Origin: an uncultured Spirochaetales bacterium | Lineage (GTDB): Bacteria > Myxococcota_A > UBA9160 > SMWR01 | Direction of reading: 5' to 3' | Length of the DNA stretch: 64,000 nt | NCBI GenBank assembly: GCA_964494795.1 | Contig: CAZBSV010000074.1 | Coordinates: forward strand, 1,053 to 65,052 | Shown here: positions 1 through 64,000 of the stretch, in pieces | Layout of the letters: every line of letters starts with the position of its first letter | Numbering within the stretch: position 1 is the stretch's first letter | Program-made: the position numbers and the translations under genes | Notes under the pieces: model-generated | Seen by the model: only the letters and a program-made list of their open reading frames with translations | The model's database searches: none | Told to the model about the DNA's origin: nothing

Positions 1-76
1 GGCGGGCGCGCACCCGCTCGACTTCGAGCCACGAGCGCTACTCGCTTTAGCGAGCCCTTTCCCGTACCGGGAGTGG

Positions 77-2419
77 ATGCATGGATGCGTCGCGATCGGT
101 GTGCTGTGGCAACGCACTGCTTCATGCGCGGCGGTTCTGCTGACACTGTTCGCGGCTGCCGCCTCCGCGAACAGCGACTGCAGATGCGTTCCCGAGCTGG
201 TGCTACCCGGAGGCAATCTCGCGAATCTGCGAGATGTGGCGGTTGGAGGAAAGGCTTCGAGGGTCAGCAAATCCGTCACGGTTCGTTTGCGAGCTGTGGA
301 TGTCTCACCCGGCAGCTGTACGGCTGGAGAGAGTTCCGATCCGGTCGCCGTGAGCCTTGCGCTGGAGGACGACGACGGTGATGTGATTCTCGATCGCGCA
401 GCGCCAGGGTTCGTGTGCACATCGGATGAGAAGACCAACGCGAAGTTTGTCGCCATCTTCGAGGGGCCCAAGAACTGCAAGAATTCGGCGGTACCCGATC
501 ACCAATCCAACGGCGCCATCCTGGGTTCCGTATCGACGGACGACGGTGGCGCATTGCTCTTTTCGCGGAAGATCCGCTGTGCCGAAGCCGTGCCCGTCGA
601 ATTCAGCTTCGATCCACCGCCCAATTATCATGTCACACAGGGCGATACGCTGAACTTCTCGGTCACCGCGGGCCGCAGAGACAGACCCGTGAGCGTTTCC
701 GCTTCTGGGCTGCCTGCGTCGGCCAGCTTCGACGGGACGAACGTCTCGTGGGTGGGCGGGTTCGGAGAAAGGGAAGACGGAAACTACGACGTCACATTCG
801 CGGCAGACGGCGAGACAGCGCTGATCAACATCGCAACCACCCAGTACCCGATCTCGAATATGGATCTAACCGATCTGTCTGGTGCAGTGATCCAAAACTC
901 GCTCCCGGTCCCGGTCGGTGGCCAGGCGCGGGTGATTGCCAAGCCGCGTTACGTCAACCCATTGGGGGTGCCGAACATCGGCGGACAGGGTGCGAACGCC
1001 TGGAACGATTTCGTTTGGTCGATCGACGCCAACTACATCGCCGACTTTCGAACCGCGACGAACGTAGCGGTGATCGAAGGGGCTGGCGGCGGAACCACCA
1101 AGATTCGTGCGACTTTCACGGATGCAGCGCTCGGGGTGGTGACCGCGTCCGCGACTTTGGAGTCCCTCGAAGTGATTTCGATCGCGATCAGTCCAGCTGA
1201 CTTTACTCTCCCGGAGGGTTCAACCGAGCCTCTGCGGGCGACGGCCACGCTCATGGGGGGCATTCAGACGGCGAATCTTGCGTTTGGCTGGCTGTCGTCG
1301 AATGAATCGATCGCGGATGTCGTTCCAGGCAGCGTCCTGGGGGTCGCCAACGTGACCGGCCACAGCCTCGGGACAGCGACCATCACTGCGTTCAACACGA
1401 ATGGCCCGGTCGTGCGTGGCACGACCAACGTCACCTCGGTGCCTGCGCGGCGGAGTCAAGATCTGTTCGCCATGGATCGACAACCGGCCGGAAGCCGGAT
1501 CGTCTCGATCGACACGGCGGGGAATACGCAATTTCACGCAGCGATGTCGGCTCCTTACAACGATCAATTCTGTTCGTCGAGTTCCCACACGACGAACGAA
1601 CTGATGGTAGGTGGCTTCGAGGCGAGCACCGGATTTTCCGAGATCCAGCGAATCGACGCACTCGGGAATGTGACGGATGTTTTCACGAGCACCACTGTCA
1701 CTCCGCTGGGTGATACGATCGACCTAGGGGCGGTTCGATATCGGCCCGATGGGGGGGCCTACTTCGCGATGTCCGAGGGGCAACACACGTTGACGTTCGC
1801 CGACGCACTCGGGAGGCTGACTCGCATCGAAGGGCCGAATGGAAACGACGGTTTCGGCCCGATCGCGATCGCGCCGTTCGGCAACGACCGGGTGTACTCG
1901 GGGCCCTGGGGCGTAGAGCTGCTCGGGCAGGGCAACCGGGTCGAGGGCTTCGCAGATCTCGTGGCTCGTTATGATGCTTCGGCACAATCGAACCAGTTTG
2001 TCGCGCGGATGGGGGTCTCGCAGCCGCGTTTGGCAGCGCCGGGTGGTGACCTTTGGATCCTCGACGGAGGCACTGGTCAGCTCTTCCGGTTCGAGGACCT
2101 CAATCGTGACGGGGACTATTACGAAATCAAGACGACGTCCTCAGGGGAGGAGGCTGTCAAGAATGCAGTGGATGATCCGGGCGAGAGAATCCTCGCGGGT
2201 CAGCTGCCGAGCGGTTTCGACGAGCTCCATCTGAACCCCACTACCGGCAACGTGATTGCCGTTCGAATCGTGGGCACCGTTCCGCAGCACATTTCGGTGA
2301 TGATTCTCGAGGACCTGAACGGCGATGGCGACGTGGACGATGCTGGGGAGCAGGCCGTCGTCTTCGATGCAGGTGCACCGCCGGGAACCGACGCCGCCGA
2401 CGTCCTAATGAAGTACTAA
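77..2419 (+). CDS. secreted protein with bacterial Ig-like (Big_2-type) repeat and C-terminal Ca-binding-like DxNxDGD motifs; function unknown
   Basis: 780-aa ORF. Hydrophobic signal-like N-terminus (AAVLLTLFAAAASA). Big_2-like segment (ISPADFTLPEGSTEPLRATATL...NESIADVV...GTATITAFN). Two DLNxDGD motifs near the C-terminus. Confidence 0.6.
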   Translation: MHGCVAIGVLWQRTASCAAVLLTLFAAAASANSDCRCVPELVLPGGNLANLRDVAVGGKASRVSKSVTVRLRAVDVSPGSCTAGESSDPVAVSLALEDDDGDVILDRAAPGFVCTSDEKTNAKFVAIFEGPKNCKNSAVPDHQSNGAILGSVSTDDGGALLFSRKIRCAEAVPVEFSFDPPPNYHVTQGDTLNFSVTAGRRDRPVSVSASGLPASASFDGTNVSWVGGFGEREDGNYDVTFAADGETALINIATTQYPISNMDLTDLSGAVIQNSLPVPVGGQARVIAKPRYVNPLGVPNIGGQGANAWNDFVWSIDANYIADFRTATNVAVIEGAGGGTTKIRATFTDAALGVVTASATLESLEVISIAISPADFTLPEGSTEPLRATATLMGGIQTANLAFGWLSSNESIADVVPGSVLGVANVTGHSLGTATITAFNTNGPVVRGTTNVTSVPARRSQDLFAMDRQPAGSRIVSIDTAGNTQFHAAMSAPYNDQFCSSSSHTTNELMVGGFEASTGFSEIQRIDALGNVTDVFTSTTVTPLGDTIDLGAVRYRPDGGAYFAMSEGQHTLTFADALGRLTRIEGPNGNDGFGPIAIAPFGNDRVYSGPWGVELLGQGNRVEGFADLVARYDASAQSNQFVARMGVSQPRLAAPGGDLWILDGGTGQLFRFEDLNRDGDYYEIKTTSSGEEAVKNAVDDPGERILAGQLPSGFDELHLNPTTGNVIAVRIVGTVPQHISVMILEDLNGDGDVDDAGEQAVVFDAGAPPGTDAADVLMKY

Positions 2420-2472
2420 ACGCGGATTCGCGCAGCCGAATCATTGGACCCGGCCAGCGTGAATTGGTGGTC

Positions 2473-2574
2473 GAGATTTGCGGCAATGTCTTCGCGGCGC
2501 CACAGCGCGGTGATGCTCGGCTCGCCCCGCAGCCCTTCGATCACGATCCGGATCTTCTCTTCAGCGGAAAACCG
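2473..2574 (-). pseudogene. IS3-family transposase OrfA fragment (HTH part only)
   Basis: Inside ORF 2416..2679. The segment RFSAEEKIRIVIEGLRGEPSITALWRREDIAANL matches the conserved IS3/IS911 OrfA N-terminal motif and then diverges. There is no OrfB and no inverted repeats. Confidence 0.5.
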
Positions 2575-2599
2575 CCATCGAATCTTGGCGCTGCTGCTA

Positions 2600-2631
2600 A
2601 CCGGCGCTGGACCGGCGCTGGACCGGCGCTG
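2600..2631. repeat. 11-nt tandem repeat accggcgctgg, about 2.9 copies
   Basis: Read directly: accggcgctgg accggcgctgg accggcgctga. Confidence 0.8.
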
Positions 2632-2680
2632 ACCAGTTGTCTGCCGTTCCGCGAAATGGGCGTAAATACTTGGAATCAAA

Positions 2681-2722
2681 TGGAGCGCGAGGCGGGATTC
2701 GAACCCGCGACCCTCAGCTTGG
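2681..2722 (-). repeat. 42-nt duplicate of the 3' end of tRNA-Gly(CCC); att-like direct repeat
   Basis: tggagcgcgaggcgggattcgaacccgcgaccctcagcttgg matches 5803..5844 of the intact tRNA with 1 mismatch, in the same orientation. It covers CCA, acceptor 3' arm, T-arm and part of the anticodon stem only. Confidence 0.85.
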
Positions 2723-2762
2723 AAAAGCGCAAGAGGCCCAAGAAGTAACGCCTAGTTACACC

Positions 2763-3032
2763 TCCTCCCTTGTCGCTCTTGTGCCCTCGGCTCTGCGTAA
2801 TCCCGGTAACCACGATCTCGTCCACGTGCGGGCTCAGCGTCTCGTATAGCCAGGCACTCTGCAGCCCTTCCTCGAAGACCAGATGCTTGTGTCCGGGAAT
2901 CATCCGCACCGCCTCGACGAGCGCCTGGCCGTTGGTCTCGGCCGGAAAATCCCGAAGCTTCCGGCCCTTCTCGGAAATCACCGCCAGCGTGCAGCTCGCG
3001 GCGTGTACGTCCATCCCGATGTAGCGTTCCAT
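2763..3032 (-). pseudogene. IS110-family transposase, N-terminal fragment only
   Basis: MERYIGMDVHAASCTLAVISEKGRKLRDFPAETNGQALVEAV... is typical of the IS110 DEDD transposase N-terminus, with a GAGGAGG RBS upstream. Homology stops after about 90 aa, where the reading frame runs into the tRNA-derived repeat. Confidence 0.65.
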
Positions 3033-3197
3033 CGGTGCCTCCTCTCGTTGGGTGTTGTTGACTCCGCAACTCGAGGATGCCCGGTGAGGCCGGGAGGCAC
3101 CAACCTTCGTGCTCTCGGGGACTTACGTCACGAACCGCAGGCGCCATACCCATATGATGCTTATGATCATTCTGTCCACGACCAGAGGAGCCCGCGA

Positions 3198-3884
3198 ATG
3201 GCGCTGTTCGAACGAGAAGAAACTGATTTCGGTTCTGATGTCGCCACGCGCGCGCTGTCGGTGACCGCCGTCGAGAACGACTTCGTCGAAGGCGTTTACG
3301 AGAAAATCGCCAGGGTCTACGATTTGACCTTTGGCCCGACGCTGCATCCGGGGCGTCTGGTTGCCCTCGAGCAGATGGGCATCACGCCAGGTGACCGGAT
3401 CCTCGAGGTTGGCATCGGCACCGGCATCAATGTGTCCCTCTACCCGCGCCACTGCCACGTCACGGGGATTGATTTCTCGGCAAAGATGCTCGAGAAGGCG
3501 CGGGAGCGAGTGGCCCGGAAGGGGCTCTCGAACGTCTCGTTGCACGAGATGGATGCCGCGCGCCTCAGCTTTGCGGATGGATCCTTCGACATCGTCTACG
3601 CTCCGTACGTGATCAGCGTGGTCTCCGATCCCGTTCGGGTCGTCCGCGAGATGCGCCGCGTCTGCCGGCCGGGCGGCAAGATCATCGTCTTGAACCATTT
3701 CAGGAGTCTGAACCCGATCCTGTCCAGGATCGAGCGGGCCATCTCGCCCTTCACCGTCCACATTGGCTTCAAGGCGGATCTCGACCTGCCCGGCTTCCTC
3801 GCGCAGGCGGAGTTGCGGCCCATTTCCATCCAAAAGGTGAGCTTTCCGCCGATCTGGTCGCTCATCAGCTGTCTCAAGGACTGA
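3198..3884 (+). CDS. class I SAM-dependent methyltransferase, PmtA-like (phospholipid N-methyltransferase family)
   Basis: ATG at 3198 preceded by GAGGAG. SAM motif ILEVGIGTGIN. The pattern VYDLTFG...GIDFSAKMLEKA...MDAARLSFADGSFDIVYAPYVISVVSDP...RVCRPGGKIIVLNH resembles rhizobial-type PmtA. Confidence 0.75.
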   Translation: MALFEREETDFGSDVATRALSVTAVENDFVEGVYEKIARVYDLTFGPTLHPGRLVALEQMGITPGDRILEVGIGTGINVSLYPRHCHVTGIDFSAKMLEKARERVARKGLSNVSLHEMDAARLSFADGSFDIVYAPYVISVVSDPVRVVREMRRVCRPGGKIIVLNHFRSLNPILSRIERAISPFTVHIGFKADLDLPGFLAQAELRPISIQKVSFPPIWSLISCLKD

Positions 3885-3898
3885 TCACTTCCCGGTAA

Positions 3899-4150
3899 GC
3901 GCTTCGCGAACCCCATGTTTCGGATGACGTAGAACGTCGCATTCTGCTTCCTCGCCTGTCCGCGACAGCGAAATTTTCCACGCTGGCAGTACCGGCCATA
4001 CGGGCCTCGGTGCGGGTCGTTGACCCCGATCAATCGATCGCTGACGTGCGCATGATGGACGAGATGCTCGAGCGATCCGTTGGGCGGCAGCACTTGACCG
4101 CGCTGGAGACCCTCCTGTTTCAGGTCAGCGCCACCGATCCGGCAACGTAC
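3899..4150 (+). pseudogene. possible remnant of an FtsX/MacB-type ABC permease with an internal deletion
   Basis: The frame reads ...AIRASVRVVDPDQSIADVRMMDEMLERSVGRQ directly joined to LLFQVSATDPATY. Both are conserved motifs of ADOP/MacB-like permeases, but the transmembrane helices between them are missing and there is no credible start. Confidence 0.35.
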
Positions 4151-4299
4151 ATCCAATGCGGGGAGTCCTCGGGTTCAAGCAGTCAACGCAACACATTCGC
4201 GCTCGCGCGCCGGCCGTAGCAGAATCGGCTCTTGGAACGGTTACGCTGCCAATGAGCGGCGCCGCTACGCTGTGCCCCGCCTCACCGCAAAGGACCCAC

Positions 4300-5691
4300 A
4301 TGGCCATCGAAGCCACCGCTGCCACGAGCGGCGTCGCCCCCGCCGAGCCGCTCGCGGACCGGAAGACGCTGCGCCGAGTGCTTGTCGCCGCCTCCGTCGG
4401 CACCCTGTTCGAGTGGTACGACTTCTACCTCTACGGCAGCCTCGCGATCTTCTTCGGCGCGTTGTTCTTCCCTTCCGGTAACGAGACGGCACAGTTGCTT
4501 GCGAGCCTCGCGACGTTCGGCGCGGGCTTCGGCGTGCGGCCGCTCGGCGCCATCGTCTTCGGCCACATCGGCGATCTCGTCGGCCGCAAGTACACGTTCC
4601 TCATCACGATGGTGACGATGGGCTTGAGCACGGCGCTCGTCGGCTTCCTGCCGACTTACGCGACCGCCGGGCTCGCCGCGACCGGGTTGCTCGTGCTGCT
4701 GCGCCTGCTGCAAGGCTTGGCGCTCGGCGGCGAGTACGGCGGCGCGGCCACGTACATCGCCGAGCACGTGCCCGATGCGAAACGGGGCTATTACACGAGC
4801 TTCATCCAAACGACGGCCACGCTCGGCTTCTTCTTGAGCATGGGCGTGATCGGCGCGACGCGCATCTGGTTGGGCGAGGAGGCGTTTCGCGAGTACGGCT
4901 GGCGTATCCCGTTCCTGCTGTCGTTCGTGTTGCTCGGCGTGTCACTCTACATCCGGCTCAAGATGAAGGAGTCGCCGCTGTTCACGAAGCTCAAGCAGAG
5001 CGGTGGCACGGCCAAGAATCCGCTCAAGGAGAGCTTCACGAACCCCGTCAATCTCAAGTACGTGCTCCTCGCATTGTTCGGGGCAACGGCGGGCCAGGGC
5101 GTTGTCTGGTACACGGGCCAGTTCTACGCGCTCACGTTCCTGCAGAACGCGCTTGGGCTAGTGTGGAGCGACGCCTACATCATCATGTCGATCGCGCTGC
5201 TGATCACGACGCCGCTCTTCATCGCGTTCGGCGCGTGGTCCGATCGCATCGGCCGCAAGAGGATCATGCTCGGCGGTTGCGCGCTGGGCGCCGTCACCTA
5301 CGTGCCAATCTACATGGCGATGGACTACTTCTCCGATCCGCTCAACTGGCCCGCGATGATCATGCTACTCGCGGTCCAGATGGTGTACGTCTGCATGGTC
5401 TACGGGCCGATCGCGGCATTTCTCGTCGAGCTCTTTCCGACCAAAATCCGCTACACGTCCATGTCGCTGCCGTATCACATAGGGAACGGTTGGTTCGGCG
5501 GCTTTCTGCCGCTGATCGCCACGGCCGTGACGGCGTCGACGTGGGCTCGCGATACGTTCGGCGAGGGTGCGATCTACACGGGGTTGTTGTACCCGATCGG
5601 CGTCTGCATTCTGACGGTGGTGGTGGGATCGCTGTACGTCCGTGAGACGAAGGACCACCGCATCGATGCGGTGGACCCCCGGAAACATTGA
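4300..5691 (+). CDS. MFS transporter, metabolite:H+ symporter (ProP/KgtP-like) family
   Basis: ATG 4300 with AAGGA RBS. Motifs FEWYDFYLYG, GHIGDLVGRKYTF and LQGLALGGEYGGAATYIAEH. About 12 hydrophobic segments. Confidence 0.85.
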   Translation: MAIEATAATSGVAPAEPLADRKTLRRVLVAASVGTLFEWYDFYLYGSLAIFFGALFFPSGNETAQLLASLATFGAGFGVRPLGAIVFGHIGDLVGRKYTFLITMVTMGLSTALVGFLPTYATAGLAATGLLVLLRLLQGLALGGEYGGAATYIAEHVPDAKRGYYTSFIQTTATLGFFLSMGVIGATRIWLGEEAFREYGWRIPFLLSFVLLGVSLYIRLKMKESPLFTKLKQSGGTAKNPLKESFTNPVNLKYVLLALFGATAGQGVVWYTGQFYALTFLQNALGLVWSDAYIIMSIALLITTPLFIAFGAWSDRIGRKRIMLGGCALGAVTYVPIYMAMDYFSDPLNWPAMIMLLAVQMVYVCMVYGPIAAFLVELFPTKIRYTSMSLPYHIGNGWFGGFLPLIATAVTASTWARDTFGEGAIYTGLLYPIGVCILTVVVGSLYVRETKDHRIDAVDPRKH

Positions 5692-5802
5692 AGAACGTAC
5701 GCGGCTGCGCCTAAGCGTCGAACGGAGAGGCGGCGCCGGTGAGGTCGAGTGCCACAAACAACAACGCCCCCGGCACAAGTCAGCGAGGGCGAACAGGTTT
5801 AT

Positions 5803-5878
5803 TGGAGCGCGAGACGGGATTCGAACCCGCGACCCTCAGCTTGGGAAGCTGATGCTCTACCAACTGAGCTACTCGCGC
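5803..5878 (-). tRNA. tRNA-Gly (anticodon CCC)
   Basis: The minus strand reads GCGCGAGTAGCTCAGTTGGTAGAGCATCAGCTTCCCAAGCTGAGGGTCGCGGGTTCGAATCCCGTCTCGCGCTCCA. It folds as a cloverleaf with anticodon loop TTCCCAA and an encoded CCA. Confidence 0.95.
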
Positions 5879-5935
5879 CCGCCCCCGAAGACTGGCACGG
5901 CGCTGCCAGCAAGGCAACCGCTGAAGCGCGCCCGT

Positions 5936-6226
5936 TCAGCCCTCTCGGTAGGTGGTGTGCGTGGGGCGGGCGGTCAGGATGTTCTGCTTGCCCCAGTCGG
6001 TGACCTTCTTGAAGGCCTCGGAGCGGATGAAGCCCCCGAAGGCCTCGTCACTCTCCCAGCGAGACACGATCAGGTAGACGGGCGCACCCTGGTCGACCCG
6101 TCGATAGACATGGGATTCCGCGTGGCCGTCGATGCTCTGCATCAGATCGATGACCTTCGCGCAAGCGGCCTCGAAGATCGCGCCCTTGCCTTCGTGGACG
6201 AAATAATTCATTCCGATGGTAACCAC
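5936..6226 (-). CDS. antibiotic biosynthesis monooxygenase (ABM) domain protein
   Basis: 96 aa. The pattern GMNYFVHEGKGAIFEAA...YLIVSRWESDEAFGGFIRSEAF is typical of ABM/Dabb-fold proteins. Confidence 0.7.
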   Translation of the reverse strand: MVTIGMNYFVHEGKGAIFEAACAKVIDLMQSIDGHAESHVYRRVDQGAPVYLIVSRWESDEAFGGFIRSEAFKKVTDWGKQNILTARPTHTTYREG

Positions 6227-6313
6227 CGACCCGCCCTCCGCTGAACTCGAGTGCGGGCAGGATAGCCACGCCGCGCTGCGGCGGGCAATCGGCGAACGCC
6301 GTGCGGCGAGCGA

Positions 6314-7375
6314 TCAGTCGTCGAGCAGCTCGACCAGCAGATCTTCCGGCTCGTCGTCGTCGAACTTCGGCGGCCCCGCGCTGGCGCTCGCCGGGGAGCT
6401 GCTGAATCTTGGGATCGGCGCGCTACCGGCCAGTCGAGCGGACTTGACCATCGACGCCAACTCGGGATCCAGTTCGCTCAGGGTCTGTTGCAGTTCGGGG
6501 TCGGCCGCCTCGATCGGCGATCCCGCCCGGCTCGACGCGCCCGCGCCCGCGCCCGAAACCACCGCCGCCCAGCCGAGGTCTCGGTGTGCGCGCTCGACGT
6601 CGATGCGAGTCATCCGATTGCGGCCGCACAGGAAGGCCTCGAAGAGCGCATTGTCGGCCAGCGTGTTGATCAAGCCCGGGTATCCGCGCCCGAATTCGTG
6701 AAGCGCGATTACGGCTGCCCGATCGAGGATGTCCGGATCGCCGCCCGCCTGGCGGACGCGATGCGCGAGATAGCCGGAAGCGGCATCGAGATCGAGCGCA
6801 CCGAGTGCCGCGCGGACATCGATTCGGTGGGCGAGCGAAGGGTCCGCGCTCAGCGATCGATCGAGAATCTCCTGGCCAGCCAGCACGAGCGACAGCAAGC
6901 GCCGATCCTCGTACTCGAGCCTGAGCAGGCTGCAGACTTCTGCCAGCGCCCCGCGCTTGGCGAGTGCATGCGCGTCATCGATGATCAGCACTGGCTGTCG
7001 ACCTTCTTCACGAACGATGGCGAGCTGGTCGTAGATCTGCGCAATCATGCTCTCGCGCTCCGGCGCGGGGTCTTCGACGCCCAGCTGCCGGGCAAAACGC
7101 TTGAGCATCCAATTAGCGTCGGCCGCAGCGTCGAGCACCACCATCATGCTCGCTTCGAAAACCTCTTCTTCGAGACATTCGAGCAGCCGGCGCACCAGCA
7201 TCGTTTTGCCGCTGCCGGTCTCTCCCGTGAGCACGCAGAGGCCCTTGCCCTGGCGAACGCCCCGCTCCAGGCGTCGCAGTGCGCCTTCGTGCGGGTCGCT
7301 CGCGAAATACGCTTTCAGCTGCGGCTCGTTGCGAAAGGGATCTCCGCTGAGTCGGAAATGATGAAGATGATCCAC
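6314..7375 (-). CDS. ExeA/GspA/MshM-like AAA ATPase
   Basis: N-terminal FRLSGDPF motif. Walker A GETGSGKT, Walker B VLIIDDAH. RLLSLVLAGQ...L pattern as in ExeA-family secretion/pilus ATPases. Confidence 0.75.
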   Translation of the reverse strand: MDHLHHFRLSGDPFRNEPQLKAYFASDPHEGALRRLERGVRQGKGLCVLTGETGSGKTMLVRRLLECLEEEVFEASMMVVLDAAADANWMLKRFARQLGVEDPAPERESMIAQIYDQLAIVREEGRQPVLIIDDAHALAKRGALAEVCSLLRLEYEDRRLLSLVLAGQEILDRSLSADPSLAHRIDVRAALGALDLDAASGYLAHRVRQAGGDPDILDRAAVIALHEFGRGYPGLINTLADNALFEAFLCGRNRMTRIDVERAHRDLGWAAVVSGAGAGASSRAGSPIEAADPELQQTLSELDPELASMVKSARLAGSAPIPRFSSSPASASAGPPKFDDDEPEDLLVELLDD

Positions 7376-7386
7376 GTGCAGCTACC

Positions 7387-10300
7387 TCAGACGAAAGAAA
7401 TCTTCTTCTTGCGCCGCTTGGGGGTTTTCTCAGCCGATTCGTCGGCTTCGACGAGATCGCCAGCGTCCTCTTCGCCAACGGGCCCGGAAGAAGCGCCTTT
7501 CTCTGCCGCCCCGGATCTCGACTCCGCGCTGTCTGCAGCCTCGACCTCCGCGACGACATCGTCGAAGCTCTCCCAAATCGGAGGCGCCTCGGTGGCAGCG
7601 CCGGCTTGCGTCGCGGCCTTGGACTCGATCGCCGCGAGCTGGGTCTCGATCGGCGCGGACTGGGTCGCGATCGGCGCGGAATCGTCGAGATCCCCGAGGA
7701 ACTCGTCGAACGATTCGTATTCGTCGGTGTCAACGCTCGCGCCTTCGCGCGGATCGGATTCCTCGGACTTCTGGAGCTCTGCGAGCCGCGACGCAACGTC
7801 CGCGAAATTCGGATCCAATGCTTGAACTTCTTCATACGCCATGCGTGCCGACGCGATATCCCCGGTCGCTTCGTACGACTTTCCGAGATCCAACTTGAGC
7901 GCAAAAATCATCTCGTTGGAAAGCCCACTCGATGCGAGCGCTTCCTTGAGATGGCCAATCGCTTGCTCCGGCTCACCCGTGTCTTGCGCGCACATTCCCA
8001 GCAGATGGAGACAGCCGATGCGGCGCTCCGGGTCGCCCATCGCGAGCCGAAATTCTCCAATCGCATCGCTGAACAGACCCATCTCCCGATACGCGATTCC
8101 GAGATCGTAGTGGGCTTGATAATCTCCCTCAGACAGCGCCGCACTGACTCCCTTCTTGAACTCGGCAAAGACCGAAGCGAAGCCATCTTCCGAAGTGTTC
8201 CCGCGGCCCGCGGCTCGATCGATTCTCGACGAAGAAGCGCCCGCATCCCGATCGAGCGACTGGCTCAGTTCAGCGGCCAGATCGAACCCGAACGGGTCGC
8301 CGTCCGGTTCGGGTGCGTGGCCCTGTACGGGTGCGTGGCCCTGTTCGGGTGCGTGGTCGTGTTCGGCTGCGTGGTCGTCGGAAGCCTCGGCGAGAGCCGC
8401 AACGGAATCCGCGCGCCCTGCATCCGCTACCGACTCGCCCGGGGTCTCCGACACTTTGGGAACACTCGCGAGCGAACCCGTCTCATCCTGTTCGTCCGAC
8501 TGGGATTGGTCTTCCGCTGCATCGTCGCCGAGATTCGAGTCGAGATCGAGTTCGCCGGAATCCTCGAATCCGAGATCGGCCGCAAAATCTTTTGCGGCTT
8601 CGTCGCGCGCTCCCGCTGCAACGCTTTCTGCTTTCGCATCTCCGGCTTCAACGGCCTCGGCGCCTTTCAGCAGCGCGGTCTCGCGGGCGATCGCAGCGGT
8701 GGCGCCCAGATTGCCCTGCCAGTTCGCGAGATCCTCGCCGATATCCGATCCCGCCAACGCCGCCGATTCGCCATTCTCGGGCTCGGAATTTGCTGCCGTC
8801 GTCGCCGGAGCGCCGACCCCCGGTCCAGCATGATGCCCGCGCTGGGCGGAAATTTCCCCGAGCCGGACCATCGCGTGCGGGTGATTCGGCAGCAGCGCGA
8901 CGATCCGCGAATAGACGGCCTCAGCTTCATCGAGCAGACCCTGCTCCAGGTAGAAGTCCGCTTCTTCGAGATCCTCCGCGACCTTCTCCGGGCTTGCATT
9001 GCTTTCGCTCGGGCCGGAAAACGTCATCGCGTCGCTGTCGACTTCGGCGTCGTCGACGGCGTCCTCGTCGCCTGCAGCGCCGTGGCGGACCGAAATGTCG
9101 GTGATACTGATCTCGTCCAGCTCGGCGTCGCCGGCCGAACCCAGGCCGCCCGCTGCCGCGGCGAGACTCGATTGGCCTGTCGACGCGTCGCTTGCGGAGG
9201 GCTGCGCGAAGCTCGCGTCGTCGATGTCGATCTCGATGTCGATTCCGTGGACCGAAATCTCCGCGAGATCGAGTTCGGGTAGTTCCGAATCATCGAATCG
9301 TGCGGTTTCCGGATCCAGCGTCACACCGGCCGGATCATCGGGTATGGACAATTCATCCGAGGATTCCCCGCTGAGATCGTCTGCGATCCCCTGCCTACCG
9401 GGAGCCGATCCGGTCGCGCGGGGAGTCGGTCCGGCCGCGCGTGGAGCCGATTCGGTCGCGCGGGGAGTCGATCCGGCCACGCGGGGAGCCGATCCGGTCG
9501 CGCGGGGAGCCGGTCCGGCCGCGCGGGGAGTCGGTCCGGCCACGCGGGGAGCCGATCCGGCCGCGCGCGCAACCGACAGCTCGAGTTTCCCGGCGGCCGT
9601 CGGATCGAGCGCCGCGACTCGGCTGCGGAGCAACTCTGCCGAACCGACCTCTCCCGATTCGGCAGCCAATCTCGCCGCTCGAGACCACATCTCGACGGCC
9701 TTCGCGACGTCATCTCCCTCCGCGTAGGCCTCGCCGAGTTTTTCCAATGCCAGGCGGTGATCGAGATCGCGCGCGAGAATGCTCTCGAGGTTCGCGATGG
9801 CCTGATTGCGCTTCCCGTAGCGAAGATAGACGCTCGCTTCGGCCAGCAGCTGACCGACATCGATCTCGTCATCCCGTGGTCCTGAATCGCCCGCGGGCTT
9901 CTTAGCCAGCGAACCATTGGGCGAGAGGCGCGTCATTTCATTCGAGTCGGAGATCGGACTCAACGGACCCGAGCGAATATCGTCCAGATCTCCGTCGCGG
10001 CTCAGAATGCCGAACCCAGAATCGTCATCCGAAACCAGCAGGGTCGTATCGGACAGCAGGTCTCCATCGAGAAGCGTCGTCTCATCGCCAATCAACAGAT
10101 CGTCCAGCAGCTCATCGTCGCCGAGTTTTTCGTCGTCACTGATGTAACCGTTGGGTGTATCCTTCGAGCCGATCTCGTCGAGAGGCACGTAGCGCTGCAA
10201 GATCTCGCGAGTGCGTTCTTCATCGCCACGTTCGCGATAGAGCTCCGCCAACTCGCGATACAGAGCCACGAGATCCTCGTCGCGCTTCTCGAGCCGGTAG

Positions 10301-11028
10301 ACGTCGGCCAACAGCTCGAAGTGTTCAGGCGATCTGTCTTGTCCGAGCGCGCGCTTCGCGAGCGCCTCGGCGCGCTCGGTGGCACCTTGCTCGATCAGAT
10401 TCCGCGCATACCGGGCAATCGTCTCGACGCGACCGGGTTCGACCTCCAGAATCCGCTCGAACACCTTCCCCGCAGCTTCCGAGTCGCCCTGAAGCTCGAG
10501 CTCGCTGATGACGGCGTCGTATTCAGAGACGGCCTGTTCCTTCAGACCTTCCTGATGGAGCAGGTCGGCGACCTTGATTCGACTGGTTGTATTCGATGGA
10601 TCGATGGCGGCCATCTTCCGAAGCAGGCCGAGCGCTTCCTGCTTCTGGCCCGCCTTCCGATAGCCTTCCGCTGCTGCTTCGAGACAGCCGATCGCCTCGG
10701 CGGTCAGGCCCATGCGCTGATAGAGTTCCGCGAGCGGCTCGTAGGATGTGAATGTATCGGGTTGCAGATTTTGAATCTGCTTGAAGACCGCGACAGCACG
10801 AGCATCGAAGCCCTCGTGCATGAACTGATCGGCTACGACCGAATACGCACCGATCGCTTCACCGATCTGCCCCCAACGCCGGTAGGTGTCACCGAGCTCC
10901 AGACGCAACTTGGAGTCGCGCGGATCAAGCTTGAGCAGCTTGCCGAATTCATTGAGCGCCTTGTCCTTGGCGCCCTTTTGGGCGTGCTTGCGCGCCGCCT
11001 CCAGAATTTTTCGCTTGTCCGCCGCCAA
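7387..11028 (-). CDS. large multi-block TPR protein with acidic low-complexity linkers; SgmX-like by architecture and position
   Basis: 1213 aa. There are TPR blocks at the N-terminus, the middle and the C-terminus, separated by D/E-rich disordered regions. It sits downstream of pilQ on the same strand. The SgmX comparison is an inference from recalled Myxococcus xanthus locus organisation. Confidence 0.7.
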   Translation of the reverse strand: MAADKRKILEAARKHAQKGAKDKALNEFGKLLKLDPRDSKLRLELGDTYRRWGQIGEAIGAYSVVADQFMHEGFDARAVAVFKQIQNLQPDTFTSYEPLAELYQRMGLTAEAIGCLEAAAEGYRKAGQKQEALGLLRKMAAIDPSNTTSRIKVADLLHQEGLKEQAVSEYDAVISELELQGDSEAAGKVFERILEVEPGRVETIARYARNLIEQGATERAEALAKRALGQDRSPEHFELLADVYRLEKRDEDLVALYRELAELYRERGDEERTREILQRYVPLDEIGSKDTPNGYISDDEKLGDDELLDDLLIGDETTLLDGDLLSDTTLLVSDDDSGFGILSRDGDLDDIRSGPLSPISDSNEMTRLSPNGSLAKKPAGDSGPRDDEIDVGQLLAEASVYLRYGKRNQAIANLESILARDLDHRLALEKLGEAYAEGDDVAKAVEMWSRAARLAAESGEVGSAELLRSRVAALDPTAAGKLELSVARAAGSAPRVAGPTPRAAGPAPRATGSAPRVAGSTPRATESAPRAAGPTPRATGSAPGRQGIADDLSGESSDELSIPDDPAGVTLDPETARFDDSELPELDLAEISVHGIDIEIDIDDASFAQPSASDASTGQSSLAAAAGGLGSAGDAELDEISITDISVRHGAAGDEDAVDDAEVDSDAMTFSGPSESNASPEKVAEDLEEADFYLEQGLLDEAEAVYSRIVALLPNHPHAMVRLGEISAQRGHHAGPGVGAPATTAANSEPENGESAALAGSDIGEDLANWQGNLGATAAIARETALLKGAEAVEAGDAKAESVAAGARDEAAKDFAADLGFEDSGELDLDSNLGDDAAEDQSQSDEQDETGSLASVPKVSETPGESVADAGRADSVAALAEASDDHAAEHDHAPEQGHAPVQGHAPEPDGDPFGFDLAAELSQSLDRDAGASSSRIDRAAGRGNTSEDGFASVFAEFKKGVSAALSEGDYQAHYDLGIAYREMGLFSDAIGEFRLAMGDPERRIGCLHLLGMCAQDTGEPEQAIGHLKEALASSGLSNEMIFALKLDLGKSYEATGDIASARMAYEEVQALDPNFADVASRLAELQKSEESDPREGASVDTDEYESFDEFLGDLDDSAPIATQSAPIETQLAAIESKAATQAGAATEAPPIWESFDDVVAEVEAADSAESRSGAAEKGASSGPVGEEDAGDLVEADESAEKTPKRRKKKISFV
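9410..9570 (-). repeat. 21-nt tandem repeat, about 8 copies, in-frame in the TPR gene (heptapeptide PRxxGxx)
   Basis: Units ccggtcgcgcggggagtcggt / ccggccgcgcgtggagccgat ... encode PRVAGPT PRAAGPA PRATGSA PRVAGST PRATESA PRAAGPT PRATGSA. Confidence 0.9.
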
Positions 11029-11283
11029 CGGCGCCGCCCTGAACCCACGCAGAATGAGCGATTAAACGTGCAAATGGGTGGGGTATTCCCCCTCCAATAC
11101 TACCTATCGGCCATCGAATGGTTGTCTTGAGGATCCGCGCGCGTGCTCCGACGCTGCGAAACCGGCCGTGCGCCGAGCGGATCGGGGCAAACGTGGATCG
11201 AGCCGTGCTGTAAAATGCCACCGCGAGCGCGACGCTGCGCGCTTCCCGCGAGTTTTCGCCCCGCCAGGCAGATTTTCCCGGCC

Positions 11284-11730
11284 TTAGGGCTCCAGGTGTT
11301 CGAGCAGCGCGTTGAGGCCGAGCCCATAGCCCATCGAGCCGAAGCCGCTGATCACTCCGAGCGCAATATCCGAAATGAAAGAGTGCCGGCGGAATTCCTC
11401 TCTCGCGAAGATGTTGGAGAGGTGAACCTCGACGATCGGAAGTCCCGTCGCAGCCAGGGCGTCGCGCAGGGTAACGCTCGTATGGGTCAATCCACCGGGA
11501 TTGATCAGGATGCCGTCGGCCCATGATTGCGCCTCTTGAATCCGATCCACCAGCGCTCCCTCGTAATTCGACTGGAAGAATTCGACCTCGGCTCCCCACT
11601 CCTTGGCGGCCGAGCTGAGATCCCCGTTGATCTCCTCCAGCGTGGTGGTGCCGTAGATGTCCGGCTCTCGGGAGCCGAGCAGGTTGAGATTCGGCCCGTG
11701 GACGACCAGGATCCGCTGTGGTTCAGGCAT
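11284..11730 (-). CDS. aroQ: type II 3-dehydroquinate dehydratase
   Basis: [21 protein letters not shown]...[16 protein letters not shown]...[21 protein letters not shown] 11730 with GAGGAG RBS. Confidence 0.9.
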
Positions 11731-11772
11731 CGCTCGATCTCCTCGCAAACGCCGTCCGCCGAGGCGCAGTTT

Positions 11773-12165
11773 TCAGAACTCGTGGCGGATGGCGTGCATG
11801 TGTCGCCGGATGAGATAGCGCGCCTTGCCGAGGTTGCCATCTCGCGCCAGCGCGAGAACCAGGAAATTCTCGTCGTCGACCGGCTGGAAGATCAGCATGA
11901 AGCCCTTGACGCGGATGATCGTCTCCTCCAGCGCGCCCCCACCGAGAGCATCCGAGGCGCGTCGGATGTCCGTCAGGATGCGGCCGAATTCGATGCCCGC
12001 GGTGCCGACCTCCACCGCTTGATTGGCGCCGCGCGAGTGCGCGGAACCAGCGGAATCATCCGCCGTAAATTCTTCGATCGCGATCCCGTCGTTGCCCATC
12101 AACACCGCGCCGATTCCGCCACCGCAGCCTTCGACGATCGCGCGGAGGGTCGCCTCGAAATTCAT
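11773..12165 (-). CDS. Roadblock/LC7 domain protein (MglB/MglC-like)
   Basis: 130 aa with a Robl_LC7-like pattern (GIGAVLMGNDGIAIEEF...IIRVKGFMLIFQPVDDENFLVLALARDGNLGKARYLIRR). ATG 12165 with GGGGAGGG RBS. The start overlaps the upstream stop (ATGA). Confidence 0.75.
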   Translation of the reverse strand: MNFEATLRAIVEGCGGGIGAVLMGNDGIAIEEFTADDSAGSAHSRGANQAVEVGTAGIEFGRILTDIRRASDALGGGALEETIIRVKGFMLIFQPVDDENFLVLALARDGNLGKARYLIRRHMHAIRHEF

Positions 12166-12755
12166 TGCATCCCTCCCCTGATATTCATGAGCCAACGCTC
12201 CAGTCGTTCAATCTTCCGCGGGCTGCGATTTCGAACCTTCGCCTGCACACCGCCAGACGATGATTCCATCAACGCGCGTATCCGCGAGGCACCGCGCTCG
12301 TCTCCTTGCTGCGCGAGCAATTGCGCGACGGTGCGAGTCGCGAAGTTCGAGTTCGGTGACGCGAATTCGTCGACGAGCTCGAGCTCTGTCTCCAACATCG
12401 CCTGCTGCGCGATTGCGTCGGCATCGATCACTTCGTCCGGATCGGTCTCCGCCGAATCGAATGCGCGTTCGAACTCTCCCGCGCTGAGATCCAGGCCAAA
12501 GACGCCGGCGGAATCGGACTGATCGGTGACTTCGACACCCAGGTTCGAATCGGCCCAGGACTCCATCACACGACGCGCTTGATCTACTTGCCCTTGATCC
12601 AGTAGCACCAGCGCCATCACGACGGCGCCCTCGGCGCTCTCCGGCTGCTCGTCGAGTCCGAGACGCGCCAACTGCTGCGCCTGATCGAGCTTTCCCGCTC
12701 GCCGATGCCCCTCGGCAAGCATCGCAAATTCCGCCCACTGCTTCGCATCACGCAC
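12162..12755 (-). CDS. small TPR-like / acidic protein of unknown function
   Basis: GTG 12755 preceded by GGGAGGGG. An N-terminal TPR-like helical pair (AEFAMLAEGHRRAGKLDQAQQLARLGL...ALVLLDQGQVDQARRVME) is followed by an acidic linker and a conserved-looking tail (FATRTVAQLLAQQGDERGASRI...KIERLERWL). It overlaps the aroB stop by 8 nt. Confidence 0.55.
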   Translation of the reverse strand: MRDAKQWAEFAMLAEGHRRAGKLDQAQQLARLGLDEQPESAEGAVVMALVLLDQGQVDQARRVMESWADSNLGVEVTDQSDSAGVFGLDLSAGEFERAFDSAETDPDEVIDADAIAQQAMLETELELVDEFASPNSNFATRTVAQLLAQQGDERGASRIRALMESSSGGVQAKVRNRSPRKIERLERWLMNIRGGMQ

Positions 12756-13911
12756 GCTTTGAGTTCCCCTCCCGCCAACGGGCCGCGGCGCCGGCAGAGC
12801 CAGACCGACGCCTCGCGGCGGGTAGCACATCGCGCGGGCTCAGCGGAAAAGTCTGGGCGCCGCCGATTCCGCGGAGCACGACGAAGCGAATCTTCGAATC
12901 TGCCATCTTCTTATCGACCTTCAAAGCATCGAGATAAGCACTTCGGGGATAATCTGGCAGCTCGCTCGGAAGCCCGAATCGCAGGACCAGACTGCGGATT
13001 CGCTCGGCAGTACCCGCGGGGGAGAACTCCAGCTCTTCGGACCGCCGCGCGGCGACCAGCATGCCGATCGAGACGGCTTCTCCGTGGAGCAGTCCTCGGT
13101 AGCGGGCCAGCTTTTCGATCGCGTGGGCCATCGTATGGCCAAAATTGAGGATCTGGCGCAGACCCGACTCGCGTTCGTCGCGCGCCACCACCTCCGCTTT
13201 GATCGCACAGGCGCGCTCGAGTGTGGGAATCAACTCCTGCGGATCGAGTTCCAGCAGGCGCTCGGCATTCTGCTCGAGGCGTTCGAAGAGTTGCAGATCC
13301 CAGATCGCGGCCGCTTTGATGACTTCCGCGAAACCCGCTGCCCGCTGCCGAACCGATAGCGTGCCCAGCGTTTGCGTGTCGATCCAAACCAGCCGAGGCT
13401 GATGGAACGCGCCCACGAGATTCTTCCCCTGCGGGAGATTGACGGCGACCTTGCCTCCGATGCTCGCGTCGACCATCGCAAGCACGGTCGTCGGTATCTG
13501 AATGAAGGGTACACCGCGCAGGTAGGAAGCAGCCGCAAAGCCGGCGAGATCACCGACCATTCCGCCTCCGAGTGCGACGATGGGCGTGGTCCGGTCCGCG
13601 CCGAACTCGATCAGCGCGTCCCAGAGCTTCGACAGCTGTCGCGGATTCTTGCTCGAATCACCGTCGGGAACCGAGATCTTGCGAACGCGGTAACCGGCCG
13701 CCCGGAGCGAGCGCTCGAGAATTCCAGCGTAGCGCCGGGAGACCGGCGGTACCGTCACCACGAATGCGCGACTCGACGGCGCGCAGTCGGAAATCGCGCG
13801 TCCCGCACCCGTTAGCGTTCCGACACCCAACTGGATCGGATAACTGCGCTCGCCGAGATCGACGGTCAGGCTGCCCACGATGCGGCCAGTTCGATCTTTG
13901 GCATCACTCAC
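12748..13911 (-). CDS. aroB: 3-dehydroquinate synthase
   Basis: ALGGGMVGDLAGFAAASYLRGVPFIQIPTTVLAMVDASIGGKVAVN and GHTMAHAIE motifs. GTGA overlap with aroK. Confidence 0.9.
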   Translation of the reverse strand: MSDAKDRTGRIVGSLTVDLGERSYPIQLGVGTLTGAGRAISDCAPSSRAFVVTVPPVSRRYAGILERSLRAAGYRVRKISVPDGDSSKNPRQLSKLWDALIEFGADRTTPIVALGGGMVGDLAGFAAASYLRGVPFIQIPTTVLAMVDASIGGKVAVNLPQGKNLVGAFHQPRLVWIDTQTLGTLSVRQRAAGFAEVIKAAAIWDLQLFERLEQNAERLLELDPQELIPTLERACAIKAEVVARDERESGLRQILNFGHTMAHAIEKLARYRGLLHGEAVSIGMLVAARRSEELEFSPAGTAERIRSLVLRFGLPSELPDYPRSAYLDALKVDKKMADSKIRFVVLRGIGGAQTFPLSPRDVLPAARRRSGSAGAAARWREGNSKRA

Positions 13912-14468
13912 ACGGGAGCCCTCTTCCCGGCTTGCGGCTCACGCCCCTCGCATTGTCGGCCGAGGCGGCGCCGTATCTCTTCGACCACCGCCTCGAGCGT
14001 CCGGCCATCGGTATCGACTTCGATTTCAGCCGTCTCGTACGCGTTCGCGCGCTTTGCGAGCAGGCCTTCGATTTTTGCCCGGCGCTCCGCGGCCGCAAGG
14101 CCTTCGAGCAGCGGTCGGCCCGAGCCGTCAGCGAGCCGGGCGAGCAGCGAATCCGGCGACGCCTTCAGATAGATCACGCTTCCCGTACGCTCCAGCAAGG
14201 CTGCAACACCCGATTGAGCGATCGCGCCGCCACCCAGAGCGACCACGGCATCTGCTTCGCTGAGTTCGTCGATCGCCTGGCGCTCACGACTGCGAAACCA
14301 CGACTCGCCCTCGGTCGCAAAAATCTCGGCGACGCTCATCCCCGCCGCGCGCTCGATCTCCGAATCCGTGTCGATGAAGCGCCGATCCAGCGATCGCGCC
14401 AGAAGCGCTCCCACGGCGGACTTGCCGGCTCCCATCATGCCCACCAACCAGATTGGCCGATTTCCCAT
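13908..14468 (-). CDS. aroK: shikimate kinase
   Basis: IWLVGMMGAGKSAVG Walker A, DTDSEIE, ALGGGA. The start at ATG 14468 is preferred over GTG 14480 but remains uncertain. Confidence 0.85.
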   Translation of the reverse strand: MGNRPIWLVGMMGAGKSAVGALLARSLDRRFIDTDSEIERAAGMSVAEIFATEGESWFRSRERQAIDELSEADAVVALGGGAIAQSGVAALLERTGSVIYLKASPDSLLARLADGSGRPLLEGLAAAERRAKIEGLLAKRANAYETAEIEVDTDGRTLEAVVEEIRRRLGRQCEGREPQAGKRAPV

Positions 14469-14486
14469 CGATTCGAACACTACATG

Positions 14487-14510
14487 AAAAGGGGGGGCCG
14501 AAGCCCCCCC
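14487..14510 (-). terminator. rho-independent terminator between pilQ and aroK
   Basis: The minus strand reads GGGGGGGC-TTCG-GCCCCCCC followed by TTTT: an 8-bp GC stem, a tetraloop and a T-run, 46 nt after the pilQ stop. Confidence 0.7.
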
Positions 14511-14555
14511 TCACCTTGCAATCGAACCGGCTGTCCGCTTCAGCGGAAGGCGGGC

Positions 14556-17500
14556 TCAGGCATCGTCCCCATCCGGCACGACCACGCGCGGGGTCACGAA
14601 AACCAGCAACTCCTTGCGGCTCTCGCCGGTTTCGTCGCTTCGGAACAGTGCGCCGAGCAGCGGGATCTTGTGGAGATAGGGGACGCGCGATTGCCGCTCC
14701 GACTTGTCGATCACGTAGATTCCACCCAGGACGAGGGTTTGCCCGTCCTTGATGAGGGTCATCGTCTTGACCTGGTTCTTCGCGATGGCCGGCGAACCGG
14801 TCAGCGTGAAGACGCTGTCGTCGGGGGCGTTGCGCGTCACCGCGATCTTCATGATGATGCTCTTGTTCGCCGTGATGTGCGGTGTCACGTCGAGTTTCAG
14901 CACTGCGTCGACGAATTCGAGCTGTGCATCGCCGTTCTCGAACGTCTGGAACGGAATCGAGACGCCTTGCTCGATCGTCGCCTTGCTGTTGTCGAGCGTT
15001 ACGACTCGCGGACTCGAAATCACCTTGCCGTCGCCATTGACTTCCGCCGCCTGCAACTGCAGATCCACGTTGAATGTATCGTCGAGGATCCAGCCAGCGA
15101 GATTCAAGAATCCGTTCGGGTTCGCGGTGATCGGGTTGGCGATCAGGGCATCATTCCCCGCGGTGGGTGTGTAGAGCCAGTTGTCAGGCAACTTGTCCGG
15201 ATCTGCTCCCAGCGCCCACACGGTGCCGAATTCCCGAGAGAAATCGAGGCTTGCTTCCACGATCTTCGCCTCGATCATGACCTGCGGCGTTTGCGTATCG
15301 ATCGCCTTGATCAGCGCCGTTGCCTCAGCGATCACCGAAGGAATGTCCTTGATGATCAGCGTGCTGGTGCGCTCGTCCGTCGTGACGGTTCCGCGCTCCG
15401 GTGTCAGCAGTTGCTTGACCATGGCGGAAACCTGTTTCACGTCGGCAAAATTGACGGGCTGAAGCTTGACGATCAGGTCTTCGAGCCTTTCCTTCGAGCG
15501 GCGCTCCTGCAGGCGCATTTCCTCTTCCTGCTGGATTTCGACGCTCGGCGCGATCCGCAGAATGTTCCCGACGCGCATGAATCCGAGCCCCTTGGTGAGC
15601 AGGACGACATCGAGAGCCTGATCCCAGGGAACCTCGACCAGGCGTACCGTCACCTTGCCCTTCACGTCGTCGCCTGCGATCACGTTGAGTTCCGACACTT
15701 CAGCGATCAGACGCAAGACGTCCGCGATGTCCACGTCCTTGAAATCAAGTGAGATCCGTCGGCCGATGTATTGCTTTTCGGCCGACAAACCGCCCGGCGT
15801 CAACAAGTCGATCGCGGATTCGGGCTCGATCGAGGCGGGCATCGATTCCGAACTGGAATCGGAAGCCGGCTGCTGCGAAACATCGGAGTCAGCACTGTCC
15901 GGCGTCGAGGCAGGCACGCCCTCCAGCTGAGCCTGGGCGAGCATCGCCTGATCCTGGCTCATCGCAGGCGGCGCAACGGCCACCGCTCCGGTGCGTGGGA
16001 AATCAATCACCAGCAGTGAACCGCGGCGCGTAATCTCCGGTTGCAGATCCGCAGCGCGCTGCACGACCAACCGAACTTCGGGTTCTTCCATTTCGGGCTG
16101 ATCGAATGCGGTGACCAGCGAGATCGGACCACCGGGCTCAGGCGTAATGCGCACGGCGGCCTCAGGGTCCACCTTCGCTCCTCGGAGCGAGATGATCACC
16201 GTCTCGGACGTCGGCTCGAACACCGCGTAGTCGACCGGCGAGTCAGCCAAGACCACGATGCGATCTCGAGTGTCCTGATTGTCGAACTCGATCCCGTAGA
16301 TCGAAACGATCGCGCTGCCAGTCTCGGCGATAGCGGACTCGATTTGCTGCGTCTCCGGAGCCTCCATGGAATCGACAGGCGCGTCGATCGGATCCGCCCA
16401 GGCAGCTACTTCAGCCGGCGTCAAATCTGCTTCGACGACCGGTGTCACTGCAGCGACTTCGCCTGCCGCGATCTCGTCGGCCTCGGCACCCAGCTCATCG
16501 GGCGAGCTGCTCTGCGTCTCCGCATTGCCAATTTCTGCGATCTCGACGGGAGTTGCCATTGGAGCAGCCCCTCCCGTGGCTGCAACCAGAGCGGAGTCGA
16601 TCTCCGGCCCGCGGCCGAGGGCAATCACCAATCCAGCGGCGGTCGGCACGACCCTGCGACCATCGAAGGGCTGCGCGGTACTGCCGCCATCGACCACGAC
16701 GCGGATCTTGTCGACGTGTTCGCCCACGCGGACCCTCGACACCAGCTCCGAATCCAGTTCAATGGTCGAAAGATCCGCTGCATTCTCCAGTTCGAGAAGG
16801 TCTACCACCAGCCGCGACGGATCTTCGAGGGTGAAGGTCATCACGCTCGAGATCAATCCGTTCGCGCGAAGCTTCACGAGGACGCCCTCGCCGGCCTTCT
16901 CGACGTCCACGCCCGTGAAGCGGGTCGCGGGTGTCGGGTCTGCAGCCGCCTCCATCACATCTGCAGCCGCCTCCACCACATCTGCAGGCGCCTCCATCAC
17001 ATCTGCAGCCGCCTCCACCACGTCTGCAGGCGCCTCCATCACATCTGCAGGCGCCTCCGTCAAATCTGGGGACTGCTCAGCCGCGCTAGATGCCCAGGGA
17101 TCGAAGGCATCTGCCTGCGCGTGTTCCAGCGTCTCGGCACCCGAGTCGAGCGCCGCAGCGGCGAGATCGCCAGAAATTCGAATCTGCAATCCACCAGCAA
17201 CGAATTGCACCTCGTGCTCCGCGGGCGCGTCGAGGAAGACTTCTACGCGGGTCATTGCGTCGCTGGTTCCCGTCGAATAGGGCGCCACCAAGACCTTCGC
17301 GACGAGCCCGTCGCCTACGATCACGGGCTCGATCGCTCGATCGGCGCGCGCCGCCAGATCCACGATGATGCGATCCGGGTTCGGTTGCCCGAATGCCGTG
17401 AAGATCGGGTGATCCGGTCCGACCAGCGTAACGATGGTGTCACTTCCATCACGCTCGACCTGGATCTCCGAAATGTCCTGGTCCTGCGACGACTGAGCCG

Positions 17501-17603
17501 TCGTAGATCCGGTGCCAGCGCAGCCAACGGTTCCGCCGGCCAGCAAGGCCGCGAGCGCCGTCACCGCCGCAATGTGGAACCGACCGCTTCTAAATCCCAG
17601 CAT
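14556..17603 (-). CDS. pilQ: type IV pilus secretin PilQ with N-terminal AMIN-type domains
   Basis: The C-terminal secretin domain (...ATIEQGVSIPFQT...TLVLGGIY...RVPYLHKIPLLGALFR...ELLVFVTPRVV) is preceded by an STN/N0-like region and repeated AMIN-like modules. ATG 17603 with a GAGGGGGGG RBS inside the pilP end. Confidence 0.9.
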   Translation of the reverse strand: MLGFRSGRFHIAAVTALAALLAGGTVGCAGTGSTTAQSSQDQDISEIQVERDGSDTIVTLVGPDHPIFTAFGQPNPDRIIVDLAARADRAIEPVIVGDGLVAKVLVAPYSTGTSDAMTRVEVFLDAPAEHEVQFVAGGLQIRISGDLAAAALDSGAETLEHAQADAFDPWASSAAEQSPDLTEAPADVMEAPADVVEAAADVMEAPADVVEAAADVMEAAADPTPATRFTGVDVEKAGEGVLVKLRANGLISSVMTFTLEDPSRLVVDLLELENAADLSTIELDSELVSRVRVGEHVDKIRVVVDGGSTAQPFDGRRVVPTAAGLVIALGRGPEIDSALVAATGGAAPMATPVEIAEIGNAETQSSSPDELGAEADEIAAGEVAAVTPVVEADLTPAEVAAWADPIDAPVDSMEAPETQQIESAIAETGSAIVSIYGIEFDNQDTRDRIVVLADSPVDYAVFEPTSETVIISLRGAKVDPEAAVRITPEPGGPISLVTAFDQPEMEEPEVRLVVQRAADLQPEITRRGSLLVIDFPRTGAVAVAPPAMSQDQAMLAQAQLEGVPASTPDSADSDVSQQPASDSSSESMPASIEPESAIDLLTPGGLSAEKQYIGRRISLDFKDVDIADVLRLIAEVSELNVIAGDDVKGKVTVRLVEVPWDQALDVVLLTKGLGFMRVGNILRIAPSVEIQQEEEMRLQERRSKERLEDLIVKLQPVNFADVKQVSAMVKQLLTPERGTVTTDERTSTLIIKDIPSVIAEATALIKAIDTQTPQVMIEAKIVEASLDFSREFGTVWALGADPDKLPDNWLYTPTAGNDALIANPITANPNGFLNLAGWILDDTFNVDLQLQAAEVNGDGKVISSPRVVTLDNSKATIEQGVSIPFQTFENGDAQLEFVDAVLKLDVTPHITANKSIIMKIAVTRNAPDDSVFTLTGSPAIAKNQVKTMTLIKDGQTLVLGGIYVIDKSERQSRVPYLHKIPLLGALFRSDETGESRKELLVFVTPRVVVPDGDDA
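16939..17068 (-). repeat. 21-nt tandem repeat, about 6 copies, in-frame in pilQ (heptapeptide ADVxEAx)
   Basis: tctgcagccgcctccatcaca / tctgcagccgcctccaccaca / tctgcaggcgcctccatcaca ... encode APADVMEAPADVVEAAADVMEAPADVVEAAADVMEAAAD. Confidence 0.9.
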
Positions 17604-17608
17604 CGAAC

Positions 17609-18199
17609 TCACCCCCCCTCACTACGACGGATCCGCATTTCGATATCTTTTTTCGTCACGTTGCCCAGATAATCCACATAGGTCTCGTTGATGACGACCA
17701 AGTTGTCATCAATCGTTGTTACCATCCCTTCGTTCTTTCCGATTCGCGTGCCCTTCGCGACGATGTAACTATGACCAGCCGGGTCCTCTACCAACGCCCT
17801 CGCGGATCCCGTATTCCAGACCACCGCAACGATCGATAGTTGGCTGACGTCGAATTGCTCCAGCGGTCCGCCAGCCACTTCTTGGCTCGAGATTTCCTTC
17901 CTCTCCCACTCGAACGACCGGAACGGATCCCGCAGGCCCTCCTTGTCGTAGAGCATTCCGGGCCCGGTTCCGGCGAAGCTGCCATCGATCGCCGGTGCGA
18001 CGGGAACCGCGGCGACTTGACTCGGCTGCACGGCGGGCGCCGCCGCGGCTTCACCCTTCTTCGCCTTCCGCTCGGCTACGCGCGCGTTTAGCTTGGCGCG
18101 CTCCTGTTGAAACTCGGCCTGGGTCGGCTGGTTGGCCTCTTCTTTGCAACCGACCAGCGCCAACAATCCGATCGAGATCGCGATGGCTGCAATTTTCAC
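17609..18199 (-). CDS. pilP: type IV pilus assembly lipoprotein PilP
   Basis: GTG 18199 with GGAGGGG RBS. Lipobox LLALVGC. C-terminal PilP domain (LRDPF...LEQFDVSQLSIVAVVWNTGSARALVEDPAGHSYIVAKGTRIGKNEG). Confidence 0.75.
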   Translation of the reverse strand: MKIAAIAISIGLLALVGCKEEANQPTQAEFQQERAKLNARVAERKAKKGEAAAAPAVQPSQVAAVPVAPAIDGSFAGTGPGMLYDKEGLRDPFRSFEWERKEISSQEVAGGPLEQFDVSQLSIVAVVWNTGSARALVEDPAGHSYIVAKGTRIGKNEGMVTTIDDNLVVINETYVDYLGNVTKKDIEMRIRRSEGG

Positions 18200-18242
18200 G
18201 CTACCCCTCCGCCCCGACCGACGTCCGCGAAGTACGCCCCGT

Positions 18243-18842
18243 CTACGCACCGGTTTCGGCTCCGACAAATCGGAACGTTGTCGCGGTTCCAGTCACCTTG
18301 AGTCGCGTGGAATCGAGCGATTCCATCGAGACCGCCAGCTTCAACGACCCCATGTTCACGATTCGCTTCAGCTGCGACAGAAGCTCAAAGAACTTTCCAA
18401 TGTCGTGATACTCGCCATCGAGCTCGATGGCGATCGGAACCTCGGCATAGAAATCGTGCAATATTTCCTGCTGCCGCTGAAAGGAGCGAATCTCGACGCC
18501 AGCTGTCTTGCCGAGATTGCTGATGTCGGTCAGCAGCACTTCGAGCTGCTGCTCGTTCGGGAGCTGGCGAAGCGCCTTCTTCAACTGCAGCTCGAGAGCT
18601 GCGATCTCAGCCTCGAATGCCTCGATGTTTCCCGCGACGAGTCGCACCTCGCTCAGCTTTCGCTGGAGACTCAACTCCTCCGCCTGAAGCCGCTCGAGTT
18701 CCTGAGCCTTCGCCTCGTAGATCCCAAAGTAATAGGCGACACAGCAGAGGATCCCGATGCCGGTGAGGATTCCGATTCGCACCCCCTTCGGAAGCTTCAG
18801 GATCTTGTCGAGCTTTTCTCGCGTATCCGCGCTGATTTCCAT
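18243..18842 (-). CDS. pilO: type IV pilus assembly protein PilO
   Basis: One TM segment, a coiled coil, then the PilO core (LPNEQQLEVLLTDISNLGKTAGVEIRSFQ...YAEVPIAIELDGEYHDIGKFF). GGAAGGAG RBS. Confidence 0.8.
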   Translation of the reverse strand: MEISADTREKLDKILKLPKGVRIGILTGIGILCCVAYYFGIYEAKAQELERLQAEELSLQRKLSEVRLVAGNIEAFEAEIAALELQLKKALRQLPNEQQLEVLLTDISNLGKTAGVEIRSFQRQQEILHDFYAEVPIAIELDGEYHDIGKFFELLSQLKRIVNMGSLKLAVSMESLDSTRLKVTGTATTFRFVGAETGA

Positions 18843-18856
18843 CGTCGCGCTCCTTC

Positions 18857-19429
18857 CTAGGTCGCGTCTGCCGCTTTTTTCGGATTCGGGTTCACGAGCA
18901 CCGCGCGAATCGTGAAACTCACCAAGCGCAGTCCGTCGGTTTCGGCACCCAGCTGTGTCTTGTCGAGATCCACCTGCTTGAAATACTCGGACTCGCCGAG
19001 ATGCCTCAAAAAGAGAGCAACGAGGTCGTTGTCGAGACTCTTCCCTGCCATCACGATCGCCGGGCCTTCGGTGGCGAGAGATGTCAACCAGAGTCGATCG
19101 GGCGTGCGCGCTGCCAGTTCCGCTAGCACCCGGACCGGCCCGCTTCGCGCGCGATCCAGCTCATCGATGACGTCGATCTTGGTCTGTAGCTGCTTCTTCT
19201 TTTCCCGGAAGGCAGCGACCTGCTCGAGCTGCGGCGCATACTGATCGATGTCGCGCTGCATCTGTTTCTTGCGAGCCTCGGACTCGCCGATGTCTTCGAC
19301 GATATTCGAATGCGCGAACCCGATCACCGCAGCCACGACGAGTGCGATCAGAGTCCCGTGCATGAGGAACTGGTGCAGTTCCACTTTGCGCCGGGCTTCG
19401 CGAACCGGGAGTAGGTTGATTTTCAGCAT
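18857..19429 (-). CDS. pilN: type IV pilus assembly protein PilN
   Basis: MLKINLLPVREARRK N-terminus, single TM segment, Fimbrial_assembly-like C-terminus. TAATG overlap with pilM. Confidence 0.8.
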   Translation of the reverse strand: MLKINLLPVREARRKVELHQFLMHGTLIALVVAAVIGFAHSNIVEDIGESEARKKQMQRDIDQYAPQLEQVAAFREKKKQLQTKIDVIDELDRARSGPVRVLAELAARTPDRLWLTSLATEGPAIVMAGKSLDNDLVALFLRHLGESEYFKQVDLDKTQLGAETDGLRLVSFTIRAVLVNPNPKKAADAT

Positions 19430-20508
19430 TATGAGTCCACCCTCCGCAACGCGAGCCCAACACCCACCCCGAGAGACGGCGCGAGGTCCTCTAGATAGGA
19501 TGAGTCGAACCTTGAACTCGGCGCCATGCGCGCAAGCGGATTCAGCAACTCGACCGGGAGGCCGGTTCTTTCGTGAAATGCGTTCTCGAATCCTGCGACG
19601 CAGGAGCTGCCGCCCGACAGGTAGACCCGCTCGATCCGACTGTCAGCGGTCGTCGCGGCGTAAAAGTCGAGCGAGCGACTGATTTCGCCAATCACGGTAT
19701 CGGAGACCGTCCGCATCGCCTGCTCGACCTCTTGAGGCACGACTTCCTGGCTGACTTCCGAGCGCCTTCCACCGAGCTTGAGCCGTTCGGCTTCTTCGAA
19801 GCTCACTGTCAGGGCCTTTTGGATTTCCTCGGTGTACTGATTTCCCGCCGTTGTGATGTCGCGCGTGAAGGCCGGAGCGCCGTTCGACACGATGTTGATG
19901 TTGACCACCTGTGCGCCAATGTTTACGAGCGCTACCGTCTGGTTTTCGCTGGTGTCGTAGTTGGCTTCGAACGCGTTCTCGACCGCAAACGCGGCGACGT
20001 CGATGGCAGCCGGAATCAGGCCTGCCTCCGTGATCACCTGAACGTAGTCGTCGATCAGATCCTTCTTGGCAGCAACCAGCAGCACGTCCATTTGCCCTTC
20101 CGTGCCACCAGAGTCCAGGATCTGGAAGTCGAGATTTACCTCATTCACGTCGAACGGGATGTATTGCTCGGCCTCCCAGCGAATCTGTTCTTCGAGTTCC
20201 GCCCGCGACATGGTCGGTAGACTTACTTTCTTCACGATCACCGAGTGCCCGCAGACGGCAGCTGCGGCGTATTTCGTCTTGATCTTCCCATTCTCGATCG
20301 CTTCACGAATCGCATTTGCGATCGCGCTCGAGTTCAGAAAGGCTCCCTGCACGATCGCCTCGTTGGGCAGCTTTGCCACACCAATGTGGGTTAGCTCGAA
20401 CTCGCGATCCCGCCCTTTGATCATGATCTCGACCGCTTTCACGCTCGAAGATCCGATGTCCAGGCCAATCATTGATTTTCCGCCGAAGTTTCCGAACCTA
20501 AACTTCAC
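19429..20508 (-). CDS. pilM: type IV pilus assembly ATPase-fold protein PilM
   Basis: Actin/FtsA-like fold motifs (IGLDIGSSSVKAVE, LVNIGAQVVNINIV, VYLSGGSS). GTG start overlapping the upstream HTH gene stop (GTGA). Confidence 0.9.
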   Translation of the reverse strand: MKFRFGNFGGKSMIGLDIGSSSVKAVEIMIKGRDREFELTHIGVAKLPNEAIVQGAFLNSSAIANAIREAIENGKIKTKYAAAAVCGHSVIVKKVSLPTMSRAELEEQIRWEAEQYIPFDVNEVNLDFQILDSGGTEGQMDVLLVAAKKDLIDDYVQVITEAGLIPAAIDVAAFAVENAFEANYDTSENQTVALVNIGAQVVNINIVSNGAPAFTRDITTAGNQYTEEIQKALTVSFEEAERLKLGGRRSEVSQEVVPQEVEQAMRTVSDTVIGEISRSLDFYAATTADSRIERVYLSGGSSCVAGFENAFHERTGLPVELLNPLARMAPSSRFDSSYLEDLAPSLGVGVGLALRRVDS

Positions 20509-20834
20509 GATTCACAGCCTCCGTCGGCCTGGGACTGCCTTTGGGGTGAGTTCTGACTTGCGCCTGCGCCTCGCGAAGCATCCGAGCCGCGGTCGCTTTG
20601 GAGTGCTTCGCTTCGAGAGACTGCCGATCCCATCGGGGCGGTTCCGAAGACCTGAGACTTTTCGGAAATCTTCATTCCGAGCGCGAGCAGGATCTTGCGC
20701 TTGGTATCGAGACGGCAGGCACGGCCGGCTTCGACGCGATCGATCGTCAAGGTGGAGAGGCCCGCCTTCCGAGCGAGCTCGGCCTTGCTCATCATGAGCG
20801 ATTCGCGATAGCGCTGGACGTTATTGCTCGGCAC
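20505..20834 (-). CDS. XRE-family helix-turn-helix protein
   Basis: 109 aa. HTH_3-like segment (MSKAELARKAGLSTLTIDRVEAGRACRLDTKRKILLALG). GTG 20834 preceded by GGGGGAGGGGG. Confidence 0.7.
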   Translation of the reverse strand: MPSNNVQRYRESLMMSKAELARKAGLSTLTIDRVEAGRACRLDTKRKILLALGMKISEKSQVFGTAPMGSAVSRSEALQSDRGSDASRGAGASQNSPQRQSQADGGCES

Positions 20835-21080
20835 CGCCCCCTCCCCCTGCCTGTCGGATGCCAGCGGCTGATGGCTCGAGCCCCAGGTTCGACGTTCGAG
20901 AGTATCGGCGTGCTGTTACGGGGACTTGAGAGAACCTGCGTCCGGTGCATGGTGTGGCGGATCACCGCCTCGGATGCGCAACTAGCCGGCAATCGAGCGG
21001 GCGAGGTGGGGGTATGGGGGCAGGTCTTCGGCCTGGGGCTGCCTCAGGATCCCGCGGAAAATCACCGATACGCAGGCACG

Positions 21081-22439
21081 ATGCCCGATCGCATTTTGCT
21101 CATCGAGCCCGATCTGAACACGCGAGACGGCCAGCTGATCGCGTTGTCCGAGCTCGGTTTCGATGCCGTGGCAGTCCTCGACGCCGAGCAGGCCTTCCGG
21201 GCGATCGCGGAGGCGCCACCGGACATCATCCTCTGCGACGCCTTCGCCCCGGGCACGGATGATCTCGAACTCGTTTGGCAGCTCTGCAGGCGCGCGCCCG
21301 AAGCAACCCTGTTGGTGACCTCCGCACCGAGCGACTACGAGGCAGCGATGGAGGTCGCCCTGCGAGGCGCTCACGATCACATCAGCAAACCGCTGCGTCC
21401 CTCCGAGCTTCGATTGAAGCTGCGCAACGCGAAAGAGCGGGCGCGGCTGAGCGGCCAATATCGGCTTCTGCGCTGGGAAATTGCCAAAGTGATCGGCGAG
21501 CGTCCGATCGTCGCAGCGTCCGGCCCGATGATTCGGCTGCTCGAGAATATGGAGCGGGCGGCTGGCTGCGAGAGAACGCTCCTGCTGGTCGGCGAATCGG
21601 GAACCGGAAAAGAGGTCATGGCGCGCGCGATTCACGCCCTTTCGAGCCGACGCCATCACAGCTTCGTCGCCGTGCAATGCGCGGCAAGATCGGCCGAGTC
21701 GATATTGGCAGAGCTTTTTGGCGACCGTTCCGCGGCGCCGAATTACGGGGAGCGAACGCAGCGGGGCCTCTTTCAAGACGCCGAGCGGGGCAGCCTGTTT
21801 CTGGACGAAGTCGGAGAGCTGCCGATCCGCGTTCAAAACGAACTCCTCCGCGTGTTGAACGAAAAGCAGGCCGAATCGAGTTCGGAGCCCAGATCCGGCA
21901 CGGTCGATATCCGAATCATCGCCGCTACGGCCCGAAACCTCCGACAAGACGTCTCCGATCGCCGGTTCGAAGCGGAGCTCTTCGAGCACCTCGATCCCCT
22001 CCGACTGGATATCCCTGCTCTACGGGATCGACGCGAGGACATTCCCCTTCTCGTCGATCATTTTCTCGACCACTACCGGCACGAGCTGGTGAAGCCAATC
22101 CGCGGGATCGCGGAAGACGCGCTCGAACGACTCGTCGCGCATCCGTGGTTCGGAAACATTCGCGAGCTGAAGAACGTGATCGAATCGGCCGTCATGTTCG
22201 CGCGCGGAGAGCGGATCGCGATCCAGGATCTTCCACCCCGAATCCTGCTGGCTCCTGCGGCAAGCGACCCGCTCCGCGACGATCTCTGCCTCAAGCGAAG
22301 TCGTCGAGCCTTCGAAATCGACATGATTCGAAGGGCACTGCGCGCCACCGGCGGCAACCGCACCCACGCCGCGAAACGGCTCGAAATCAGCCATCGCGCG
22401 CTGCTCTACAAGATCAAAGAGTATGGGATCGACGCCTGA
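21081..22439 (+). CDS. response regulator with AAA+ bacterial enhancer-binding-protein domain and Fis-type HTH, lacking the GAFTGA motif
   Basis: REC (DIILCD acceptor, ISKPL). Walker A GESGTGKE, Walker [11 protein letters not shown]-terminal GGNRTHAAKRLEISHRALLYKIKEYG. Where GAFTGA is expected (after ELFG) the sequence is DRSAAPNYGERTQ. Confidence 0.85.
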   Translation: MPDRILLIEPDLNTRDGQLIALSELGFDAVAVLDAEQAFRAIAEAPPDIILCDAFAPGTDDLELVWQLCRRAPEATLLVTSAPSDYEAAMEVALRGAHDHISKPLRPSELRLKLRNAKERARLSGQYRLLRWEIAKVIGERPIVAASGPMIRLLENMERAAGCERTLLLVGESGTGKEVMARAIHALSSRRHHSFVAVQCAARSAESILAELFGDRSAAPNYGERTQRGLFQDAERGSLFLDEVGELPIRVQNELLRVLNEKQAESSSEPRSGTVDIRIIAATARNLRQDVSDRRFEAELFEHLDPLRLDIPALRDRREDIPLLVDHFLDHYRHELVKPIRGIAEDALERLVAHPWFGNIRELKNVIESAVMFARGERIAIQDLPPRILLAPAASDPLRDDLCLKRSRRAFEIDMIRRALRATGGNRTHAAKRLEISHRALLYKIKEYGIDA

Positions 22440-22443
22440 GCGC

Positions 22444-23832
22444 TCAGGCGTCGTCCGAGGAATCGAGCCCGAGCTTCTCGAGTCTATATCGAAACGAGCG
22501 AAAGGAGATGCCAACGAGCTGGGCGGCTCGCTTCTTGACCCCGTTGGCGGCCTGCAGCGCCTCTTTGAGCAGGCTCCGCTCGTACTCGTTGACCATCGCC
22601 TCGAGGTCGATTCCGCCACTGTTCGTGATGCGGCGCGGCTCGCCAAATTCCGCGGGACTCAGCACGACAGGAGGAAGTGACTCGAGGTCGATCACCTCCG
22701 TACGACTGAGCGCAACGGCCCGCTCGACCACGTTCTCGAGTTCCCGGACGTTTCCGGGGAAGCGATACTCACTCAACCTGGCCATCGCCTCATCGCTTGC
22801 GTGCGTGACGGCCTTCTCGAGCTCGGTCGAATATTTCTCGATGAAATGAGTGACCAACAGCGGAATGTCTTCCTTTCGATCCCTCAGTGGAGGGAGCGGG
22901 ATCTCGATCACATTCAGCCGGTAGTAGAGATCTTCTCGAAAGCGCCCAGCGACCACTTCTTCATCCAGGCGCCGGTTGCTGGCTGTGATGATCCTGGCGT
23001 CAGAGCGGGCATCGGTGGATGCGCCCACTCGCCGAAAACATTTTTCCTGGATTGCGCGGAGAAGCTTCACCTGAACCGAAAGCGTCAGTTCGCCGACTTC
23101 ATCGAGAAACAGCGTTCCGCCGTTCGCGACCTCGAATAGCCCCTCTTTGTTCTGAACCGCTCCGGTGAATGCGCCCTTGACGTGGCCGAAGAGCTCCGAC
23201 TCCAGCAGGGTCTCGGGAATCGCCGCGCAATTGACTGCCACGAAGGCCTTGTCGCGACGCGGGCCGCCCTGGTGGATGGCACGCGCGACGACTTCCTTAC
23301 CGGTTCCACTCTCTCCGCTGATCAGTACGTTTGCCTTGCTGTCCGAAACCTGGGCGATGAGTTCACACACGCGCCGGATCACGACGCTGTTCCCGATGAT
23401 GGAGCGGTCGCGGCTCTGGCTCCGCAATTCCCGGCGCAATCTGCGGTTTTCACTCGAAAGAAGTTTCTTCTCGAGCGCTTTTTCCACCACGATCCGAAGC
23501 TCGTCGACCTTGAATGGCTTCGTCACGTAGTCGTAAGCACCTTCTTTCATCGCGCTGATGGCGGTCTCCGTGCTCGCAAACGCGGTGATCATGATGACTA
23601 TGGTCTCGGGCGAGGTCTCGGTTGCCGCGTGAAGAAGATCGATCCCCGAGCGGCCTGGCATCTGAATGTCGGAGATGACGACGTCGAAATCATCACTTTC
23701 AAGCTGAACCAACGCCGTGTCGACGTCGCCTGAGGTGACGACGTCATAGCCCTCGCTCCTGAAGAAGATCTCGAGAAACTCCTGCATGCTGCGTTCGTCA
23801 TCGACGACGAGTATGCGAGCCTTGGCGCTCAA
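22444..23832 (-). CDS. pilR: sigma-54-dependent response regulator PilR
   Basis: REC ([10 protein letters not shown]), [21 protein letters not shown], Fis HTH. Follows pilS with a TTGA overlap. Confidence 0.85.
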
Positions 23833-25532
23833 TCCGAATTCTCCGCTCTCGGTATCCGGAGTCGCACCGTCGTGCCTACGCCCACACTGCTCTCCAGATT
23901 GACCGTTCCGCCGTGCTTCTCGACGATTCGATGGACGGTCGCCAGGCCAAGGCCCGAGCCGTCGCGTTTGGTGGTGAAGAAGGGATCGAATATTCGATCC
24001 AGTTTGTCCGGCGGTACTCCGACGCCGTCATCTGCGACGGCAATCTCCAGCCAGCCGACCCTCTTTTCCCCCTCCCCGCTTCTTCGGTCCTCTTCCGAGC
24101 TCGCTTGAGATCGGCCGACATCCAGAGCCCTGGCGCTGACCTGCAATCGGCCACCGCCAGGCATGGCTTGCACTGCGTTGAGAACCAGATTCCACAAGAC
24201 CTGCCGCAGCTGCGCGGAGTCCGCGAGAGCCGTCAGCTGGTCCTCCAGCGCGACGTCGATCTCGATTCCTTCGGGCTTTGTGGCTTCGAACATCTTGAGA
24301 ACCTCGCCGATCGCCTCTCGGAGCGAGACCGCTTCCAATCGGAGCGGGCCCGGACGCGCGTAGCTCAGGAAATCCGAGATCAGGTGGTTGAGCCGATCCA
24401 CCTCTCGCAACACGATGCCCATCAGCTGTTCCGAATCGATCGAGCCTTCCTCGCCAGCCCTGCCATCCTTCAGCATCTCGATCGAGCCGGATATCGCCGC
24501 CAATGGATTCCGAATCTCGTGCGCGATGCTTGCTGACAGCTCGCCGATCGCCGCGAGGCGCTCGGATTGACGCAGGCTGGTCTCCATCTCCACCACATCG
24601 GTGACATCCTGGAAGATCACCACGTGCCCCTCGGCTTCGGCTTCTCGGTCGCGCAGCGCATAGGCTCCGATGCCGAGGTACCGAAGCGTTCGATCATGAG
24701 CCTGATAGGTCATCCGCCTGCGGGAGCGCGAGCTCTCCTCCGGCAGGAGACCAACGCCAAGCAGGTAATCCGAAATTCCCGGCAGAACCAGCTCCACGTG
24801 TTTTCCGATGACTTCTGCCCGATCCAATTTCGTGATTCTTTCCGCCTCCGAGTTGAATGACGTGATATGTCCGTCGAGGTCTGTCGTCATGAGGCCGCTC
24901 TTGAGGCTCTCCACCGTGCGCTCGTGAAGCGTCTTCAGGCGGCTGAGGTCGCTGGTGCGTTGCACGAGCGCCTCTCCGGTCCGCAGCAATTCCGCCGCAA
25001 GCAAACTCGCTAGCCACGCGACGAGAATGATGCCGGCCGCGTTGACCAGCCACATGCTCAGCAGGACGGGCATCGGTTCCGGCGGCCCAATCTCGTGTAC
25101 TGGGAGCCAACCCTGATGGCCGGCCAGGATCACCAATCCATAGACGGAAGCGCCGGTTACGGCACAGATCATCGCTCCGCGCCGCTCCAGCAGCATGGAG
25201 CCGTATACCGCGATGAGGACGTAGAGGAACGCGAACGGGGAATCGGAGCCGCCCGACAGATGGACGAGCGCACTGACGATTGCGATGTCCGTTGCGATGT
25301 TCAGTACAGAAAAGCGCTGGATTTTTTTGACACGGCGAAAGATCAGCCCGTAGGCAATCGTTGCCACGAAAGCGAAGATCAACGTGCCGTAGAAGCCGCG
25401 CCACTCGGCAGGCGAGTAGCTCCAACCCGCGGCCTCCAGCGCGACGGCGATTCCGAGGCTCAGCAACGAAAGCGCGAGCCGAGCCGCCATCAGGATCAGG
25501 AGTTTCTTCTCGAGTCCATCATCGGCGCTCAA
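23829..25532 (-). CDS. pilS: sensor histidine kinase PilS
   Basis: Multi-TM N-terminus, PAS-like region, H-box SASIAHEIRNPL, HATPase_c (DDGVGV...GSGLGLA). TTG 25532 with GGGGAGAG RBS. Confidence 0.8.
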   Translation of the reverse strand: MSADDGLEKKLLILMAARLALSLLSLGIAVALEAAGWSYSPAEWRGFYGTLIFAFVATIAYGLIFRRVKKIQRFSVLNIATDIAIVSALVHLSGGSDSPFAFLYVLIAVYGSMLLERRGAMICAVTGASVYGLVILAGHQGWLPVHEIGPPEPMPVLLSMWLVNAAGIILVAWLASLLAAELLRTGEALVQRTSDLSRLKTLHERTVESLKSGLMTTDLDGHITSFNSEAERITKLDRAEVIGKHVELVLPGISDYLLGVGLLPEESSRSRRRMTYQAHDRTLRYLGIGAYALRDREAEAEGHVVIFQDVTDVVEMETSLRQSERLAAIGELSASIAHEIRNPLAAISGSIEMLKDGRAGEEGSIDSEQLMGIVLREVDRLNHLISDFLSYARPGPLRLEAVSLREAIGEVLKMFEATKPEGIEIDVALEDQLTALADSAQLRQVLWNLVLNAVQAMPGGGRLQVSARALDVGRSQASSEEDRRSGEGEKRVGWLEIAVADDGVGVPPDKLDRIFDPFFTTKRDGSGLGLATVHRIVEKHGGTVNLESSVGVGTTVRLRIPRAENSD

Positions 25533-25559
25533 GAGAACTCTCCCCGCAGCGGTCCGCCG

Positions 25560-25619
25560 GCTAGCGGGGGAAGCTTCGCTTCCCTGGCGGCGCCCCTCGA
25601 ACCCGTTCCGGGTTCGAGC
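25560..25619. repeat. 60-nt double-hairpin extragenic element, copy 1
   Basis: gctagcgggggaagcttcgcttccctggcggcgcccctcgaacccgttccgggttcgagc. The hairpins are GGGAAGC-TTC-GCTTCCC and CTCGAACCCG-TTC-CGGGTTCGAG. It is 57/60 identical to the reverse complement of 47208..47267. Confidence 0.9.
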
Positions 25620-25627
25620 GGCTTGAA

Positions 25628-26839
25628 TCAGCCGATGGTGTCCGCAATCTTGAAGATCGGCAGGTACATCGCGATCAGCATCGCACCAACGGTGCCTCCG
25701 AGGCCGACCATCATGATGGGCTCCAGCATCGCGGTAAGCGCATCGACCGCAGCGTCCACTTCTTCGTCGTAGAAGTCCGCGATCTTTCCGAGCATCGTCT
25801 CCATCGCTCCGGTTTCTTCGCCCACCGCGATCATCTGAACGACCATTCCAGGGAACACCTTCGACTCGGCTAGCGGCTCAGCGATCGTGCGCCCCTCTGA
25901 AATCGCCGTCCGCACCTTTGCGAGTGCTTCTTCGATTACCACGTTACCCGCGGTCCTCGAGACGATGTCCAATCCATCGAGGATCGGAACACCACTCGCG
26001 ATCATCGTTCCAAGCGTTCTGGTGAATCGCGCGACGGCCACCTTTCGAATCAGGGGGCCAAATACCGGCGCTTTGAGAAAGAGGCTGTCCGTCGCGCGGC
26101 GAAAATTCCGAGATCGCCTCCGCGCCTGGCCGAACGCAATTCCCACCGCCACTACACCCACGAGAAAGATTCCGAGCCACTCTTGCATGAAGTGGCTCAA
26201 GTTCACCACCACTTGCGTCGGCCCGGGAAGTTCACCACCGAAGTCCGAGAACATCTTCTCGAAGGTTGGAATCACCTTCACGAGCAGCAACCCGACGACG
26301 CCGACCGCCACCACGAGGACCGTGGTCGGATAGACCATCGCGCCCTTCACCTTTCGCGCCAGCGCATCGGCTTTTTCGAGGTAGACCGCCAGCCGATTCA
26401 GGATCGTGTCGAGAATACCTCCGATTTCACCCGCCGCGACCAGATTGCAATAAAGGGAATCGAACGGCTTGGGGTGCTTGGAAAGCGCGTCGGCGAACGT
26501 CGATCCCTGCTCGACATCCGAGCGGGTTTCATCGATCGCCAACTTGAACGTCGGGTTATCCTGCTGGTCGCCGAGAATCTTCAGACATTGAACCAGCGGA
26601 AGACCCGCGTCGATCATCGTCGCGAACTGCCGCGTGAAGATCACGAGTTCCTTGGTCTTGATCTTCTTCTTGAGAAAACCAAGATATTCCGAAATGTCCT
26701 TCGCTTTTGCGGCGACCTTGACCGGCGTGAGCATCTGACCGCGAAGCTGCGCCTCGACGGCTTCTTTGCTCACCGCCTCCATGGTGCCCGCTTTCACGGT
26801 TCCTTGTCGCGTCTTACCCTTCCAGGTATAGACCGGCAT
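25628..26839 (-). CDS. pilC: type IV pilus platform protein PilC
   Basis: Two T2SSF repeats (FTRQFATMIDAGLPLVQCL ... FTRTLGTMIASGVPILDGL). GGAGGGGG RBS. Confidence 0.9.
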   Translation of the reverse strand: MPVYTWKGKTRQGTVKAGTMEAVSKEAVEAQLRGQMLTPVKVAAKAKDISEYLGFLKKKIKTKELVIFTRQFATMIDAGLPLVQCLKILGDQQDNPTFKLAIDETRSDVEQGSTFADALSKHPKPFDSLYCNLVAAGEIGGILDTILNRLAVYLEKADALARKVKGAMVYPTTVLVVAVGVVGLLLVKVIPTFEKMFSDFGGELPGPTQVVVNLSHFMQEWLGIFLVGVVAVGIAFGQARRRSRNFRRATDSLFLKAPVFGPLIRKVAVARFTRTLGTMIASGVPILDGLDIVSRTAGNVVIEEALAKVRTAISEGRTIAEPLAESKVFPGMVVQMIAVGEETGAMETMLGKIADFYDEEVDAAVDALTAMLEPIMMVGLGGTVGAMLIAMYLPIFKIADTIG

Positions 26840-26868
26840 CGTCTTTCACCCCCTCCAGTGCTCTTCGA

Positions 26869-27975
26869 TCAACTCTTTCCAGCGGATCGGCGCCCCGCCT
26901 GATTCGCTCCGCCGCTCTGAGTCATGAGGTTTCGGAGCTCGTCAACGTCCGGGCTTCTACTCATGGCGCTTTCCATCGAAATCAGCCGCCGTTGATGGAG
27001 CGACGCCAACGATTGGTTCATCGTCTGCATGCCAAACTTCTCCTGGCCGACCTGCATCGACGAATAGATCTGATGGATCTTGTCTTCGCGGATCAAGTTG
27101 CGAATCGCTGCATTCGGAATCATCACTTCGAGCGCCATCGCGCGACCGGGTCCATTTGCTTTCGGAAGCAGCGCCTGACACAGAACACCTTCCAGCACGA
27201 AGGAGAGCTGAGCTCGAATCTGCGCCTGCTGGTACGGCGGAAACACGTCGACCACGCGATTGATCGTCTGGACAGCCGAATTCGTGTGCAGCGTCCCGAA
27301 AGCGAGGTGCCCCGTTTCGGCGACGGTCAATGCAGCCTCGATCGTCTCGAGGTCCCGCATCTCGCCGATCAGAACGACGTCCGGGTCCTGACGCAGGATG
27401 TACTTGAGAGCCAGTTTGAAACTCGCGGTATCGGCACCCACCTCACGTTGATTGACGATGCAACCCTTGTGCGGGTGTAGATACTCGATCGGGTCCTCGA
27501 TCGTCACGATGTGCTCGTTGCGCTCCTGGTTGATCTTGTTGACGATCGCTGCGAGCGTCGTCGACTTTCCCGAACCCGTCGGGCCCGTGACCAGGATCAG
27601 GCCTCGGGGCCTCTCGCTGAGCTCGCTCACGATCTTCGGAAGGCCGAGATCTTCGACGCTCGGAATCGTGTACGGGATCGCCCGAAACGCCCCTGAAACG
27701 TTGCCGCGCTGAATGAAGACGTTTCCGCGGAAGCGCGACAATTTTTGCACGCTGAACGAAAGGTCGAGCTCGTTGTTCTCCTCGAAGCGGTGCTTCTGGG
27801 CGTCCGTCAGAACCGAATAGCAGAGTTGCTTGGTTTCGGGAGGCGAAAGTGGCGGCATCCGCAATGGATGCAGCTTTCCATCGATCCGAAGCTGCGGCGA
27901 CGTGCCCGTGGTGATGTGAAGGTCGCTCGCGCCCTTCTCGATCATCGCCTTTAGTAGTTGATGCATGTTGGCCAT
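26869..27975 (-). CDS. pilT: twitching motility retraction ATPase PilT
   Basis: GASDLHI, GPTGSGKSTT, IVTIEDPIE, GEMRD, GHLAFGTLHTNSA, AIRNLIRE motifs. Confidence 0.9.
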   Translation of the reverse strand: MANMHQLLKAMIEKGASDLHITTGTSPQLRIDGKLHPLRMPPLSPPETKQLCYSVLTDAQKHRFEENNELDLSFSVQKLSRFRGNVFIQRGNVSGAFRAIPYTIPSVEDLGLPKIVSELSERPRGLILVTGPTGSGKSTTLAAIVNKINQERNEHIVTIEDPIEYLHPHKGCIVNQREVGADTASFKLALKYILRQDPDVVLIGEMRDLETIEAALTVAETGHLAFGTLHTNSAVQTINRVVDVFPPYQQAQIRAQLSFVLEGVLCQALLPKANGPGRAMALEVMIPNAAIRNLIREDKIHQIYSSMQVGQEKFGMQTMNQSLASLHQRRLISMESAMSRSPDVDELRNLMTQSGGANQAGRRSAGKS

Positions 27976-27984
27976 TGCGGGCTC

Positions 27985-29685
<1,701 letters not shown>

Positions 29686-29841
29686 GGACCGCCTGCCTCC
29701 TGATCCCGACGCGACGCCCCAGCCGCAGACGCCGAATCCAGCGGCGCGCGATGGGGAATCGCAACGATCCCTGCCCCACTGCCCCATGCCGTGGAATTCG
29801 TCGGGAACCCGCCGGGTTATCGGCGGCACGCAAGATGGGCT

Positions 29842-31074
29842 TTACTGTGCGTTGGGCTCGGAGGAAGAGTCTTCGGAGTTCTCAGCGGCCCGCTCGAGCT
29901 CCTGCCACGAGGTGTGGCGAAAGCGCAGGACCGCGAAGCCGAGCGGCGTCACGATGAGCCAGAAAGCGGCGTGCAACAGCGTCCCAAGCGCCACCGCCAA
30001 CTCCGGTGACACGCCGAAGGGCTCGAGGGCGATCCGGCAAGCCGCGTGGTAGGTGCCGAAAAAACCCGGTGCGGACGGGATCGCAACCGCCATCCCGACG
30101 GCAGCCAGCACGATCCAAGCCGCCACCAGCGTTTCGAACGGCCCGCCGAAATCGATCCGGAGAGCCCAAAAGCCCGCCAACATGGGGACCGTGGAAGCGA
30201 CGAACCAGACCAAGATCGAGTGAAGTCCGATCCAGAAGAGGTGAGATCCGCCCTTCAACGCGCCGAGGCCCTCGCCAAATCGGCTCAGGACATCGACCAG
30301 ATACTTGCCGAAGCGCGCCGGGAAGGGTCGGAGCAGCCAGCTCGCGGCGCCGATCACGAGATGGGGCGCGAGCCGGAGGGTCAAGACCCCGATCAGCGGC
30401 GCGGCCGCGACCGGAATCAGCGCATACGCGACCCGCGCGAGCACGTCCTCGCTGCCCGAGCCGCGCAGCGAAATCGCGAGGCAGGCGAGCCCGAGCACCA
30501 TGACGGTGTCGATCACGCGCTCGAGGATGACCGTGCCAAACAGAGCCGCGGACGACGCTCCGACCTCGCGGCTGAGATACATCGGCCGAATGATCTCTCC
30601 CAGTCGCAGCGGAAAAATATTGTTCGCCATGAATCCGACCGCCGTGGCCCGAAACAACGGGCGGACGCCGATCGGCTGAATGGGGTCCGTCAGATGGCGC
30701 CAGCGCATGGCGCGCAGCTGGATCACCGCGAGATACGAGGGAAGCGAGAGTCCGATCAGCAGCAACCAGTTCGCTTGGCGAAGCGTCGACGCAACCAGGG
30801 CGATGTCCACGTCCCGAATCACGTACCAGATGAAGCCAGCCGTGATCCCGAAACCCAGCCAGACGCGGTAATCCCGGATCCGGCTGCGACGGCGGGGAGT
30901 CTCGCTTCGAAGCGCTGTGCGTCCGCCGACCGTCAGGGCAGACCCAGGATGGCACGAGCCGCAGCGACATCGGTCGCGATCTGCGCTCTCAGCGCGTCGG
31001 CGCCCGAGAATCGCCGCTCTTCCCGCAAGCGCTCTACGAACGACATCTCGATGCGGCGCCCGTAGGCGTCGCAC
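29842..31074 (-). CDS. flippase-like (UPF0104 / lysylphosphatidylglycerol-synthase TM region) membrane protein
   Basis: Multi-TM protein with RAMRWRHL, FMANNIFPLRLGEIIRP and ERVIDT motifs. The only in-frame start upstream of TM1 is GTG 31074, which overlaps the ribF 3' end by 142 nt, so the start is uncertain. Confidence 0.6.
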   Translation of the reverse strand: MRRLRAPHRDVVRRALAGRAAILGRRRAESADRDRCRCGSCHPGSALTVGGRTALRSETPRRRSRIRDYRVWLGFGITAGFIWYVIRDVDIALVASTLRQANWLLLIGLSLPSYLAVIQLRAMRWRHLTDPIQPIGVRPLFRATAVGFMANNIFPLRLGEIIRPMYLSREVGASSAALFGTVILERVIDTVMVLGLACLAISLRGSGSEDVLARVAYALIPVAAAPLIGVLTLRLAPHLVIGAASWLLRPFPARFGKYLVDVLSRFGEGLGALKGGSHLFWIGLHSILVWFVASTVPMLAGFWALRIDFGGPFETLVAAWIVLAAVGMAVAIPSAPGFFGTYHAACRIALEPFGVSPELAVALGTLLHAAFWLIVTPLGFAVLRFRHTSWQELERAAENSEDSSSEPNAQ

Positions 31075-31883
31075 TCGAGATCGATCAGGTGCGCCTCGGC
31101 CTGCAGGCGACCGCCGCCGCCGAAGGTGGGCCGGGTACCCACGTTCATTACGGCCGGCAGTTCGACACCGCGCTCGGGAACTCCGTCATCGATGAAGGCC
31201 ACGCGACCGACGTAGACTCCTGCGCCCGGAAGGATCTCGTTCTCGGGCTCGAGATTTGCGGTCGGGAATCCCAGCGTGCGCCCCCTCTGGTCGCCTCGGG
31301 TGACGCGGCCGCGGACACTATAAGCGCGACCCAGCATCCGGCCGGCCTCTTCGACGCGCGACTCGACCACCAGCTTGCGGATTCGCGTCGAGTTCACGTC
31401 GCTCCCATCCATCGTGACTTCCGGAATGATCGTGACGGAAAATTCCAGCTTCGGCCCGAGTTCCGTCAGCAGCCTCATCGACCCTTCGCGATCTCGGCCG
31501 AAATGGAAGTCGTAGCCGACATAGACCTCGACCGGTCGAACCCGGCGATAGAGGATCTCACGAATGAATGTTTCGGCAGACGTCGAGGCGAACGCCGTGT
31601 CGAATTTTTCGACGATGACCGCATCGATGCCCGCCTGATCGAGCAGTTCGATCCTCTGTTCGAGGGTCGTGAGCAAGCGCGGCGCCTGGTCCGGTCTCAG
31701 CACCTTGATCGGGTGCGGTTCAAAGGTGAAGACGACGGACGTTCCCCCGCACGCGCGTGCGCGCGCCACGACGAGATCCGTGATCGCGCGATGGCCCACG
31801 TGCAATCCATCGAAGTTGCCGACCGTGACGACGGGTCTGTGCAAGGGACGGCTCAGCGCACCGCTTCCCGCGAAATACTCCAA
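30933..31883 (-). CDS. ribF: bifunctional riboflavin kinase / FMN adenylyltransferase
   Basis: VVTVGNFDGLHVGHRAI, FTFEPHP, LGFPTANL and HLIDL motifs. A TTG 31883 start is proposed; the ORF extends to 32009. Confidence 0.85.
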   Translation of the reverse strand: MEYFAGSGALSRPLHRPVVTVGNFDGLHVGHRAITDLVVARARACGGTSVVFTFEPHPIKVLRPDQAPRLLTTLEQRIELLDQAGIDAVIVEKFDTAFASTSAETFIREILYRRVRPVEVYVGYDFHFGRDREGSMRLLTELGPKLEFSVTIIPEVTMDGSDVNSTRIRKLVVESRVEEAGRMLGRAYSVRGRVTRGDQRGRTLGFPTANLEPENEILPGAGVYVGRVAFIDDGVPERGVELPAVMNVGTRPTFGGGGRLQAEAHLIDLECDAYGRRIEMSFVERLREERRFSGADALRAQIATDVAAARAILGLP

Positions 31884-31898
31884 TGCTAGACTCCCGGC

Positions 31899-32975
31899 GT
31901 GCGCATCCTTTCGCGCTACTTCCTCACCAACTACCTGAAGTGCTTTGCCCTGATTCTGATCGCATCGATCATCGCCATCGCGGTGATCGAGTTGATGCTC
32001 AACCATCAAATTATCTTCGAACGCCGCGGGGGGGCGATGGGGTTGGCGACCTATCTCCTCCTACGCATTCCATCCTACTACTTTCGCGATCTGATACCGA
32101 TCGCATGCTTCGCCGCCGTGCTATTCGGCATCGGTCTCCCCGCGCGCTCGCACGAGATTACCGCGATCAGGGCCGGAGGCATCGCGCCCGCGCGAACGGT
32201 CATTCCTCTGCTCTGCGCGGCCGCTGCTCTTTCCGGCATCACGCTATCCCTCAACGAATCGCTGGTCGTCCAGGCCTCGCGGGCCTGGGCGCGCGAAATG
32301 CATCCCAGAGGAAACATCGCGTTCCGCCAGAATTCGTTCTGGTACTACCGGGGGAACGCCCTGTATAGCGTTCAAGGGGTCGATCGAGAAGCGGGCATCC
32401 TTCGCGGCGTCAGCGTCTACGAACGCGGCCCAGAGGGTCGACTGATCGAGATCGTACAGGCCGAACGGGTCGACGTGCGAGACGCTGGGCATTGGCGCTT
32501 TCTCGACTCAACGTCGCGAACCTTCGATCCGAAGCACCCAGCGAAACCACCCGAGGTCACACATTTTGCGCAGTGGAGCCGCGATGTCGCGGCGGACGAC
32601 GACCTCTTGATGCTCGAGGCTAGCGCGAAGAACCTGTCGCTTCCCAAACTCGGCGCCTACATCGAAGCCCAGGTCCGCGCCGGCAGAAACGCAACGCGCC
32701 ATCTCGCACTCTATCACGCGCGCCTGTCCGAACCGTGGACGGTGCTTCTATTCGCCTTGCTCGCCGCGCCACTGGGATTTGCGGTCGAACGCAATCGAAG
32801 CCTCGCCGCATCCGCGCTGACGGGAGTCATCATCCTGGCCATCTTCTACACCTCGCGCAGCGCGGCGGAAATGCTCGCGCAAAGGGAATTTGCGGCCGCG
32901 GCCGCGAGTCACTGGCTGATCCTCGCCGCCTTCGGCAGCTACGCAGTGGTGCAGCTTTTCCGGGTTGCGCGCTGA
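31899..32975 (+). CDS. LptF/LptG (YjgP/YjgQ) family permease
   Basis: MRILSRYFLTNYLK N-terminus, SHEITAIRAGGI motif, 6 predicted TM segments with a central periplasmic domain. Confidence 0.75.
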   Translation: MRILSRYFLTNYLKCFALILIASIIAIAVIELMLNHQIIFERRGGAMGLATYLLLRIPSYYFRDLIPIACFAAVLFGIGLPARSHEITAIRAGGIAPARTVIPLLCAAAALSGITLSLNESLVVQASRAWAREMHPRGNIAFRQNSFWYYRGNALYSVQGVDREAGILRGVSVYERGPEGRLIEIVQAERVDVRDAGHWRFLDSTSRTFDPKHPAKPPEVTHFAQWSRDVAADDDLLMLEASAKNLSLPKLGAYIEAQVRAGRNATRHLALYHARLSEPWTVLLFALLAAPLGFAVERNRSLAASALTGVIILAIFYTSRSAAEMLAQREFAAAAASHWLILAAFGSYAVVQLFRVAR

Positions 32976-32979
32976 CCGC

Positions 32980-33873
32980 TCAACGCCGATCTGCACCCCC
33001 GCCGCTAGCGTCGAGAAACTCGAAGAATTCCGAATCGGGCGACAGAATCAGCGTGGTTCCTTCACCGATCGTCTTCCGATAGGCCTCGAGGCTGCGAACG
33101 AATGCATAGAAGTCGGGCGCCTTGCCGTAGGCGGCCGCGTAGATGCGCGCCGACTCGGCATCACCCGCGCCACGCATGATCTCCGCTTCACCCATCGCGT
33201 TCGCGACGGTCACCCGCGCATCGCCATCAGCCACTGCTCGGATCTCTCGGGCGTCTTCTTCTCCCTCGGCCCGGTACTTCCGCGCGAGTCGCTCGCGATC
33301 CGTCTTCATCCGCGCGTAGACGTTCTTCTCGATCGCGTCCGGAAGTTCGGTCCGGTTGATCCGAACGTCGTGGATCGCGATTCCGGTCCCCGCAAACGAA
33401 TCCGCTACCCGCTTGCGGATCGCCTGCATGATCTCGCTGCGCCGGTCGGTGAGAAGTTCCGCGAGCGTGTGCCGCGCGACGATCTCGCGCACTCCCGCGC
33501 GCACGACGCGGTCCATCTGTTTCTCGGCCTGCTGCATTCCCTTGGGAAACGACGAGATGAATGCGGTCAGGTCATCGATCTTCCACATCGCGTAATTGTC
33601 GACCACGACGCGTTCCTGGTCCTTCGTCTGGATCACGTCCTGCTCGGTATTGAGATAGAGCCGACGCCGCTCGTAGGTCTTCACTTCGTCGAGAAATGGC
33701 ACGCGCAACGACCATCCGGGCTCGGTCTCATTGATGACATCGCCGAATCTCAAGATGATCTGCTGCGTGCCCTCCTGCGTGATGAGCACCGGGCCGATCC
33801 CTCGGCTGCCGGCGGCGATCAAGGCCACAGCCAGAGTCGACAAGAGGGCGATCACGAGAAAGAGTCGCTTCAC
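32980..33873 (-). CDS. hflC: protease modulator HflC (SPFH family)
   Basis: N-terminal TM segment. The SPFH core and the ERLARKYRAEGEEDAREIRA...AEIMRGAGDAESARIYA pattern are typical of HflC. Confidence 0.85.
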   Translation of the reverse strand: MKRLFLVIALLSTLAVALIAAGSRGIGPVLITQEGTQQIILRFGDVINETEPGWSLRVPFLDEVKTYERRRLYLNTEQDVIQTKDQERVVVDNYAMWKIDDLTAFISSFPKGMQQAEKQMDRVVRAGVREIVARHTLAELLTDRRSEIMQAIRKRVADSFAGTGIAIHDVRINRTELPDAIEKNVYARMKTDRERLARKYRAEGEEDAREIRAVADGDARVTVANAMGEAEIMRGAGDAESARIYAAAYGKAPDFYAFVRSLEAYRKTIGEGTTLILSPDSEFFEFLDASGGGADRR

Positions 33874-34880
33874 GGTTTGCCCCGCAAATCATCGTCGAGC
33901 GACAGATGCGGCAACACGCCCGCGACTCCAGGCTCGATGATGACCATTCGCACGCGGGGCAGCACGCCTTCCATCGTCTCCAGATAGAGTCGCTTTCGGG
34001 TCACTTCGGGGGCCGCCTGGTAGGCGGCAACCAGCGCGTTGAAGCGCTCGGCCTCTCCCCGGGATTCCGCGATCTTCGAATCGCGATAGGCCCTCGCGGA
34101 TTCCCTCAGCTCGATCGCCTCGGCGCGGGCCTGGGGGAGCACCTCGTTCTCATAACCCTTCGCCTGGTTGATCGCGAGATTCGCATCCTGCGCGGCGGCG
34201 ACGACGTCGTCGAACGCCGCCCTCACTTCTTGCGGCGGCTGCACCTGTTGCAATTCCACCTGCATCACCTCGACTCCCATCTCATAGGAATCGACGATGT
34301 CCTGCAACAGTCGCGCGCTCTCGATTTCGACCTCGCCGCGCCGCTCCGTGAGAACGCCGTCCACCGTCATTCGGCCGACGATCTCGCGCACCGCCGCCTG
34401 CGCGGCGTCGCGCAGGGTCGGCACGATATCAGCTACGCCATATTGCGACTCGTAGGCGTCGCTCACTCGGTACTGCATGACGAAACCGAGATCGACGATG
34501 CTGTTGTCTCCGGTTTGCATGCTGGACTCATGCTTGCTTTGGCTGTTCTGCTCCGCCTCGCCCTCCCGAACGCCGAACTCCAAGCGCATGATTTCCGAGA
34601 CGTTGACGATCTCGTGGGTCTCGATGGGTGAGGGAAGACGCCAGCGCAGTCCCGCCTGCGGCTCGGTTCGCTGGTAGGCGCCCAATCGCAGGATGATCGC
34701 CGACTGTCCGGGCTTGAGTTGATAGAAGCCAAAATGTTCGGCGCCCGGAAAACCCAGATACGCCCAAGCCGCGCTCCCCGCGAGTAGCAACAACAGCAGA
34801 ATCACACTGCTCAGCAGCCGCCGCACCGAGCGATTCACCTTCGCATCGACCGAAGGGTCTGCGTCCTCTCGAGGAGCCAT
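33870..34880 (-). CDS. hflK: protease modulator HflK (SPFH family)
   Basis: TM segment plus SPFH core. VQPPQEVRAAFDDVVAAAQD...AKGYENEVLPQARAEA pattern. 4-nt overlap with hflC. Confidence 0.85.
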   Translation of the reverse strand: MAPREDADPSVDAKVNRSVRRLLSSVILLLLLLAGSAAWAYLGFPGAEHFGFYQLKPGQSAIILRLGAYQRTEPQAGLRWRLPSPIETHEIVNVSEIMRLEFGVREGEAEQNSQSKHESSMQTGDNSIVDLGFVMQYRVSDAYESQYGVADIVPTLRDAAQAAVREIVGRMTVDGVLTERRGEVEIESARLLQDIVDSYEMGVEVMQVELQQVQPPQEVRAAFDDVVAAAQDANLAINQAKGYENEVLPQARAEAIELRESARAYRDSKIAESRGEAERFNALVAAYQAAPEVTRKRLYLETMEGVLPRVRMVIIEPGVAGVLPHLSLDDDLRGKP

Positions 34881-34883
34881 CGA

Positions 34884-35672
34884 TCAGGCTCCGCCGCTGT
34901 CTTTGGAAGCGCCCTTGGGCATCGAGACGAGATTCTCGTAGAAGGGGCGCAGGATGTCGATCGGAACCGGAAAGATCGTCGTCGAATTGTTTTCGGTTGC
35001 GATCTCGGCGAGCGTCTGTAGATACCGGAGCTGCAGCGCACCCGGCTCCGTGCTGAGCACCCGCGCTGCGTTCGCGAGCTGCTGAGCGGCTTGAAATTCG
35101 CCCGCGGCGTGGATCACCTTCGCGCGCTTCTCGCGCTCGGCTTCGGCCTGCTTGGCCATCGCCCGCTGCATGTCCGGCGGCAGGTCGATTTGTTTGACTT
35201 CGACCGCGCGAACCTTCACCCCCCAGGGTTCCGTCTGCAGGTCGATGATCACCTGGAGCTTCTGATTGATGTCTTCGCGCTCCGCGAGAAGCTCGTCGAG
35301 CTCGGCCTGGCCGCAGATGCTGCGAAGCGTCGTCTGAGCGAGCTGCGAAGTTCCGTACAGATAGTTCTCGACCTGGATCACCGCCTTCTCGGGGTGCAGC
35401 ACGCGGAAGTAGAGCACCGCGTTGACCTTCACCGAGACGTTGTCGCGCGTGATGACCTCCTGGGAGGGCACATCCATCACGATTTCGCGCAAGCTGATGC
35501 GCACCATGCGGTCGACGCCCGGAATGATCCATTTGAAACCCGCCGTCTTGACGCCGACGAATCGCCCCAGCCGAAAGATCACACCGCGCTCGTATTCTGC
35601 GATGATCCGAATGCCAAAAACGAAAAGCGCCGCAAGCGTCCCAATCACAACCAGCAATCCCAGTCCCATCAA
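34884..35672 (-). CDS. stomatin-like SPFH/Band 7 protein (QmcA/YbbK-like)
   Basis: [13 protein letters not shown]...[17 protein letters not shown]...[25 protein letters not shown]. Confidence 0.85.
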
Positions 35673-35802
35673 TCCCCTCCCCTCGATGCCCCTATGCGAC
35701 TCTATCCCTCTCCAGCTCGATGACTCTATGCCGCGCCGTCCGGCTCGGAAACTCTATGCGGTGATGCCGCTTCGATCAGCCGCTCGCGACCGGATCGGCG
35801 TT

Positions 35803-37140
35803 CTAATCGGAGCGCGCGCGGCGCACGCGAAGCCGCAGCCCTTCGACCGCGGTGACCTCCACGGACTCGCCGCTCTCGATCTGCTGGTCGGCCTTGGCCG
35901 ACCAGTACTCGCCCCGAATGAAGACCTTGCCATCCGGGCACAGCGGCGTCCGCGCCTCGCCGATCAGGCCGAGCAGCTCGTCGACACCCGTCGTCTGCGC
36001 CCGAAAAACGCTTCGCGTCACGATCAGCACGATGGTCCCCGCACAGATCGCGAAGCCCGCCACCACGGGTACCAAGAACGTCCAGAATGGCAGCGTGAGA
36101 TCGCTCAGCTCCGGCATGTCGAATATCATCGAACCGCCAACGAGCATGCAGATGACTCCCAGCGTGAACAGCACGCCGAAGGACGTGACGAAAATCTCCA
36201 GCACGAGCAGGATCATCCCCACGAGCATCACCAGCAGGCCGATCCACGAGAACGGCAGGATCTGCAGTGCGAATCCGGCGACCACCAGGCAAAGCGCCCC
36301 GAGGATTCCCGGCACCAGCATCCCGGGCTGTTGAAACTCGATGTAGAGACCCAGCATTCCGGCCATCACGAGTAGCACCGCGATTTCCGGGCTGGCGAGG
36401 AAATTGAAGAATCTCGTCATCCCCGTCATCTCGATACTGCGAACATCCGCGGCTTCCGTTTCGAGGACGACCAGCGTCCCGTCGCCGATCTCGACCTCCA
36501 TTCCCTGGACTTGTTTGAGGAGATCCGCCCGATCCGAAGCCACCAGGTCGATCACTCCGAGTTTCAGCGCCTCGTCCTGGGCGATCGCTTCGGCCTCGCG
36601 CACCGCGCTGATCGCCCACTCGACGTTGCGTTTTCGCTCGGTGGCGATCGATTCCATGAACGCCATGGTCATCTTCTCGGCCTTCTCCATTCCCACGTCA
36701 CTGCGTTCGTCGTCCTCTTCGCGCTTCCCTCCGCCGCCCGATACGCTGATTGGAGACGCTGCGCCGATGCTGGTTCCGGGCGCCATCGCGGCGATGTGGC
36801 CCGCGAGCGTGATGAACGTCCCGGCAGAAGCCGCCCACGCGCCCCTCGGCGCGACGAACACGATGATCGGCACATTCGCGTTGAGCATCGCCTGGATGAT
36901 GTCCTTGGTCGACGCGAGCAGCCCGCCTGGCGTATCGAGTTCGATCAGGAGCGCTTCGGCACCGTCGGATTCACTCTGCCGAATCGCGTCCTGGATGTAG
37001 TCGGATGACGCCGGATTGATCGAGCCATTGATCGCAATCAAGTTGACGTGGCCCGCCGACGCGTTGCCCGCGAGCAGCGCGAGTGAACCCAGTGCAACGG
37101 CGAGAATGCGAATCGAGCGCGCCGACCCGAACGACATCAT
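35803..37140 (-). CDS. NfeD-family membrane-bound ClpP-class serine protease
   Basis: Signal peptide, ClpP-like domain (LIELDTPGGLL...AASAGTFITLAGHIAAMAPGTSIGAASP), 4-5 TM segments, C-terminal NfeD OB-fold (KVFIRGEYWSAKA). ATGA overlap with coaBC. Confidence 0.8.
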   Translation of the reverse strand: MMSFGSARSIRILAVALGSLALLAGNASAGHVNLIAINGSINPASSDYIQDAIRQSESDGAEALLIELDTPGGLLASTKDIIQAMLNANVPIIVFVAPRGAWAASAGTFITLAGHIAAMAPGTSIGAASPISVSGGGGKREEDDERSDVGMEKAEKMTMAFMESIATERKRNVEWAISAVREAEAIAQDEALKLGVIDLVASDRADLLKQVQGMEVEIGDGTLVVLETEAADVRSIEMTGMTRFFNFLASPEIAVLLVMAGMLGLYIEFQQPGMLVPGILGALCLVVAGFALQILPFSWIGLLVMLVGMILLVLEIFVTSFGVLFTLGVICMLVGGSMIFDMPELSDLTLPFWTFLVPVVAGFAICAGTIVLIVTRSVFRAQTTGVDELLGLIGEARTPLCPDGKVFIRGEYWSAKADQQIESGESVEVTAVEGLRLRVRRARSD

Positions 37141-38441
37141 TTGCTGCCTTTTCGCAACTTGACGATCCGGTCGAGCAGTTGCGCGGCGACCGCGCTCTTG
37201 GCAAGCGACGGCAGCTCTTCGATCTGCCCGTCCGGCCAGACGAAGACGGCCGCGTTGGAATCCGAATCGAAGACCGCCGCCTTTTCGCTGATGTCGTTCG
37301 CGACCAGAAGGTCGCAGCCCTTTCGCGCGAGCTTCCTGCTCGCGGCGGCGATCAGGTCGTGGCTCTCGGCCGCAAACCCGACCAGCGTGCGCTCGCCCTT
37401 GATCTCGCAGAGCTCTGCAAGGATGTCGGGATTGCGGACCAACTCGAGCGTCAGGCCCGCCGAATCCGCGAGGTCTTCTTTCTTGATCTTGCGTTCCGAG
37501 TATTGGGCGGGTCGAAAATCGGCCACGGCTGCGGCCATCACGGCGATGCTCGACGCCCCAAACTCCGATAGCACGGCATCGCGCATCTCACTCGCCGTCC
37601 GGACATCCAGCCGGCGCACACCCGCTGGCGTAGTCAGCGCAGTCGGTGCCGCGACGAGAACCACTTCGGCGCCGCGCCGCGCCGCCTCGGCGGCGACCGC
37701 AAATCCCATCTTGCCGGAAGATCGATTGCCCAGATAGCGCACCGCGTCGATCGGCTCGCGGGTCCCGCCTGCGCTGACCAGAATCCGCTCGCCTGCGAGA
37801 TCGCGGGTTCCGAGCAACAAGCTGGCTTCCGCGGCGATCGCCTCAGGCGGCGACATCCGGCCGGCGCCTTCCCAGCCGCACGCGAGTTCTCCGCTTTCCG
37901 GGCCAATCGAGCGGACTCCGCGCTCTCGCAGAACTTCCATGTTGGCACGCGTGGCCGGATGCTCCCACATGTTCACGTTCATCGCGGGTGCGACGAGAAT
38001 CGGCGCGCGCGTCGCGAGCAACACCGCCGACACCAGATCGTCGGCGAGCCCGCAGCGAAGCTTCGCGAGACTGTTGGCGGTGGCCGGCGCGAGGATTGCG
38101 AGTTCCGCCCAGTCCGCGAGCGAGATATGGTCGATCTCCCCTCCTTGGGAGGGGTCGAAGCGATCATTCTGGAAGGGGTCGAAGCGATCATTCTGGTAGG
38201 GGTCGAAGAGATCATTCTGGGAGGGGTCGAAGCGATCATTCTGGGAGGGGTCGAAGAGATCCTTGCGCACTGGGTAACCGGTCAGCGTCTGGACCACCAG
38301 CGGGGTGACGAACTGCTGGGCGTTTTCGGTCATCGCGCAGCGCACGCAAGCGCCAGCCCGACGCAGGATCCGGATCAACTCCGGAACCTTGTACGCCGCG
38401 ATACCGCCGCTGACCGCGACCAGGACACGCCGCTGTTCCAT
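37137..38441 (-). CDS. coaBC: bifunctional phosphopantothenoylcysteine decarboxylase / synthetase, carrying a tandem-repeat insertion
   Basis: VLVAVSGGIAAYK, APATANSLAKL, PAMNVNMW, ACGWEGAGRM, SAGGTREPID and GNRSSGKMG motifs. ATG 38441. Confidence 0.9.
   Translation of the reverse strand: MEQRRVLVAVSGGIAAYKVPELIRILRRAGACVRCAMTENAQQFVTPLVVQTLTGYPVRKDLFDPSQNDRFDPSQNDLFDPYQNDRFDPFQNDRFDPSQGGEIDHISLADWAELAILAPATANSLAKLRCGLADDLVSAVLLATRAPILVAPAMNVNMWEHPATRANMEVLRERGVRSIGPESGELACGWEGAGRMSPPEAIAAEASLLLGTRDLAGERILVSAGGTREPIDAVRYLGNRSSGKMGFAVAAEAARRGAEVVLVAAPTALTTPAGVRRLDVRTASEMRDAVLSEFGASSIAVMAAAVADFRPAQYSERKIKKEDLADSAGLTLELVRNPDILAELCEIKGERTLVGFAAESHDLIAAASRKLARKGCDLLVANDISEKAAVFDSDSNAAVFVWPDGQIEELPSLAKSAVAAQLLDRIVKLRKGSK
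38151..38264 (-). repeat. 24-nt tandem repeat, about 5 copies, in-frame in coaBC (octapeptide D[LR]FDPxQN)
   Basis: ggggtcgaagcgatcattctgg(a/t/g)a units at 38151, 38175, 38199, 38223 and 38247. They encode DLFDPSQN DRFDPSQN DLFDPYQN DRFDPFQN DRFDPSQG. Confidence 0.9.
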
Positions 38442-38570
38442 CGCTTGGCCTCGGGAATTTCCTTTGTTGGCTGCGAGGTTAACGGAACCCGGGCGAAGCA
38501 ACAACGAAGCTTCGGGCCCGCGTGGGTTGGCGTCAGCGCGCCGCTCGATCGAGCCTCTCCGCCGCGCCGC

Positions 38571-39083
38571 TCAGCCGAGCCGCACAGGCCCGATCCTTTC
38601 CTGAAGCTTCTTCGCGACAAGCGAGGGAACGAAATCGTCCACGGAGCGTCCGAGTCGAACGAGCTCTTTGAGCCGAGAGGAGCTGACGTAGAGATACTCC
38701 TGACTGGACATCATGAAGACCGTCTCGATCTCCGGGTAGAGGTGCTTGTTCATCAGCGCCATCTCGAATTCGTATTCGAAATCCGACATCGCGCGCAGGC
38801 CGCGAATGATGACCTTCGCGCCGATCTCCATCGCAAAGTCGACCGTCAGGTTATCGAACGCCGTGACATCGACTCGCGGTTCGTCACCGAGCACCGATCG
38901 GAGCATGCCGATTCGCTCGTCCTTGCTGAAGGTGCCTTCCTTTTCGACGTTGAAGGCAACCGCGATCACGAGCCGGTCGAAGATCTTCAGCGCGCGCTGC
39001 ACCACGTCGAGATGGCCGTTGGTGAGAGGATCGAAGCTCGCGGGAAATACGGCGACCGTCGTTTTGCCGTTTCGATCGGCCAT
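38571..39083 (-). CDS. coaD: phosphopantetheine adenylyltransferase
   Basis: AVFPASFDPLTNGHLDVVQRA, RGLRAMSDFEYE, SSSRLKE. Confidence 0.9.
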   Translation of the reverse strand: MADRNGKTTVAVFPASFDPLTNGHLDVVQRALKIFDRLVIAVAFNVEKEGTFSKDERIGMLRSVLGDEPRVDVTAFDNLTVDFAMEIGAKVIIRGLRAMSDFEYEFEMALMNKHLYPEIETVFMMSSQEYLYVSSSRLKELVRLGRSVDDFVPSLVAKKLQERIGPVRLG

Positions 39084-39095
39084 CCAAGCTCCTCG

Positions 39096-39737
39096 CTATT
39101 TTCCTTGCTGCGCGACGAACCGAGCCACAACCGTGTCGCCATAGCGCCTCTCGTCGAGCGCCGACAATCCCTCGACTTGCGGCGAAGGATGACGCTTGTC
39201 GCGCTCGAGCACCACCATGGCGCCGGGAGGCAGCACTCCGGAATCCACCAGCGCCTCGAACGCGCGCGCGGGCTCCTCGGAAGCGTAGGGGGGGTCCATC
39301 AGCACGAGATCGAAGCGCTCCCCGGCTCGTCCGAGGCGACGGATGACACCCGGCGCATCTCCGGCAAGAGCCTGCGCGACGAGATCGAGCTCGAGCGAGG
39401 TCAGATTCGCTCGCAGAACCTCGAGTGTCGGAATGTCCCGCTCCACGAAGGTCGCTGCCGCAGCGCCCCGAGAAATTGCCTCGATTCCGAGCGCCCCACT
39501 CCCCGCGTAGAGGTCGAGCACGCGCGCGCCTTCGAGGTTTCCGAAACGAGCAAAGAGTGCCTCGCGCACCCGGTCGGCGGTCGGTCGAACCTCACCTTGC
39601 GGAACCCGGAAGCGCCTGCCCGACAAGCGCCCCCCGGTTACCCGAAGACGATGAGCAGCAGCGCGCAACTCAGCGGTCCGATGAGCAACTGGATCGCCCA
39701 ACACATAATATTGACTCGCGATTAGGGAAAACTCCAT
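39096..39737 (-). CDS. rsmD: 16S rRNA (guanine966-N2)-methyltransferase RsmD
   Basis: RVTGGRLSGRRF...RPTADRVREALF...VLDLYAGSGALGIEAISRGA...DPPY. The start is uncertain: ATG 39737, or an internal TTG near 39650. Confidence 0.8.
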   Translation of the reverse strand: MEFSLIASQYYVLGDPVAHRTAELRAAAHRLRVTGGRLSGRRFRVPQGEVRPTADRVREALFARFGNLEGARVLDLYAGSGALGIEAISRGAAAATFVERDIPTLEVLRANLTSLELDLVAQALAGDAPGVIRRLGRAGERFDLVLMDPPYASEEPARAFEALVDSGVLPPGAMVVLERDKRHPSPQVEGLSALDERRYGDTVVARFVAQQGK

Positions 39738-39957
39738 GCGCGACCCTTTCGCTCGCACCAAACCTAGGCAAAAACACTACCTCCGCTCTCGATTTCCCCG
39801 CAATCGCCGTCGACAATCGGCGTTTTGAAAAAGCGTTCGGGATGACGACTTCGTCAAGCGACACCCTGGCGGGGATTTCAGTCGAAATAACCGCCGCGCA
39901 CTCTTGCTCTCGCTGGTGTTCCATCCTACACTGCGCCGATTCGCAGATGACGCGACT

Positions 39958-39987
39958 TTGTGATTTTGCTCTGCGAACTCTTACAAT
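39958..39987 (+). promoter_or_regulatory. candidate sigma-70-type promoter (TTGTGA-N18-TACAAT)
   Basis: Motif match in a locally AT-richer 380-nt spacer, about 150 nt upstream of the HTH gene at 40141. Sequence match only. Confidence 0.3.
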
Positions 39988-40140
39988 CAACCACGCACTT
40001 CATCGACCGCGGCCTGGTACGAGCAACGAGACACCAACGAAAGCACGGACACAAGCTGCGACACGATGTCGAGTGTCACGACTGCCGCCCGACCCAGGGT
40101 GGTCGCAGTCGCGACCGCACAAATCAGGAGAAACGAACAA

Positions 40141-40380
40141 ATGGCTACAGCTGCAGTTTCACGTCTCAAGCGGAAGCTTCCTGAGAGACTGGCCGCCGTC
40201 CGCGGAGATCGTTCTCAGCGACAGTTCGCGCGTGATCTCGGTGTTTTTCAGCAAAACGTCAACCGATACGAGAGCGGCACGACGCCGCACACGGATTTCC
40301 TGATCACGCTCGCGCTCAAGGAGAACATCTCGATCGACTGGCTGCTCCTGGGCAAGGGTAAGTTGCGAAAGGGCCGCTAG
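40141..40380 (+). CDS. small XRE/phage CI-repressor-type HTH protein
   Basis: 79 aa. AGGAGA RBS. SQRQFARDLGVFQQNVNRYESGTTPHTDFLITLALKENISIDWLLLGKG resembles the Phage_CI_repr HTH domain. Confidence 0.7.
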   Translation: MATAAVSRLKRKLPERLAAVRGDRSQRQFARDLGVFQQNVNRYESGTTPHTDFLITLALKENISIDWLLLGKGKLRKGR

Positions 40381-40405
40381 CCAGGCTTTGCCGTTCCAAC
40401 CATTC

Positions 40406-40441
40406 GAGGGCCCGGCCGCCAAACGCCGGGCCCTCGTTTCT
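40406..40441 (+). terminator. GC-rich stem-loop after the HTH gene (probable terminator)
   Basis: GAGGGCCCGGC-cgccaaac-GCCGGGCCCTC is a perfect 11-bp stem followed by GTTTCT. The T-tract is weak. Confidence 0.55.
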
Positions 40442-40516
40442 GGGACCGATCCCCTCGTTTCTGGGACCGATCCCGTCGTTTCTGGGACCGATCCCGTCGT
40501 TTCTGGGACCGATCCC
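40433..40516. repeat. 21-nt intergenic tandem repeat, 4 copies (tcgtttctgggaccgatccc+1)
   Basis: TTCTGGG recurs at 40438, 40459, 40480 and 40501 (exact 21-nt phase). The array starts inside the terminator tail and ends in the small palindrome CGATCCC-atctaatg-GGGATCG. Confidence 0.9.
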
Positions 40517-40787
40517 ATCTAATGGGGATCGCGCCCCGCCACAAAGCCCGCCGGAACCTCTCCCGGCCGCCGCTGCCGGATTGAGACCCTCGGCGGTCGA
40601 CAAATGGGAAAAGAACTTCACACAGCATCCGCTTCGCGGGCATCTCCTCCACGCGAAATTCATCCGCAACAGATCACCTAGCCACGCGATTTTGATCCGA
40701 TATCGGCTGCGGCCCGGGTCGGGGCACGCTTCTTGCTCAATCCCCGATCAGTGCGTGGATCCATGCGGGATCCGGATCGGAGGCCAG

Positions 40788-41120
40788 GTGCAGCTGCTCG
40801 CATTCGCCACGTTGGCCCTTTCGGGCTTGGACCACTGGACCACTTATGTGTGCCTGAGCCAGGGCTTCGAGGGTTGGGAGGTGACGGAAGCCAATCCGCT
40901 CTCGGACTGGCTCTTCCAGACGGTGGGGCTCGTCCCGGGACTGCTGGTCGACAGCGCGTTGACGCTCGCGGCGGTGGCCTTCCTGCTGACGACGCGCCGC
41001 CTGCCCTTGCTGTTCAAGAAGACCTTCTTCGGACTTGTGGTCGCCTCCACCGGATACGCGGTCTTCAACAACTACCGGGCGATGAACGCGCTCGGAATCT
41101 CGCTTCTCGGCATCGGGTGA
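40788..41120 (+). CDS. small integral membrane protein (DUF5658-like)
   Basis: GTG 40788 with GGAGG 4 nt upstream. About 110 aa with 4 hydrophobic segments and the motif LSGLDHWTT...EANPL. The start and the family assignment are tentative. Confidence 0.5.
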   Translation: MQLLAFATLALSGLDHWTTYVCLSQGFEGWEVTEANPLSDWLFQTVGLVPGLLVDSALTLAAVAFLLTTRRLPLLFKKTFFGLVVASTGYAVFNNYRAMNALGISLLGIG

Positions 41121-41125
41121 CTGCC

Positions 41126-41737
41126 ATGATTCGGCGCCTTCTGCTATCGCTGTCGTGCCTTGCCTTCGGAACGCTCTCGTGCGGCCACTTTCCGCGGCCG
41201 CCCGCGGCGGACAGCCTGCCTCCGGTGTCGCTCGCGCTACCGGAGGCCGCAAGTGAACAAGCTGCGGCCGACCCAATGGTGGAGCGCGCGATCCATTACC
41301 TGAAGGGGCGCCGTACGGCGCTCAGCGACCCCGAGATCGCACGCGTCGCCGACACGATCGTTCGCGAGGCCAACCTCCGGGGCATCGATCCGAATCTCGT
41401 GATCGCGGTAATCCACATCGAGAGCCGCGGCAACGCGTTCGCGCTGTCACCGGTCGGCGCGATGGGAATGATGCAGATCATGCCTCCGACCGGCGAAGAA
41501 CTCGCCGGGAAGCTAGGGATTTCCTGGATCGGTCCGCAAACGCTGTTCGATCCGCTGGTGAACGTGCGGATGGGCATCGCGTATCTCGAGGAACTCGAGC
41601 GTCGTTATGGAAACACCGCGACGGCACTCGCGGCCTACAACTGGGGACCGGGTCGCATCGATTCCAAGATCCAGCGCGGCGATGCCCTACCGGTTCTCTA
41701 CTCCGGATCCGTGCTCGCCAGCTACCGATCGCACTGA
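41126..41737 (+). CDS. lytic transglycosylase (SLT domain) lipoprotein
   Basis: Lipobox FGTLSC. Catalytic region IESRGNAFALSPVGAMGMMQIMPPTG...AAYNWGPGR. Confidence 0.8.
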   Translation: MIRRLLLSLSCLAFGTLSCGHFPRPPAADSLPPVSLALPEAASEQAAADPMVERAIHYLKGRRTALSDPEIARVADTIVREANLRGIDPNLVIAVIHIESRGNAFALSPVGAMGMMQIMPPTGEELAGKLGISWIGPQTLFDPLVNVRMGIAYLEELERRYGNTATALAAYNWGPGRIDSKIQRGDALPVLYSGSVLASYRSH

Positions 41738-43179
41738 TCGCGATCCGACGCGGCGGGAATCTCGCCCTGCGCCAGTTCCGCGGCAAACCGGTCCACGGCA
41801 GCCATCGCCGCTTCGTCGCTGCCGGAAAATCCGTTCACGAGAATCGAGAATACGAGCGGCTCGCCGCTGGCTGACAGCGCGTAACCCGAAAGCGCCGTCA
41901 CGCGCGTGAGAAGGCCGGTCTTCGCGCGCACCCGGTTGGCAGCTTCACCGCTGCGCTTCTCCAACGTGCCGTCCGACGCCGCGATCGGCAACGCCGCGAC
42001 GAACTCCGGCCCGAAGCGAAACGAGTCCCTCGCGATCCGCAGCGCCGACACCAGCGTGCGCGGCGTCACGCGGTTGTCATAGGACAGTCCCGAACCGTCT
42101 ACGCTCGACATCCCCGCCAGATCGACACCGAGCTGTTCGAGTTGCGCGCGCACGGCCGAAATGCCGGCCGGCCAACTTCCCACACCCGCGTCGCGCGCAC
42201 CAAGTGCCTTGACGAGCATCTCAGCCATCGTGTTGTTGCTGTACTTGAGAAACAGCTGCACGAGATCCGCCAAGCTCTTGCCTTCGAATGCGAGCACGGG
42301 AAGCATCGACTCGGGCACGACGCCGAGGCGATCCTCTGCTTCGACGCCTTCCACGCGGATCCCGTTGGACTCGAGTTGCGCGCGCAGCACCGAGCCCGCG
42401 TAGCGGACGGGATCGAGCACGCTTCGGGGGTAGGTCTTCGATTCGCTCGCCGCGCGCACGACGCCCGAGACGCTGACTTCCTCGGCGCCGCCCAGCCGGC
42501 TTCGATCGACGGCGAGACTCGTTTTGGCTTTTCGCTCGCCGGTTGCCGCGAGGTTCTTGAGCCGCAGATAGGAAACCGGAGGATCCAGCCGCACGCGAAC
42601 GGGATCGCCCGCTTTGCGCCCCGCTTCGACCGTGGCCGAGAAAGCGCTGTAGTTCGCGGTCAGCGCGGCGACCGGTCCGTGGTAGGCGCGAGCCGAAGTC
42701 TCGCCCCAGTTCGGATGCCAGAATTCGGCGTCGAATGCGCTGGCATCGAGCAGCAGCCCTTTGCGGACGCTGCGGATTCCGCGCAGCCGCAAATCGGCGG
42801 CGAGGCGCCAGTATTCCTCCGAAGTGAGTCCCGGATCTCCGCCTCCGCGAACCCCGAGCCAATCGACGCCACCGTCGGCGTCCGGCCGCGCATCCGCGAA
42901 GATCTGGGTGGTGAATCGGTGCGCGGGCCCCCAGGCGGCGAGCAGCGCAATCGCAGTCAAGACCTTCTGGTTCGAAGCGGGAATCAGTGCGTGGTCCGGC
43001 GCGCGCTCGTAGAGCACCCTGCCGTCCTGTTGCGCGACCACCAACACACCGATGCGCGCGTCCTTCAGCGCCGGAGCGCGCAGCGCGGCGTCGAGGCGAC
43101 CCGCAAACTCCGCCGCCGCGGCCGATCCGGCCAGCGACACAGCGAGCGTTGCCGCGGTGACACTCCAGACGCGACGCAT
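41722..43179 (-). CDS. dacB: D-alanyl-D-alanine carboxypeptidase/endopeptidase (PBP4, S13 family)
   Basis: ATG 43179 with GGAGGAGAGG RBS. Signal peptide, SxxK motif PASNQKVLT, DGSGLS, KTGLLTRV (KTG). 16-nt convergent overlap with the SLT gene. Confidence 0.8.
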   Translation of the reverse strand: MRRVWSVTAATLAVSLAGSAAAAEFAGRLDAALRAPALKDARIGVLVVAQQDGRVLYERAPDHALIPASNQKVLTAIALLAAWGPAHRFTTQIFADARPDADGGVDWLGVRGGGDPGLTSEEYWRLAADLRLRGIRSVRKGLLLDASAFDAEFWHPNWGETSARAYHGPVAALTANYSAFSATVEAGRKAGDPVRVRLDPPVSYLRLKNLAATGERKAKTSLAVDRSRLGGAEEVSVSGVVRAASESKTYPRSVLDPVRYAGSVLRAQLESNGIRVEGVEAEDRLGVVPESMLPVLAFEGKSLADLVQLFLKYSNNTMAEMLVKALGARDAGVGSWPAGISAVRAQLEQLGVDLAGMSSVDGSGLSYDNRVTPRTLVSALRIARDSFRFGPEFVAALPIAASDGTLEKRSGEAANRVRAKTGLLTRVTALSGYALSASGEPLVFSILVNGFSGSDEAAMAAVDRFAAELAQGEIPAASDRDQCDR

Positions 43180-43423
43180 CGATCCTCTCCTCCGGTGCTG
43201 CCTGCCGGCTCTACGGCGCAACTTCGGTTCTTGTGGATTCTTTTCCTGCGCCCAATCCTGCGTTCGAGCGCTCGAGCGACTCCGCTGGAGCAAGGGCTCA
43301 GCGCTGAGGTCACTTGCGCCGAGAAGCTGGGGGAGCTTCTGGGATGTTCGCTTGACGCGAGTCAGCTTATCCGGGAGGCTGCGACGCGGCAATCGAGTTC
43401 GGCTCGACGCGTCTGGGGGGATC

Positions 43424-44725
43424 GTGCTCAACGCGATATTCATCGCGCTGCTCGTAGTTGCGGTCGTGACCGCGGCCGGCAACGGCAGGATGCCGGCCGT
43501 CAACCAGGCGCTGTTCGACTCCGCGCGCGACGCCGTCAACATCGCGCTCGGGCTGATCGGAACGATGGCGCTGTGGCTCGGATTCATGCGCGTGCTGCGC
43601 GACGCGGGCGTGATGGCGAACATCGCGCGCGCGCTCGCTCCCGTGATGCGCTGGCTATTCCCCGCGATTCCGCCTGATCACCCCGCGATCAGCGCGATGA
43701 TCCTGAACATGTCCGCGAACGTGCTCGGACTCGGCAACGCCGCAACCCCGTTCGGCCTCAAGGCGATGCGCGAGCTGCAGAAATTGAACACCAACAAGGC
43801 CGTCGCGACGGATTCGATGGCGCTGTTCCTCGCGATCAACACGTCGGGGCTCGCGGTCATCCCGACTGGCGTGATGGCGGTCCGCGCGAGCCTCGGCTCG
43901 GCGAACCCGGGCGGGATCTTCCTGCCCTCGATTCTCGCGACCCTGTGCTCGACGATCACCGCGATCGTCTTCGCCAAATTTCTCGCGCGCCGCAAGATAT
44001 TCTCACTCGACCGCTACGCGTCGATCTACCCCACGGATGCGAGCGAACCCGAACCGGACGTTGACGACATCGAGCTGCCGCAGGCTCCCGAGAGCCGGTC
44101 GTTCTCGCGCTGGGGCGTTGCGCTGATGCTGGCCGTCGCCGCCTGGGTGGTCGCGATGATCGTCCGCGACCTCGCGGTCGCCGAGGGCAACACGCGGGAA
44201 GCGATGCTCGCGATCTTCAACAGCTGGCTGATGCCGCTGCTCGCGGTCGGGATCGCCCTCTACGCGCTGGGCGCGCGGGTCAAGGTCTACGAATCGCTGG
44301 TCGAGGGCGCGCGCGAGGGTTTCCAGATCGTGATCATGATCATTCCCTTCCTGGTCGCGATCCTCGTCGCGATCGGCGTGTTTCGCGCTTCGGGAGCGCT
44401 CGATGCGGTGCTCGCGGCCGTTTCGCCCGTGACATCCCTGATCGGATTTCCCGCGGAAGCGCTCCCAATGGCGATCATCCGCCCGCTTTCCGCCCAGGGA
44501 GCGCTCGGCGTCATGACGGAAACGATGAAGATCTACGGTCCGGATTCCTTCATCGGCTACCTGGTTTGCGTGATTTCCGGCAGCACCGAGACCACCTTCT
44601 ACGTGCTCGCGCTCTACTGCGGGAGCATTCGGCTCCGCGCTACCCGACACACGGTGTTTGCGTGCGTCGCCGCGGATATCGGCGGCGCGCTCGCCTCGCT
44701 GTTCTGGTGCCGGGTATTCTTCTGA
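43424..44725 (+). CDS. nucleoside-recognition-domain membrane protein (fused SpmA/SpmB-like)
   Basis: GTG 43424. Multi-TM protein with the motif NMSANVLGLGNAATPFGLKAM and a second Gate-like half. Confidence 0.7.
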   Translation: MLNAIFIALLVVAVVTAAGNGRMPAVNQALFDSARDAVNIALGLIGTMALWLGFMRVLRDAGVMANIARALAPVMRWLFPAIPPDHPAISAMILNMSANVLGLGNAATPFGLKAMRELQKLNTNKAVATDSMALFLAINTSGLAVIPTGVMAVRASLGSANPGGIFLPSILATLCSTITAIVFAKFLARRKIFSLDRYASIYPTDASEPEPDVDDIELPQAPESRSFSRWGVALMLAVAAWVVAMIVRDLAVAEGNTREAMLAIFNSWLMPLLAVGIALYALGARVKVYESLVEGAREGFQIVIMIIPFLVAILVAIGVFRASGALDAVLAAVSPVTSLIGFPAEALPMAIIRPLSAQGALGVMTETMKIYGPDSFIGYLVCVISGSTETTFYVLALYCGSIRLRATRHTVFACVAADIGGALASLFWCRVFF

Positions 44726-44780
44726 TCCGCGGCGCGGGGTCGGTGACGCCCCCAACACCCGCGCAAGCCAGGAAGCCCGC

Positions 44781-45866
44781 GTGAACCAGAATCGATCCAG
44801 ACAGCAGAGCGAGGCCCTCGTCGCAGAAGTCGTCCGCGCGCAGCTCGGGGCCGCGGTCAGCCGATTCAGCTGGTTGCGCGGCGCACTCGGCTTTCGAAGT
44901 TTCTCGAGGATCTGGCTCGAAGCATCTGAAACAACAAGACAATCTCTCCCTGAAACGCTGATCGCGCGGATCGAGGCCGCGGACGATCCGAGCCGCAGGC
45001 CCGCGGGCGTTCTCGCCGAGCCCGCCCTCGAGCCGATCCGCGCACTGCTCGAATCCGAGGGCCTTCCGGTGCCGCGGCGCTTCGGCGCGGATCCCGCGCG
45101 CGGCATCGAACTGCTCGAGGACCTAGGCGAGCGCTCGCTCGCGGATTTTGCGCGCAGCGCGGATGCGCGAGAACTCGACAGCCTCTACCGCGAAGCCTGC
45201 GAACTCCCGCCGCGGCTCCAGCGGATCGAAGCGCGCCCGGGCGTCGCAAACTTCGCGCGCCAGCTCGACGACGCCCACTTGCGCTACAAGGCCGAGCGCT
45301 TCGCGCGCTGGAGTCTCCACCGCGATCGCGCGGCGAGCCCCGAGGAGGCCACGGTCGTGCGCGAAGCTTTCGAGCGGATCGCGCGAGAGATCCGCAGCGC
45401 GCCGCGGCGGCTCGCGCATCGGGACCTGCAAAGCGCGAATCTCCAACTCGTCGAAACGCCTCGAGGTTCAGCTGCCAAGATGCCGTTTCGACTCGTGATG
45501 ATCGATCTCCAAGGTGCGTTCATGGCACCGCCCGAATACGATCTGGTCTGCCTGCTGCGGGATTCCTACGTCGAGCTCACTGAAGCCGCAGTGGCCGCGC
45601 ATCTCGCGCGCGTGCGATCCGCGCTGCCGGACTGCCCGGACGCGGAGATCTTTCAGCTGCGCTTCGACCTTCTCACCCTCAGCCGCAAGGCGAAGGACCA
45701 CGCGCTGTTTCGCGCGGTCGCGCGCGAGCGCGGGGACGAGCGCTATCTCCAGTACCTGCCAGCGACGCGCCGCTATCTCCAGACAGCGGCCGCGCGCGTT
45801 GCATCAAAATACCCAGAATACGCTGACTTGAATCATCTGATTCAAGCGATTCCGGAGCTTCCATGA
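44781..45866 (+). CDS. amgK: aminoglycoside-phosphotransferase-fold kinase, AmgK-like (anomeric MurNAc/GlcNAc kinase)
   Basis: GTG 44781 with AGGAAG RBS. APH catalytic region LAHRDLQSANL...MIDLQGAFMAPPEYDLVCLLRDSY. It is 4-nt-overlapped with a MurU-like gene. The symbol is tentative. Confidence 0.6.
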   Translation: MNQNRSRQQSEALVAEVVRAQLGAAVSRFSWLRGALGFRSFSRIWLEASETTRQSLPETLIARIEAADDPSRRPAGVLAEPALEPIRALLESEGLPVPRRFGADPARGIELLEDLGERSLADFARSADARELDSLYREACELPPRLQRIEARPGVANFARQLDDAHLRYKAERFARWSLHRDRAASPEEATVVREAFERIAREIRSAPRRLAHRDLQSANLQLVETPRGSAAKMPFRLVMIDLQGAFMAPPEYDLVCLLRDSYVELTEAAVAAHLARVRSALPDCPDAEIFQLRFDLLTLSRKAKDHALFRAVARERGDERYLQYLPATRRYLQTAAARVASKYPEYADLNHLIQAIPELP

Positions 45867-46783
45867 GAGCCATGATCGTCGCAGCCGGGCTCGGAACCCG
45901 ACTGCGGCCGCTCAGCGGGCTGCGGCCGAAGCCCGCGCTGCCGGTGCGCGGCATCCCGCTGATCGCCTACACGCTGGCACTGCTCGCCCGCCACGGCGTG
46001 ACGCAAGTCGTCGTCAACGCCCACCACCTGCCGGAGATCCTGATGGACGCGGCCCGGCGCCATTGCCCGGCCGGCATCGAGCTGCGCTTTTCGATTGAAA
46101 CCGAGCTGCTCGACACCGGAGGCGGCATCCGCCGCGTCGCGGATTTTCTGCGCGAGAGCGACCCGTGCCTGATCGTCGCGGGCGACATGCTCTTTGACGC
46201 GGACCTCTCGGCGCTGGTCGCCAAACAGCGCGAGCGCAGGGACGCGTGGACGCTCCTGCTGCGCGAGGGCGACCCGCGCGAGCCAAGATTCGGCAGCCTC
46301 GGCGTCGACGCGGAGGGCCGCCTGCGCCGCATCGGTCAGCGCTTCGACCTCGGCGGCGAGATGCGCGCGGGCATCTACAGCTGGGTGAACGTCGTGGCGG
46401 CGCGGGCCTTCGATTCGCTCCCCGCGCGCGAAATCTTCAGCCACCTCGACCATTGGATTGCGCCGCAGCTCGCGTCCGGCGCTGCGGACATCCGCGGCGA
46501 AATCCTCGCGGCAAAAGCGTTCTGCTGGGAACCCGTGGGTACGCCCGCCGAGTATCTCAAAGTCAATCTCGAGCCAACGCACCTTTCCTACCAGCAGGCG
46601 ATCGCTGGCGCGCAGCGCGCGGGCGCGCGGATCGTAGGAGACGTCGTGATCGGCGCGAATGCGACGCTCGGCTCCGGTGTGCGGCTGCAGCGCGCGGTCG
46701 TCTGGGACGGCGAGCGGGTTCCCGACGGGCTGGAAGCGAGCAACGGCGTCTTCGCCGGGGGAGTCTTTCACTCGGTCGATTGA
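45863..46783 (+). CDS. murU: sugar-1-phosphate nucleotidyltransferase, MurU-like
   Basis: MIVAAGLGTRLRPLSGLRPKPALPV, VVVNAHH, LDTGGGI, VAGDMLFD. The pairing with the AmgK-like kinase supports the call, but the symbol is tentative. Confidence 0.65.
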   Translation: MRAMIVAAGLGTRLRPLSGLRPKPALPVRGIPLIAYTLALLARHGVTQVVVNAHHLPEILMDAARRHCPAGIELRFSIETELLDTGGGIRRVADFLRESDPCLIVAGDMLFDADLSALVAKQRERRDAWTLLLREGDPREPRFGSLGVDAEGRLRRIGQRFDLGGEMRAGIYSWVNVVAARAFDSLPAREIFSHLDHWIAPQLASGAADIRGEILAAKAFCWEPVGTPAEYLKVNLEPTHLSYQQAIAGAQRAGARIVGDVVIGANATLGSGVRLQRAVVWDGERVPDGLEASNGVFAGGVFHSVD

Positions 46784-46796
46784 ACGCCTCTGCGAA

Positions 46797-46930
46797 GGTT
46801 GGTTGCACGGCTTCGCTGACGGAAGTTGGTTGAACGGGTTCGCTGACGGAAGTTGGTTGAACGGGTTCGCTGACGGAAGTTGGTTGAACGGGTTCGCTGA
46901 CGGAGGTTGGTTGCTTGGGTTCGCTGACGG
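46797..46930. repeat. 27-nt intergenic tandem repeat, 5 copies
   Basis: GCTGACGG recurs at 46815, 46842, 46869, 46896 and 46923. The unit is gttggttgaacgggttcgctgacggaa. It starts 14 nt after the murU-like stop. Confidence 0.9.
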
Positions 46931-46978
46931 GGGGCCATCGGGCTCAAACACCATGTCGCCCGATGGCCCCCCGTCAGC
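46923..46978. other. perfect 21-bp inverted repeat (hairpin) with 14-nt loop
   Basis: gctgacggggggccatcgggc - tcaaacaccatgtc - gcccgatggccccccgtcagc. The 5' arm begins with the last copy of the 27-nt repeat. Confidence 0.85.
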
Positions 46979-47207
46979 GCCCCGAGTGACGTTTTGAAGG
47001 ATCGAGCCGCCGATTGCAGGGGTTCTTTTTCACGCGCGGGCGGCAAATTTGCTTTGGGGTCGGGACGCGAGAGCTGGGAGCGACATGCGGTTGGAGCGAA
47101 TGCGCTTGCGCCCTGACCCCCAGAGCAGAGCCGATGTGCTGAATCCGCGTGCGGGGCAGCGAGCGGTTGCGCGCCGGTAGCTGGGGAAAGAGCTGGCGGT
47201 CCTAGCA

Positions 47208-47267
47208 GCTCGAACCCGAAACGGGTTCGAGGTGCGCCGCAAGGGAAGCGAAGCTTCCCCCGCTAGC
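47208..47267. repeat. 60-nt double-hairpin extragenic element, copy 2 (inverted relative to copy 1)
   Basis: gctcgaacccgaaacgggttcgaggtgcgccgcaagggaagcgaagcttcccccgctagc. Its terminal gctagc contains the anmK stop codon (TAG, 47263-47265). Confidence 0.9.
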
Positions 47268-48411
47268 GATCGATCTTTCCTGGTGAGATCTCACCCAACA
47301 CGACCGCGTGACGCGCCCCGGTACATTGGGGCAGGTGATTCGGGATTCCAAGCAGCGCGTGGCGACCCATCAACGCGAACGCCATCGCCTCCGCGGCGCG
47401 AGCCGGTACGCCGACCGCGTCGAACGGGGCGATCGGCACGCCCGGCAGTGCCGCGCCGAGCGCGTCCATCAGCGCGGGATTTTCGACGCCTCCGCCGCCG
47501 ACGAGCATGCGATCGACGCTCCCGTCCAGAAAATCCCGCTTTGCGCGCGCGATCGATTCTGCGGTAAAGGCCACGAGCGTCGCGACGAGATCGTCATCGG
47601 CGCGGCCTTCGCGGCGCGATTGCCGCGCGAGCGCTTCGGCCTGCTCGAGCCCGTAGCGCTCGCGACCGGTCGATTTCGGCGGACTGCGGCGCAAGAAATC
47701 GTCGTCGAGCAAGCGCGCCAGCCAATCCTGACGAACGCGCCCGCGACGCGCGCGCACGCCACCGCGATCCAGCGCCTCCCGACCGTCCGAGAAGAAGGAA
47801 ACCGCGCCGTCGATCAGCGCGTTGGCGGGGCCGACATCGAAAGCGATCACGTCTTGCGCCCGGCCACCGCGCGGCAGCCAGCTGAGGTTTGCGATGCCGC
47901 CGAGATTGAGCACGAGGCGACTCTCGTCGGGGTCCGAGAGCGCGGCAAAATGGAAGAACGGCGCGAGCGGTGCGCCCTCGCCACCTGCCGCGATGTCCCG
48001 CGGGCGAAAATCCGCGACGGTCGTGCAACCCGTCCTCTCCGCGATCAGCGACGGGTCCCCGATCTGCAGCGAGGCCCGCAGCTCGGGATGGTGGGCGACG
48101 GTCTGACCGTGCGATGCGATCGCGTCGATCTGCGAGAGCGGGATCTGAGCGCCGTCGGCGAGCGCGATTGCCGACTCCGCGAAGCGCTCCGCGAGCAGCA
48201 CGTCGAGGGCCGCGAGCTCGCTCAGCGCGCTGCCCGGCGGCAGGCGCCCCGCCGCGAGCGCGTGGATGCGGCGCTGGAGCGACTCGGGAAATGGATCCTG
48301 GCGAAACGCGACGAGCGCAAACGGCCTCGGCGCAGTCCCCTCCGGCCACTCGACGAGCGCCGCATCCACCCCATCCGCGGAGGTTCCCGACATCAATCCG
48401 ATCACGCGCAT
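47263..48411 (-). CDS. anmK: anhydro-N-acetylmuramic acid kinase
   Basis: MRVIGLMSGTSADGVDAALVEW N-terminus and NLGGIANLS motif. Typical length of 382 aa. Confidence 0.85.
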   Translation of the reverse strand: MRVIGLMSGTSADGVDAALVEWPEGTAPRPFALVAFRQDPFPESLQRRIHALAAGRLPPGSALSELAALDVLLAERFAESAIALADGAQIPLSQIDAIASHGQTVAHHPELRASLQIGDPSLIAERTGCTTVADFRPRDIAAGGEGAPLAPFFHFAALSDPDESRLVLNLGGIANLSWLPRGGRAQDVIAFDVGPANALIDGAVSFFSDGREALDRGGVRARRGRVRQDWLARLLDDDFLRRSPPKSTGRERYGLEQAEALARQSRREGRADDDLVATLVAFTAESIARAKRDFLDGSVDRMLVGGGGVENPALMDALGAALPGVPIAPFDAVGVPARAAEAMAFALMGRHALLGIPNHLPQCTGARHAVVLGEISPGKIDR

Positions 48412-48442
48412 GCGGCGAGCTTACCTCGTTCGCGGCCGGCCA

Positions 48443-48472
48443 TTTGACAGTCGACGCGACTGCCGGAAAGAT
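48443..48472 (+). promoter_or_regulatory. candidate sigma-70-type promoter (TTGACA-N18-AAGATT)
   Basis: Perfect -35 hexamer and weak -10, about 60 nt upstream of the small membrane protein gene. Motif match only. Confidence 0.3.
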
Positions 48473-48533
48473 TCGGCCGTCCCTGCCCCGACCTTGGGGT
48501 AGAAATCTCTCACATCGAAGCGGAGATCAACGC

Positions 48534-48791
48534 ATGAAGGATTCGTCGCGGACCCAGGGCGGTCTGATCTGTATCGGCGTCGCCATACTGGGGGCATGCT
48601 TCCTGCTCGCCTTGCTTCAGCAGAGTTACTGGGCGATCGCGATCCCGGTCGCGGCGATCGTCTTCTTCGCTCTCGGCCTGACTTTCTGGGTCGGTTACAC
48701 GATCGCCACGATCCAAGTCGAACCGATGGAGGACCAGCAACCGCCCGCGACGGGCGAAGCGAGCAGTCCCGCGCGCGACGCGTCCAACTGA
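48534..48791 (+). CDS. small two-TM membrane protein
   Basis: 85 aa. GGAG RBS. Two hydrophobic helices (LICIGVAILGACFLLALL; AIAIPVAAIVFFALGLTFWVGY). It ends 6 nt before the first glycosyltransferase gene. Confidence 0.5.
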   Translation: MKDSSRTQGGLICIGVAILGACFLLALLQQSYWAIAIPVAAIVFFALGLTFWVGYTIATIQVEPMEDQQPPATGEASSPARDASN

Positions 48792-48797
48792 GCGGCC

Positions 48798-50057
48798 GTG
48801 CGCATCGCGCTGCTCAGCTATCGCGGAAATATGTACTGCGGCGGGCAGGGAATCTACGCCGCCGCACTCGCGGGCGAGTGGAAGCGCGCCGGGCATGACG
48901 TGCACGTCTTTGCGGGCCCGCCCCTGCCCCAGCTCGCGCCGGACATTCCGCTGCACGAAATTCCGAACGACAACGTGTTCGGACAAAAATATCCGGACTT
49001 CGTCGATCCCCGGTCGCCGTTCTCGCTCTTCAAACCGATGAGCCTGTGGGAACTCGGGGTCTCGCGCTTCGGCGTGTTTCCGGAGATGCACAGCTTCGGA
49101 ATGCGACTGATGCTGCGCTGGCCGCGTATCCAGGAACGCCATCGCTTCGACATCGTCTTCGACAACCAATGCCTGAGTTGGGGGTTGCTCGGCATCCGGG
49201 CCATGGGAGTCCCGGTCGTCTCGGTGATCCACCACCCGCTCCACATCGACCGCGAAGCCGATTTTGCGATCGACCGACGCCTGTCGAAGCGCATCCAGCG
49301 AACGCTCTACTTCCCGCTCTGGATGCAACAGCAGGTCGCGCCGCGGCTCGACAAGATCGTGACGGTCAGCCAGGCGTCGAGAGCGGCGATCGAGCGCTAC
49401 TTCGGGATCCCCGAAAAAGACATCGCGGTGGTCTACAACGGAACCGACACCGAGACGTTCCGGCCGCTCGACGGCATCGAAAAACAGCACGATCTGCTGT
49501 TCGTCGGACGCACCGAAGATCGCAAGAAGGGCGTCCAAGACATGCTCGAAGCGCTCAGCCTGCTGCCCGACTGCGTGCGACTGAAGATCATCGACGGCCG
49601 GATCCCGAAGGACGGACTGGTGCCTCGCGCCATCCGCCGGCACGGACTCGAGCAACGCGTCACGATCGTCGACCGGATGCTCGAGGTCCGCGAACTCGTC
49701 GAACAATACGCGAGCGCGCGGATCGCGTTGGTTCCGTCCTACTTCGAGGGCTTCGGCTTCCCGGCGAGCGAAGCGATGGCGTGCGGCTTGCCGGTCGTCG
49801 CCAATGCGGCGGGAGCGCTCCCGGAAATCGTGGGCAGCGATGGCGAAGCCGGCTGCTTGGTAGCGCCGCGAGATGCGCGCGCGATGGCGAAAGCGATCTT
49901 GGATATCCTCTCCGAGCCCGGACGCGCGGAGCGGATGGGCCGCAACGCACGCCGAAGGATCCAGCACGCGTTTCGCTGGAGTGACGCGGCGGCCGGACTC
50001 AGCGCCGTATTCGAGGAAACGATTCGTGCTGCTCACAGTCGATCTCGAGCGACTTAG
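48798..50057 (+). CDS. GT4-family (GT-B fold) glycosyltransferase, paralog 1
   Basis: N-terminal SYRGNMYCGGQGIY motif. C-terminal FEGFGFPASEAMACGLPVVANAAGALPEIV (EX7E-type region). Confidence 0.8.
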   Translation: MRIALLSYRGNMYCGGQGIYAAALAGEWKRAGHDVHVFAGPPLPQLAPDIPLHEIPNDNVFGQKYPDFVDPRSPFSLFKPMSLWELGVSRFGVFPEMHSFGMRLMLRWPRIQERHRFDIVFDNQCLSWGLLGIRAMGVPVVSVIHHPLHIDREADFAIDRRLSKRIQRTLYFPLWMQQQVAPRLDKIVTVSQASRAAIERYFGIPEKDIAVVYNGTDTETFRPLDGIEKQHDLLFVGRTEDRKKGVQDMLEALSLLPDCVRLKIIDGRIPKDGLVPRAIRRHGLEQRVTIVDRMLEVRELVEQYASARIALVPSYFEGFGFPASEAMACGLPVVANAAGALPEIVGSDGEAGCLVAPRDARAMAKAILDILSEPGRAERMGRNARRRIQHAFRWSDAAAGLSAVFEETIRAAHSRSRAT

Positions 50058-50748
50058 AGTTCGCTCCGGCGAGCGGATCCTCGACGCGGGCTGCGGCGAG
50101 GGACGCCACTGCCTCGGCGCGCTCGAGCGCGGCGCGCACGTCGTCGGCCTCGATCTCGACCGCAATGCACTCAACGCCGGCGCGCACAACCTGCGCGAGC
50201 GCGCCGAGAAGTGCGGCCGTCTCGGTGCGATGATTCGCGGAAATACGCTGCGGCTTCCGTTTGCGGATGGGGCGTTCGACAAGGTCATCTGTTCCGAGGT
50301 GATGGAGCACGTCCACGACTTCCGGGCAGCCGCGCGCGAACTCGCTCGCGTCACGCGCCCGGGTGGCTGGTTGGCGGTGACGATCCCGACCGCCACGAGC
50401 GAGCATCTCTATCTGCGGGTCGGCGACGACTACTTCGAATCCCCGGGTGGTCACATCCGCATTTTTCGACCGCGGCAATTGGCACTCGGCCTCGCGGAGG
50501 CCGGATTTGCGACGGTGGGTGTCGGATTCGCCCACGCGCTTCACACCCCATATTGGCTACTCCGCTCGATCGCGGGCTTGTCGCGCGCGGACGACAGCGC
50601 GCTCGTCCAGCTCTACCGGAGGTTCCTGCTGCGCGCGACGGAGTCGATCTTCCTCACTCGCCTCGAGCGGCTGCTCAACTACTGCTTCCCGAAAAGCCTG
50701 ATCCTCTACGCCGAAAAGCGCGGGCCGTGCGCGCTTCGCAGCCGCTGA
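50026..50748 (+). CDS. class I SAM-dependent methyltransferase
   Basis: GTG 50026 with GAGGAA RBS, overlapping the GT gene end by 32 nt. ILDAGCGEGRH, FDKVICSEVMEHV, RPGGWLAVTIP. Confidence 0.75.
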   Translation: MLLTVDLERLRVRSGERILDAGCGEGRHCLGALERGAHVVGLDLDRNALNAGAHNLRERAEKCGRLGAMIRGNTLRLPFADGAFDKVICSEVMEHVHDFRAAARELARVTRPGGWLAVTIPTATSEHLYLRVGDDYFESPGGHIRIFRPRQLALGLAEAGFATVGVGFAHALHTPYWLLRSIAGLSRADDSALVQLYRRFLLRATESIFLTRLERLLNYCFPKSLILYAEKRGPCALRSR

Positions 50749-50749
50749 A

Positions 50750-52150
50750 GTGGAGCCCGCGCCGAGCGAGCGCCGCGACACGGATTCGCAACCACGCCCC
50801 CAGGCGCCGCTGCGGATCTGCTTCATCGCGTACCGCGGAAACATGCACTGCGGTGGACAGGGCGTGTATCTCTGGTTCCTCGTGCGCGAACTCGCGCGTC
50901 TCGGCCATCGGGTCGACGTGCTCGTCGGCCCCCCCTATCCGGATCCGATGCCCTTCGCGAATTCCACGACCGCGCTGCCCAACGAGCAGTTCTGGGGCAA
51001 GTGGTTCCTCGGCGAGCGGCAGCGCTTCATCCCGAAACCCCACCCGCTGCGAATCTTCGAGCCGCTCAACTTGTACGAACTCGCCGCGAGCTACTTCGGA
51101 TTCTTGCCGGAGCCGTTCGCGTTCAGCCTGCGCGCGTATCGCGAAATCGCGGCTCGAACCCGCGCGGGCATACGCTACGACCTCGTTCACGATGTCCAAT
51201 GCCTCGGATATGGGACGCTCGGGATCCGCAAGCTGGGCATTCCCGTCGTCAGCACCGTCCACCATCCACTCACGATCGACCGGCGCGCCTCGTTCGCGCG
51301 CGACCAGAGTCTGCGCGAAGCCATCGGCACGACGAGCTTCTACCCGGTGAGCATGCAGGGGTTCGTGGCGCGGCGACTCGACGGCCTCTTCACGTCCTCG
51401 GCGGCGAGCGCGCGCGAAATTGAGCGGGATTTTCGCGTGCGCGCCGAGCGCATCCGAATGGTCGCGAACGGCGTCGACACACGGCTCTTTCGGCCGGCGC
51501 CCGGCATCGAACGGGACGCGAACGAGATCCTCTGCGTGGGCCGGGCCTCCGATCCCAACAAGGGCATCGGAAATCTGATCGAGGCGCTCGCGCGCCTACC
51601 GCGCCAGATTCGGCTCACGCTCGTCGACGACGATCACCCCAACAACCCGGCGCGCGAACGCGCCAGGCGCCTCGGCTGTGCGGACCGGCTCTGGATCACG
51701 GGCCGGATCGAGAATGACGACCTGGTGCGGCGCTACCAACGCGCGTCGCTCGTGGTCGCGCCCTCGCGCTACGAGGGATTCGGGCTGCCCGCCGTCGAAG
51801 CGATGGCGTGCGGCACCCCCGTCGTCGCATTCGCGGCCGGCGCACTGACGGAAGTGATCCGCGCCACCGGCGGCGGCGTGCTCGTGCCGCCGGACAAACC
51901 CGAAGCGCTGGCTCGCGCAATCGCCGATTTGATCGCGCGACCCGAACTCTGCGCGATGCTCGGCAAGCGCGGCAGCCTCCGCGTCGGCGAAACCTATGCC
52001 TGGCCGCGCGTTGCACGCGCCACCGCAGCCGCGTATGTGGAAATCATCAACGTTTTTCAGCAGCGTCGAGGTCGGCCCGCGAGGACGACGACGTCCGAGA
52101 GCCCGGGCAGCCGGCGCGCCATACCGTCGAGCCCCTCGAGCAGCGCGTGA
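50750..52150 (+). CDS. GT4-family glycosyltransferase, paralog 2
   Basis: AYRGNMHCGGQGVY N-terminal motif, YEGFGLPAVEAMACGTPVVAFAAGALTEVI. Its C-terminal tail overlaps the convergent methyltransferase gene by 94 nt. Confidence 0.8.
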   Translation: MEPAPSERRDTDSQPRPQAPLRICFIAYRGNMHCGGQGVYLWFLVRELARLGHRVDVLVGPPYPDPMPFANSTTALPNEQFWGKWFLGERQRFIPKPHPLRIFEPLNLYELAASYFGFLPEPFAFSLRAYREIAARTRAGIRYDLVHDVQCLGYGTLGIRKLGIPVVSTVHHPLTIDRRASFARDQSLREAIGTTSFYPVSMQGFVARRLDGLFTSSAASAREIERDFRVRAERIRMVANGVDTRLFRPAPGIERDANEILCVGRASDPNKGIGNLIEALARLPRQIRLTLVDDDHPNNPARERARRLGCADRLWITGRIENDDLVRRYQRASLVVAPSRYEGFGLPAVEAMACGTPVVAFAAGALTEVIRATGGGVLVPPDKPEALARAIADLIARPELCAMLGKRGSLRVGETYAWPRVARATAAAYVEIINVFQQRRGRPARTTTSESPGSRRAIPSSPSSSA

Positions 52151-52836
52151 GCGAGCGGAGCCGGCAAACGGTCGAGTGAGCGCGACCAGCCTGGCATCCC
52201 CCAGCCGATCGAAATTCCCTCGACGATCTCGAGCTCGAGGGAGCGGCGCGCCTGCTCGCGCATCAAGGCGATCTCGTAGCGGGTGAAGTGGTCGCTCGGA
52301 ACGTCGTAGTGGCGCCGCCCGCGCCGCAGCGATTTTCCGAGCAAGCCCTCCTTGAGTGCATCGACTCCGCGCGCGACCCGGCACGCGAGCGATTCGAAGT
52401 TGGCGATCGCGAGCACCACGCGCCCTGCGTTACGGGTTACGCGCGCCATTTCGGCGATGGCATCGAGGGGTCGATCGAAGTGATCGAGCGCTCCCTTGCA
52501 GATCACGCCGTCGAAGCTGCGATCTCGAAACGGCAGCGCGTCCGACCAGCTGCGAACCCAAGCCGGCGCGGGGCCACGCGATTTCTCGGCCTGCAGGCAA
52601 GCGAGAGCCGACATCCGCTGCGAGGGCTCGGCGCCAACCGCCCACGAACCCCGCTCCGAAATTGAAATTGCGTCCTGGCCGAAACCGCTCGCCACGTCCA
52701 GCACGCGCGTCGCGCGACCCGGTCGCACGAGGTCGAGACTGCGCGCCGTCATTCGCTCGAACAGGTACGCGCTGTCGCGGGTCGTCCCCGTTGGCACCAC
52801 GTCGCGCATATCGCGATCGAGATCTGCAACTCTCAA
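52057..52836 (-). CDS. class I SAM-dependent methyltransferase
   Basis: VLDVASGFGQDA, FDGVICKGALDHF, RNAGRVVLAIAN. Start is TTG 52836 or ATG 52809. Confidence 0.7.
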   Translation of the reverse strand: MRVADLDRDMRDVVPTGTTRDSAYLFERMTARSLDLVRPGRATRVLDVASGFGQDAISISERGSWAVGAEPSQRMSALACLQAEKSRGPAPAWVRSWSDALPFRDRSFDGVICKGALDHFDRPLDAIAEMARVTRNAGRVVLAIANFESLACRVARGVDALKEGLLGKSLRRGRRHYDVPSDHFTRYEIALMREQARRSLELEIVEGISIGWGMPGWSRSLDRLPAPLAHALLEGLDGMARRLPGLSDVVVLAGRPRRC

Positions 52837-52926
52837 GCCGGAGCGAGTCTAGCCCGGCGCCTCAGGGGCGGCAGACGGGGCCGCAGTTCGCGCCCTAAAC
52901 GGTTGATTCCAATACGCTGTCAGGCT

Positions 52927-54255
52927 ATGAAGTCGACTCGCGCGCTTGGGCGCAGAGCCCCGAGCAGTATGCTCAACGGACGCATGGCCGAAACCGCACC
53001 CGCAAAATCGGGTCTATTATCCGGATCGTCGGCCGAGACCCCGGAGACGCATCTCGGTGGCCTCCGCTCGTTCCGAATCATTGGCCTTTCGATCGTCGCG
53101 TTCGCAGCGGTCTACGTCGTCAGTCTCGACGTGACCGAAATCATGCTCCAGCGTCACTTTGCGCGGCAGATCGAACACGCTCTTCACGTCAGTCCCACGG
53201 GCGGCCCAATCACTTCGCAGATCCAGGCGCGCATCCGCTGGCTGCTGGACAACTCCCAGTGGATTCAACTCGGCGAGGTGCGCGTCAGCGTCCACGTCTA
53301 CGCCGCCGACGGCATCACCCCGCTCTACCTCGAAGATCGCTTCATCCCGACGCCCGAGACCCTTGACCCCGTCGCGAGCATGACCGAGGCGGTCCGACTG
53401 CTGCCCGCGAGCTACTCGCTCGATGTTGCGGTCCCGCCGCGGGGAACGCTCGCAATCGCGATGCTGTTCTCATACGGCGCGATCTTGATCACCTCCCTCT
53501 TCTTCTACAACCGCGCGGTCACCATCCGCGACAGCCGGCTGCTGGCGTCCGCGTTGGCCGAGCGAGAATCCACCGCGCGGCGCACCGAAACGATCGCCGA
53601 CGAACTCAAAGAGGTGCGCGAGCGACTCGGCAAGATCGAGCCCAGCGAGCGCTCGCAAGCCGAAGAAATTCGCGAGCTCCAGCGCGAGCGGCAGCTTCTG
53701 GGCGGAAAGCTTGTGGACCTCGCGGAGCGGGAGGCCGAACTGCGCCGCACCGCGGAGCGTTCGATCGAACTCGACCAGGAGCGGCAGGCCCTCGAAGATC
53801 TGCTCGAGGAAGCCAGCGGTGACCTCACGAGCAAGGATGACGAGATCCGGGATCTTCAGGTGCGCCTGAAATCGGCCTCGAAGAACGCCGAAGCCCGCAG
53901 CGGTGGGCGCACCCGCGCAGCCGAACAATGGGCCCGCAGGTTCCGCACCCTCTACAAGAGCGTGGAGTTCGACGACCGCGTGATCCATGACCTGCTGTCT
54001 CTCGGAGACGAGACCACGAAGCTCAAAGCCGAAGAGGGAATCAAACGCCTGGCCGACGACTCCGACCTCACCGCGATCCGTCGCAAGGTCGGCGGCCTGC
54101 CACCGCAGCTCTCGATCTACGAACTCGGATTCGCGGGCAAAGGACGCATCTACTACACGCGCGGCCGCAATCTACGCTGTCGTGTGCTGGTCATCGGCGC
54201 AAAGAATAGTCAGAAGACCGATCTGGAGTACCTGAGTCGGCTTCCCTCCGACTAG
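52927..54255 (+). CDS. two-TM membrane protein with long coiled coil and C-terminal RelE/ParE-superfamily (HigB / addiction-module-killer-like) domain
   Basis: TM helices FRIIGLSIVAFAAVYVVSL and LAIAMLFSYGAILITSLFFY. A charged heptad-rich segment of about 170 aa. C-terminus VEFDDRVIHDLL...LSIYELGFAGKGRIYYTRGRNLRCRVLVIGAKNSQKTDLEYL. The start is uncertain (TTG 52903, ATG 52927/52969). Confidence 0.6.
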   Translation: MKSTRALGRRAPSSMLNGRMAETAPAKSGLLSGSSAETPETHLGGLRSFRIIGLSIVAFAAVYVVSLDVTEIMLQRHFARQIEHALHVSPTGGPITSQIQARIRWLLDNSQWIQLGEVRVSVHVYAADGITPLYLEDRFIPTPETLDPVASMTEAVRLLPASYSLDVAVPPRGTLAIAMLFSYGAILITSLFFYNRAVTIRDSRLLASALAERESTARRTETIADELKEVRERLGKIEPSERSQAEEIRELQRERQLLGGKLVDLAEREAELRRTAERSIELDQERQALEDLLEEASGDLTSKDDEIRDLQVRLKSASKNAEARSGGRTRAAEQWARRFRTLYKSVEFDDRVIHDLLSLGDETTKLKAEEGIKRLADDSDLTAIRRKVGGLPPQLSIYELGFAGKGRIYYTRGRNLRCRVLVIGAKNSQKTDLEYLSRLPSD

Positions 54256-54700
54256 CCTTTCCCGTGACGCCCATCAGCTGACGCAGGGTCGCCTTCAGCT
54301 TTGCGTCGTCCCAGGGTTTCGTGACGAGCGCGCGGATGCCGATCTCCGCGAGGCGCTCGGGCGGAATCTCCTGGGTCCAACCCGTGATCAGCATCCGAAT
54401 CGCATCGGGACTCGACTCCGCCGCTCGCTCGAGCAACTGGACACCGCTCATGCCGGGCATCTTGTGATCGGAGAGGATCGCGTCGACGCTGCGCTCGGCG
54501 AGAACCCGCAACGCAGCTGCCGCACTTTCGACAGCGACGATCTCGTAGCCCTCGCGGCGAAGTGACCGCTTCAGCGCGGAGAGGATCTGGGCTTCGTCGT
54601 CGACGAGCAGGAGTGTGGGCCGAGTCGATCCTGTTTTGACTTTCGATCCGGCCTTGCCCTTCAATCCGCGCCCCTTTCTCGGTCCGCACCCGGAAGCCAT
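54191..54700 (-). CDS. single-domain CheY-like response regulator
   Basis: LLLVDDE, ILSDHKMPGMSG, LITG, VTKPW. 65-nt convergent overlap with the preceding plus-strand gene. The start overlaps the kinase gene end. Confidence 0.8.
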   Translation of the reverse strand: MASGCGPRKGRGLKGKAGSKVKTGSTRPTLLLVDDEAQILSALKRSLRREGYEIVAVESAAAALRVLAERSVDAILSDHKMPGMSGVQLLERAAESSPDAIRMLITGWTQEIPPERLAEIGIRALVTKPWDDAKLKATLRQLMGVTGKASRREADSGTPDRSSDYSLRR

Positions 54701-56286
54701 ACCGTGAACCGGGTTCCCACACCGGGTTCGCTGTCGGCCACGAGACTGCCGCCGTGGCGTTCGACGATGTTGAAACTCGTCGACAACCCCAGGCCGGTAC
54801 CGACCCCGACTTTCTTCGTGGTGAAGAACGGATCGAAGATCCGGCCCATGTGTTCGGGAGCGATTCCCACCCCCGTATCCCTCACGATGATCGCGACGCC
54901 GCCCGCCCGGGGCTCCGTCTTCAGCCAGATCGTTCCCGTCTTTCCGCTGTCTCCAATCCGCTCTTCGACGGCCTGATAAGCGTTGACGAGCAGGTTCATG
55001 AACACCTGCTGCAGCTGCATCGGGTAACAGTAGACGGCGGGAAGGTTGCGATACTCCTTCTCGAGCTGCACCAGGTGTTTCATCATCGGCCAGACGATGC
55101 CCGCCGTCGAATCGAGGAACTGGTTGACGTCCGCCAATACGCGGTGCTCGCTGTCGCGGTGCGAGAAATCGCGCAGGTCGTGAACGATGTGGCGAATCCG
55201 CTCGGATCCCTCTTGCGACTCGCGAATTGCCTTGGCGAAATCGGAGAGCACGAACGCGACATCGAGTTCCTTGGCAGCCGCAGTCAGCGCACTCGAACTG
55301 CGTTGGATCTCGGCGAGATCCGCACCCGCCACGGCTGCCTGCAGCGCATCGACTTCGCGCCAGGCGCGCTGCAGGTCACCCAGGTACTCGGCCATCTGGA
55401 ACAGATTTGCGTGAATGAATCCCATCGGATTGTTGATCTCGTGGGCGACGCCGGCAGCGAGCTGCCCGATCGAGGCCATCTTCTCCGTCTGCAGGACTTT
55501 GCGCTGCAATAGCTTTATTTCGGTGAGATCCGAGAATACGGCGACGGCGCCGAGCTTGGCGCCCGCGCTATCGAAGACCGGCGCGCTGGAGATTCCGATC
55601 GGCACGCTCGTCCCGTCGGCTCGCGTGAGGGTCATCTCCATCCCCTTGAAGCGCTCCCCGGTTTCGAGCGTGCGCGCGACGTGATTCTGATCGCGCGGAA
55701 CCCCGCGGAAGCAGCTCTCGATCAGCTGCCCGCGCAATTGCTCCGCGTTCGCACCGAGGATCTCCTCGGCCGGAGGGTTCGAGAAGGCGATCCGGCCCTC
55801 GAGATCGACCACCAACAGCGCGCTATTCAAGTTTTGGATGATGTTCTGGTTGTAGCTCTCGAGGTCGCGGATCCGACGCTCCGCGACTCCCTGGTCGCGA
55901 GCCGCTCGCCAGCGCTGAATCTGCTCCAACGCAACCACGGGCAGCACGTCCGAAAATTCCTCGCCCGCAACCACGCAATCCGCCGCGCCTCGCCGGAAGG
56001 CTTCGAGCGCGGCTTCCTCACTCGGGCTGCAGTGGACCACGATCACCGGCGGGCCATCGACCTTGAATGCTTCGAGCAAATCCCAGCATTCGGAACCGAG
56101 CGCCGACTCCACGACGATCAGGTCGACCGGCGCATCCCGGCATCGGCCGCGGCAGGCAGCCGCATCGCGCACGGTCTCGATCGCTGCGCCCGGACCCAAC
56201 CGGCGCAGGGCCATGCCGGGGTCCGGCCCGGCGGACTGCGCGGAGCGCGCAACGATGATCCGAACTCCGGCGCGCGCTCGCTCCAC
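54661..56286 (-). CDS. histidine kinase with N-terminal pseudo-receiver, PAS, HisKA and HATPase_c domains
   Basis: The REC-like N-terminus has E at the acceptor position (DLIVVESAL). PAS-like region (LNSALLVVDLEGRIAFSN), H-box AAGVAHEINNPM, N/G boxes (LLVNAYQA; DTGVGI; GTGLGLS). Confidence 0.85.
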   Translation of the reverse strand: MERARAGVRIIVARSAQSAGPDPGMALRRLGPGAAIETVRDAAACRGRCRDAPVDLIVVESALGSECWDLLEAFKVDGPPVIVVHCSPSEEAALEAFRRGAADCVVAGEEFSDVLPVVALEQIQRWRAARDQGVAERRIRDLESYNQNIIQNLNSALLVVDLEGRIAFSNPPAEEILGANAEQLRGQLIESCFRGVPRDQNHVARTLETGERFKGMEMTLTRADGTSVPIGISSAPVFDSAGAKLGAVAVFSDLTEIKLLQRKVLQTEKMASIGQLAAGVAHEINNPMGFIHANLFQMAEYLGDLQRAWREVDALQAAVAGADLAEIQRSSSALTAAAKELDVAFVLSDFAKAIRESQEGSERIRHIVHDLRDFSHRDSEHRVLADVNQFLDSTAGIVWPMMKHLVQLEKEYRNLPAVYCYPMQLQQVFMNLLVNAYQAVEERIGDSGKTGTIWLKTEPRAGGVAIIVRDTGVGIAPEHMGRIFDPFFTTKKVGVGTGLGLSTSFNIVERHGGSLVADSEPGVGTRFTVWLPGADRERGAD

Positions 56287-56420
56287 GGGAACTCGCTCCT
56301 ACTCGGGAGGGCCTGTCACACGACGGGCGCTGAGATCAGCGTGCAATGCGGGGGGAAGCCGAGACTACAGGATCGGGCCACGCCCCAGCAAGCGCCAAAT
56401 CCGCCACGCGCAGCGCCACC

Positions 56421-56500
56421 TTGGCTGGACTCGGTTCACCCTGGTCAGCCTCGGATCGCCCTGGTCAGCCTCGGATCGCCCTGGTCAGCCTCGGATCACC
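56421..56500. repeat. 20-nt tandem repeat, 3 exact-phase copies plus 1 degenerate
   Basis: ctggtcagcctcggatcgcc at 56441, 56461 and 56481, preceded by a degenerate copy. It lies in the 209-nt spacer between the activator gene stop (which it overlaps) and the kinase gene start. Confidence 0.85.
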
Positions 56501-57920
56501 GTGGCTGGGTGCGAATCTTCGAGGCGATGTCGTGCTTGGCGAGTTTGCGGTAGAAGGTGCTGCGCCCAATTCCAAGCATATTCGCAGCCGCGCTGGCGTC
56601 CCCCGCGCATTCCGCCAGCGCGCGCTCGAGCGCGCATCTCTCGTAGGCGTCCAGGGAAATCGGTAGGCTCGTCGGAGCGAGCGCCGAAACGGCTCGCGTC
56701 GCGGGTCGATTGATCGCGAGATCCGAGACGCGCAGACGCGGCCCGCGCGCGAGCGCCATCGCCGACTCGATGATGTTCTCGAGCTCGCGAACGTTGCCCG
56801 GCCAATCGGATGCCATCAGAAGTTCGAGCGCTCTCTCTTCGATGCCCTCGACGCGCGAATTCTCATCTGCGTGCTTGCGGAGAAAATGCTGCACGAGCAG
56901 CGGAATGTCCTCGCGCCGCTCCCGAAGCGGAGGGATCACGATCCGAACCACGTTGAGTCGATAGAAGAGATCCGTTCGAAACCGACCTTCCTCCACCATC
57001 GTCGCCAGATCGCGATGGGTCGCCGAAATCACGCGAATGTCGACGGGGACCGCACTCGCCGCGCCCACGGGCCGAACCTCTTTCTGCTGCAGGGCTCGCA
57101 GCAACTTCGCCTGGACGGCGGGCGGGATCTCGCCGATCTCGTCGAGAAAAAGGGTCCCGCGGTTCGCGATCCGGAACAGGCCTGGCGCACCAACCGCACC
57201 GGTGAATGCACCCTTTTCATGCCCGAACAACTCGCTCTCGATGATGCTCTCCGGCAGCGCCCCGCAGTCGACGGGAACGAAGTCGCCTCCCGATCGCGGG
57301 CTCGCGGCGTGAATCCCGCAGGCCACCAACTCTTTGCCGGTTCCACTCTCCCCCTGCAGCAGAACATGACTCTCGTTGTGCCGGAGGCTGTGAATCTTGC
57401 TCGCAAGAGTACGCATCGCCGGCGAATTGCCGACGAGCGCCGGGATCGAGGCGCGCGCGCGCAGCTCCGTTTCGAGTTCCCGGTTGCGGCGGACCAACCT
57501 GCGCCGCTCGATCGCCTTGCGCACGGTCGTCTGGATCCGATGCACGTCATCGAACGGCTTTTCGAGATAGTCGAAGGCGCCTTTTCGGATGCAACCGACC
57601 GCGCTCTCGATACTGCCGTGACCGGTCATGACGATCACTTCGATTTCGGGGCGCGCGCTCTTGATCTGCTCGAGCAGTGCGAGCCCGCTGACCGGTCCGA
57701 GCAAAAGGTCCACCAGGGCGACGTCGAGGCGCGGATCGGAGAGATGCGGCGTCGCCTCGCTCACGGACTGCGCGAGCGCGGTTTCGTAGCCCGCGCGCTC
57801 GAGAACGCGCTTGAGCGACTGGAGCAACAGCGGCTCGTCGTCGACCAACAGAACGAAGCCCGAGGCTTCGGGCGCCGAGAAGCGGCGTGCGTCGGGCGAT
57901 TCCGCGCTCGCAGGTGTCAT
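56496..57920 (-). CDS. sigma-54-dependent NtrC-family response regulator
   Basis: REC (VALVDLLLG), [21 protein letters not shown], Fis HTH (AANMLGIGRSTFYRKL). ATG 57920 is preferred over TTG 58001. Confidence 0.85.
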   Translation of the reverse strand: MTPASAESPDARRFSAPEASGFVLLVDDEPLLLQSLKRVLERAGYETALAQSVSEATPHLSDPRLDVALVDLLLGPVSGLALLEQIKSARPEIEVIVMTGHGSIESAVGCIRKGAFDYLEKPFDDVHRIQTTVRKAIERRRLVRRNRELETELRARASIPALVGNSPAMRTLASKIHSLRHNESHVLLQGESGTGKELVACGIHAASPRSGGDFVPVDCGALPESIIESELFGHEKGAFTGAVGAPGLFRIANRGTLFLDEIGEIPPAVQAKLLRALQQKEVRPVGAASAVPVDIRVISATHRDLATMVEEGRFRTDLFYRLNVVRIVIPPLRERREDIPLLVQHFLRKHADENSRVEGIEERALELLMASDWPGNVRELENIIESAMALARGPRLRVSDLAINRPATRAVSALAPTSLPISLDAYERCALERALAECAGDASAAANMLGIGRSTFYRKLAKHDIASKIRTQPR

Positions 57921-57955
57921 GGAAGTCGTATCGGTCCCGAATTCGGGACGCTTGA

Positions 57956-59536
57956 ATGCCGAGGTCGGGGTCTCTAAGATACCCGGCGCCCCCTCCGCCA
58001 AGCGGAGTCAACCCACTGCGCAGCTCCAACATTCTCGTCGTCGATGACGAGGAACTCTATCGGCGAGCCCTCGAGCGCATTCTCGTCCGCGCCGGGCACC
58101 AGGTTGCCACCGCGCGAGACGCGATGGCGGCGCTCAGCCTCGTCTCGAGTCAGCCGACCGACCTCGTCCTGGCCGATATCCGGATGCCGGGCATCAACGG
58201 CCTCGAATTGGTGCGACAGATCCACGAGATTGCGCCGGATCTGCCCTGCATCGTCATCACCGGGCATGGCAGCCCCGAAAGCTCGGTGGAGGCGCTGAAG
58301 GCCGGAGCCTACTGGTACCTCGAAAAGCCCTTCGACCAGGGGCATCTCGATGTCGTTCGCAGGCTCGTCGAGCAGGCCATCGAGCACGGCCGACTCAAGT
58401 CTGAGAATCGAATGCTCCAGGGTCAGCTGCGTTCGCGGTATCGATTCGAGAACATCATCGGCACCAGCGCCGCGCTGCGCGGCGTGCTCGAAACCGTTTC
58501 GAAAGTGGCCGCTTCGGACAGCACCGTCCTCATCACGGGTGAGAGCGGAACCGGCAAGGAACTCGTCGCGCGCGCGATCCACTTCAACAACAAGCGGGCG
58601 GACAAGATGTTCGTAACCGTCAATTGCGGGGCGATCCCGGAAGAACTTCTCGAGTCCGAACTGTTCGGCCACGTTCGCGGCGCCTTCACGAACGCGGTCG
58701 CCAACCGCGAAGGCCGATTCTCCGTCGCCCACGAGGGAACGATCTTCCTCGACGAAATCGGCGACATGAGCCCCACCTTGCAGGTGAAGTTGTTGCGCGT
58801 ACTGCAGGATCGGACGTTCGAGCCCGTCGGTTCATCGAAGACCCAAAGCGTCGACGTGCGCGTGATCGCCGCCACCAACCAGAATCTCGACGAAGCGATC
58901 GCGCAGCGCCGCTTCCGCGAGGATCTCTACTATCGACTCAACGTGATTCCGATCGTGGTTCCTCCGCTGCGAGATCGCCGCGACGACATCCCGCTGCTCG
59001 CGCAGCACTTCTTGAACCTCGCCAACGAGGGCCGAGGCGAGCGGGCCGTGGAATTCTCCGACGAAGTCATCGCGCGATTGGCAGAATTCGACTGGCCCGG
59101 AAACGTGCGTGAACTCGAAAACCTCGTGGAGCGCATGGTCACGCTCTGCTCGGGCCGTGAAATCGTCGCGAGTGACCTTCCGAAGTCGCTGCAGAAGAGC
59201 GCTCCGCCGCGCCCGTCGGCGCCGCAGATCCCACCCCAAGGCTTGAGCTTTCGGGACGTCGTGGACCAGTTCGAATCGGACCTGATTCGCCAGGCACTCG
59301 AAATCACCCACGGCAACAAGAACCGCGCCGCGCAGCTGATCCAGATGAATCGCACCACGATGCTCGAGAAGATGAAGAAGAAAGGCGTCAAGTTCGATGC
59401 GGGGTCGAGCGATTCAACACGAGTGGACGGAACGCTTCGCGCCGAGGCTGCCGATCCGCGCGAAGTCGACGGGTTCGCAAACACGACCGCTGGCAGCGAA
59501 GCCGGCGACTCGCCAAACCCGCGGCGCACGCACTGA
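57956..59536 (+). CDS. sigma-54-dependent NtrC-family response regulator with variant GAFTNA loop
   Basis: REC (LVLADIRMPGING), [21 protein letters not shown], Fis HTH (GNKNRAAQLIQMNRTTMLEKMKK). Divergent from the previous activator with only a 35-nt spacer. Confidence 0.85.
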   Translation: MPRSGSLRYPAPPPPSGVNPLRSSNILVVDDEELYRRALERILVRAGHQVATARDAMAALSLVSSQPTDLVLADIRMPGINGLELVRQIHEIAPDLPCIVITGHGSPESSVEALKAGAYWYLEKPFDQGHLDVVRRLVEQAIEHGRLKSENRMLQGQLRSRYRFENIIGTSAALRGVLETVSKVAASDSTVLITGESGTGKELVARAIHFNNKRADKMFVTVNCGAIPEELLESELFGHVRGAFTNAVANREGRFSVAHEGTIFLDEIGDMSPTLQVKLLRVLQDRTFEPVGSSKTQSVDVRVIAATNQNLDEAIAQRRFREDLYYRLNVIPIVVPPLRDRRDDIPLLAQHFLNLANEGRGERAVEFSDEVIARLAEFDWPGNVRELENLVERMVTLCSGREIVASDLPKSLQKSAPPRPSAPQIPPQGLSFRDVVDQFESDLIRQALEITHGNKNRAAQLIQMNRTTMLEKMKKKGVKFDAGSSDSTRVDGTLRAEAADPREVDGFANTTAGSEAGDSPNPRRTH

Positions 59537-59683
59537 CGCTGCAGCGCGGGTTCGCTCGGCAGCGGCAAGACGCTGACGGTTCCGTAACCGTTCTGCGCCC
59601 CGAGCGTCGAAACGCTGACGATGTTGCGCGGCTGTGATTCCTGCAGCCGCCGCCGGCGGCAGCTGATCCGCTGAGCAAATTCT

Positions 59684-59707
59684 CTCTCGAGATCTCCCTC
59701 GAGATCT
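59684..59707 (+). promoter_or_regulatory. tandem 12-nt direct repeat with embedded palindromes (possible activator binding site)
   Basis: ctctcgagatct ccctcgagatct, followed by an A-tract. It is about 100 nt upstream of the sigma-54 promoter motif. Its function is inferred from position only. Confidence 0.35.
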
Positions 59708-59808
59708 AAAAAAGCCAAGTGAAATCAATAGCCTAGGCGCTCTCGCCTCGACCCTCTTGCCGGGCGCATGCGCATTTCGAGGCGGCCGGCGTTGGGGTCT
59801 CGGGACGA

Positions 59809-59826
59809 TTGGCACAGCGCGTGCTT
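59809..59826 (+). promoter_or_regulatory. sigma-54 (-24/-12) promoter motif
   Basis: TTGGCACAGCGCGTGCTT has GG and GC separated by exactly 10 nt, with one mismatch to TGGCAC-N5-TTGC. It lies about 90 nt upstream of the FliA-family sigma gene. Confidence 0.6.
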
Positions 59827-59914
59827 CTTCACGCAAACGGCGGCACGCGGCGCTTCGATCGCCCGATTGCCCTGAGATCAACCCGGTTGCGTTCAGCCTA
59901 GGAGAAAACCCGCC

Positions 59915-60679
59915 ATGGAAGGTCTGCTCAGAGAAGCGAAGGAACAGCATTCCGAGGTCCCCCCGCTGCTCAAAGAGCAGATCGTGCTCGAGCACACGCC
60001 GCTGATTCGTTACATCGTGAATCGAATCGCCGTGCGCCTACCCTCTCATATCGATCTCGACGATCTGCACAACACCGGTGTGATCGGCCTGATGGACGCG
60101 ATCGACAAGTACGACCCCGACAAGAACTGCAAATTCAAGACCTACGCGGAATTTCGCATCAAGGGCGCGATTCTGGATCAACTTCGCTCGCTCGACTGGG
60201 TGCCGCGCAGCGTTCGCCAGAAGAGCCGACGACTCGAGCGAGCGTACGGCGAAGTCGAGCAACGACTGGGACGCACCGCGAGCGAAGACGAGGTCGCAGA
60301 TTCGCTCGGAATCCAGATCGACAAATTCTACGAACTCATCAACCAGGTGCGCGGTATATCCCTGGTGAATCTCGAAGAAATCCGCGGAACCAACTCGGAC
60401 GGCGATCGCACGGGAACCTATTCCGACATCGTCGAAGACGTGAATTCGGAGAATCCGTTCGCCTCACTCAAGGTTGCCGAAAGCAAGCAGGTGATCGCGG
60501 ACATGATCGGAACACTCCCCGAAAAGGAACGCCTGGTCATCTCGCTGTACTACTACGAAGACCTCAACATGAAGGAAATCGGGTCGATTCTCGGAATCAC
60601 CGAGTCGAGGGTCTGCCAGATTCACACCAAATCCGTCTTGCGCCTGCGGTCGAAGCTCAAGGGAATGTTGGACCGATAG
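59915..60679 (+). CDS. fliA: FliA/WhiG-family (sigma-28 type) RNA polymerase sigma factor
   Basis: Region 2 (DDLHNTGVIGLMDAIDKYDP...FKTYAEFRIKGAILDQLR), region 3, and region 4.2 (LNMKEIGSILGITESRVCQIHTKSVLRLR). AGGAGA RBS. Confidence 0.85.
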   Translation: MEGLLREAKEQHSEVPPLLKEQIVLEHTPLIRYIVNRIAVRLPSHIDLDDLHNTGVIGLMDAIDKYDPDKNCKFKTYAEFRIKGAILDQLRSLDWVPRSVRQKSRRLERAYGEVEQRLGRTASEDEVADSLGIQIDKFYELINQVRGISLVNLEEIRGTNSDGDRTGTYSDIVEDVNSENPFASLKVAESKQVIADMIGTLPEKERLVISLYYYEDLNMKEIGSILGITESRVCQIHTKSVLRLRSKLKGMLDR

Positions 60680-60716
60680 ACGGATCGTCGCGCGAGCGGG
60701 TGTTCGCCCGAGAGCT

Positions 60717-61451
60717 TCAGTCGGACTCTTTCTCGTTTCGAACGAGAATCAGCGTGATGTTGTCTTCGCCCCCGCGCTCGTTTGCGAGATCGACGAGTTG
60801 CGCGCAGACCGCATCGAGGTCGGAGTCCGAGTTGGCCGCCTCCGCGATCTCATGGTCGTGAACGAGCCCCGTCAACCCGTCGGAACAGAGCACGAAGAGA
60901 TCCCCCGGAGAGGATGTCAGCTCCGCGAGGTCGGGAGCGACCTCGCGGCGCACGCCGATCGCACGCGTCAGCACGTGCCGATGCGGGTGCTCGCGCGCCG
61001 CCGATGCCGAGATCTCGCGCCGCCGCACGAGTTCGCCGACCACCGAGTGGTCGTCCGTGAGTTGCCGGATGCGCCCCCCGCGGATCAGGTAGCCGCGGCT
61101 ATCTCCAACGTGCGCGAGTGCAATCCGCCCGTCCGCGGCAAGCAGGGATACCAGGGTCGTCCCCATGCCGGCGAATTCGGCCTTCGTTTGGGCGGCGACG
61201 TAGATCTCGCGGTTCGCCGCTGCGACCGTGCAGCGCAATTTCTCGGTGAGCGTGGCCGAAGAGCCTTCGAGCGCTTCGAGCGCGCCGACCGCCGCTTCGG
61301 CCGCGAGCCGGCTCGCGAGCTGGCCGGCCTTGTGGCCCCCCATGCCATCGGCGACGACGAAATATCCGAGTTCCGCGGCGATCGCGTAGCAGTCCTCGTT
61401 GGCGCGCCGGCGGCGGCCAACATCGGTACGGGCGGCGGATCGGAGGATCAT
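60717..61451 (-). CDS. PP2C-family Ser/Thr protein phosphatase
   Basis: TDVGRRRRANEDCY, VADGMGGHKAG, GTTLV, HVGDSRGY, LCSDGL, GGEDNITL. Confidence 0.85.
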   Translation of the reverse strand: MILRSAARTDVGRRRRANEDCYAIAAELGYFVVADGMGGHKAGQLASRLAAEAAVGALEALEGSSATLTEKLRCTVAAANREIYVAAQTKAEFAGMGTTLVSLLAADGRIALAHVGDSRGYLIRGGRIRQLTDDHSVVGELVRRREISASAAREHPHRHVLTRAIGVRREVAPDLAELTSSPGDLFVLCSDGLTGLVHDHEIAEAANSDSDLDAVCAQLVDLANERGGEDNITLILVRNEKESD

Positions 61452-61698
61452 GCTCGCTGAGGGCCCCTCGCAGGATTTCACGGCTCCGCCGGTCGACCGA
61501 AGCTGCCGGAGGCGGAATACTCTCCCCCGGGTTCATCGGAAGGAGGCGAGACCGGCTTGACCCGCAGCCGGCTGAACGCAGCGCGACACGAGCAAAAAAC
61601 CATTCAATTTCAGGGAATCCGCCGTCGATACTACATCTCGAGGATGACTTGCCCGAGCAACGCCGTCCTGCGCCGCGAGCGCACCCTTGGGGGGGACC

Positions 61699-63210
61699 AT
61701 GCCGAAGACGATTTTATTGGCCGACGACAGCGTCACGATCCAGAAAGTCGTAGGCATAAGCTTTGCCAGCGAGGATGCGATCGTCGTGACCGTCGACAAC
61801 GGTGACGATGCGATCACCAAGACTCGCGAAATCCGTCCCGACATCGTCCTCGCAGACGTCGTGATGCCCGGCAAAAACGGCTACGAGGTCTGCCAAGCGA
61901 TCACAAACGACCCGGATCTCGCGCACATTCCGGTGCTGCTGTTGACCGGAACCTTCGAGGCCTTCGACGAAGCACGCGCGCGCGAGGTGGGTTCGGCGGG
62001 CCACATCGCAAAACCCTTCGAAGCGTCAGCCCTGGTCGCCGAGGTTCGGCGTTTGACGGACTCGGCGTCCGCCAAAGCGTCCGCCAAAGCGTCCGCCAAG
62101 GCGCCCGCCAAGGCGCCCGCTTCGCCGCAAACCGCGCCCACAAGGCCGGCCGCCCAGCAAGCTGTCGCGGTCGATGCATTCGACTTTTTCGACGACGAAA
62201 TCGGAGGGGCCGAGATTCCGCCCGCCGAACTCGCCGACGAAATGCTGGGCGACTTCAAATTCCAGGGCAGCGAGAGCGCAATCGCATTCGACGCTGACGT
62301 CCGCGGCGAATCTGCGGACTCGCGCGAGCGATTCGTGCCCATCACGCCCGATGTGGCCCGTGCGGTCGAGGCCGTCGAAGTCCGCCGCGTGTCCTCCTAT
62401 GCCGACGCCGCCGAGACCAGCGCTCCGTTCGCGACGTCGCGCGCAAGCGCGGCGGCGCCGGTATTCGACGACAGCCTCGACGATTCACTGTCTCCCGATG
62501 CGAGCCGCAGTGGCGATCGACCGTTCGACTTCGCACTCGCCGGCGAAATCGCGGATGCGACGGATCCGCTCGCCGAATTCGACCTGATGCCGCCCGTGGA
62601 CGCAGACGACCTCGCGCATGCCACAGTGATCGACCCACTCGGCGCTTCCGGCTACGACGTGTCGTCCTCGGACCTCGGACCGCCAATGCGCGACACCGCA
62701 CCGGATCTCGTGAGCGTCGCGCGCGCCCGCCAGCACGAGGCCGAGTTGACCGTGTTGGCAGCCGACGTCCCGCTCGAAGCGGAACCGATCTTCGACGACG
62801 ACTCATTCGGATTCGGGTCACCCGCGAACGACCTCACCCGCGTCGTGCGCGAAGATCCCGTGTACGCGAACTTTGCGACCCCGCGGCCGCCCGACGTCGC
62901 GGTCGAAGAGGACGAGCCCGAGAGCTGGCCTTCCCGGCGCCGCAGCGTGACCGCGCAAACTCCGCGCGCCGACCGCAAGGCAGACTCCGCGGCTGCGCTG
63001 ATCGCGAAGATCGGACCCGAATTGCGTCAGCAACTCCACGACACGCTCGAGAAGATCGCCTGGGAGTCGTTCGGCGACCTCACCGAAGCGATCGTCCGGC
63101 AGTCGGTGGAGCGCGTCGAATCGATCGCCTGGGAGGTCATCCCGCGGATGGCCGAAACCCTGATCGAGGAAGAAATCCGCAGAATGAAGAACGAGCCCGA
63201 AGACGCGTGA
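61699..63210 (+). CDS. response regulator with receiver domain, about 330 aa of acidic/Ala-Pro-rich linker and a conserved-looking C-terminal helical domain (RomR-like architecture)
   Basis: REC (ILLADDS, IVLADVVMPGKNG, LLTG, IAKPF). Low-complexity middle. C-terminus LHDTLEKIAWESFGDLTEAIVRQSVERVESIAWEVIPRMAETLIEEEIRRMK. ATG 61699 after a G-run RBS. Confidence 0.75.
   Translation: MPKTILLADDSVTIQKVVGISFASEDAIVVTVDNGDDAITKTREIRPDIVLADVVMPGKNGYEVCQAITNDPDLAHIPVLLLTGTFEAFDEARAREVGSAGHIAKPFEASALVAEVRRLTDSASAKASAKASAKAPAKAPASPQTAPTRPAAQQAVAVDAFDFFDDEIGGAEIPPAELADEMLGDFKFQGSESAIAFDADVRGESADSRERFVPITPDVARAVEAVEVRRVSSYADAAETSAPFATSRASAAAPVFDDSLDDSLSPDASRSGDRPFDFALAGEIADATDPLAEFDLMPPVDADDLAHATVIDPLGASGYDVSSSDLGPPMRDTAPDLVSVARARQHEAELTVLAADVPLEAEPIFDDDSFGFGSPANDLTRVVREDPVYANFATPRPPDVAVEEDEPESWPSRRRSVTAQTPRADRKADSAAALIAKIGPELRQQLHDTLEKIAWESFGDLTEAIVRQSVERVESIAWEVIPRMAETLIEEEIRRMKNEPEDA
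62065..62120 (+). repeat. 12-nt tandem repeat, about 4.5 copies, in-frame (SAKA/PAKA)
   Basis: gcgtccgccaaa x3 then gcgcccgccaag x1-2. They encode SAKASAKASAKAPAKAPA just after the receiver domain. Confidence 0.85.
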
Positions 63211-63382
63211 GCCGCGCGGCTGCGGGCTCGGCGCGAGCCGCAGCGCCAATGCGATCGATCGGCCCAGCCGCGTTCGCTTCGGCTATCCTGGGCGCTCCCC
63301 CCGCTCGACCCACGGGGCGACCATCGGCGCGCGCTGCACGGGCAGCCGCTCCACGGCGATCGATGGGGTCGAGGGAGTTCGC

Positions 63383-64000
63383 ATGGGTGGTCCGGCGGCC
63401 CTTCCTCCGCATTTCACGCCCCTACCTCCGCGGGTCACGCCGCTTCCTCCGCGGGTCACGCCGCTTCCTCCGGGCTGGACCTGGCTTCCGCTCGTCGAGT
63501 TAGCGCTCAGCGAAGACATCGGCGCTGGTGACGCGACGACACCGCTGATCGTCGAAGCCGGCCGCGAGGGCTCCGCGGTCATCGAGGCGCGCCAACCCCT
63601 CGTCGTCTGCGGTCTCGAAATCGCGTTTGAGGTGTTTCGCAAGCTCGATCCCGCGATCGAGCTCCGAGCCCGCTTCCGCGACGCAGAGCGGGCCGAATCC
63701 GGAGACATCCTCGCGACCGTCCAGGGCGACCTGCGCGGAATTCTCGCCGCCGAGCGAACCGCGCTGAATTTCCTGATGCGAATGTGCGGTGTCGCGACTT
63801 TTACGCGCCGCTTTGTCGACGCCGTTTCTGGAACAGGCGCGCGCATCGTCGACACCCGCAAGACCCTGCCGGGCTGGCGCAGCCTCGACAAATACGCGAC
63901 ACACATCGGCGGCGCGACGAATCACCGCGTAGGGCTCTACGACGGCATTCTGCTCAAAGACAATCACGTCGCGATCGCGGGCGGCGTCGGCCTCGCAGTC
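63383..64000 (+). CDS. nadC: nicotinate-nucleotide pyrophosphorylase (quinolinate phosphoribosyltransferase), 5' partial at window end
   Basis: This frame is not in the supplied ORF track and is open to position 64000. ATG 63383 with GAGGGAG RBS. ALSEDIGAGDATT, ERTALNFLMRMCGVAT, DTRKTLPGWR, GGATNHRVGLYDGILLKDNH. Confidence 0.8.
   Translation, partial: MGGPAALPPHFTPLPPRVTPLPPRVTPLPPGWTWLPLVELALSEDIGAGDATTPLIVEAGREGSAVIEARQPLVVCGLEIAFEVFRKLDPAIELRARFRDAERAESGDILATVQGDLRGILAAERTALNFLMRMCGVATFTRRFVDAVSGTGARIVDTRKTLPGWRSLDKYATHIGGATNHRVGLYDGILLKDNHVAIAGGVGLAV
63401..63490 (+). repeat. 21-nt tandem repeat, about 4 copies, in-frame at the nadC 5' end (heptapeptide LPPxxTx)
   Basis: cttcctccgcatttcacgccc / ctacctccgcgggtcacgccg / cttcctccgcgggtcacgccg / cttcctccgggctggacctgg. 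They encode LPPHFTP LPPRVTP LPPRVTP LPPGWTW. Confidence 0.85.

Follow-up and report, generated by a model that had tools for sequence, protein, structure and literature searches.

What keeps an enhancer-binding protein (EBP) homologue in place within a pilus gene cluster when the loop that should contact sigma-54 is gone? The question is raised by an ORF on the plus strand (21081-22439) of the 64-kb stretch of DNA analysed here, the whole of which is referred to as the window. It begins with ATG, ends with TGA and encodes 452 aa arranged as REC, NtrC1-type linker, AAA+, lid and Fis-type HTH, with Pfam matches to Response_reg, Sigma54_activat, AAA_lid_14 and HTH_8. Such genes are routinely labelled 'sigma-54-dependent Fis family regulator' or 'AtoC'. 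The features of the gene and its product are as follows.

21081..22439, plus strand: atypical EBP homologue gene, from the ORF and Pfam; the start MPDRILLI is kept in orthologues
21093..21422, plus strand: REC domain, aa 5-114; Response_reg 44.7 bits vs 85-104 bits in the other window EBPs
21510..22004, plus strand: AAA+ core (Sigma54_activat, PF00158), aa 144-308; 149 bits, E 1e-43, the other three window EBPs scoring 218-243 bits
21591..21614, plus strand: Walker A GESGTGKE, aa 171-178, intact; G171, G176, K177 and E178 are invariant in 44/44 clade members
21723..21764, plus strand: L1 loop DRSAAPNYGERTQR, aa 215-228; AAPNYG at 21732-21749 takes the place of GAFTGA
21795..21818, plus strand: Walker B LFLDEVGE, aa 239-246; Asp and Glu both kept in the window protein
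21855..21902, plus strand: L2 loop region, aa 259-274, no longer with the conserved E-E-V-R-P-x-G
21966..21992, plus strand: arginine-finger region FEAELFEHL, aa 296-304, where FREDLFYRL is expected
22152..22169, plus strand: sensor II motif GNIREL, aa 358-363, intact; neither the clade nor canonical relatives vary at R361
22302..22424, plus strand: Fis-type HTH (HTH_8, Pfam), aa 408-448, including GGNRTHAAKRLEISHRALLYKIKEYGI; an invariant block in the clade

The L1 loop of the window protein reads ELFG-DRSAAPNYGERTQR-GLF. It is equal in length to the loop of PilR, and AAPNYG stands opposite GAFTGA in a gapless HMMER alignment with Aquifex aeolicus NtrC1 (4L4U, 1NY5); the change is therefore a substitution without an indel. 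Neither the protein nor the other two frames of the L1 stretch contain a G[AS][FY][TS] motif, and none of the tolerated GAFTGA variants listed in PMC4641369 occurs in the protein. Moreover, the region was recovered in an independent Logan assembly (run SRR9952630; L001, 4685 bp), where a single base is changed, synonymously. A frameshift or hidden motif was ruled out on these grounds. The other three EBPs in the window carry GAFTGA, GAFTGA and GAFTNA. The preliminary description had reported both the loss of GAFTGA here and its presence, as GAFTGA or GAFTNA, in these three neighbours, and it was right on both counts: the alignments with PilR and NtrC1 and the other reading frames hold no shifted motif, and the second assembly gives no sign of an artefact. 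The question it had raised about relatives can also be answered, since GAFTGA is absent from 44/44 full-length members of the clade to which the protein belongs, and L1 is hypervariable among them.

That clade comprises some 45 orthologues, at 55-70% identity, from uncultured Myxococcota, none of which has GAFTGA. MAGs of the clade include GCA_004196275.1 and GCA_041576315.1. A metagenome scan returned only 6 of its loci, and the clade itself was not among the matches listed from GTDB species representatives, the best of those listed having 53% identity. Unbroken reading frames of about 450-452 aa were seen in 44 or more clusters with 55-70% identity. The gene as a whole has a dN/dS of 0.175; the HTH lies below this (0.08), L1 and L2 above it (0.76 and 0.46, respectively), and the figures are approximate because dS is near saturation (about 1-1.4). 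L1 and L2 thus appear to evolve almost neutrally while the gene as a whole is under purifying selection. Mean column entropy in the AAA+ core is 0.99 in the clade vs 0.49 in canonical relatives, and that of the HTH is 0.38 vs 0.61. These values bear on the possibility that the gene is a relic on its way to becoming a pseudogene, or else an artefact of assembly or of a frameshift. Many signature residues have indeed been lost, and the AAA+ core is about twice as variable as in canonical relatives, as a relic might be expected to look. However, the intact ORFs, the low dN/dS (above all in the HTH) and the newly fixed clade-specific residues (W66, W132, T80, H98 and E102) all stand against decay, as the single synonymous difference between assemblies does against an artefact. 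The pseudogene reading was rejected on dN/dS and ORF integrity, and we regard this whole class of explanation as highly improbable.

What, then, has been lost along with GAFTGA? Residues were tabulated site by site in the 44 full-length clade members and in 68 canonical (GAFTGA-bearing) relatives. L2 reads EKQAESSSEP in the window protein and EEEVRPLGES in relatives, and in the canonical set the Arg, Pro and Gly of this loop are found in 64/68, 66/68 and 68/68 sequences, respectively. Both arginines of FRxDLxxRL are replaced in the window protein (E297 opposite NtrC1 R293, and H303 opposite R299); R297 is kept in 41/44 clade members and R303 in 26/44. At Walker B position 243 the clade has G (23), E (19), R (1) or Q (1), vs E in 68/68 canonical relatives. 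Overall, constraint has been lost in the clade at H215, G218-A223, E243, R265/P266/G268, D299, R303 and the REC Lys K103, while Walker A, D242 and R361 do not vary and D53 hardly does (43/44). The statement of the preliminary description that REC, AAA+ and Fis HTH domains look intact can consequently be kept only in part. It stands for the Walker A, the Walker B DE pair and the sensor II Arg, which together with the Sigma54_activat match are what a canonical EBP would have, and for the HTH; it falls for L2 and the FRxDLxxRL arginines, which like GAFTGA are missing, and for the REC acidic triad.

An AF2 model confirms the fold (pLDDT 73, with a low-confidence linker) and predicts disordered loops, pLDDT being below 50 at residues 218-226 (L1) and 265-274 (L2); the model, with Foldseek, is informative on fold and on L1/L2 disorder and silent on oligomeric state. 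Taken together, the alignments show that the HTH, the NtrC1-type linker, the AAA+ fold and the residues predicted to bind nucleotide (Walker A, Walker B Asp, sensor II Arg) have been kept. Residues expected to matter only in an assembled, hydrolysing, sigma-54-engaging ring, namely the GAFTGA L1, L2, the Walker B Glu and the arginine-finger region, vary or have been lost.

This decay goes further in other relatives. At least 23 further 50%-identity cluster representatives lack GAFTGA, many of them also lacking the phospho-Asp, the Walker A Lys or Walker B, and all of these decayed representatives keep GGNRT-AA-LL-ISHRALLYK; the HTH motif is common to the clade, to canonical and to strongly decayed relatives. 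GNIREL is kept at sensor II in most of the far more decayed relatives. Kinase-less lineages in which the middle Asp of the REC acidic triad has changed (DQD in L024, DED in L026 and L038) were also found. In neighbour-joining (NJ) trees L026 grouped with canonical sequences at 90% bootstrap and L038 at 98%, and the superclade holding the window gene received 94%, a value that long-branch attraction could inflate, the trees being NJ only. Decay therefore seems to have arisen more than once. The NJ tree places Myxococcales-type EBPs that are co-directional with pilM (L053-L075, 40-43% identity) outside the family.

Seen as occupants of one syntenic slot, these proteins form a graded series. Canonical members have GAFTGA and an adjacent kinase, and are followed by kinase-less members in which only the Thr-to-Ala change (GAFAGA) has occurred. 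The window clade comes next, with neutral L1 and L2 and usually no Walker B Glu (25/44 without), and the deepest grade consists of relatives without phospho-Asp and Walker A Lys. The HTH is the same throughout.

The slot itself is defined by the genes on either side.

20505..20834, minus strand: HTH_3 (XRE-type) gene, first of the pilMNOPQ operon, overlapping the pilM start by 4 bp and divergent from the EBP homologue
22444..23832, minus strand: pilR, canonical GAFTGA EBP, convergent with the EBP homologue, the stop codons lying 4 bp apart
23829..25532, minus strand: pilS (6TM_PilS, PAS, HisKA, HATPase_c; Pfam)

The EBP homologue lies between pilR and HTH_3-pilM, convergent with pilR and with no adjacent kinase, as the preliminary description had it. 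All the clade loci that were checked and reach far enough show the same synteny, and the HTH_3 gene is present in the checked clade and canonical loci that do so. The nearest relatives of the window protein are GAFTGA-bearing pilus-cluster EBPs of Myxococcota; the closest canonical ones, at 46-53% identity and with GAFTGA intact, occupy the same slot divergent from HTH_3-pilMNOPQ. The window cluster also has a pilB-ribF linkage of myxobacterial type. Identity of the gene product as PilR, the activator of pilA, was rejected: the neighbour at 22444-23832, which lies beside the 6TM PilS and carries GAFTGA, fits instead. In L001, whose product is identical to the window protein, no PilR match above about 55% identity falls over the EBP-homologue gene; more distant relatives are 33-35% identical to PilR. 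A search of the window for pilA or any pilin (G-F-T-L-I-E motif) found none, so the EBP homologue is not placed to control an adjacent pilin gene.

A gene that is always directly beside pilR might act through its neighbour, in mixed rings with a canonical EBP such as PilR, either as a structural partner (HrpR/HrpS-like) or as a natural poison subunit by which PilR output is tuned. EBPs that work in pairs are known (HrpRS), and conservation of the AAA+ fold, Walker A and sensor II would suit such a role. However, identity to PilR is only about 33-35%, the HTH is unlike that of PilR, and the interface arginines are lost in the window protein and variable in the clade. Moreover, relatives without the Walker A Lys and Walker B persist, which argues against ring chemistry being required. 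We consider mixed rings unlikely.

In canonical loci with about 8-10 kb of readable downstream sequence, a HAMP-HisKA-HATPase_c kinase adjoins pilR, the exceptions being L018 (about 8.6 kb) and L023; in these canonical relatives the HAMP histidine kinase stands between the EBP and pilR. The kinase gene of canonical loci is co-directional with pilR. In loci with a degenerate L1 and readable downstream sequence (12 clade loci plus L024, L026 and L035) pilR is only 11-58 bp away and there is no kinase, and pilR is likewise directly downstream in the three strongly decayed loci checked. No HAMP or PilS2-like kinase was found at the pilR junction or elsewhere in the 64-kb window. Gene order thus indicates that the absent kinase is a specific deletion relative to the GAFTGA-bearing positional orthologues, and that it goes together with decay of the loop. 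Adjacency and co-loss also suggest that kinase and EBP were partners. The kinase could sit elsewhere in the genome, only 64 kb being visible.

The acidic triad of the receiver domain reads E9-P10-D11 where DDD is expected, and position 10 in the clade is P (36), A (6) or S (2), vs D in 68/68 canonical relatives. D53, S81 and K103 are present in the window protein; D53 is kept in 43/44 clade members and K103 is a Lys in only 14/44. Control by phosphorylation at sigma-70-family promoters, through PilS or a kinase elsewhere, would resemble the case of Rhodobacter and Caulobacter NtrC, which lack GAFTGA and yet depend on phosphorylation, and D11, D53, S81 and K103 in the window protein are what it would need. 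Nevertheless, the middle acidic residue has become Pro, Ala or Ser in 44/44 clade members, the REC Lys has been lost from 30/44, the same Asp is changed in other kinase-less lineages (L024, L026, L038), the phospho-Asp is gone from several deeper relatives, and the window holds no PilS2-like kinase. Such control as the main mode of action therefore has little probability in our estimation. The window protein, which keeps the Walker B DE pair as well as D53, S81 and K103, may still be phosphorylated to some extent, for instance by PilS or by a kinase encoded at a distance, and may turn over some ATP.

The region between the EBP homologue and the pilM operon holds candidate control elements.

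20835..21080, unstranded: divergent intergenic region with several conserved non-coding blocks, from an alignment of 9 clade loci
20903..20929, minus strand: TCAAGTCC-N12-GCCGATA, a sigma-28 (FliA/WhiG)-type promoter-like box facing HTH_3-pilMNOPQ
20951..20966, unstranded: palindrome GGTGTGGCGGATCACC, a candidate operator, with TGTG-N8-CACA in canonical relatives

The region, 246 bp long, was also compared with canonical and with strongly decayed loci, and its conserved blocks are candidate control elements for both transcription units. It also contains a GCAAC-N5-GGCAA box. The minus-strand promoter-like box, named from the established sigma-28 consensus, has one match in the window vs 0 expected, and a FliA/WhiG factor is encoded at 59915-60679. 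It recurs in 42 of 173 related loci, in each as one copy on the minus strand upstream of HTH_3-pilM, and two of the 42 have a second such box elsewhere. The palindrome is about 62 bp upstream of the inferred start of the pilM operon and is the sole exact match in the window. Two other readings of the conserved GGACTTGAG block were discarded: as a plus-strand -35 box, for which a consensus sigma-70 scan found nothing, and as an EBP site, which was dropped because the minus-strand reading fits a sigma-28-type promoter for the pilM operon. No good match to a -24/-12 promoter (TGGCAC-N5-TTGC) was found in the intergenic region or in the clade and canonical flanks, up to 10 kb on each side; window-wide the count is at chance (16 vs 18 expected), and targets may lie outside the flanks searched. 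Rfam returned no RNA family in the intergenic region, the only match in the window being a tRNA.

The reading that we favour, and hold to be probably correct, is that the gene encodes an orphaned regulator of the PilR2 slot which descends from a sigma-54 activator and binds DNA without activating sigma-54. In an uncultured Myxococcota lineage the histidine kinase gene (HAMP) neighbouring the PilR2-slot gene would have been deleted, and the loops and catalytic residues on which sigma-54 activation depends would have been lost afterwards. Having lost the GAFTGA contact loop, the protein probably acts without sigma-54 and would be unable to remodel its holoenzyme; the core of the preliminary description, an EBP homologue that likely works independently of sigma-54, is supported by the absence of GAFTGA in 44/44 and by a loop that looks near-neutral. 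The AAA+ domains of NtrC1 are kept as an off-state dimer by its receiver as long as that is unphosphorylated. If the window protein behaves alike, the kinase deletion would have left a dimer that sits on DNA, is permanently unswitched and may still bind ATP. The job retained would be occupancy of DNA sites, with repression or sigma-70-family-type activation, at the sites of the canonical ancestors; NtrX, VpsR and Rhodobacter NtrC offer possible precedents for this mode, and the divergent control region of pilMNOPQ is the nearest candidate target.

A bolder version, which is doubtful, supposes a large, fast-evolving radiation of pseudo-EBPs in the T4P cluster of uncultured Myxococcota, in which receiver and ATPase switches are both dispensable and a permanently dimeric DNA-binder either controls pilMNOPQ through its promoter of sigma-28 type or vies with PilR-type activators for enhancers used by both. 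If true, the family would be a natural 'repressor-only' remnant of a dual-function sigma-54 activator, and its intermediates (GAFTGA to GAFAGA to motif loss) would document the passage from a sigma-54 activator to a sigma-70-family regulator. The favoured reading already has consequences. Such genes should stay out of counts of sigma-54 regulons, a sigma-54-independent regulator is predicted next to pilMNOPQ, and the series allows one to ask which function sustains the EBP scaffold after activation has been lost.

Lastly, the gene was compared with known systems. By position it recalls PilR2 of Myxococcus xanthus, a second NtrC-like regulator in the T4aP cluster beside pilM, whose PilS2-PilR2 system is distinct from PilS-PilR and required for motility by T4P (PMC6060248, PMC6211767). 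The window gene is also NtrC-like, in a T4aP cluster next to pilM and distinct from pilR. However, it has no PilS2-type kinase, is divergent from pilM where PilR2 is co-directional with it, and has lost GAFTGA, and the two are likened by position. The best-scoring solved relative is A. aeolicus NtrC1 (4L4U, 1.5e-67), with a gapless match from REC through the coiled-coil linker and AAA+ to the HTH; unlike the window protein it has GAFTGA, L2 and R293/R299 and activates sigma-54.

Among regulators without GAFTGA, Brucella abortus NtrX shares the REC-AAA+-HTH layout and a non-GAFTGA L1, acts as a repressor and heads the Foldseek matches to the full-length model (5m7o, E 5.5e-33), but it is confined to Alphaproteobacteria, its L1 is shortened and its kinase, NtrY, has been retained. 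NtrC of Rhodobacter capsulatus and Caulobacter is likewise a response-regulator EBP acting without GAFTGA at sigma-70 promoters. In the Rhodobacter protein ATP binding is needed and hydrolysis is not, which matches the pattern of the window protein, where the nucleotide pocket appears conserved and catalytic residues lost. These NtrCs differ in having L1 deleted (8 or more residues), in keeping NtrB, and in controlling nitrogen genes in a phosphorylation-dependent manner. The sigma-70 activator VpsR of Vibrio cholerae shares the REC-AAA+-HTH layout, lacks GAFTGA, has changes in the catalytic residues of Walker B, needs neither ATP hydrolysis nor phosphorylation to work (PMC6158489), and matches the window protein by sequence (7v2b, 6e-40) and by fold. 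It is controlled by c-di-GMP, acts on biofilm genes and is not orthologous to the window gene; set against it, the L1 of the window protein is substituted at full length.

VpsR suggests one further explanation, an EBP in the style of VpsR or FleQ in which c-di-GMP or another small molecule binds AAA+ or REC, with phosphorylation and hydrolysis dispensable. FleQ as well as VpsR is among the structural and sequence matches, VpsR has decayed in a similar way, and a pocket conserved in its nucleotide-binding but not its catalytic residues could accommodate a ligand. Yet similarity to VpsR and FleQ is below that to NtrC1 or NtrX, and strongly decayed relatives lose even Walker A, making a conserved nucleotide-type pocket doubtful family-wide. 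Ligand control is accordingly an improbable explanation, and the orphaned DNA-binding regulator remains our preferred one.

As the preliminary description had stated, and the literature agrees, EBPs that do without sigma-54 exist, among them Rhodobacter NtrC, HupR and TyrR. E. coli TyrR and DhaR, R. capsulatus HupR and M. xanthus HsfA all have a defective GAFTGA and work with sigma-70, and differ from the window protein in sensory domains or regulons. M. xanthus PexR was set aside as a precedent because it retains GAFTGA; its sole relevance is as an EBP with repression of a sigma-A promoter as a further activity. By NCBIfam the window protein falls short of three family cut-offs (bits/cut-off: NtrX 258/600, TyrR 192/576, NtrC 268/559), and it is not a member of NtrX. 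The atypical class is defined by an EBP-type AAA+ domain with a defective or absent GAFTGA (PMC6158489, PMC3162934), and those with a defective motif make up roughly 2% of EBP homologues (PMC3162934). The window protein has just such a defective motif in an EBP-type AAA+, with the altered ATPase residues that often accompany it, and is a further example of these already known proteins. It has been suggested that atypical EBPs link sigma-54 control to sigma-70 control in evolution (PMC6158489); those known so far are isolated end-points, and the family in the pilus slot offers a graded natural series.

Loss of the GAFTGA motif from the homologue of enhancer-binding proteins (EBPs) encoded in the window was confirmed.

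Window 21081-22439, plus strand: EBP homologue gene, ATG to TGA, 452 aa

After ELFG, its L1 loop (the sigma-54 contact loop) reads DRSAAPNYGERTQR and matches the loop of the convergent PilR in length; HMMER aligned the protein to A. aeolicus NtrC1 (4L4U, 1NY5) without gaps, AAPNYG lying opposite GAFTGA. A shifted but intact loop can be dismissed, since neither the protein nor the remaining reading frames of the L1-stretch DNA contain a GAFTGA-like string, as can a sequencing or frameshift artefact, since an independent Logan assembly (4685 bp) is one synonymous base apart from the window. The window's other EBPs carry GAFTGA, GAFTGA and GAFTNA, as previously described. Pfam assigned Response_reg, Sigma54_activat, AAA_lid_14 and HTH_8 domains, with scores of 149 bits for Sigma54_activat (218-243 in the three other EBPs) and 44.7 bits for Response_reg (85-104). 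The preliminary description had called the AAA+ and receiver (REC) domains intact. This holds for Walker A (GESGTGKE), Walker B (LFLDEV) and sensor II (GNIREL), and for D53, S81 and K103 of the receiver. It does not hold for the L2 loop, in which the conserved E-E-V-R-P-x-G is lost, for the arginines of FRxDLxxRL (replaced by FEAELFEHL, with E297 aligned to NtrC1 R293 and H303 to R299) or for the acidic triad, where DDD has become E-P-D. The sigma-54 contact determinants have been lost from this protein, and with these refinements the earlier interpretation is supported.

A search of 5.8 billion proteins returned, besides the window protein (P0001), ~45 clusters at 55-70% identity, almost all of them ~452 aa long and from metagenomes or MAGs labelled Deltaproteobacteria/Myxococcota. 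GAFTGA is absent from every one of these orthologues (the clade), and the loop sequence varies among them. Some gene callers place the start upstream, at a GTG at ~20949, which lengthens the ORF to 494-496 aa (proteins P0001, P0003, P0016-P0018). The apparent conservation of this extension (window 20949-21080) is that of conserved non-coding DNA blocks; most clade members share the start MPDRILLI, which coincides with that of GAFTGA-bearing (canonical) relatives. Forty-four clade members were compared with 68 canonical relatives, and as the latter were picked for GAFTGA the L1 columns are circular, whilst the remaining columns are not.

Residues in the clade and in canonical relatives
H215 and all six GAFTGA positions: clade variable; relatives selected for
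Walker B Glu: clade G23, E19, R1, Q1; relatives E 68/68
L2 Arg/Pro/Gly: clade lost; relatives R64/P66/G68 (of 68)
D299: clade variable; relatives D 68/68
R303: clade kept in 26/44; relatives R 68/68
REC Lys (K103): clade K 14/44; relatives K 68/68
Middle REC Asp: clade P36, A6, S2; relatives D 68/68

Within the clade, Walker A, the Walker B Asp, the sensor II Arg and D53 (43/44) vary little or not at all. Mean column entropy of the AAA+ core was 0.99 in the clade versus 0.49 in the relatives, that of the REC, linker and lid was alike in both, and the DNA-binding HTH was more conserved in the clade (0.38 versus 0.61). Pairwise dN/dS among ten clade loci, approximate given a dS of ~1-1.4, was 0.175 for the whole gene, 0.08 for the HTH, 0.76 for the L1 loop and 0.46 for the L2 loop. 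Moreover, W66, W132, T80, H98 and E102 are newly fixed and clade-specific. Taken together, dN/dS, entropy and newly fixed residues point to a gene that is functional and to sigma-54-contacting loops that are not.

Every checked clade locus of sufficient extent has the same gene order: pilB-pilT-pilC-pilS-pilR on one strand, the EBP homologue on the opposite strand and HTH_3-pilM-N-O-P-Q again on the first. The nearest GAFTGA-bearing proteins among the matches listed (46-53% identity, Myxococcota MAGs) occupy the same slot, divergent from HTH_3-pilMNOPQ, and are therefore positional orthologues. By position, this slot corresponds to that of PilR2 in the myxobacterial T4aP cluster (PMC6060248, PMC6211767), whose typical pilB-ribF linkage is also present in the window. 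Canonical loci have a gene for a HAMP-HisKA-HATPase_c kinase of ~510 aa placed between those of the EBP and PilR. It converges on the EBP gene directly in some loci, and in others an insert of ~8 kb (minor pilins, PilY1) comes in between. The kinase was seen in canonical loci with ~8-10 kb of downstream sequence, with the exceptions of L018 (~8.6 kb) and L023. All loci with a degenerate L1 and readable downstream sequence lack the kinase, with pilR 11-58 bp from the EBP homologue. These comprise twelve loci of the window's clade and three others, in which pilR likewise abuts:

L024: L1 GAFAGA
L026: L1 GAFAGA, Walker B DR
L035: L1 GGASSG

The middle REC Asp is also altered in other kinase-less or degenerate lineages (DQD in L024, DED in L026 and L038). 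As the preliminary description had noted, no cognate kinase adjoins the window gene; its stop codon and that of pilR are 4 bp apart (window 22437-22446). No terminator-like hairpin lies between the two stops, and convergent transcription of the pair may interfere. No PilS2-like kinase was found within the 64 kb, where the sole matches were PilS and an unrelated PAS kinase (~30% identity). Nor was a pilin gene (G-F-T-L-I-E signature) found in window 1-64000, a pilA between pilR and pilM of the window, or a minor-pilin/PilY1 block beside the EBP homologue, where several canonical relatives have one.

The clade profile was also searched against 1.84 billion cluster representatives, of which just one, at 50% identity, stands for the main clade. 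Decay is much more advanced in at least 23 others (37-45% identity). None of these has GAFTGA, in many the losses extend to the phospho-Asp, Walker A Lys, Walker B or arginines, and GGNRT-AA-LL-ISHRALLYK is kept in all. Three were placed on contigs, and 3/3 show the same kinase-less arrangement. The strongly decayed relatives in this slot (proteins P0125-P0196) include:

Locus L171, 8001-9374
Locus L172, 1730-3085
Locus L173, 556-1929

In P0129 the phospho-Asp is Ser, Walker A reads GARGTGRE and Walker B VYFDEI, with an unchanged HTH. Such proteins look like true pseudo-receivers and pseudo-ATPases, and the window protein is the mild end of the series. In NJ trees (200 bootstraps) the main clade was recovered at 90%, and a superclade uniting it with L024 and every decayed representative at 94%. 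L026 and L038 grouped with canonical sequences (90% and 98%), and L035 was placed without resolution. From these groupings, decay arose independently at least three times.

The 246-bp divergent region upstream of the gene contains conserved blocks, and the operon facing it begins with a small regulator:

Window 20505-20834, minus strand: XRE/HTH_3 regulator, 109 aa, 4 bp overlap with the pilM start
Window 20903-20929, minus strand: TCAAGTCC-N12-GCCGATA box, upstream of HTH_3-pilMNOPQ
Window 20951-20966: conserved palindrome GGTGTGGCGGATCACC, sole exact match in the window
Window ~20978-20993: conserved GCAAC-N5-GGCAA direct repeat

The pilMNOPQ operon opens with XRE/HTH_3 in canonical and decayed families alike (checked loci extending far enough), and this gene also precedes pilM in more distant Myxococcales-type loci. 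The box fits the sigma-28 (FliA/WhiG) promoter consensus and occurs once in the window against an expectation of 0. It was found in 42/173 related loci, each of which has one minus-strand copy ahead of HTH_3-pilM (e.g. L002 9955-9981, L004 9849-9875, L172 1554-1580); in L028 and L029 another copy is present ~10 kb away. The box suggests sigma-28, rather than sigma-54, as the factor driving the operon for the pilus machinery. The palindrome, a candidate operator, lies upstream of the start inferred for the sigma-28-type promoter, at a distance of ~62 bp. In canonical relatives it takes the CRP-site-like form TGTG-N8-CACA, and its binder could equally be the HTH_3 protein or a CRP-like factor. 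Within the operon, PilQ (14556-17612, 1018 aa) carries a low-complexity tandem repeat, EAPADVMEAPADVVEAAADVME... (~16908-17030, minus strand), in its N-terminal part between AMIN-like regions.

A sigma factor of the corresponding family is encoded elsewhere in the window, amongst the following:

5806-5878, minus strand: tRNA gene, sole Rfam match in the window
54661-56286: PAS histidine kinase, after the EBP gene 56496-58001
56496-58001, minus strand: canonical EBP, GAFTGA
57956-59536, plus strand: canonical EBP, GAFTNA, divergent from the former
59810-59825, plus strand: sigma-54-like -24/-12 box TGGCACAGCGCGTGCT, preceding the FliA/WhiG gene
59915-60679, plus strand: FliA/WhiG-family sigma factor (TIGR02479, 277 bits, cut-off 190)

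The longest ORFs of the EBP pair overlap at their 5′ ends, so the true starts lie further in. The sigma factor gene is directly downstream of the GAFTNA EBP, and a cascade from EBP to sigma-54 to sigma-28 to pilMNOPQ could operate. No flagellar genes were found among ~ten other ORFs sampled (~33.9-63.2 kb). Around clade and canonical loci, no -24/-12 promoter was found in flanks of up to 10 kb each side.

Judged from the sequences, constraint is relaxed in L1 and L2, at the Walker B Glu and at the arginines acting in trans, exactly the residues needed by an assembled, hydrolysing ring and by nothing else. The protein retains its fold, nucleotide-binding residues, NtrC1-type coiled-coil linker and invariant HTH, and the locus has lost the neighbouring kinase. 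In NtrC1, whose structure 1NY5 is among the top matches of the window protein, and in DctD, the unphosphorylated receiver keeps the AAA+ domains as an off-state dimer. By analogy with NtrC1-type EBPs, the window protein, deprived of its kinase, would be a dimer that stays bound to DNA and is never switched. Selection would act on its occupancy of DNA sites, whether for repression or for sigma-70-family-type activation, as described for the repressor NtrX and for VpsR and Rhodobacter NtrC; PexR, from the same phylum, is a dual activator-repressor EBP. The evolutionary pattern would be kinase loss, then loss of sigma-54 coupling, with DNA binding kept.

Lastly, a defective GAFTGA is found in ~2% of EBP homologues (PMC3162934), among them TyrR, DhaR, HupR, VpsR, NtrX, PhhR, HsfA and Rhodobacter/Caulobacter NtrC. 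The window gene behaves like these and belongs to their kind. A canonical EBP it is not, since three defining features were looked for and found missing, nor is it a demonstrated PilR2, because a paired kinase was not found and the likeness to PilR2 is positional. It is also not orthologous to any of the atypical EBPs compared, scoring far below the NCBIfam cut-offs of the NtrX, TyrR and NtrC models. Unlike in those proteins, its loop is substituted at full length rather than deleted, it resides among type IV pilus genes, the kinase gene beside it has disappeared, it forms part of a graded decay series, and its receiver is decaying in parallel. The gene is ordinary in kind, and it is the evolutionary pattern that is informative.

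Follow-up and report, generated by a model that had tools for sequence, protein, structure and literature searches.

A candidate REP-like double-hairpin insertion element bracketed by GCTAG repeats in an uncultured member of the Myxococcota

The 64-kb stretch of DNA analysed here, referred to as the window, carries the same double hairpin twice, once between pilC and pilS and once at the 3′ end of anmK. The question raised by this pair is whether the sequence belongs to the genes that it follows, as a terminator would, or was inserted beside them, and in the latter case which class of element it resembles. An earlier note, made from the sequence without database searches, regarded it as a dispersed structured repeat of a REP-, BIME- or MITE-like kind, or a protein/RNase recognition site, rather than a gene-specific terminator.

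Alignment of 25560-25619 with the reverse complement of 47208-47267 gives 57 identities in 60 positions, as stated in that note, and the common block proves somewhat longer, extending over 66 nt (25560-25625 on the + strand against 47267-47202) with five differences. Identity between the copies is thus 92-95% over 60-66 nt; a repeat-finding pass on the window lists them as 64 nt with 94% identity, and blastn-short recovers the second copy within the 64 kb with E = 5.6e-23. Similarity ends at the edges of the 66-nt block, beyond which the flanks are unrelated. A covariance model built from the two copies (R1), run on the window with its filters off, scores copy A at 98.9 bits and copy B at 100.1 bits, while the best unrelated match in the window reaches 13.6 bits. 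This last match, at 40376, is a plain stop codon followed by a terminator-like hairpin and was rejected. No third copy, full or partial, is present in the 64-kb window by either blastn-short or R1. The cores and hairpins of the two copies are as follows.

25565-25620, + strand: copy A, 56-nt core (alignment; R1, 98.9 bits)
25568-25584, + strand: copy A, hairpin 1, GGGAAGC-TTC-GCTTCCC, 7 bp (8 bp counting a G-U pair) with a 3-nt loop
25596-25618, + strand: copy A, hairpin 2, CTCGAACCCG-TTC-CGGGTTCGAG, 10 bp with a 3-nt loop
47207-47262, - strand: copy B, 56-nt core, in the sense of the anmK transcript (alignment; R1, 100.1 bits)
47243-47259, - strand: copy B, hairpin 1, GGGAAGC-TTC-GCTTCCC
47209-47231, - strand: copy B, hairpin 2, with the loop TTT

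Both cores have the same layout, namely two GC-rich perfect hairpins that are unrelated to each other in sequence and stand 11 nt apart. With the hairpins in parentheses, the 66-nt consensus reads GCTAG-C-GG-(GGGAAGC TTC GCTTCCC)-TKGCGGCGCMC-(CTCGAACCCG TTY CGGGTTCGAG)-CK-GCTWG, such that the block opens on GCTAG and closes on GCTTG in copy A or GCTAG in copy B. The three differences within the 60 nt affect the base just 3′ of hairpin 1, a base of the spacer, and a base of the hairpin-2 loop. The two stems are exact in both copies, and the original description of perfectly conserved stems, with changes confined to one loop and the inter-hairpin spacer, agrees with the alignment. The remaining differences of the 66-nt block fall in its last bases, and the 56-nt cores differ at 4 of 56 positions.

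Folding of either strand yields the same two hairpins, with energies of −39 to −45 kcal/mol and z-scores of −3.6 to −5.8 relative to shuffled sequences. The minimum-energy fold consists of two separate hairpins and not of one long hairpin. Read on each strand, the element presents (C)TAG and, 1-3 nt further on, a perfect GC-rich hairpin with a 3-nt loop; the four nucleotides 5′ of the hairpin feet differ, being TAGC in one case and GCCC or GCAC in the other. Two further resemblances were dropped. The likeness of GGTTCGAG to a tRNA T-arm is not followed by a complementary 3′ stem, and the 11-mer CGAACCCGTTC, common to hairpin 2 and a nearby 27-nt tandem repeat, was judged a chance match (E = 0.67).

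The two copies lie in unrelated gene neighborhoods, which are occupied by the following genes. Assignments are from Pfam, except that the NTP-transferase gene is assigned from synteny with relatives.

22444-23832, - strand: pilR-like sigma-54 regulator
23829-25532, - strand: pilS-like kinase
25628-26839, - strand: pilC
26869-27975, - strand: pilT
27985-29829, - strand: pilB
45863-46783, + strand: NTP-transferase gene, convergent with anmK
47263-48411, - strand: anmK

Copy A occupies most of the 95-nt spacer that separates the pilC stop (25628) from the pilS start (25532). Since both genes are on the - strand, their transcript reads copy A as its reverse complement. The pilC stop is 2 nt from the flanking repeat and 7 nt from the core. 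On the other side, a putative pilS ribosome-binding site, GGGGAGAG, is located directly upstream of the TTG start at roughly 25540-25547, and copy A appears to leave it intact. The last 5 nt of anmK, with the TAG stop at 47265-47263, belong to copy B as well. The initial description of the locations is correct, with the refinement that copy B runs into the anmK stop and is not strictly downstream of the gene. The coordinates agree with the further statement that the copies are oppositely oriented relative to their local transcripts. They are likewise opposite to each other, at a distance of 21.6 kb in DNA whose GC skew is negative throughout, an arrangement that strictly strand-specific insertion of the IS200/IS605 type does not predict.

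The origin of the two copies can be addressed by comparison with orthologous loci of relatives, which were taken by exact-protein look-up. Protein searches assign the window to an uncultured lineage of the Myxococcota, with matches labelled as Myxococcota or Deltaproteobacteria. The next relatives share only about 88% protein identity in AnmK and PilC, and the empty sites therefore rest on approximate intergenic alignments. The pilC-pilS spacer measures 40 nt in three lineages represented by 15 contigs from independent samples (L020/L021, L022-L026, and L028-L035), as opposed to 95 nt in the window. In L020/L021, the gene caller chose a later start, but the spacer sequence is the same. One such spacer reads TGA-CTACGGAGCCGGATTCGATCCGAACCCGCGGAGAAGGCTC-TTG, and the sequence held in common with relatives (...AGCCGG...GCGGAGA..CTC TTG) is found on the pilS side of copy A. 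The 3′ end of anmK is likewise without the element in four lineages (L015/L016, L017, L018, and L019), and in L015/L016 the convergent gene follows just 28 nt after anmK. The window is collinear with contig k141_625272 (L017 and L022) over about 15.4-58.3 kb, that is, 43 kb at 77-80% nucleotide identity. Apart from expansions of tandem repeats, the two copies, of about 55 nt and 61 nt, are the largest extra intergenic sequences relative to this contig. Between the flanking HSPs at anmK, the window has 113 nt and L017 has 52 nt, and the surplus of 61 nt is accounted for by the 56-nt core and 5 nt more.

Both sites are empty in all relatives examined; therefore, the copies are lineage-specific additions to conserved core-genome loci, and gene-specific terminators inherited together with their genes are ruled out. 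The element does share with intrinsic (Rho-independent) terminators the presence of GC-rich hairpins straight after stop codons. However, it has no U-tract on either strand, and it is a double hairpin common to unrelated loci while missing from the orthologous ones. A terminator scan of 25300-25900 and 46700-47400 returns zero terminator-like sites on either strand. Together with the sharp boundaries marked by GCTAG, these results uphold the earlier view that the repeat is not a gene-specific terminator.

A broader functional reading holds that the sequence is a cis-element under selection, such as a bidirectional factor-independent terminator or attenuator, an RNA-stabilizing 3′ structure, or a protein or RNase site, with mobility incidental or absent. 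Such a role would suit two very stable hairpins on either strand, their position directly after a stop codon in both copies, and stems that are identical between copies while the differences are in the loop and spacers. It is nevertheless improbable. Neither hairpin is followed by a U-tract, relatives do without the element at both loci, and the orientation is opposite at the two loci. Two copies that contain no compensatory change offer no covariation evidence for structural selection. Rfam contains no family matching the element, the only gathering-level match in the window being a tRNA; a permissive E-value mode adds just sub-threshold noise from miRNA-like hairpins.

The ends of the insertions are marked by short direct repeats.

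25560-25564, + strand: copy A, left flanking repeat, GCTAG (GGCTAG with 25559), of which the GGCT part is native spacer
25621-25625, + strand: copy A, right flanking repeat, GCTTG (GGCTTG with 25620), with one mismatch to the left GCTAG
47263-47267, - strand: copy B, left flanking repeat, GCTAG, of which TAG (47265-47263) is the anmK stop
47202-47206, - strand: copy B, right flanking repeat, GCTAG, identical over all 5 nt to the left repeat at 47267-47263

A gap of 2 nt separates the right repeat of copy A from the pilC stop codon (TCA at 25628-25630 on the + strand), and at the place matching the left repeat of copy A relatives read ...CCGGCTCC.... In relatives, anmK ends in CGC TAG (L015, L017) or GGC TAG (L019); accordingly, the left GCTAG of copy B is the native stop and predates the insertion. 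A native origin of at least one CTAG is required in any case, because anmK would have no stop close by if the block were excised entirely, from CTAG to CTAG. The bracketing repeat could be a target-site duplication or, alternatively, a GCTAG target on one side and an identical right end borne by the element on the other. The latter arrangement is conceivable because the same repeat is found at both sites.

The motif itself is rare in this DNA. The tetranucleotide CTAG occurs 26 times in the window, whereas 215 occurrences are expected from base composition, an approximately 8-fold depletion. Relatives are similarly depleted (e.g., 6 observed versus 76 expected, and 2 versus 54). The ends of the element hold 3 of the window's 26 CTAGs, and copy B supplies the only pair spaced 30-150 nt apart. 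Among the 26, eight are intergenic and five serve called genes as C-TAG stops.

An assembly or technical artefact, such as a synthetic sequence, might be considered given that the source is a MAG contig and that the element includes NheI (GCTAGC) and HindIII (AAGCTT) sites. Such an origin is highly improbable, however, as the copies differ at 5 of 66 positions, occupy frame-preserving, syntenic chromosomal contexts with a direct repeat, and match plasmid records no better than chance.

Direct repeats that contain CTAG bring to mind transposases that target this motif. The IS481-family ISRe46/TnRErm46 generates an NCTAGN duplication, whose TAG maintains stop codons in the genes targeted (PMC6794481), and IS630 prefers the TA in 5′-CTAG-3′, to judge from the title of Tenzen and Ohtsubo (1991) as cited in PMC2170065. 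The element could accordingly be a classical MITE moved in trans by a CTAG-targeting DDE transposase, with GCTAG as a true target-site duplication; an IS630-type enzyme would duplicate TA within CTAG, and an IS481-family enzyme NCTAGN. The element does resemble MITEs of such enzymes (IS630/Tc1-mariner and the IS481 family) in being small, non-coding, and flanked at both sites by CTAG-containing direct repeats, and a random orientation of copies would fit. As with TnRErm46 (PMC6794481), insertion at a C-TAG stop codon leaves the gene intact.

The ends of the element nonetheless make this origin unlikely. When the first 20 nt are compared with the reverse complement of the last 20, 4-8 of 20 positions match, no better than in shuffled sequences, and terminal inverted repeats beyond CTAGC are absent under any duplication model (4-6 of 20 matches under the target-site duplication models, like shuffles). 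The termini are not TG...CA. With 5 nt, the direct repeat has neither the 2 nt nor the 6 nt that these enzymes would produce; GCTAG stops before the sixth base of NCTAGN, where copy B has C against G and copy A has C against A. A length of 56 bp is also well below that of known bacterial MITEs, and the window proteins scanned with Pfam include no transposase of this kind.

In place of inverted ends, the element offers hairpins beside a tag, an arrangement characteristic of tagged REPs. Members of the GTAG and CGTC superfamilies are small GC-rich stem-loops with stems of 6-13 bp and loops of about 2-3 nt. They occupy spacers of unidirectional and convergent gene pairs, within 20 bp of the stop of the upstream gene, and a TAG stop codon is often contributed by the tag (PMC3733652). 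Group-3 REPs, for example REPSm of S. maltophilia, combine a tetranucleotide with a perfect 8-bp stem and a loop of 3 nt, and the S. maltophilia RAYT cleaves its REP at a CT dinucleotide (PMC8266576). The stems of the present element (7-10 bp, GC-rich, and perfect, with 3-nt loops) fall within this description. As in head-to-head REP dimers, an unpaired tetranucleotide ending in TAG is placed 1-3 nt outside each hairpin, with the tags pointing outward. The placement is also that of tagged REPs, near an upstream stop between unidirectional (pilC-pilS) or convergent (anmK/NTP-transferase) genes; at anmK the tag supplies the TAG stop, and either orientation occurs.

In contrast to tagged REPs, the tag of the element is CTAG and not GTAG, one of its variants (GYAG, GYRG, GTRG, GTMG, GTGG), or CGTC. 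By strand, the tags are CTAG on both in copy B and CTAG and CAAG in copy A, and no CGTC is found at the element ends. REP dimers pair members of one family, whereas the two hairpins here are unrelated in sequence, and the direct repeat that flanks the element is not described for REPs. Tagged REPs are present in many dispersed copies per genome; the count for the element is two within the 64 kb of the window. Finally, a REPtron comprises a cognate RAYT gene (tnpA-REP, of the Y1 HUH type) flanked by REPs, and the Pfam-scanned window proteins contain no RAYT.

Like BIMEs and REPINs, the element is a composite of two hairpins, about 60 nt in length, that acts as one repeat unit. The arms of a REPIN, however, are copies of one REP that can pair into a long hairpin, and those of the element are dissimilar; for this reason the label BIME, given when the repeat was first noticed, does not apply. 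The accompanying label, REP-like or MITE-like, survives in part. The signature of an inserted repeat is there in the empty sites, the sharp GCTAG-marked ends, and the lack of a U-tract, but the REP tag and the terminal inverted repeats of MITEs are not.

A miniature element of the IS200/IS605 type is also conceivable. The relevant group is the palindrome-associated elements (PATEs) derived from IS200/IS605, which have a subterminal hairpin at each end and no inverted terminal repeats. Their two hairpins are similar, and a guide tetranucleotide is complementary to the cleavage site; in the present element, the tetranucleotides 5′ of the hairpin feet differ from each other, as noted above. Insertion of a PATE beside a fixed short motif would keep that motif on the left flank, in line with what is seen here. 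The differences are that the target motif of the element abuts its hairpin instead of standing about 10-20 nt away, that the hairpins are dissimilar, and that no TnpA or TnpB gene is seen among the Pfam-scanned proteins of the window. The strand-specific insertion of PATEs is not matched either, in view of opposite orientations in a uniform GC skew, although with n = 2 this difference is a weak one.

Beyond the window, the search for further copies suggested in the earlier note was extended to the loci of relatives and to public collections. The relatives' DNA, about 260 kb in 20 partly redundant loci, contains no copy by blastn or covariance model R1, and the tally for the window and these 20 loci is therefore two copies, both in the window. 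The exact hairpin-2 pattern, CTCGAACCCGNNNCGGGTTCGAG, identifies no copy of the element in GTDB (one genome per species), JGI metagenomes, or IMG/VR. Eight pattern matches in GTDB and six in the JGI metagenomes were rejected as unrelated coding or terminator palindromes that lack hairpin 1, and two patterns gave zero matches in IMG/VR. A 52-nt match of 81% to an Ensifer megaplasmid in the plasmid collection (E = 0.01) also lacks hairpin 1 and was set aside as chance. Six-frame peptides of both copies match nothing at E ≤ 10 among 5.8 billion proteins, and none of these predicted proteins contains a read-through of the element. As to a mobilizing gene, the RAYT or IS200-like transposase that the earlier note had proposed to look for is not found among the Pfam-scanned proteins of the window, nor is any other transposase or an integrase. 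The element thus appears to be confined to the lineage of the window itself, which is otherwise unsampled.

Two copies, with no mobilizing gene among the scanned proteins of the window, might also be the product of a single ectopic event, in which illegitimate recombination or repair pasted a structured 3′-end sequence that had arisen at one locus into the other, without any mobile family. The count of two in the window, the relatives' loci, and the public collections scanned is what such an event would leave, and the pilC-pilS spacer of relatives holds CCGAACCCG, which bears a faint likeness to hairpin 2. Nevertheless, a one-off copy has a low probability. Compared with all relatives, pilC-pilS and anmK are both in the derived state, the two insertions have identical, sharp boundaries, and the same rare motif brackets both copies as a direct repeat, which at anmK is the pre-existing stop codon. 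The 4 differences in 56 core positions suggest that the insertions are not very recent or that they stem from diverged source copies. By extrapolation, two copies within 64 kb that differ to this extent suggest a family with other members.

On balance, the pair is probably best understood as a lineage-restricted, non-autonomous palindromic insertion element that resembles REPs in shape and placement, with CTAG in place of GTAG. It falls outside the formal definitions of tagged REPs, BIME/REPINs, and MITEs, yet it still behaves most like a REP-type hairpin element. Most likely, it is a small mobile repeat of the REP/MITE-like sort, an ordinary kind of element; its mobility as a family is inferred.

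According to this preferred reading, the element would have entered two unrelated sites after the split from all sampled relatives. Each insertion would have taken place at or beside a GCTAG/CTAG motif, which now brackets the element as a direct repeat. Because many of the surviving CTAGs are C-TAG stops or intergenic, a CTAG-seeking element would tend toward gene ends. It would land at the 3′ ends of genes and presumably regenerate the stop codon, as at anmK. The mobilizing enzyme would be encoded elsewhere in the genome and may be a REP/RAYT-like or IS200/IS605-like HUH protein that recognizes folded single-stranded DNA. There is a slight preference for HUH-type recognition of this kind over a classical DDE transposase, since the ends lack inverted repeats and conservation is limited to hairpins located 1-3 nt inside CTAG on each strand.

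A bolder proposition is that the element founds the first CTAG-tagged class of REP-like double hairpins. Its enzyme would possibly be of the HUH type, and it would home to the surviving CTAGs, largely C-TAG stops and intergenic positions, where regeneration of the stop provides a built-in safe haven. This remains doubtful, and on present evidence the element is an ordinary small repeat. What is new here is the combination of empty sites in all relatives, a GCTAG direct repeat at the anmK stop in a CTAG-depleted genome, and ends that are not inverted.

When transcribed, the element would give rise to a pair of very stable hairpins, not followed by a U-tract, at the 3′ end of anmK and between pilC and pilS. 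By analogy with REPs, these hairpins could block 3′-exonucleases, stabilize the upstream mRNA, or pause or attenuate read-through from pilC into pilS. Copy A represents a recent, lineage-specific change in a type IV pilus gene cluster, and a double hairpin of −40 kcal/mol between pilC and the downstream sensor kinase gene pilS could alter the coupling of their expression. If the element turns out to form a family with many copies, tagged palindromic repeats would gain a third tag type beside the GTAG and CGTC superfamilies, and this in uncultured Myxococcota, a phylum in which such repeats are little described. The element would then also illustrate cleanly how a sequence-specific mobile element can be steered to the ends of genes when a tetranucleotide is depleted.

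The convergent spacer between anmK and the NTP-transferase gene, in which copy B of the double-hairpin element lies, varies widely in length: it measures 28 nt in the orthologous loci L015 and L016, the L017 version has about 320 nt, and that of the window has 479 nt. The stretches compared lie at the following positions.

Window, 46784-47262: anmK/NTP-transferase spacer
L017, 11150-11473: anmK/NTP-transferase spacer
L019, 4677-5075: anmK/NTP-transferase spacer

The spacer harbors two further hairpins, X and Y, distinct from those of the element. Hairpin Y (46985-46925, - strand; 54 nt) is perfect with a 20-bp stem and is kept in both L017 and L019, and in L017 it carries three compensatory pair changes. 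The stems of hairpin X (about 47125-47055) are completely different from lineage to lineage, and its loop core, GCTCCAACC(G/C)CATGTCGC, is conserved across lineages; reverse-complementing this core gives the loop core of Y. This core has no further occurrence in the window or in the relatives' loci, and Rfam returned only generic hairpin noise for the X/Y region.

With 26 sites where 215 are expected, CTAG is depleted about 8-fold in the window, and the depletion is similar or stronger in the relatives' loci (L015-L026). Many of the residual window sites consist of a C followed by a TAG stop codon (e.g., 18857, 27985, 47263, 52849, and 54252). In L019 (4671-4806), the anmK stop lies in GGCTAG, and a second GGCTAG follows 130 nt downstream; these are the sole two CTAGs of the 5-kb locus. 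Another insertion at this CTAG target may have left the pair as its footprint, or the pair may be due to chance. The estimated probability of finding one such pair over all of the loci inspected is roughly 20%.

A repeat search showed the window to be rich in short-period tandem arrays with units of 18-27 nt.

8304-8374: tandem array
9379-9588: tandem array
16918-17085: tandem array, inside a 1018-aa ORF (14556-17612)
38122-38289: tandem array, 24-nt unit, apparently in coaBC (DFP)
40431-40535: tandem array
46793-46927: tandem array, 27-nt unit x5, intergenic
56419-56498: tandem array

The array at 46793-46927 starts within the 3′ arm of hairpin Y and is expanded relative to L017; at the matching place, L019 has a 23-nt array that interrupts its contig. 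The 24-nt array is about 66 nt larger than its L017 counterpart and appears to be an in-frame expansion in the N-terminal part of coaBC. The 1018-aa ORF matches the position of the relatives' secretin (PilQ-like) gene. Additional intergenic sequence, extra to the window versus the syntenic relative (L022/L017), is found at 35681-35771 (19 + 19 nt) and 38546-38570 (25 nt).

The same type of search returned 100-nt inverted repeats of 70-82% identity (56884-56984, 58910-59010, and 21963-22067), each inside one of three paralogous genes.

20598-22439: sigma-54 response regulator
56496-58001: sigma-54 response regulator
57956-59536: sigma-54 response regulator

These repeats reflect protein paralogy and were rejected as a mobile repeat.

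Finally, a 45-nt direct repeat (96% identity; 2681-2725 and 5803-5847) duplicates the 3′ half of tRNA-Gly(CCC) 3.1 kb away.

2681-2725: duplicate of the tRNA 3′ half
2883-3884: methyltransferase gene
4156-5691: MFS transporter gene
5803-5878, - strand: tRNA-Gly(CCC)

No integrase gene is present in the interval between the two repeats, and the pair looks like the attL/attR of a tRNA-integrated island.

Follow-up and report, generated by a model that had tools for sequence, protein, structure and literature searches.

The coaBC gene of this uncultured Spirochaetales bacterium carries five head-to-tail, in-frame copies of a 24-nt unit in a loop beside the active site of its CoaC domain, at a site where its relatives have a single copy; the insertion and its uniqueness are direct observations. 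We read the array as a lineage-specific, in-frame coding minisatellite of the slippage type that is tolerated in a permissive CoaC loop, a classification made from sequence and from one assembly, and we put the probability of this reading at roughly 0.75. The array is one instance of a genome-wide repeat tendency and is not specific to CoaBC; comparable arrays occur elsewhere in the window (the whole stretch of DNA that was analysed, 64,000 nucleotides, with a G+C content of 63.5%). What sets it apart is its host site: the enzyme is essential, and the array lies right beside the catalytic histidine.

The 434-aa product scored 423.3 bits against TIGR00521 (cut-off 219.7, an equivalog-level match), and Flavoprotein and DFP domains were both present (Table 1), which bears out the identification as CoaBC made in a preliminary description of this DNA. 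The predicted start, MEQRRVLV, agrees with the N-termini of relatives; a longer, TTG-initiated reading frame extending to 38504 has no backing from homologs. The CoaC domain aligns to 6tgv, 1e20, 1qzu and 7cfu and the CoaB domain to 1u7u and 4qji, and the nearest solved relative by both sequence and fold is the Mycobacterium smegmatis CoaBC structure 6TGV (top Foldseek match, E = 3.5e-41). A review (PMC9604783) names as the catalytic residues of AtHAL3a His90, Cys175 and, within PXMNXXMW, Asn142 and Met145. Alignment to 1e20 showed the corresponding CoaC set to be complete, with His105, PAMNVNMW (residues 152-159) and Cys188 in ELACGWEG; the K-X-K-K motif of CoaB described in PMC7794376 is likewise present, as ERKIKKED (residues 316-323). 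The gene order rsmD-coaD-coaBC-nfeD (nfeD/band-7) is conserved, being the same as in a relative. Comparison with the ortholog of the syntenic relative L001 gave a dN/dS of 0.14 over 402 aligned codons, a value that mostly records the history before the insertion. No second coaBC was found in the 64-kb window, and the only other reading frames at the array site were spurious ones on the opposite strand, antisense to coaBC, coaD and rsmD. The protein thus has both domains and all the catalytic motifs of canonical CoaBC (M. smegmatis 6TGV, E. coli Dfp), and differs from it by 32 extra loop residues ahead of the catalytic histidine. To judge from the sequence, the enzyme most likely still works.

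Table 1. Features of the coaBC locus and tandem arrays of the window (positions counted from the first letter of the window)
Feature	Position	Strand	Basis
coaBC coding sequence, 434 codons plus stop; ATG start at 38441, stop at 37137-37139	37137-38441	minus	ORF, homologs
CoaC / HFCD flavoprotein domain, residues 5-205; houses the array	37827-38429	minus	Pfam PF02441, E = 5.5e-31
CoaB (DFP, phosphopantothenate-cysteine ligase) domain, residues 215-400	37242-37799	minus	Pfam PF04127, E = 7.6e-69
coaBC tandem array, 5.0 in-frame 24-nt copies	38145-38264	minus	TRF, codon-level reading, ortholog alignments, blastn break
Unit 1, AAG GAT CTC TTC GAC CCC TCC CAG = KDLFDPSQ, native-like; TDLFDPSQ in relatives	38241-38264	minus	sequence comparison
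Unit 5, NDRFDPSQ; runs into native GGEIDH (EGEIDH in relatives)	38145-38168	minus	sequence comparison
7-bp inverted repeat CCCCTCC-ttg-GGAGGGG across the 3' edge of the coaBC array (coding sense)	38138-38154		folding analysis
His105 codon, aligned with His90 of AtHAL3a; 5 residues past the last unit	38127-38129	minus	phmmer alignment to 1e20
Array, period 21, in TPR-repeat protein	7612-7709		TRF
Array, period 18, in TPR-repeat protein	8307-8374		TRF
Array, period 21, eight copies, PRA(A/T)G(S/P)(A/T), in TPR-repeat protein	9400-9567		TRF
Array, 21 nt x 6.2, heptapeptides APADVME / APADVVE / AAADVME, in PilQ gene (14556-17612)	16939-17068	minus	
Array, four copies of 21 nt, intergenic	40431-40516		blastn break vs L001
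Array, 27 nt x 5, N-terminus of unannotated ORF (45845-47029)	46798-46930	minus	+108 nt = 4 x 27 vs L001
Array, period 20, intergenic, between histidine kinase gene (54661-56286, minus) and NtrC-type regulator gene (56496-58001, minus)	56430-56504		
Array, period 12	62065-62120		TRF
Array, period 21	63399-63472		TRF

Tandem Repeats Finder (TRF) placed the coaBC array at 38146-38261 (period 24, 4.8 copies, 93% matches, no indels, score 204), and reading it in the coding frame on the minus strand gave exactly 5.0 copies over 120 nt. These encode (K/N)D(L/R)FDP(S/Y/F)Q as residues 60-99 of the protein, in the order KDLFDPSQ, NDRFDPSQ, NDLFDPYQ, NDRFDPFQ and NDRFDPSQ, followed by GGEIDHISLADWA. 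A five-copy array at 38151-38264, lying in the N-terminal CoaC domain between the TGYPVRKDLFD and IDHISLADWA segments, had been described beforehand; the copy number and placement were confirmed, and the coordinates were essentially right. The same description spoke of a 40-aa repeat insertion: the repeat region is indeed 40 aa long, but one unit is native, so that only 32 aa (96 nt) have been added. When the window was shuffled 30 times with dinucleotides preserved, no array reached a score of 80, and the top score of 69, set against 204 for the coaBC array, excludes chance as its source. Apart from the first codon (AAG or AAT), the units vary only at two second codon positions, one with T or G (L or R) and the other with C, A or T (S, Y or F). 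With a unit of 24 nt, a change in copy number keeps the reading frame; a phase-variable contingency locus was considered and rejected, because the unit lies inside the coding sequence and the frame is always kept.

Orthologs have one copy. All 119 next-best homologs among the matches listed have the single-copy stretch DLFDPSQEGEIDH at this site; they are 71-83% identical to the window protein where aligned, and about 402 aa long barring N-terminal extensions or truncation. The 434-aa window protein aligns to its relatives with a gap of 32 columns. The CoaBC genes of 80 species representatives likewise have one copy at this site. The nearest listed homolog is 83% identical, the closest named genomes with homologs are metagenome-assembled genomes of uncultured Myxococcota ("Deltaproteobacteria"; ≤68% identity), and the exact 434-aa protein occurs once in a collection of 5.8 billion proteins. 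At the DNA level, a blastn alignment of the syntenic relative to the window breaks at coaBC, where the window has 96 extra bases; the relative's DNA at the unit site reads GACCTCTTCGATGCCTCCCAGGAGGGAGAGATCGACCAC. A search of 1.84 billion representative proteins, made with residues 40-125 as query and with no word index, returned no CoaBC-like match running through the repeat; CoaBC-like matches came as two separate flank stretches, or as one stretch in the case of two long-loop homologs described below (P0172 and P0195). JGI metagenome contigs gave no match to either of two patterns, one for an internal unit junction and one for the junction between the last unit and its flank; the species is apparently without representation in that collection.

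The loop that houses the array is variable in length across bacteria. Counted from the G of GxPV (GYPV) to the catalytic histidine in the CoaBC genes of 80 species, it spans 17-30 residues, with 19 in the lineage of the window, compared with 51 in the window itself. In Acidobacteriota it is mostly 24-26 residues and up to 30, with 5-11 extra residues rich in G, S, A, E and D at the same spot. Two metagenomic, short CoaC-like homologs go further, P0172 with a loop of 43 and P0195 with one of 46; these loops are non-repetitive and sit in the same place, and their extra residues, some 24-27 in number, are rich in Pro, Gly and Ser. This variation across phyla (17-30, rarely 43-46) argues that the site is permissive, and the CoaC loop is a natural hotspot for indels. 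Among the loops compared, that of the window is the longest and the only one made of tandem repeats.

Several expectations of the preliminary description bear on these comparisons. It held that the array's flanking segments are joined in known homologs by a short loop; this is true of the close orthologs, which have the single-copy stretch, and of the solved structures, but across phyla the loop varies as given above. The alignments fixed the insertion point where it had been proposed and turned up no homolog loop of similar length and sequence. Its suggestion that the array grew out of the gene's own sequence gains support from the first unit, which is the native KDLFDPSQ, (K/T)DLFDPSQ in relatives.

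Once the four extra units are taken out, the CoaC domain can be aligned with 6tgv, 7cfu, human 1qzu and Arabidopsis 1e20 across the loop without a break, with indels of at most 2 residues. The AlphaFold2 model of the protein, built from 81 sequences, was confident nearly everywhere (mean pLDDT 86.6, pTM 0.83), except that residues 67-102 had pLDDT values below 50 and no secondary structure, and the alignment depth over the insert was nil. A helix comprising residues 104-111 is predicted to begin right after the insertion, with His105 at its start. The low pLDDT over the insert, which stems in part from this lack of depth, denotes an absence of predicted structure and is not proof of disorder; on this model, the 32 added residues most likely leave the fold as an unstructured segment. 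A relationship between the repeat peptide and a known family was also considered and rejected: its top matches in the representative library were unrelated low-complexity proteins with a period of 8.

It is conceivable, if unlikely, that the insertion is functional, its acidic, aromatic 8-residue repeats acting as a lid or gate of CoaC, as a tuner of dodecamer assembly, or as a docking or regulatory segment, and being kept by selection. Proximity to the catalytic histidine (5 residues) hints at such a role, the array is the only one of the ten in the window to lie inside a compact catalytic domain, and the differences between its units (L/R, S/Y/F) are all non-synonymous second-position changes with no synonymous one among them. 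Four non-synonymous changes out of four are nevertheless not unusual; an estimated 70-75% or so of random codon changes are non-synonymous. No other CoaBC among the proteins searched carries the repeat, and the repeat peptide has no AlphaFold-predicted structure and no match in Pfam even at E = 10. Similar arrays moreover lie in intergenic DNA of the same genome, so that a selective explanation for the array is not required. The 32 extra residues are probably without a function of their own.

These other arrays make the coaBC insertion part of a wider pattern. With arrays defined by a period of at least 9, at least 3 copies and a score of at least 80, the 64-kb window has 10, compared with 8 in 543 kb from 81 loci of other genomes, where they are concentrated in three loci; the density in the window is thus about tenfold higher. 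The 21 kb of the syntenic relative have none. All ten window arrays are 168 nt long or shorter, and the nine outside coaBC have 3.3-8 copies, with a 21-nt period predominating. The syntenic relative is collinear with the window over 27090-48703 with three breaks only, and each break is an array: that in coaBC, the four-copy intergenic array and the 27-nt array of the unannotated ORF. No array is present at the intergenic site of the relative, whose hairpin has a plain T-run. The PilQ array lies in the linker ahead of the second AMIN domain; at that point the ten PilQ homologs closest to it each show a DVVEVAAEP-like sequence once. All four arrays that were tested (these three and that of PilQ) are therefore single-copy in relatives. 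Further hosts include a response-regulator linker and a site upstream of, or within, the N-terminus of nadC. A large TPR-repeat protein (7390-11061, minus strand) bears three separate arrays. The periods of arrays within genes are all divisible by three, and the sole exception to divisibility, the period-20 array, is intergenic, as would fit selection purging frame-breaking arrays from coding DNA.

Taken with the unit sequences, this pattern suggests how the array may have arisen. The native 24-nt segment of coaBC, encoding KDLFDPSQ in the loop ahead of the catalytic histidine, would have been duplicated first, and replication slippage or unequal exchange would then have amplified it to five head-to-tail copies. 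Every internal unit junction has AAT in place of the native codon AAG, from which we infer that an already mutated copy was amplified; the copy that spread would already have had AAT for AAG (N for K) and CGC for CTC (R for L), and the point changes that give S, Y or F would have gathered afterwards. A single process would have been at work across the genome, in coding and non-coding DNA alike, and a coding array would survive only if its period is divisible by three and its site in the protein tolerates added length. In CoaBC that site would be the single CoaC loop that is already variable in length across bacteria, and the location of the array in the family's one length-variable loop fits slippage combined with selection for tolerant sites. 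Since extra length in this loop occurs naturally and arrays are tenfold denser in the window, the insertion is less surprising than it might otherwise seem. Most likely the array is a by-product, tolerated by the enzyme, of a genome prone to repeats.

A bolder reading is that this lineage has an unusually active process, perhaps rooted in defective or peculiar replication or repair, by which single-copy segments of 18-27 nt become arrays of some 4-8 copies all over the genome, with a favoured unit of 21 nt, and which has here reached the catalytic core of an essential enzyme; in its strongest version the repeat also alters the gating or assembly of the CoaC dodecamer. We consider this improbable. 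Were the strongest version true, the array would be a natural case of slippage giving an essential enzyme a new loop function.

That the array is an artefact of assembly or sequencing, the true genome having one copy or at any rate fewer than five, seems very unlikely. Only one metagenome-derived contig does supply the sequence, the exact protein is known from a single member, neither junction pattern was matched in the JGI metagenome contigs, and the arrays are all in the size range (≤168 nt) where short-read assembly decides the outcome. Against this, the units are non-identical, and their order L-S, R-S, L-Y, R-F, R-S defines a unique path instead of a collapsible loop. At 120 nt the array would fit within a typical read, and the reading frame is preserved. 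Assemblers usually collapse tandem repeats sooner than expand them, and errors of assembly would hardly be expected to yield ten independent arrays, nine of them with a period that is a multiple of three.

The CoaC active site is formed at the interface of three protomers within a dodecamer (PMC7794376), and twelve 32-residue loops per dodecamer, each 5 residues from a catalytic histidine, might be harmful. The remaining and least probable alternative, that the CoaC half is disabled in a decaying or CoaB-only gene and decarboxylation falls to another HFCD enzyme encoded elsewhere, draws on the fact that 32 residues have been inserted beside the active site in so tightly packed a dodecamer and on the view of only 64 kb of the genome, but it conflicts with the intact 434-codon frame, the retention of the catalytic residues of both halves, the conserved operon context, the lack of a second coaBC in the window, and the homologs with loops of 24-30 and 43-46 residues at the same site.

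The array can be set beside three kinds of known insertion. Bacteria have in-frame coding minisatellites, or VNTRs, such as the octapeptide repeats of Neisseria PilQ. Like these, the coaBC array is head-to-tail, with a unit length divisible by three, copies that are highly identical at the DNA level, a single or variable copy number in relatives and a presumed origin by slippage, and the PilQ gene of the same window also has such an array. Unlike these, whose usual hosts are surface proteins, linkers and disordered tails, it lies in the catalytic domain of an essential cytoplasmic enzyme; and whereas copy-number polymorphism is the defining property of a VNTR, the coaBC array is known from one assembly. 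The CoaC loops of other bacteria share its insertion point, between (L/F)(F/W)D and x-I-(D/E)-H, but their extra residues are non-repetitive or of low complexity, whereas those of the window form a clear, young tandem repeat at the DNA level. In Plasmodium falciparum, housekeeping enzymes throughout the genome carry slippage-derived, compositionally biased segments in surface loops, which extrude from the fold. As in coaBC, the hosts there are conserved, essential enzymes, the segments originate by slippage and they are tolerated; the P. falciparum insertions, however, are eukaryotic, AT-rich and homopolymer-like (Asn/Lys), in contrast to the well-defined 18-27-nt units of this G+C-rich bacterial DNA.

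If real, the coaBC array, a young insertion of known origin in a loop that has grown longer several times in evolution, is a clean natural experiment on the tolerance of an essential, tightly packed oligomeric enzyme to insertion, and it bears on how loop insertions arise. It leaves knowledge of CoA biosynthesis unchanged. CoaBC is a drug target in mycobacteria. Marking a permissive insertion site in the enzyme has modest value for protein engineering. The wider excess of arrays is probably the more useful lead, and it makes this lineage a candidate for studying tandem duplication in bacteria.

A search for local triggers of the duplication yielded none that withstood controls. No microhomology explaining the first 24-nt duplication was found at the coaBC site. 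A CAAGGA direct repeat that flanks the native unit was rejected, since its copies are 22 nt apart, not 24, and so cannot explain the duplication. The tetranucleotide GATC was rejected as a trigger as well: five of the ten arrays contain it, which is not significant given that 23-27% of random windows of 21-24 nt do too. GATC is frequent in the window as a whole (786 occurrences, or 12.3 per kb; the ratio of observed to expected from mononucleotide composition is about 3.7) and CTAG is scarce (26 occurrences); the excess of the one and the scarcity of the other are probably effects of codon and dinucleotide usage.

Hairpins adjoin three of the arrays: the 7-bp stem at the 3' edge of the coaBC array, a terminator around 40405-40435, and a stem of 15 bp at 46929-46972. 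The coaBC array itself folds no better than its shuffles (z = +0.78). Hairpin stalling was tried as a general explanation and rejected, as raw folding energies at array edges looked stronger than background but z-scores against shuffles were not significant (p = 0.12 and 0.31). A weaker form of the coaBC inverted repeat is present in a relative; the repeat could pause replication, which we offer only as a lead. The terminator-like hairpin, GAGGGCCCGGCC...GCCGGGCCCTC-GTTTCT, sits downstream of an HTH gene (40066-40380), and the four-copy intergenic array starts within its 3' arm and T-tract. The ATG of the unannotated ORF lies inside the hairpin at 46929-46972, which is very stable (-35.9 kcal/mol when RNA parameters are used); because a similar hairpin is present in the syntenic relative, it may be a regulator of translation.

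Follow-up and report, generated by a model that had tools for sequence, protein, structure and literature searches.

The five 27-nt repeats downstream of a murU-like gene in an uncultured Myxococcota bacterium are probably a lineage-specific minisatellite, built by slippage or unequal exchange on the base of an older hairpin (H1), and do not form a structural switch. The repeats, H1 and a second hairpin (H2) lie together in a 64-kb window, the window being the whole stretch of 64,000 nucleotides that was analysed.

Organization of the murU-anmK spacer and of the array

The array and the hairpins occupy a non-coding spacer of 479 nt between the convergent 3' ends of a murU-like gene and anmK:

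44658-45866, + strand: amgK-like gene for an APH-family kinase, preceding the murU-like gene
45863-46783, + strand: murU-like gene for an NDP-sugar pyrophosphorylase (Pfam NTP_transferase, 5e-24), with a TGA stop codon at 46781-46783
46798-46932, + strand: tandem array of five head-to-tail 27-nt units, consensus GTTGGTTGAACGGGTTCGCTGACGGAA
47263-48411, - strand: anmK, for anhydro-N-acetylmuramic acid kinase (Pfam AnmK, 9.5e-101), convergent with murU

An APH kinase and an NTP_transferase gene facing AnmK fit the amgK-murU / anmK arrangement, and AmgK-MurU and AnmK are the set of the MurNAc recycling route (PMC5371407). The domains encoded by the neighboring genes are Gate, APH, NTP_transferase, AnmK and glycosyltransferase, with no transposase, RAYT or typical recombinase among them. 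The spacer has a G+C content of about 63-64% and a + strand GC skew of about +0.2 throughout. A promoter and terminator scan made no call within it. It matches no Rfam family either: a tRNA at 5806-5878 is the only hit above the gathering threshold in the 64-kb window, and a lenient scan of 46700-47350 returned just sub-threshold microRNA-precursor look-alikes on the hairpin.

The array begins 14 nt past the murU stop codon, the position of which is the same in orthologues of 80-84% identity. Tandem Repeats Finder reported it at 46798-46930 (period 27, 4.9 copies, 94% matches, score 224), and listing the units one by one gave starts at 46798, 46825, 46852, 46879 and 46906. This bears out an earlier note on this DNA, which had described five 27-nt repeats running into a hairpin. 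Units 2 and 3 are identical; compared with them, one base differs in unit 4, two in unit 1 and five in unit 5. Identical inner units, over which a perfect period-27 run extends for 80 nt (three units, 46825-46904), flanked by diverged edge units, the first of which retains the TGCACGG found in relatives, are a pattern typical of slippage or unequal exchange. The motif TTCGCTGACGG is present in all five units and has no other exact copy in 64 kb. The 27-mer is expected 0.00 times in shuffled sequences, so the array is not a product of chance, and a search of the 64-kb window for dispersed copies of the 27-mer, which the earlier note had suggested, found none. Outside the window, 35 metagenome sequences matched a degenerate unit pattern; all are single-copy with no MurU or AnmK nearby, and they were therefore treated as chance. 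A degenerate "zeroth" unit over the murU stop codon was also rejected, since its agreement at 10 of 12 positions is equalled in 93 of 2000 shuffles and 226 of 2983 genomic windows. The array is not a CRISPR: the units are contiguous, a 27-nt unit recurring at 27-nt spacing, with no unique spacers.

Although the array can be read through without a stop codon in four of six frames, the region is non-coding. Codon-usage scores were at most 0.06 in every frame, compared to 0.2-0.4 for most of the listed Pfam-supported training genes. An antisense ORF with PSANPFNQL repeats, which the earlier note had judged non-coding, scored -0.27 (against +0.2 to +0.4 for most listed training genes), in agreement with that judgement. 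No Pfam domain was found in any frame over the array, and a joined query of all four open-frame peptides had no match at E <= 0.01 among 5.8 billion proteins. Translation as part of a conserved protein, the outcome that the same note had named as refuting its own reading, was thus looked for, and neither a coding signal nor homologues appeared. The existence of orthologous loci without any array likewise argues against coding.

Relatives of the spacer

We compared the spacer with those of ten further lineages sharing 80-84% MurU identity. The best MurU matches among GTDB representatives are from uncultured Myxococcota (82% and 81% identity) and, apart from the identical protein, the protein collection contained no MurU of more than 84% identity, while about 40 additional MurU relatives in it fall at 77-84%. 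The nine distinct relatives with a single unit have the flanks of the window, consisting of the stop codon plus AACGCCTCTGCG on the left and GACGGG.GGCC.TCGGGCTC on the right. The content of the spacers is as follows (L numbers designate relative loci):

Window: five units; H1 present; H2 present
L069: one unit; H1 present, with a 26/27-bp stem; H2 present
L070: one unit; H1 present; H2 present
L068: one unit; H1 present but imperfect; H2 absent
L072: one unit; H1 absent; H2 present
L001 and L071: one unit; only the 5' arm and the start of the loop of H1; H2 absent; the deletion ends at an AACCCCA microhomology
L076-78: one unit; only the first few nucleotides of the H1 5' arm; only the 3' half of H2; deletion at a GGGG microhomology
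L079-81: one unit, diverged; H1 and H2 absent; 75-nt spacer
L002: unit unrecognizable; H1 and H2 absent; spacer of about 30 nt
L073/74: no unit; H1 absent; H2 present; about 1.3 kb of unrelated DNA straight after the stop codon

The unit occurs five times in the window but once in nine distinct relatives (L001, L068-L072, L076-78, L079-81). The single copy is hence ancestral, and the five-copy array therefore arose in the lineage of the window. Among the roles that had been suggested for the array, the comparative data favor a slippage hotspot; a protein-binding array is disfavored by a unit that is single-copy in relatives and flanked by convergent 3' ends. Through deletions, more than half of the ten lineages compared lack H1, and more than half lack H2, so that any function they have can be argued to be dispensable. 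A reading of the hairpin as lineage-specific, drawn from L001 and L002 alone, was overturned by the presence of H1 in L068, L069 and L070.

The spacer appears to be a hotspot for insertion and deletion. The insert of about 1.3 kb in L073 (2913-4224) and L074 (1896-3207) starts AT-rich and has two ORFs, 169 and 108 aa long, without a Pfam match; it takes the place of the unit and H1 and leaves H2 intact. More distantly, L027 (7737-7832, 30 nt x 3.2) and L028 (7783-7911, 35 nt x 3.7) have tandem duplications in the convergent spacer by anmK. By eye, their repeat unit covers the end of the adjacent gene, with its last codons and stop codon, and the two duplications are independent events at the same junction. 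In relatives of 68% MurU identity or less (L003-L031), a gene for an MBL-fold hydrolase (Lactamase_B, 3e-18; for example, 6957-7691 of L003) lies between murU and anmK, and neither H1 nor H2 was found in relatives at this distance. The idea that the spacer is a decayed MBL-fold gene was dropped, as tblastn and blastn detected no trace of it in the spacers of the window or of the close relatives; nor is the gene found elsewhere in the 64-kb window.

H1 is predicted to pair with the fifth unit and not with the others

The array runs directly into H1, the 5' arm of which starts inside unit 5:

46922-46979, + strand: hairpin H1, with a perfect 22-bp stem (46922-46943 with 46958-46979) and a 14-nt loop containing the conserved CCATGTCGCCC
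46910-46990, + strand: extended H1, with an additional 10-bp lower stem (46910-46919 with 46981-46990), G-U pairs included

A perfect 21-bp inverted repeat with a 14-nt loop had been described here; the perfect pairing and the loop were confirmed, and the stem proved to be 22 bp long. The arms of H1 are 100% complementary and form the longest perfect short-range inverted repeat in the 64-kb window, with 0.01 occurrences of the arm expected in shuffled sequences. H1 starts 139 nt past the murU stop codon, a distance that falls to 31 nt when the array is collapsed. Its calculated energy is -52.9 kcal/mol as RNA and -33.3 kcal/mol as DNA, and the minimum free energy of extended H1 (46906-46995) is -69.3 kcal/mol. 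Folding of both strands, carried out on a 221-nt region as had been advised, gave z-scores of -5.6 (+ strand) and -4.7 (- strand). The lower stem is formed only by the variant fifth unit, which has GTTGCTTGGG where the others have GTTGAACGGG, together with the 3' flank CCCGAGTGAC. That pairing is perfect at 22 of 22 positions and that unit 5 specifically lengthens the stem could be a hint of selection.

The earlier note had further proposed that the 3' arm of H1 can pair with any of the upstream copies, giving a ladder of mutually exclusive structures. Since the array was built on the basal part of the hairpin arm, every unit does hold a 9-nt partial partner for the 3' arm. We computed folds of 46784-47000 in which the core of the 3' arm (9 bp, CCGTCAGCG) was constrained to pair with one upstream CGCTGACGG at a time. 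The minimum energy was then between -94.1 and -92.0 kcal/mol, compared to -111.3 kcal/mol without the constraint, so each alternative costs 17.2-19.3 kcal/mol, corresponding to a probability of about 1e-12. In the unconstrained ensemble, the upstream pairings had probabilities of 3e-13 to 3e-12, compared to 0.998 for native H1. The 3' arm is complementary to the upstream units over 9-12 nt (12 nt, including one mismatch, for unit 4) versus 22 nt, plus the 10-bp lower extension, for unit 5. These energetics contradict the ladder; the structure is predicted to be locked, with no meaningful set of alternatives.

The same energetics speak against a terminator with variable geometry, another of the roles suggested, and there is no U-tract beside the stem on either strand: the stem is followed by CCCCGAGTGACG on the + strand and by AACCCAAGCAAC on the - strand, and a U-tract is likewise absent in L068, L069 and L070. 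By the canonical criterion, a terminator role of H1 is therefore unsupported. A canonical terminator made of a hairpin and the conserved T-run found 46 nt downstream (47026-47030) was considered as well and set aside, as no conserved hairpin precedes the T-run. The conserved ATG in the H1 loop was examined as a possible start of a leader peptide; the resulting peptides differ in length and have unrelated C-termini in four genomes, and the leader peptide was therefore rejected.

H1 and H2 form an inverted pair

About 70 nt downstream of H1 lies a second hairpin, the loop centers of the two being about 130 nt apart:

47026-47037, + strand: motif TTTTTCACGCGC, located between the two hairpins; the same in the window, L069 and L070, with CCTTTCACGCGC in L072
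47048-47129, + strand: hairpin H2, with an imperfect long stem (-46.5 kcal/mol) and a loop, GCGACATG..GGAGCGA, that is the reverse complement of the H1 loop

H1 can be aligned, stem and loop included, to reverse-complemented H2 along some 60-80 nt, and a central core GCTC....CAT.TCGC.C is common to all eight sequences of the H1/H2 alignment. H2 is an inverted paralogue of H1. In a four-sequence alignment, H1 shows compensatory changes in four stem pairs (5 of the 26 pairs that RNAalifold predicted over the alignment); for example, CT/AG in the window is GC/GC in L069, and a G-C pair in the window is A-U in L070. H2 shows them in 10 of 25 pairs (window, L069, L070 and L072). When H1 and the reverse complement of H2 were aligned jointly, 88.8% of cells were paired, compared to 70.0 ± 2.5% in shuffles, and 12 of 19 pairs covaried, a number reached by none of 500 shuffles. 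As a control, sliding the partner by 1-3 columns reduced pairing to 41-58%. By these comparisons, H1 is a shared feature older than the array and not a private accident. Compensatory changes in palindromes can, however, come from template switching during replication, without selection on an RNA (PMC8794818, PMC8604942), and the covariation is therefore no proof of RNA function.

As H1 and H2 are inverted copies of each other, the loop of one is complementary to that of the other on a single strand. Read by eye, the loops match at 15 of 18 positions in the window, 16 of 18 in L069 and 17 of 17 in L070, and the predicted loop-loop duplexes have energies of -23.6, -33.0 and -38.6 kcal/mol, respectively, which none of 1000 shuffles reached. 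In L069 and L070, the pairing within the genome is stronger than any pairing between genomes, and in L070 an unusual variant, AGGC-CC, is carried by both hairpins. On the + strand, H2 contains 11 G-U cells versus 2 A-C cells, and the region 46975-47275 folds with z = -4.1 on the + strand versus z = -2.2 on the - strand. The G-U excess and the better fold mildly favor a + strand RNA, the + strand being also G+T-rich by composition. Between the hairpins, no conserved hairpin precedes TTTTTCACGCGC, the consensus fold of this segment being just -3.2 kcal/mol. A sigma-54-like GG-N10-GC at 47039-47052, recognized by eye in three of four genomes, was discarded as a promoter candidate, as it would start transcription inside the 5' arm of H2. 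A covariance model built on the element (R1) found only the copies in murU-anmK spacers in 463 kb (the 64-kb window plus 42 relative loci), and the H1/H2 loop motif occurs elsewhere in the window at chance level.

These properties raise the question of whether H1, the intervening segment and H2 make up a functional structured RNA, that is, a 3'UTR element or small RNA of the peptidoglycan-recycling operon in which the loops kiss or form a pseudoknot and the array modulates the 5' part. We regard this as unlikely, although both hairpins covary, complementarity of the loops holds in each of the three genomes with an H1 and an H2, the + strand bias in G-U pairs and folding points the same way and the element is specific to its locus, not dispersed. 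Each hairpin is represented by three to five sequences only, and most relatives have lost H1 or H2 by deletion (L001, L002, L068, L071, L072, L076, L079), which means that the two-hairpin element is not essential. Loop complementarity is moreover automatic for inverted duplicates homogenized by template switching or gene conversion (PMC8604942), and the loop pair of the window is the weakest of the three. The element also matches no Rfam family and has no evident promoter or terminator.

Other repeats in the window

The spacer contains one more structured element, of which a second copy is found in the window:

47204-47262, + strand: 59-nt double-hairpin element, abutting and slightly overlapping the anmK stop codon
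25565-25623, - strand: second copy of the 59-nt element (93% identical), just past the stop codon of a - strand ORF (25628-26839)

Its hairpins are CTCGAACCCG-RAA-CGGGTTCGAG followed by GGGAAGC-GAA-GCTTCCC. The element is absent from loci L001-L067 and may be a dispersed 3'-end element of this genome.

The company of this dispersed element bears on another reading, in which H1 and H2 are themselves copies of a mobile or selfish palindromic repeat (REP/BIME-like, or the two ends of a MITE) and the array is a by-product of insertion or processing. The alignment of H1 with the reverse complement of H2, stems included, would suit such an origin, as would the patchy presence and absence of the modules among the spacers of relatives and a 9-nt direct repeat, GTGGGT(T/C)GC, that flanks H1 in L069. 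But the direct repeat is found in L069 only, model R1 found no copy outside the murU-anmK spacer in 463 kb, and the rest of the window contains the loop motif no more often than expected by chance. In addition, the endpoints of the deletions in relatives fall at microhomologies within the element and not at its ends, and none of the neighboring genes encodes a transposase or RAYT. We thus consider a mobile origin very unlikely.

The 64-kb window contains 11 tandem arrays with periods of 11-27 nt, several of them in frame inside conserved genes; this genome is prone to short tandem duplication. A 24-nt x 4.8 array (38146-38261) is in frame inside a CoaBC gene (Flavoprotein + DFP; 37137-38504, - strand), in which the Flavoprotein match takes up 201 residues for 156 profile positions; the repeat therefore resembles an insertion of about 40 residues into a housekeeping enzyme. 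Arrays are also found inside the ORFs for a TPR protein (7387-11028; arrays at 7612-7709 with period 21, 8307-8374 with period 18 and 9400-9567 with 21 x 8), a secretin (14556-17612; 16939-17068, 21 x 6.2) and a response regulator (61687-63210; 62065-62120, 12 x 4.7). The periods of these are multiples of three, and the ORFs are supported by Pfam. Two further arrays are apparently non-coding. One (40431-40516, 21 nt x 4.1, 98% identity) lies upstream of an SLT-domain gene and is directly preceded by a 7-bp hairpin (GCCCGGC..GCCGGGC); the other (56430-56504, 20 nt x 3.8), between histidine kinase and sigma-54 activator genes, overlaps the last few codons of the latter.

The array beside murU is not distinguishable from the other arrays of this genome, which counts against its being a functional cis element, either a periodic protein-binding array or, on the - strand, a rut-like tract for Rho loading that would halt anmK read-through before it runs antisense into murU. 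On the - strand the array is C-rich, G-poor and predicted to be largely unpaired, and it sits where convergent transcripts would collide. However, the unit is single-copy in relatives, so that a function requiring several units would have to be entirely new; successive units, spaced at 27 nt, do not keep phase with the DNA helix; and no partner gene is present. A function of this kind is highly improbable. Just as improbable is an assembly artefact, with the repeat collapsed or expanded in a metagenome-assembled contig: the source appears to be one contig of an uncultured Myxococcota bacterium and the perfect 80-nt run over the three inner units would invite such an error, but the array is only 135 nt long with distinguishable edge units, and ten other arrays were assembled on the same contig, some in frame inside conserved genes, so the assembler evidently handles such repeats.

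Discussion

VNTR loci are tandem repeats of 10-100 nt, the copy number of which is changed by slipped-strand mispairing. The array resembles bacterial minisatellites of this type in being head-to-tail and non-coding, in its homogeneous inner and diverged edge units and in its copy number, which is five here and one in related genomes. It differs from them in sitting on the basal part of a hairpin arm and in that the difference in copy number is one between relatives of 80-84% MurU identity. The array is thus a VNTR-like expansion beside an extragenic palindrome, a feature of an already known kind, and not a switch.

In the minisatellite scenario that we prefer, the amplified 27-nt segment would consist of the 18 nt to the left of H1 and the first 9 nt of the H1 5' arm, and we infer that it was multiplied into head-to-tail copies, most likely through slippage during replication or through unequal exchange. 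The 3' arm, in RNA as in single-stranded DNA, would then pair essentially only with the adjacent fifth unit, leaving the four additional units as a 108-nt extension of the spacer that is predicted to be unpaired or weakly self-paired. Such an array would be neutral or nearly so. If H1 has any role, it would most likely be that of a highly stable stem-loop within the 3' UTR of a presumed amgK-murU transcript, where it might block 3' exonucleases or keep transcription from running on into the convergent anmK. A useful but dispensable H1 would explain both its upkeep and its frequent loss.

H1 has features of several known structures. Like intrinsic terminators and 3' stem-loops that stabilize transcripts, it is a very stable GC-rich stem-loop soon after a stop codon and between convergent genes and, being a perfect palindrome, it folds on both strands. 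Unlike intrinsic terminators, it has no U-tract, and its stem (22 bp, or 32 bp when extended) and 14-nt loop are much larger than is typical; no other gene end in the 64 kb is comparable. "I-shaped" hairpins without a U-tract have been proposed for high-GC bacteria. REPs, which stabilize upstream mRNA, and BIMEs are similar to the H1/H2 pair in that imperfect palindromic units alternate in orientation in a spacer at gene 3' ends, but H1 and H2 are longer than the classical 20-40 nt REPs, have no dispersed copies in 463 kb, of which 64 kb were from the source genome, and have no RAYT nearby. Nor do they qualify as a MITE: they are inverted, but a flanking direct repeat is found in L069 only and there are no other copies in 463 kb. 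A mechanistic parallel is with the hairpins created or maintained by template switching, or quasipalindrome correction (PMC8794818, PMC7202029, PMC8604942), with which the pair shares perfect arms, clustered compensatory differences and inverted loops that evolve in concert. Each of these, including the concerted evolution of inverted copies, is also a known product of template switching (PMC8794818, PMC8604942, PMC7202029). Template switching is nevertheless a mutational mechanism and not a functional class, and accounts for the perfection of the hairpins but not for their use.

The H1/H2 pair is unannotated and narrowly distributed, and is modestly the more interesting part of the feature. 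An unlikely but more novel reading takes H1 and H2 as the halves of an undescribed, locus-specific element of a Myxococcota sub-clade. The element could be a structured 3'UTR or small RNA with a 15-17-bp loop-loop helix, or else a DNA inversion switch using the 17-18-nt inverted repeats in the loops; either of these the array would modify, as a recent and possibly phase-variable addition. As for an inverton, the 17-18-nt inverted repeats flank about 120 nt, and this segment has the same orientation in all three genomes that carry both hairpins.

On the present description, the array is a routine product of slippage with little biological weight. It is a possible marker for strain typing and an example of a switch-like repeat that is locked into a single fold. 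If transcribed and functional, the H1/H2 pair would represent a novel cis-acting or small RNA with a link to cell-wall recycling; otherwise, it would illustrate how template switching keeps palindromes perfect and thereby mimics RNA covariation.
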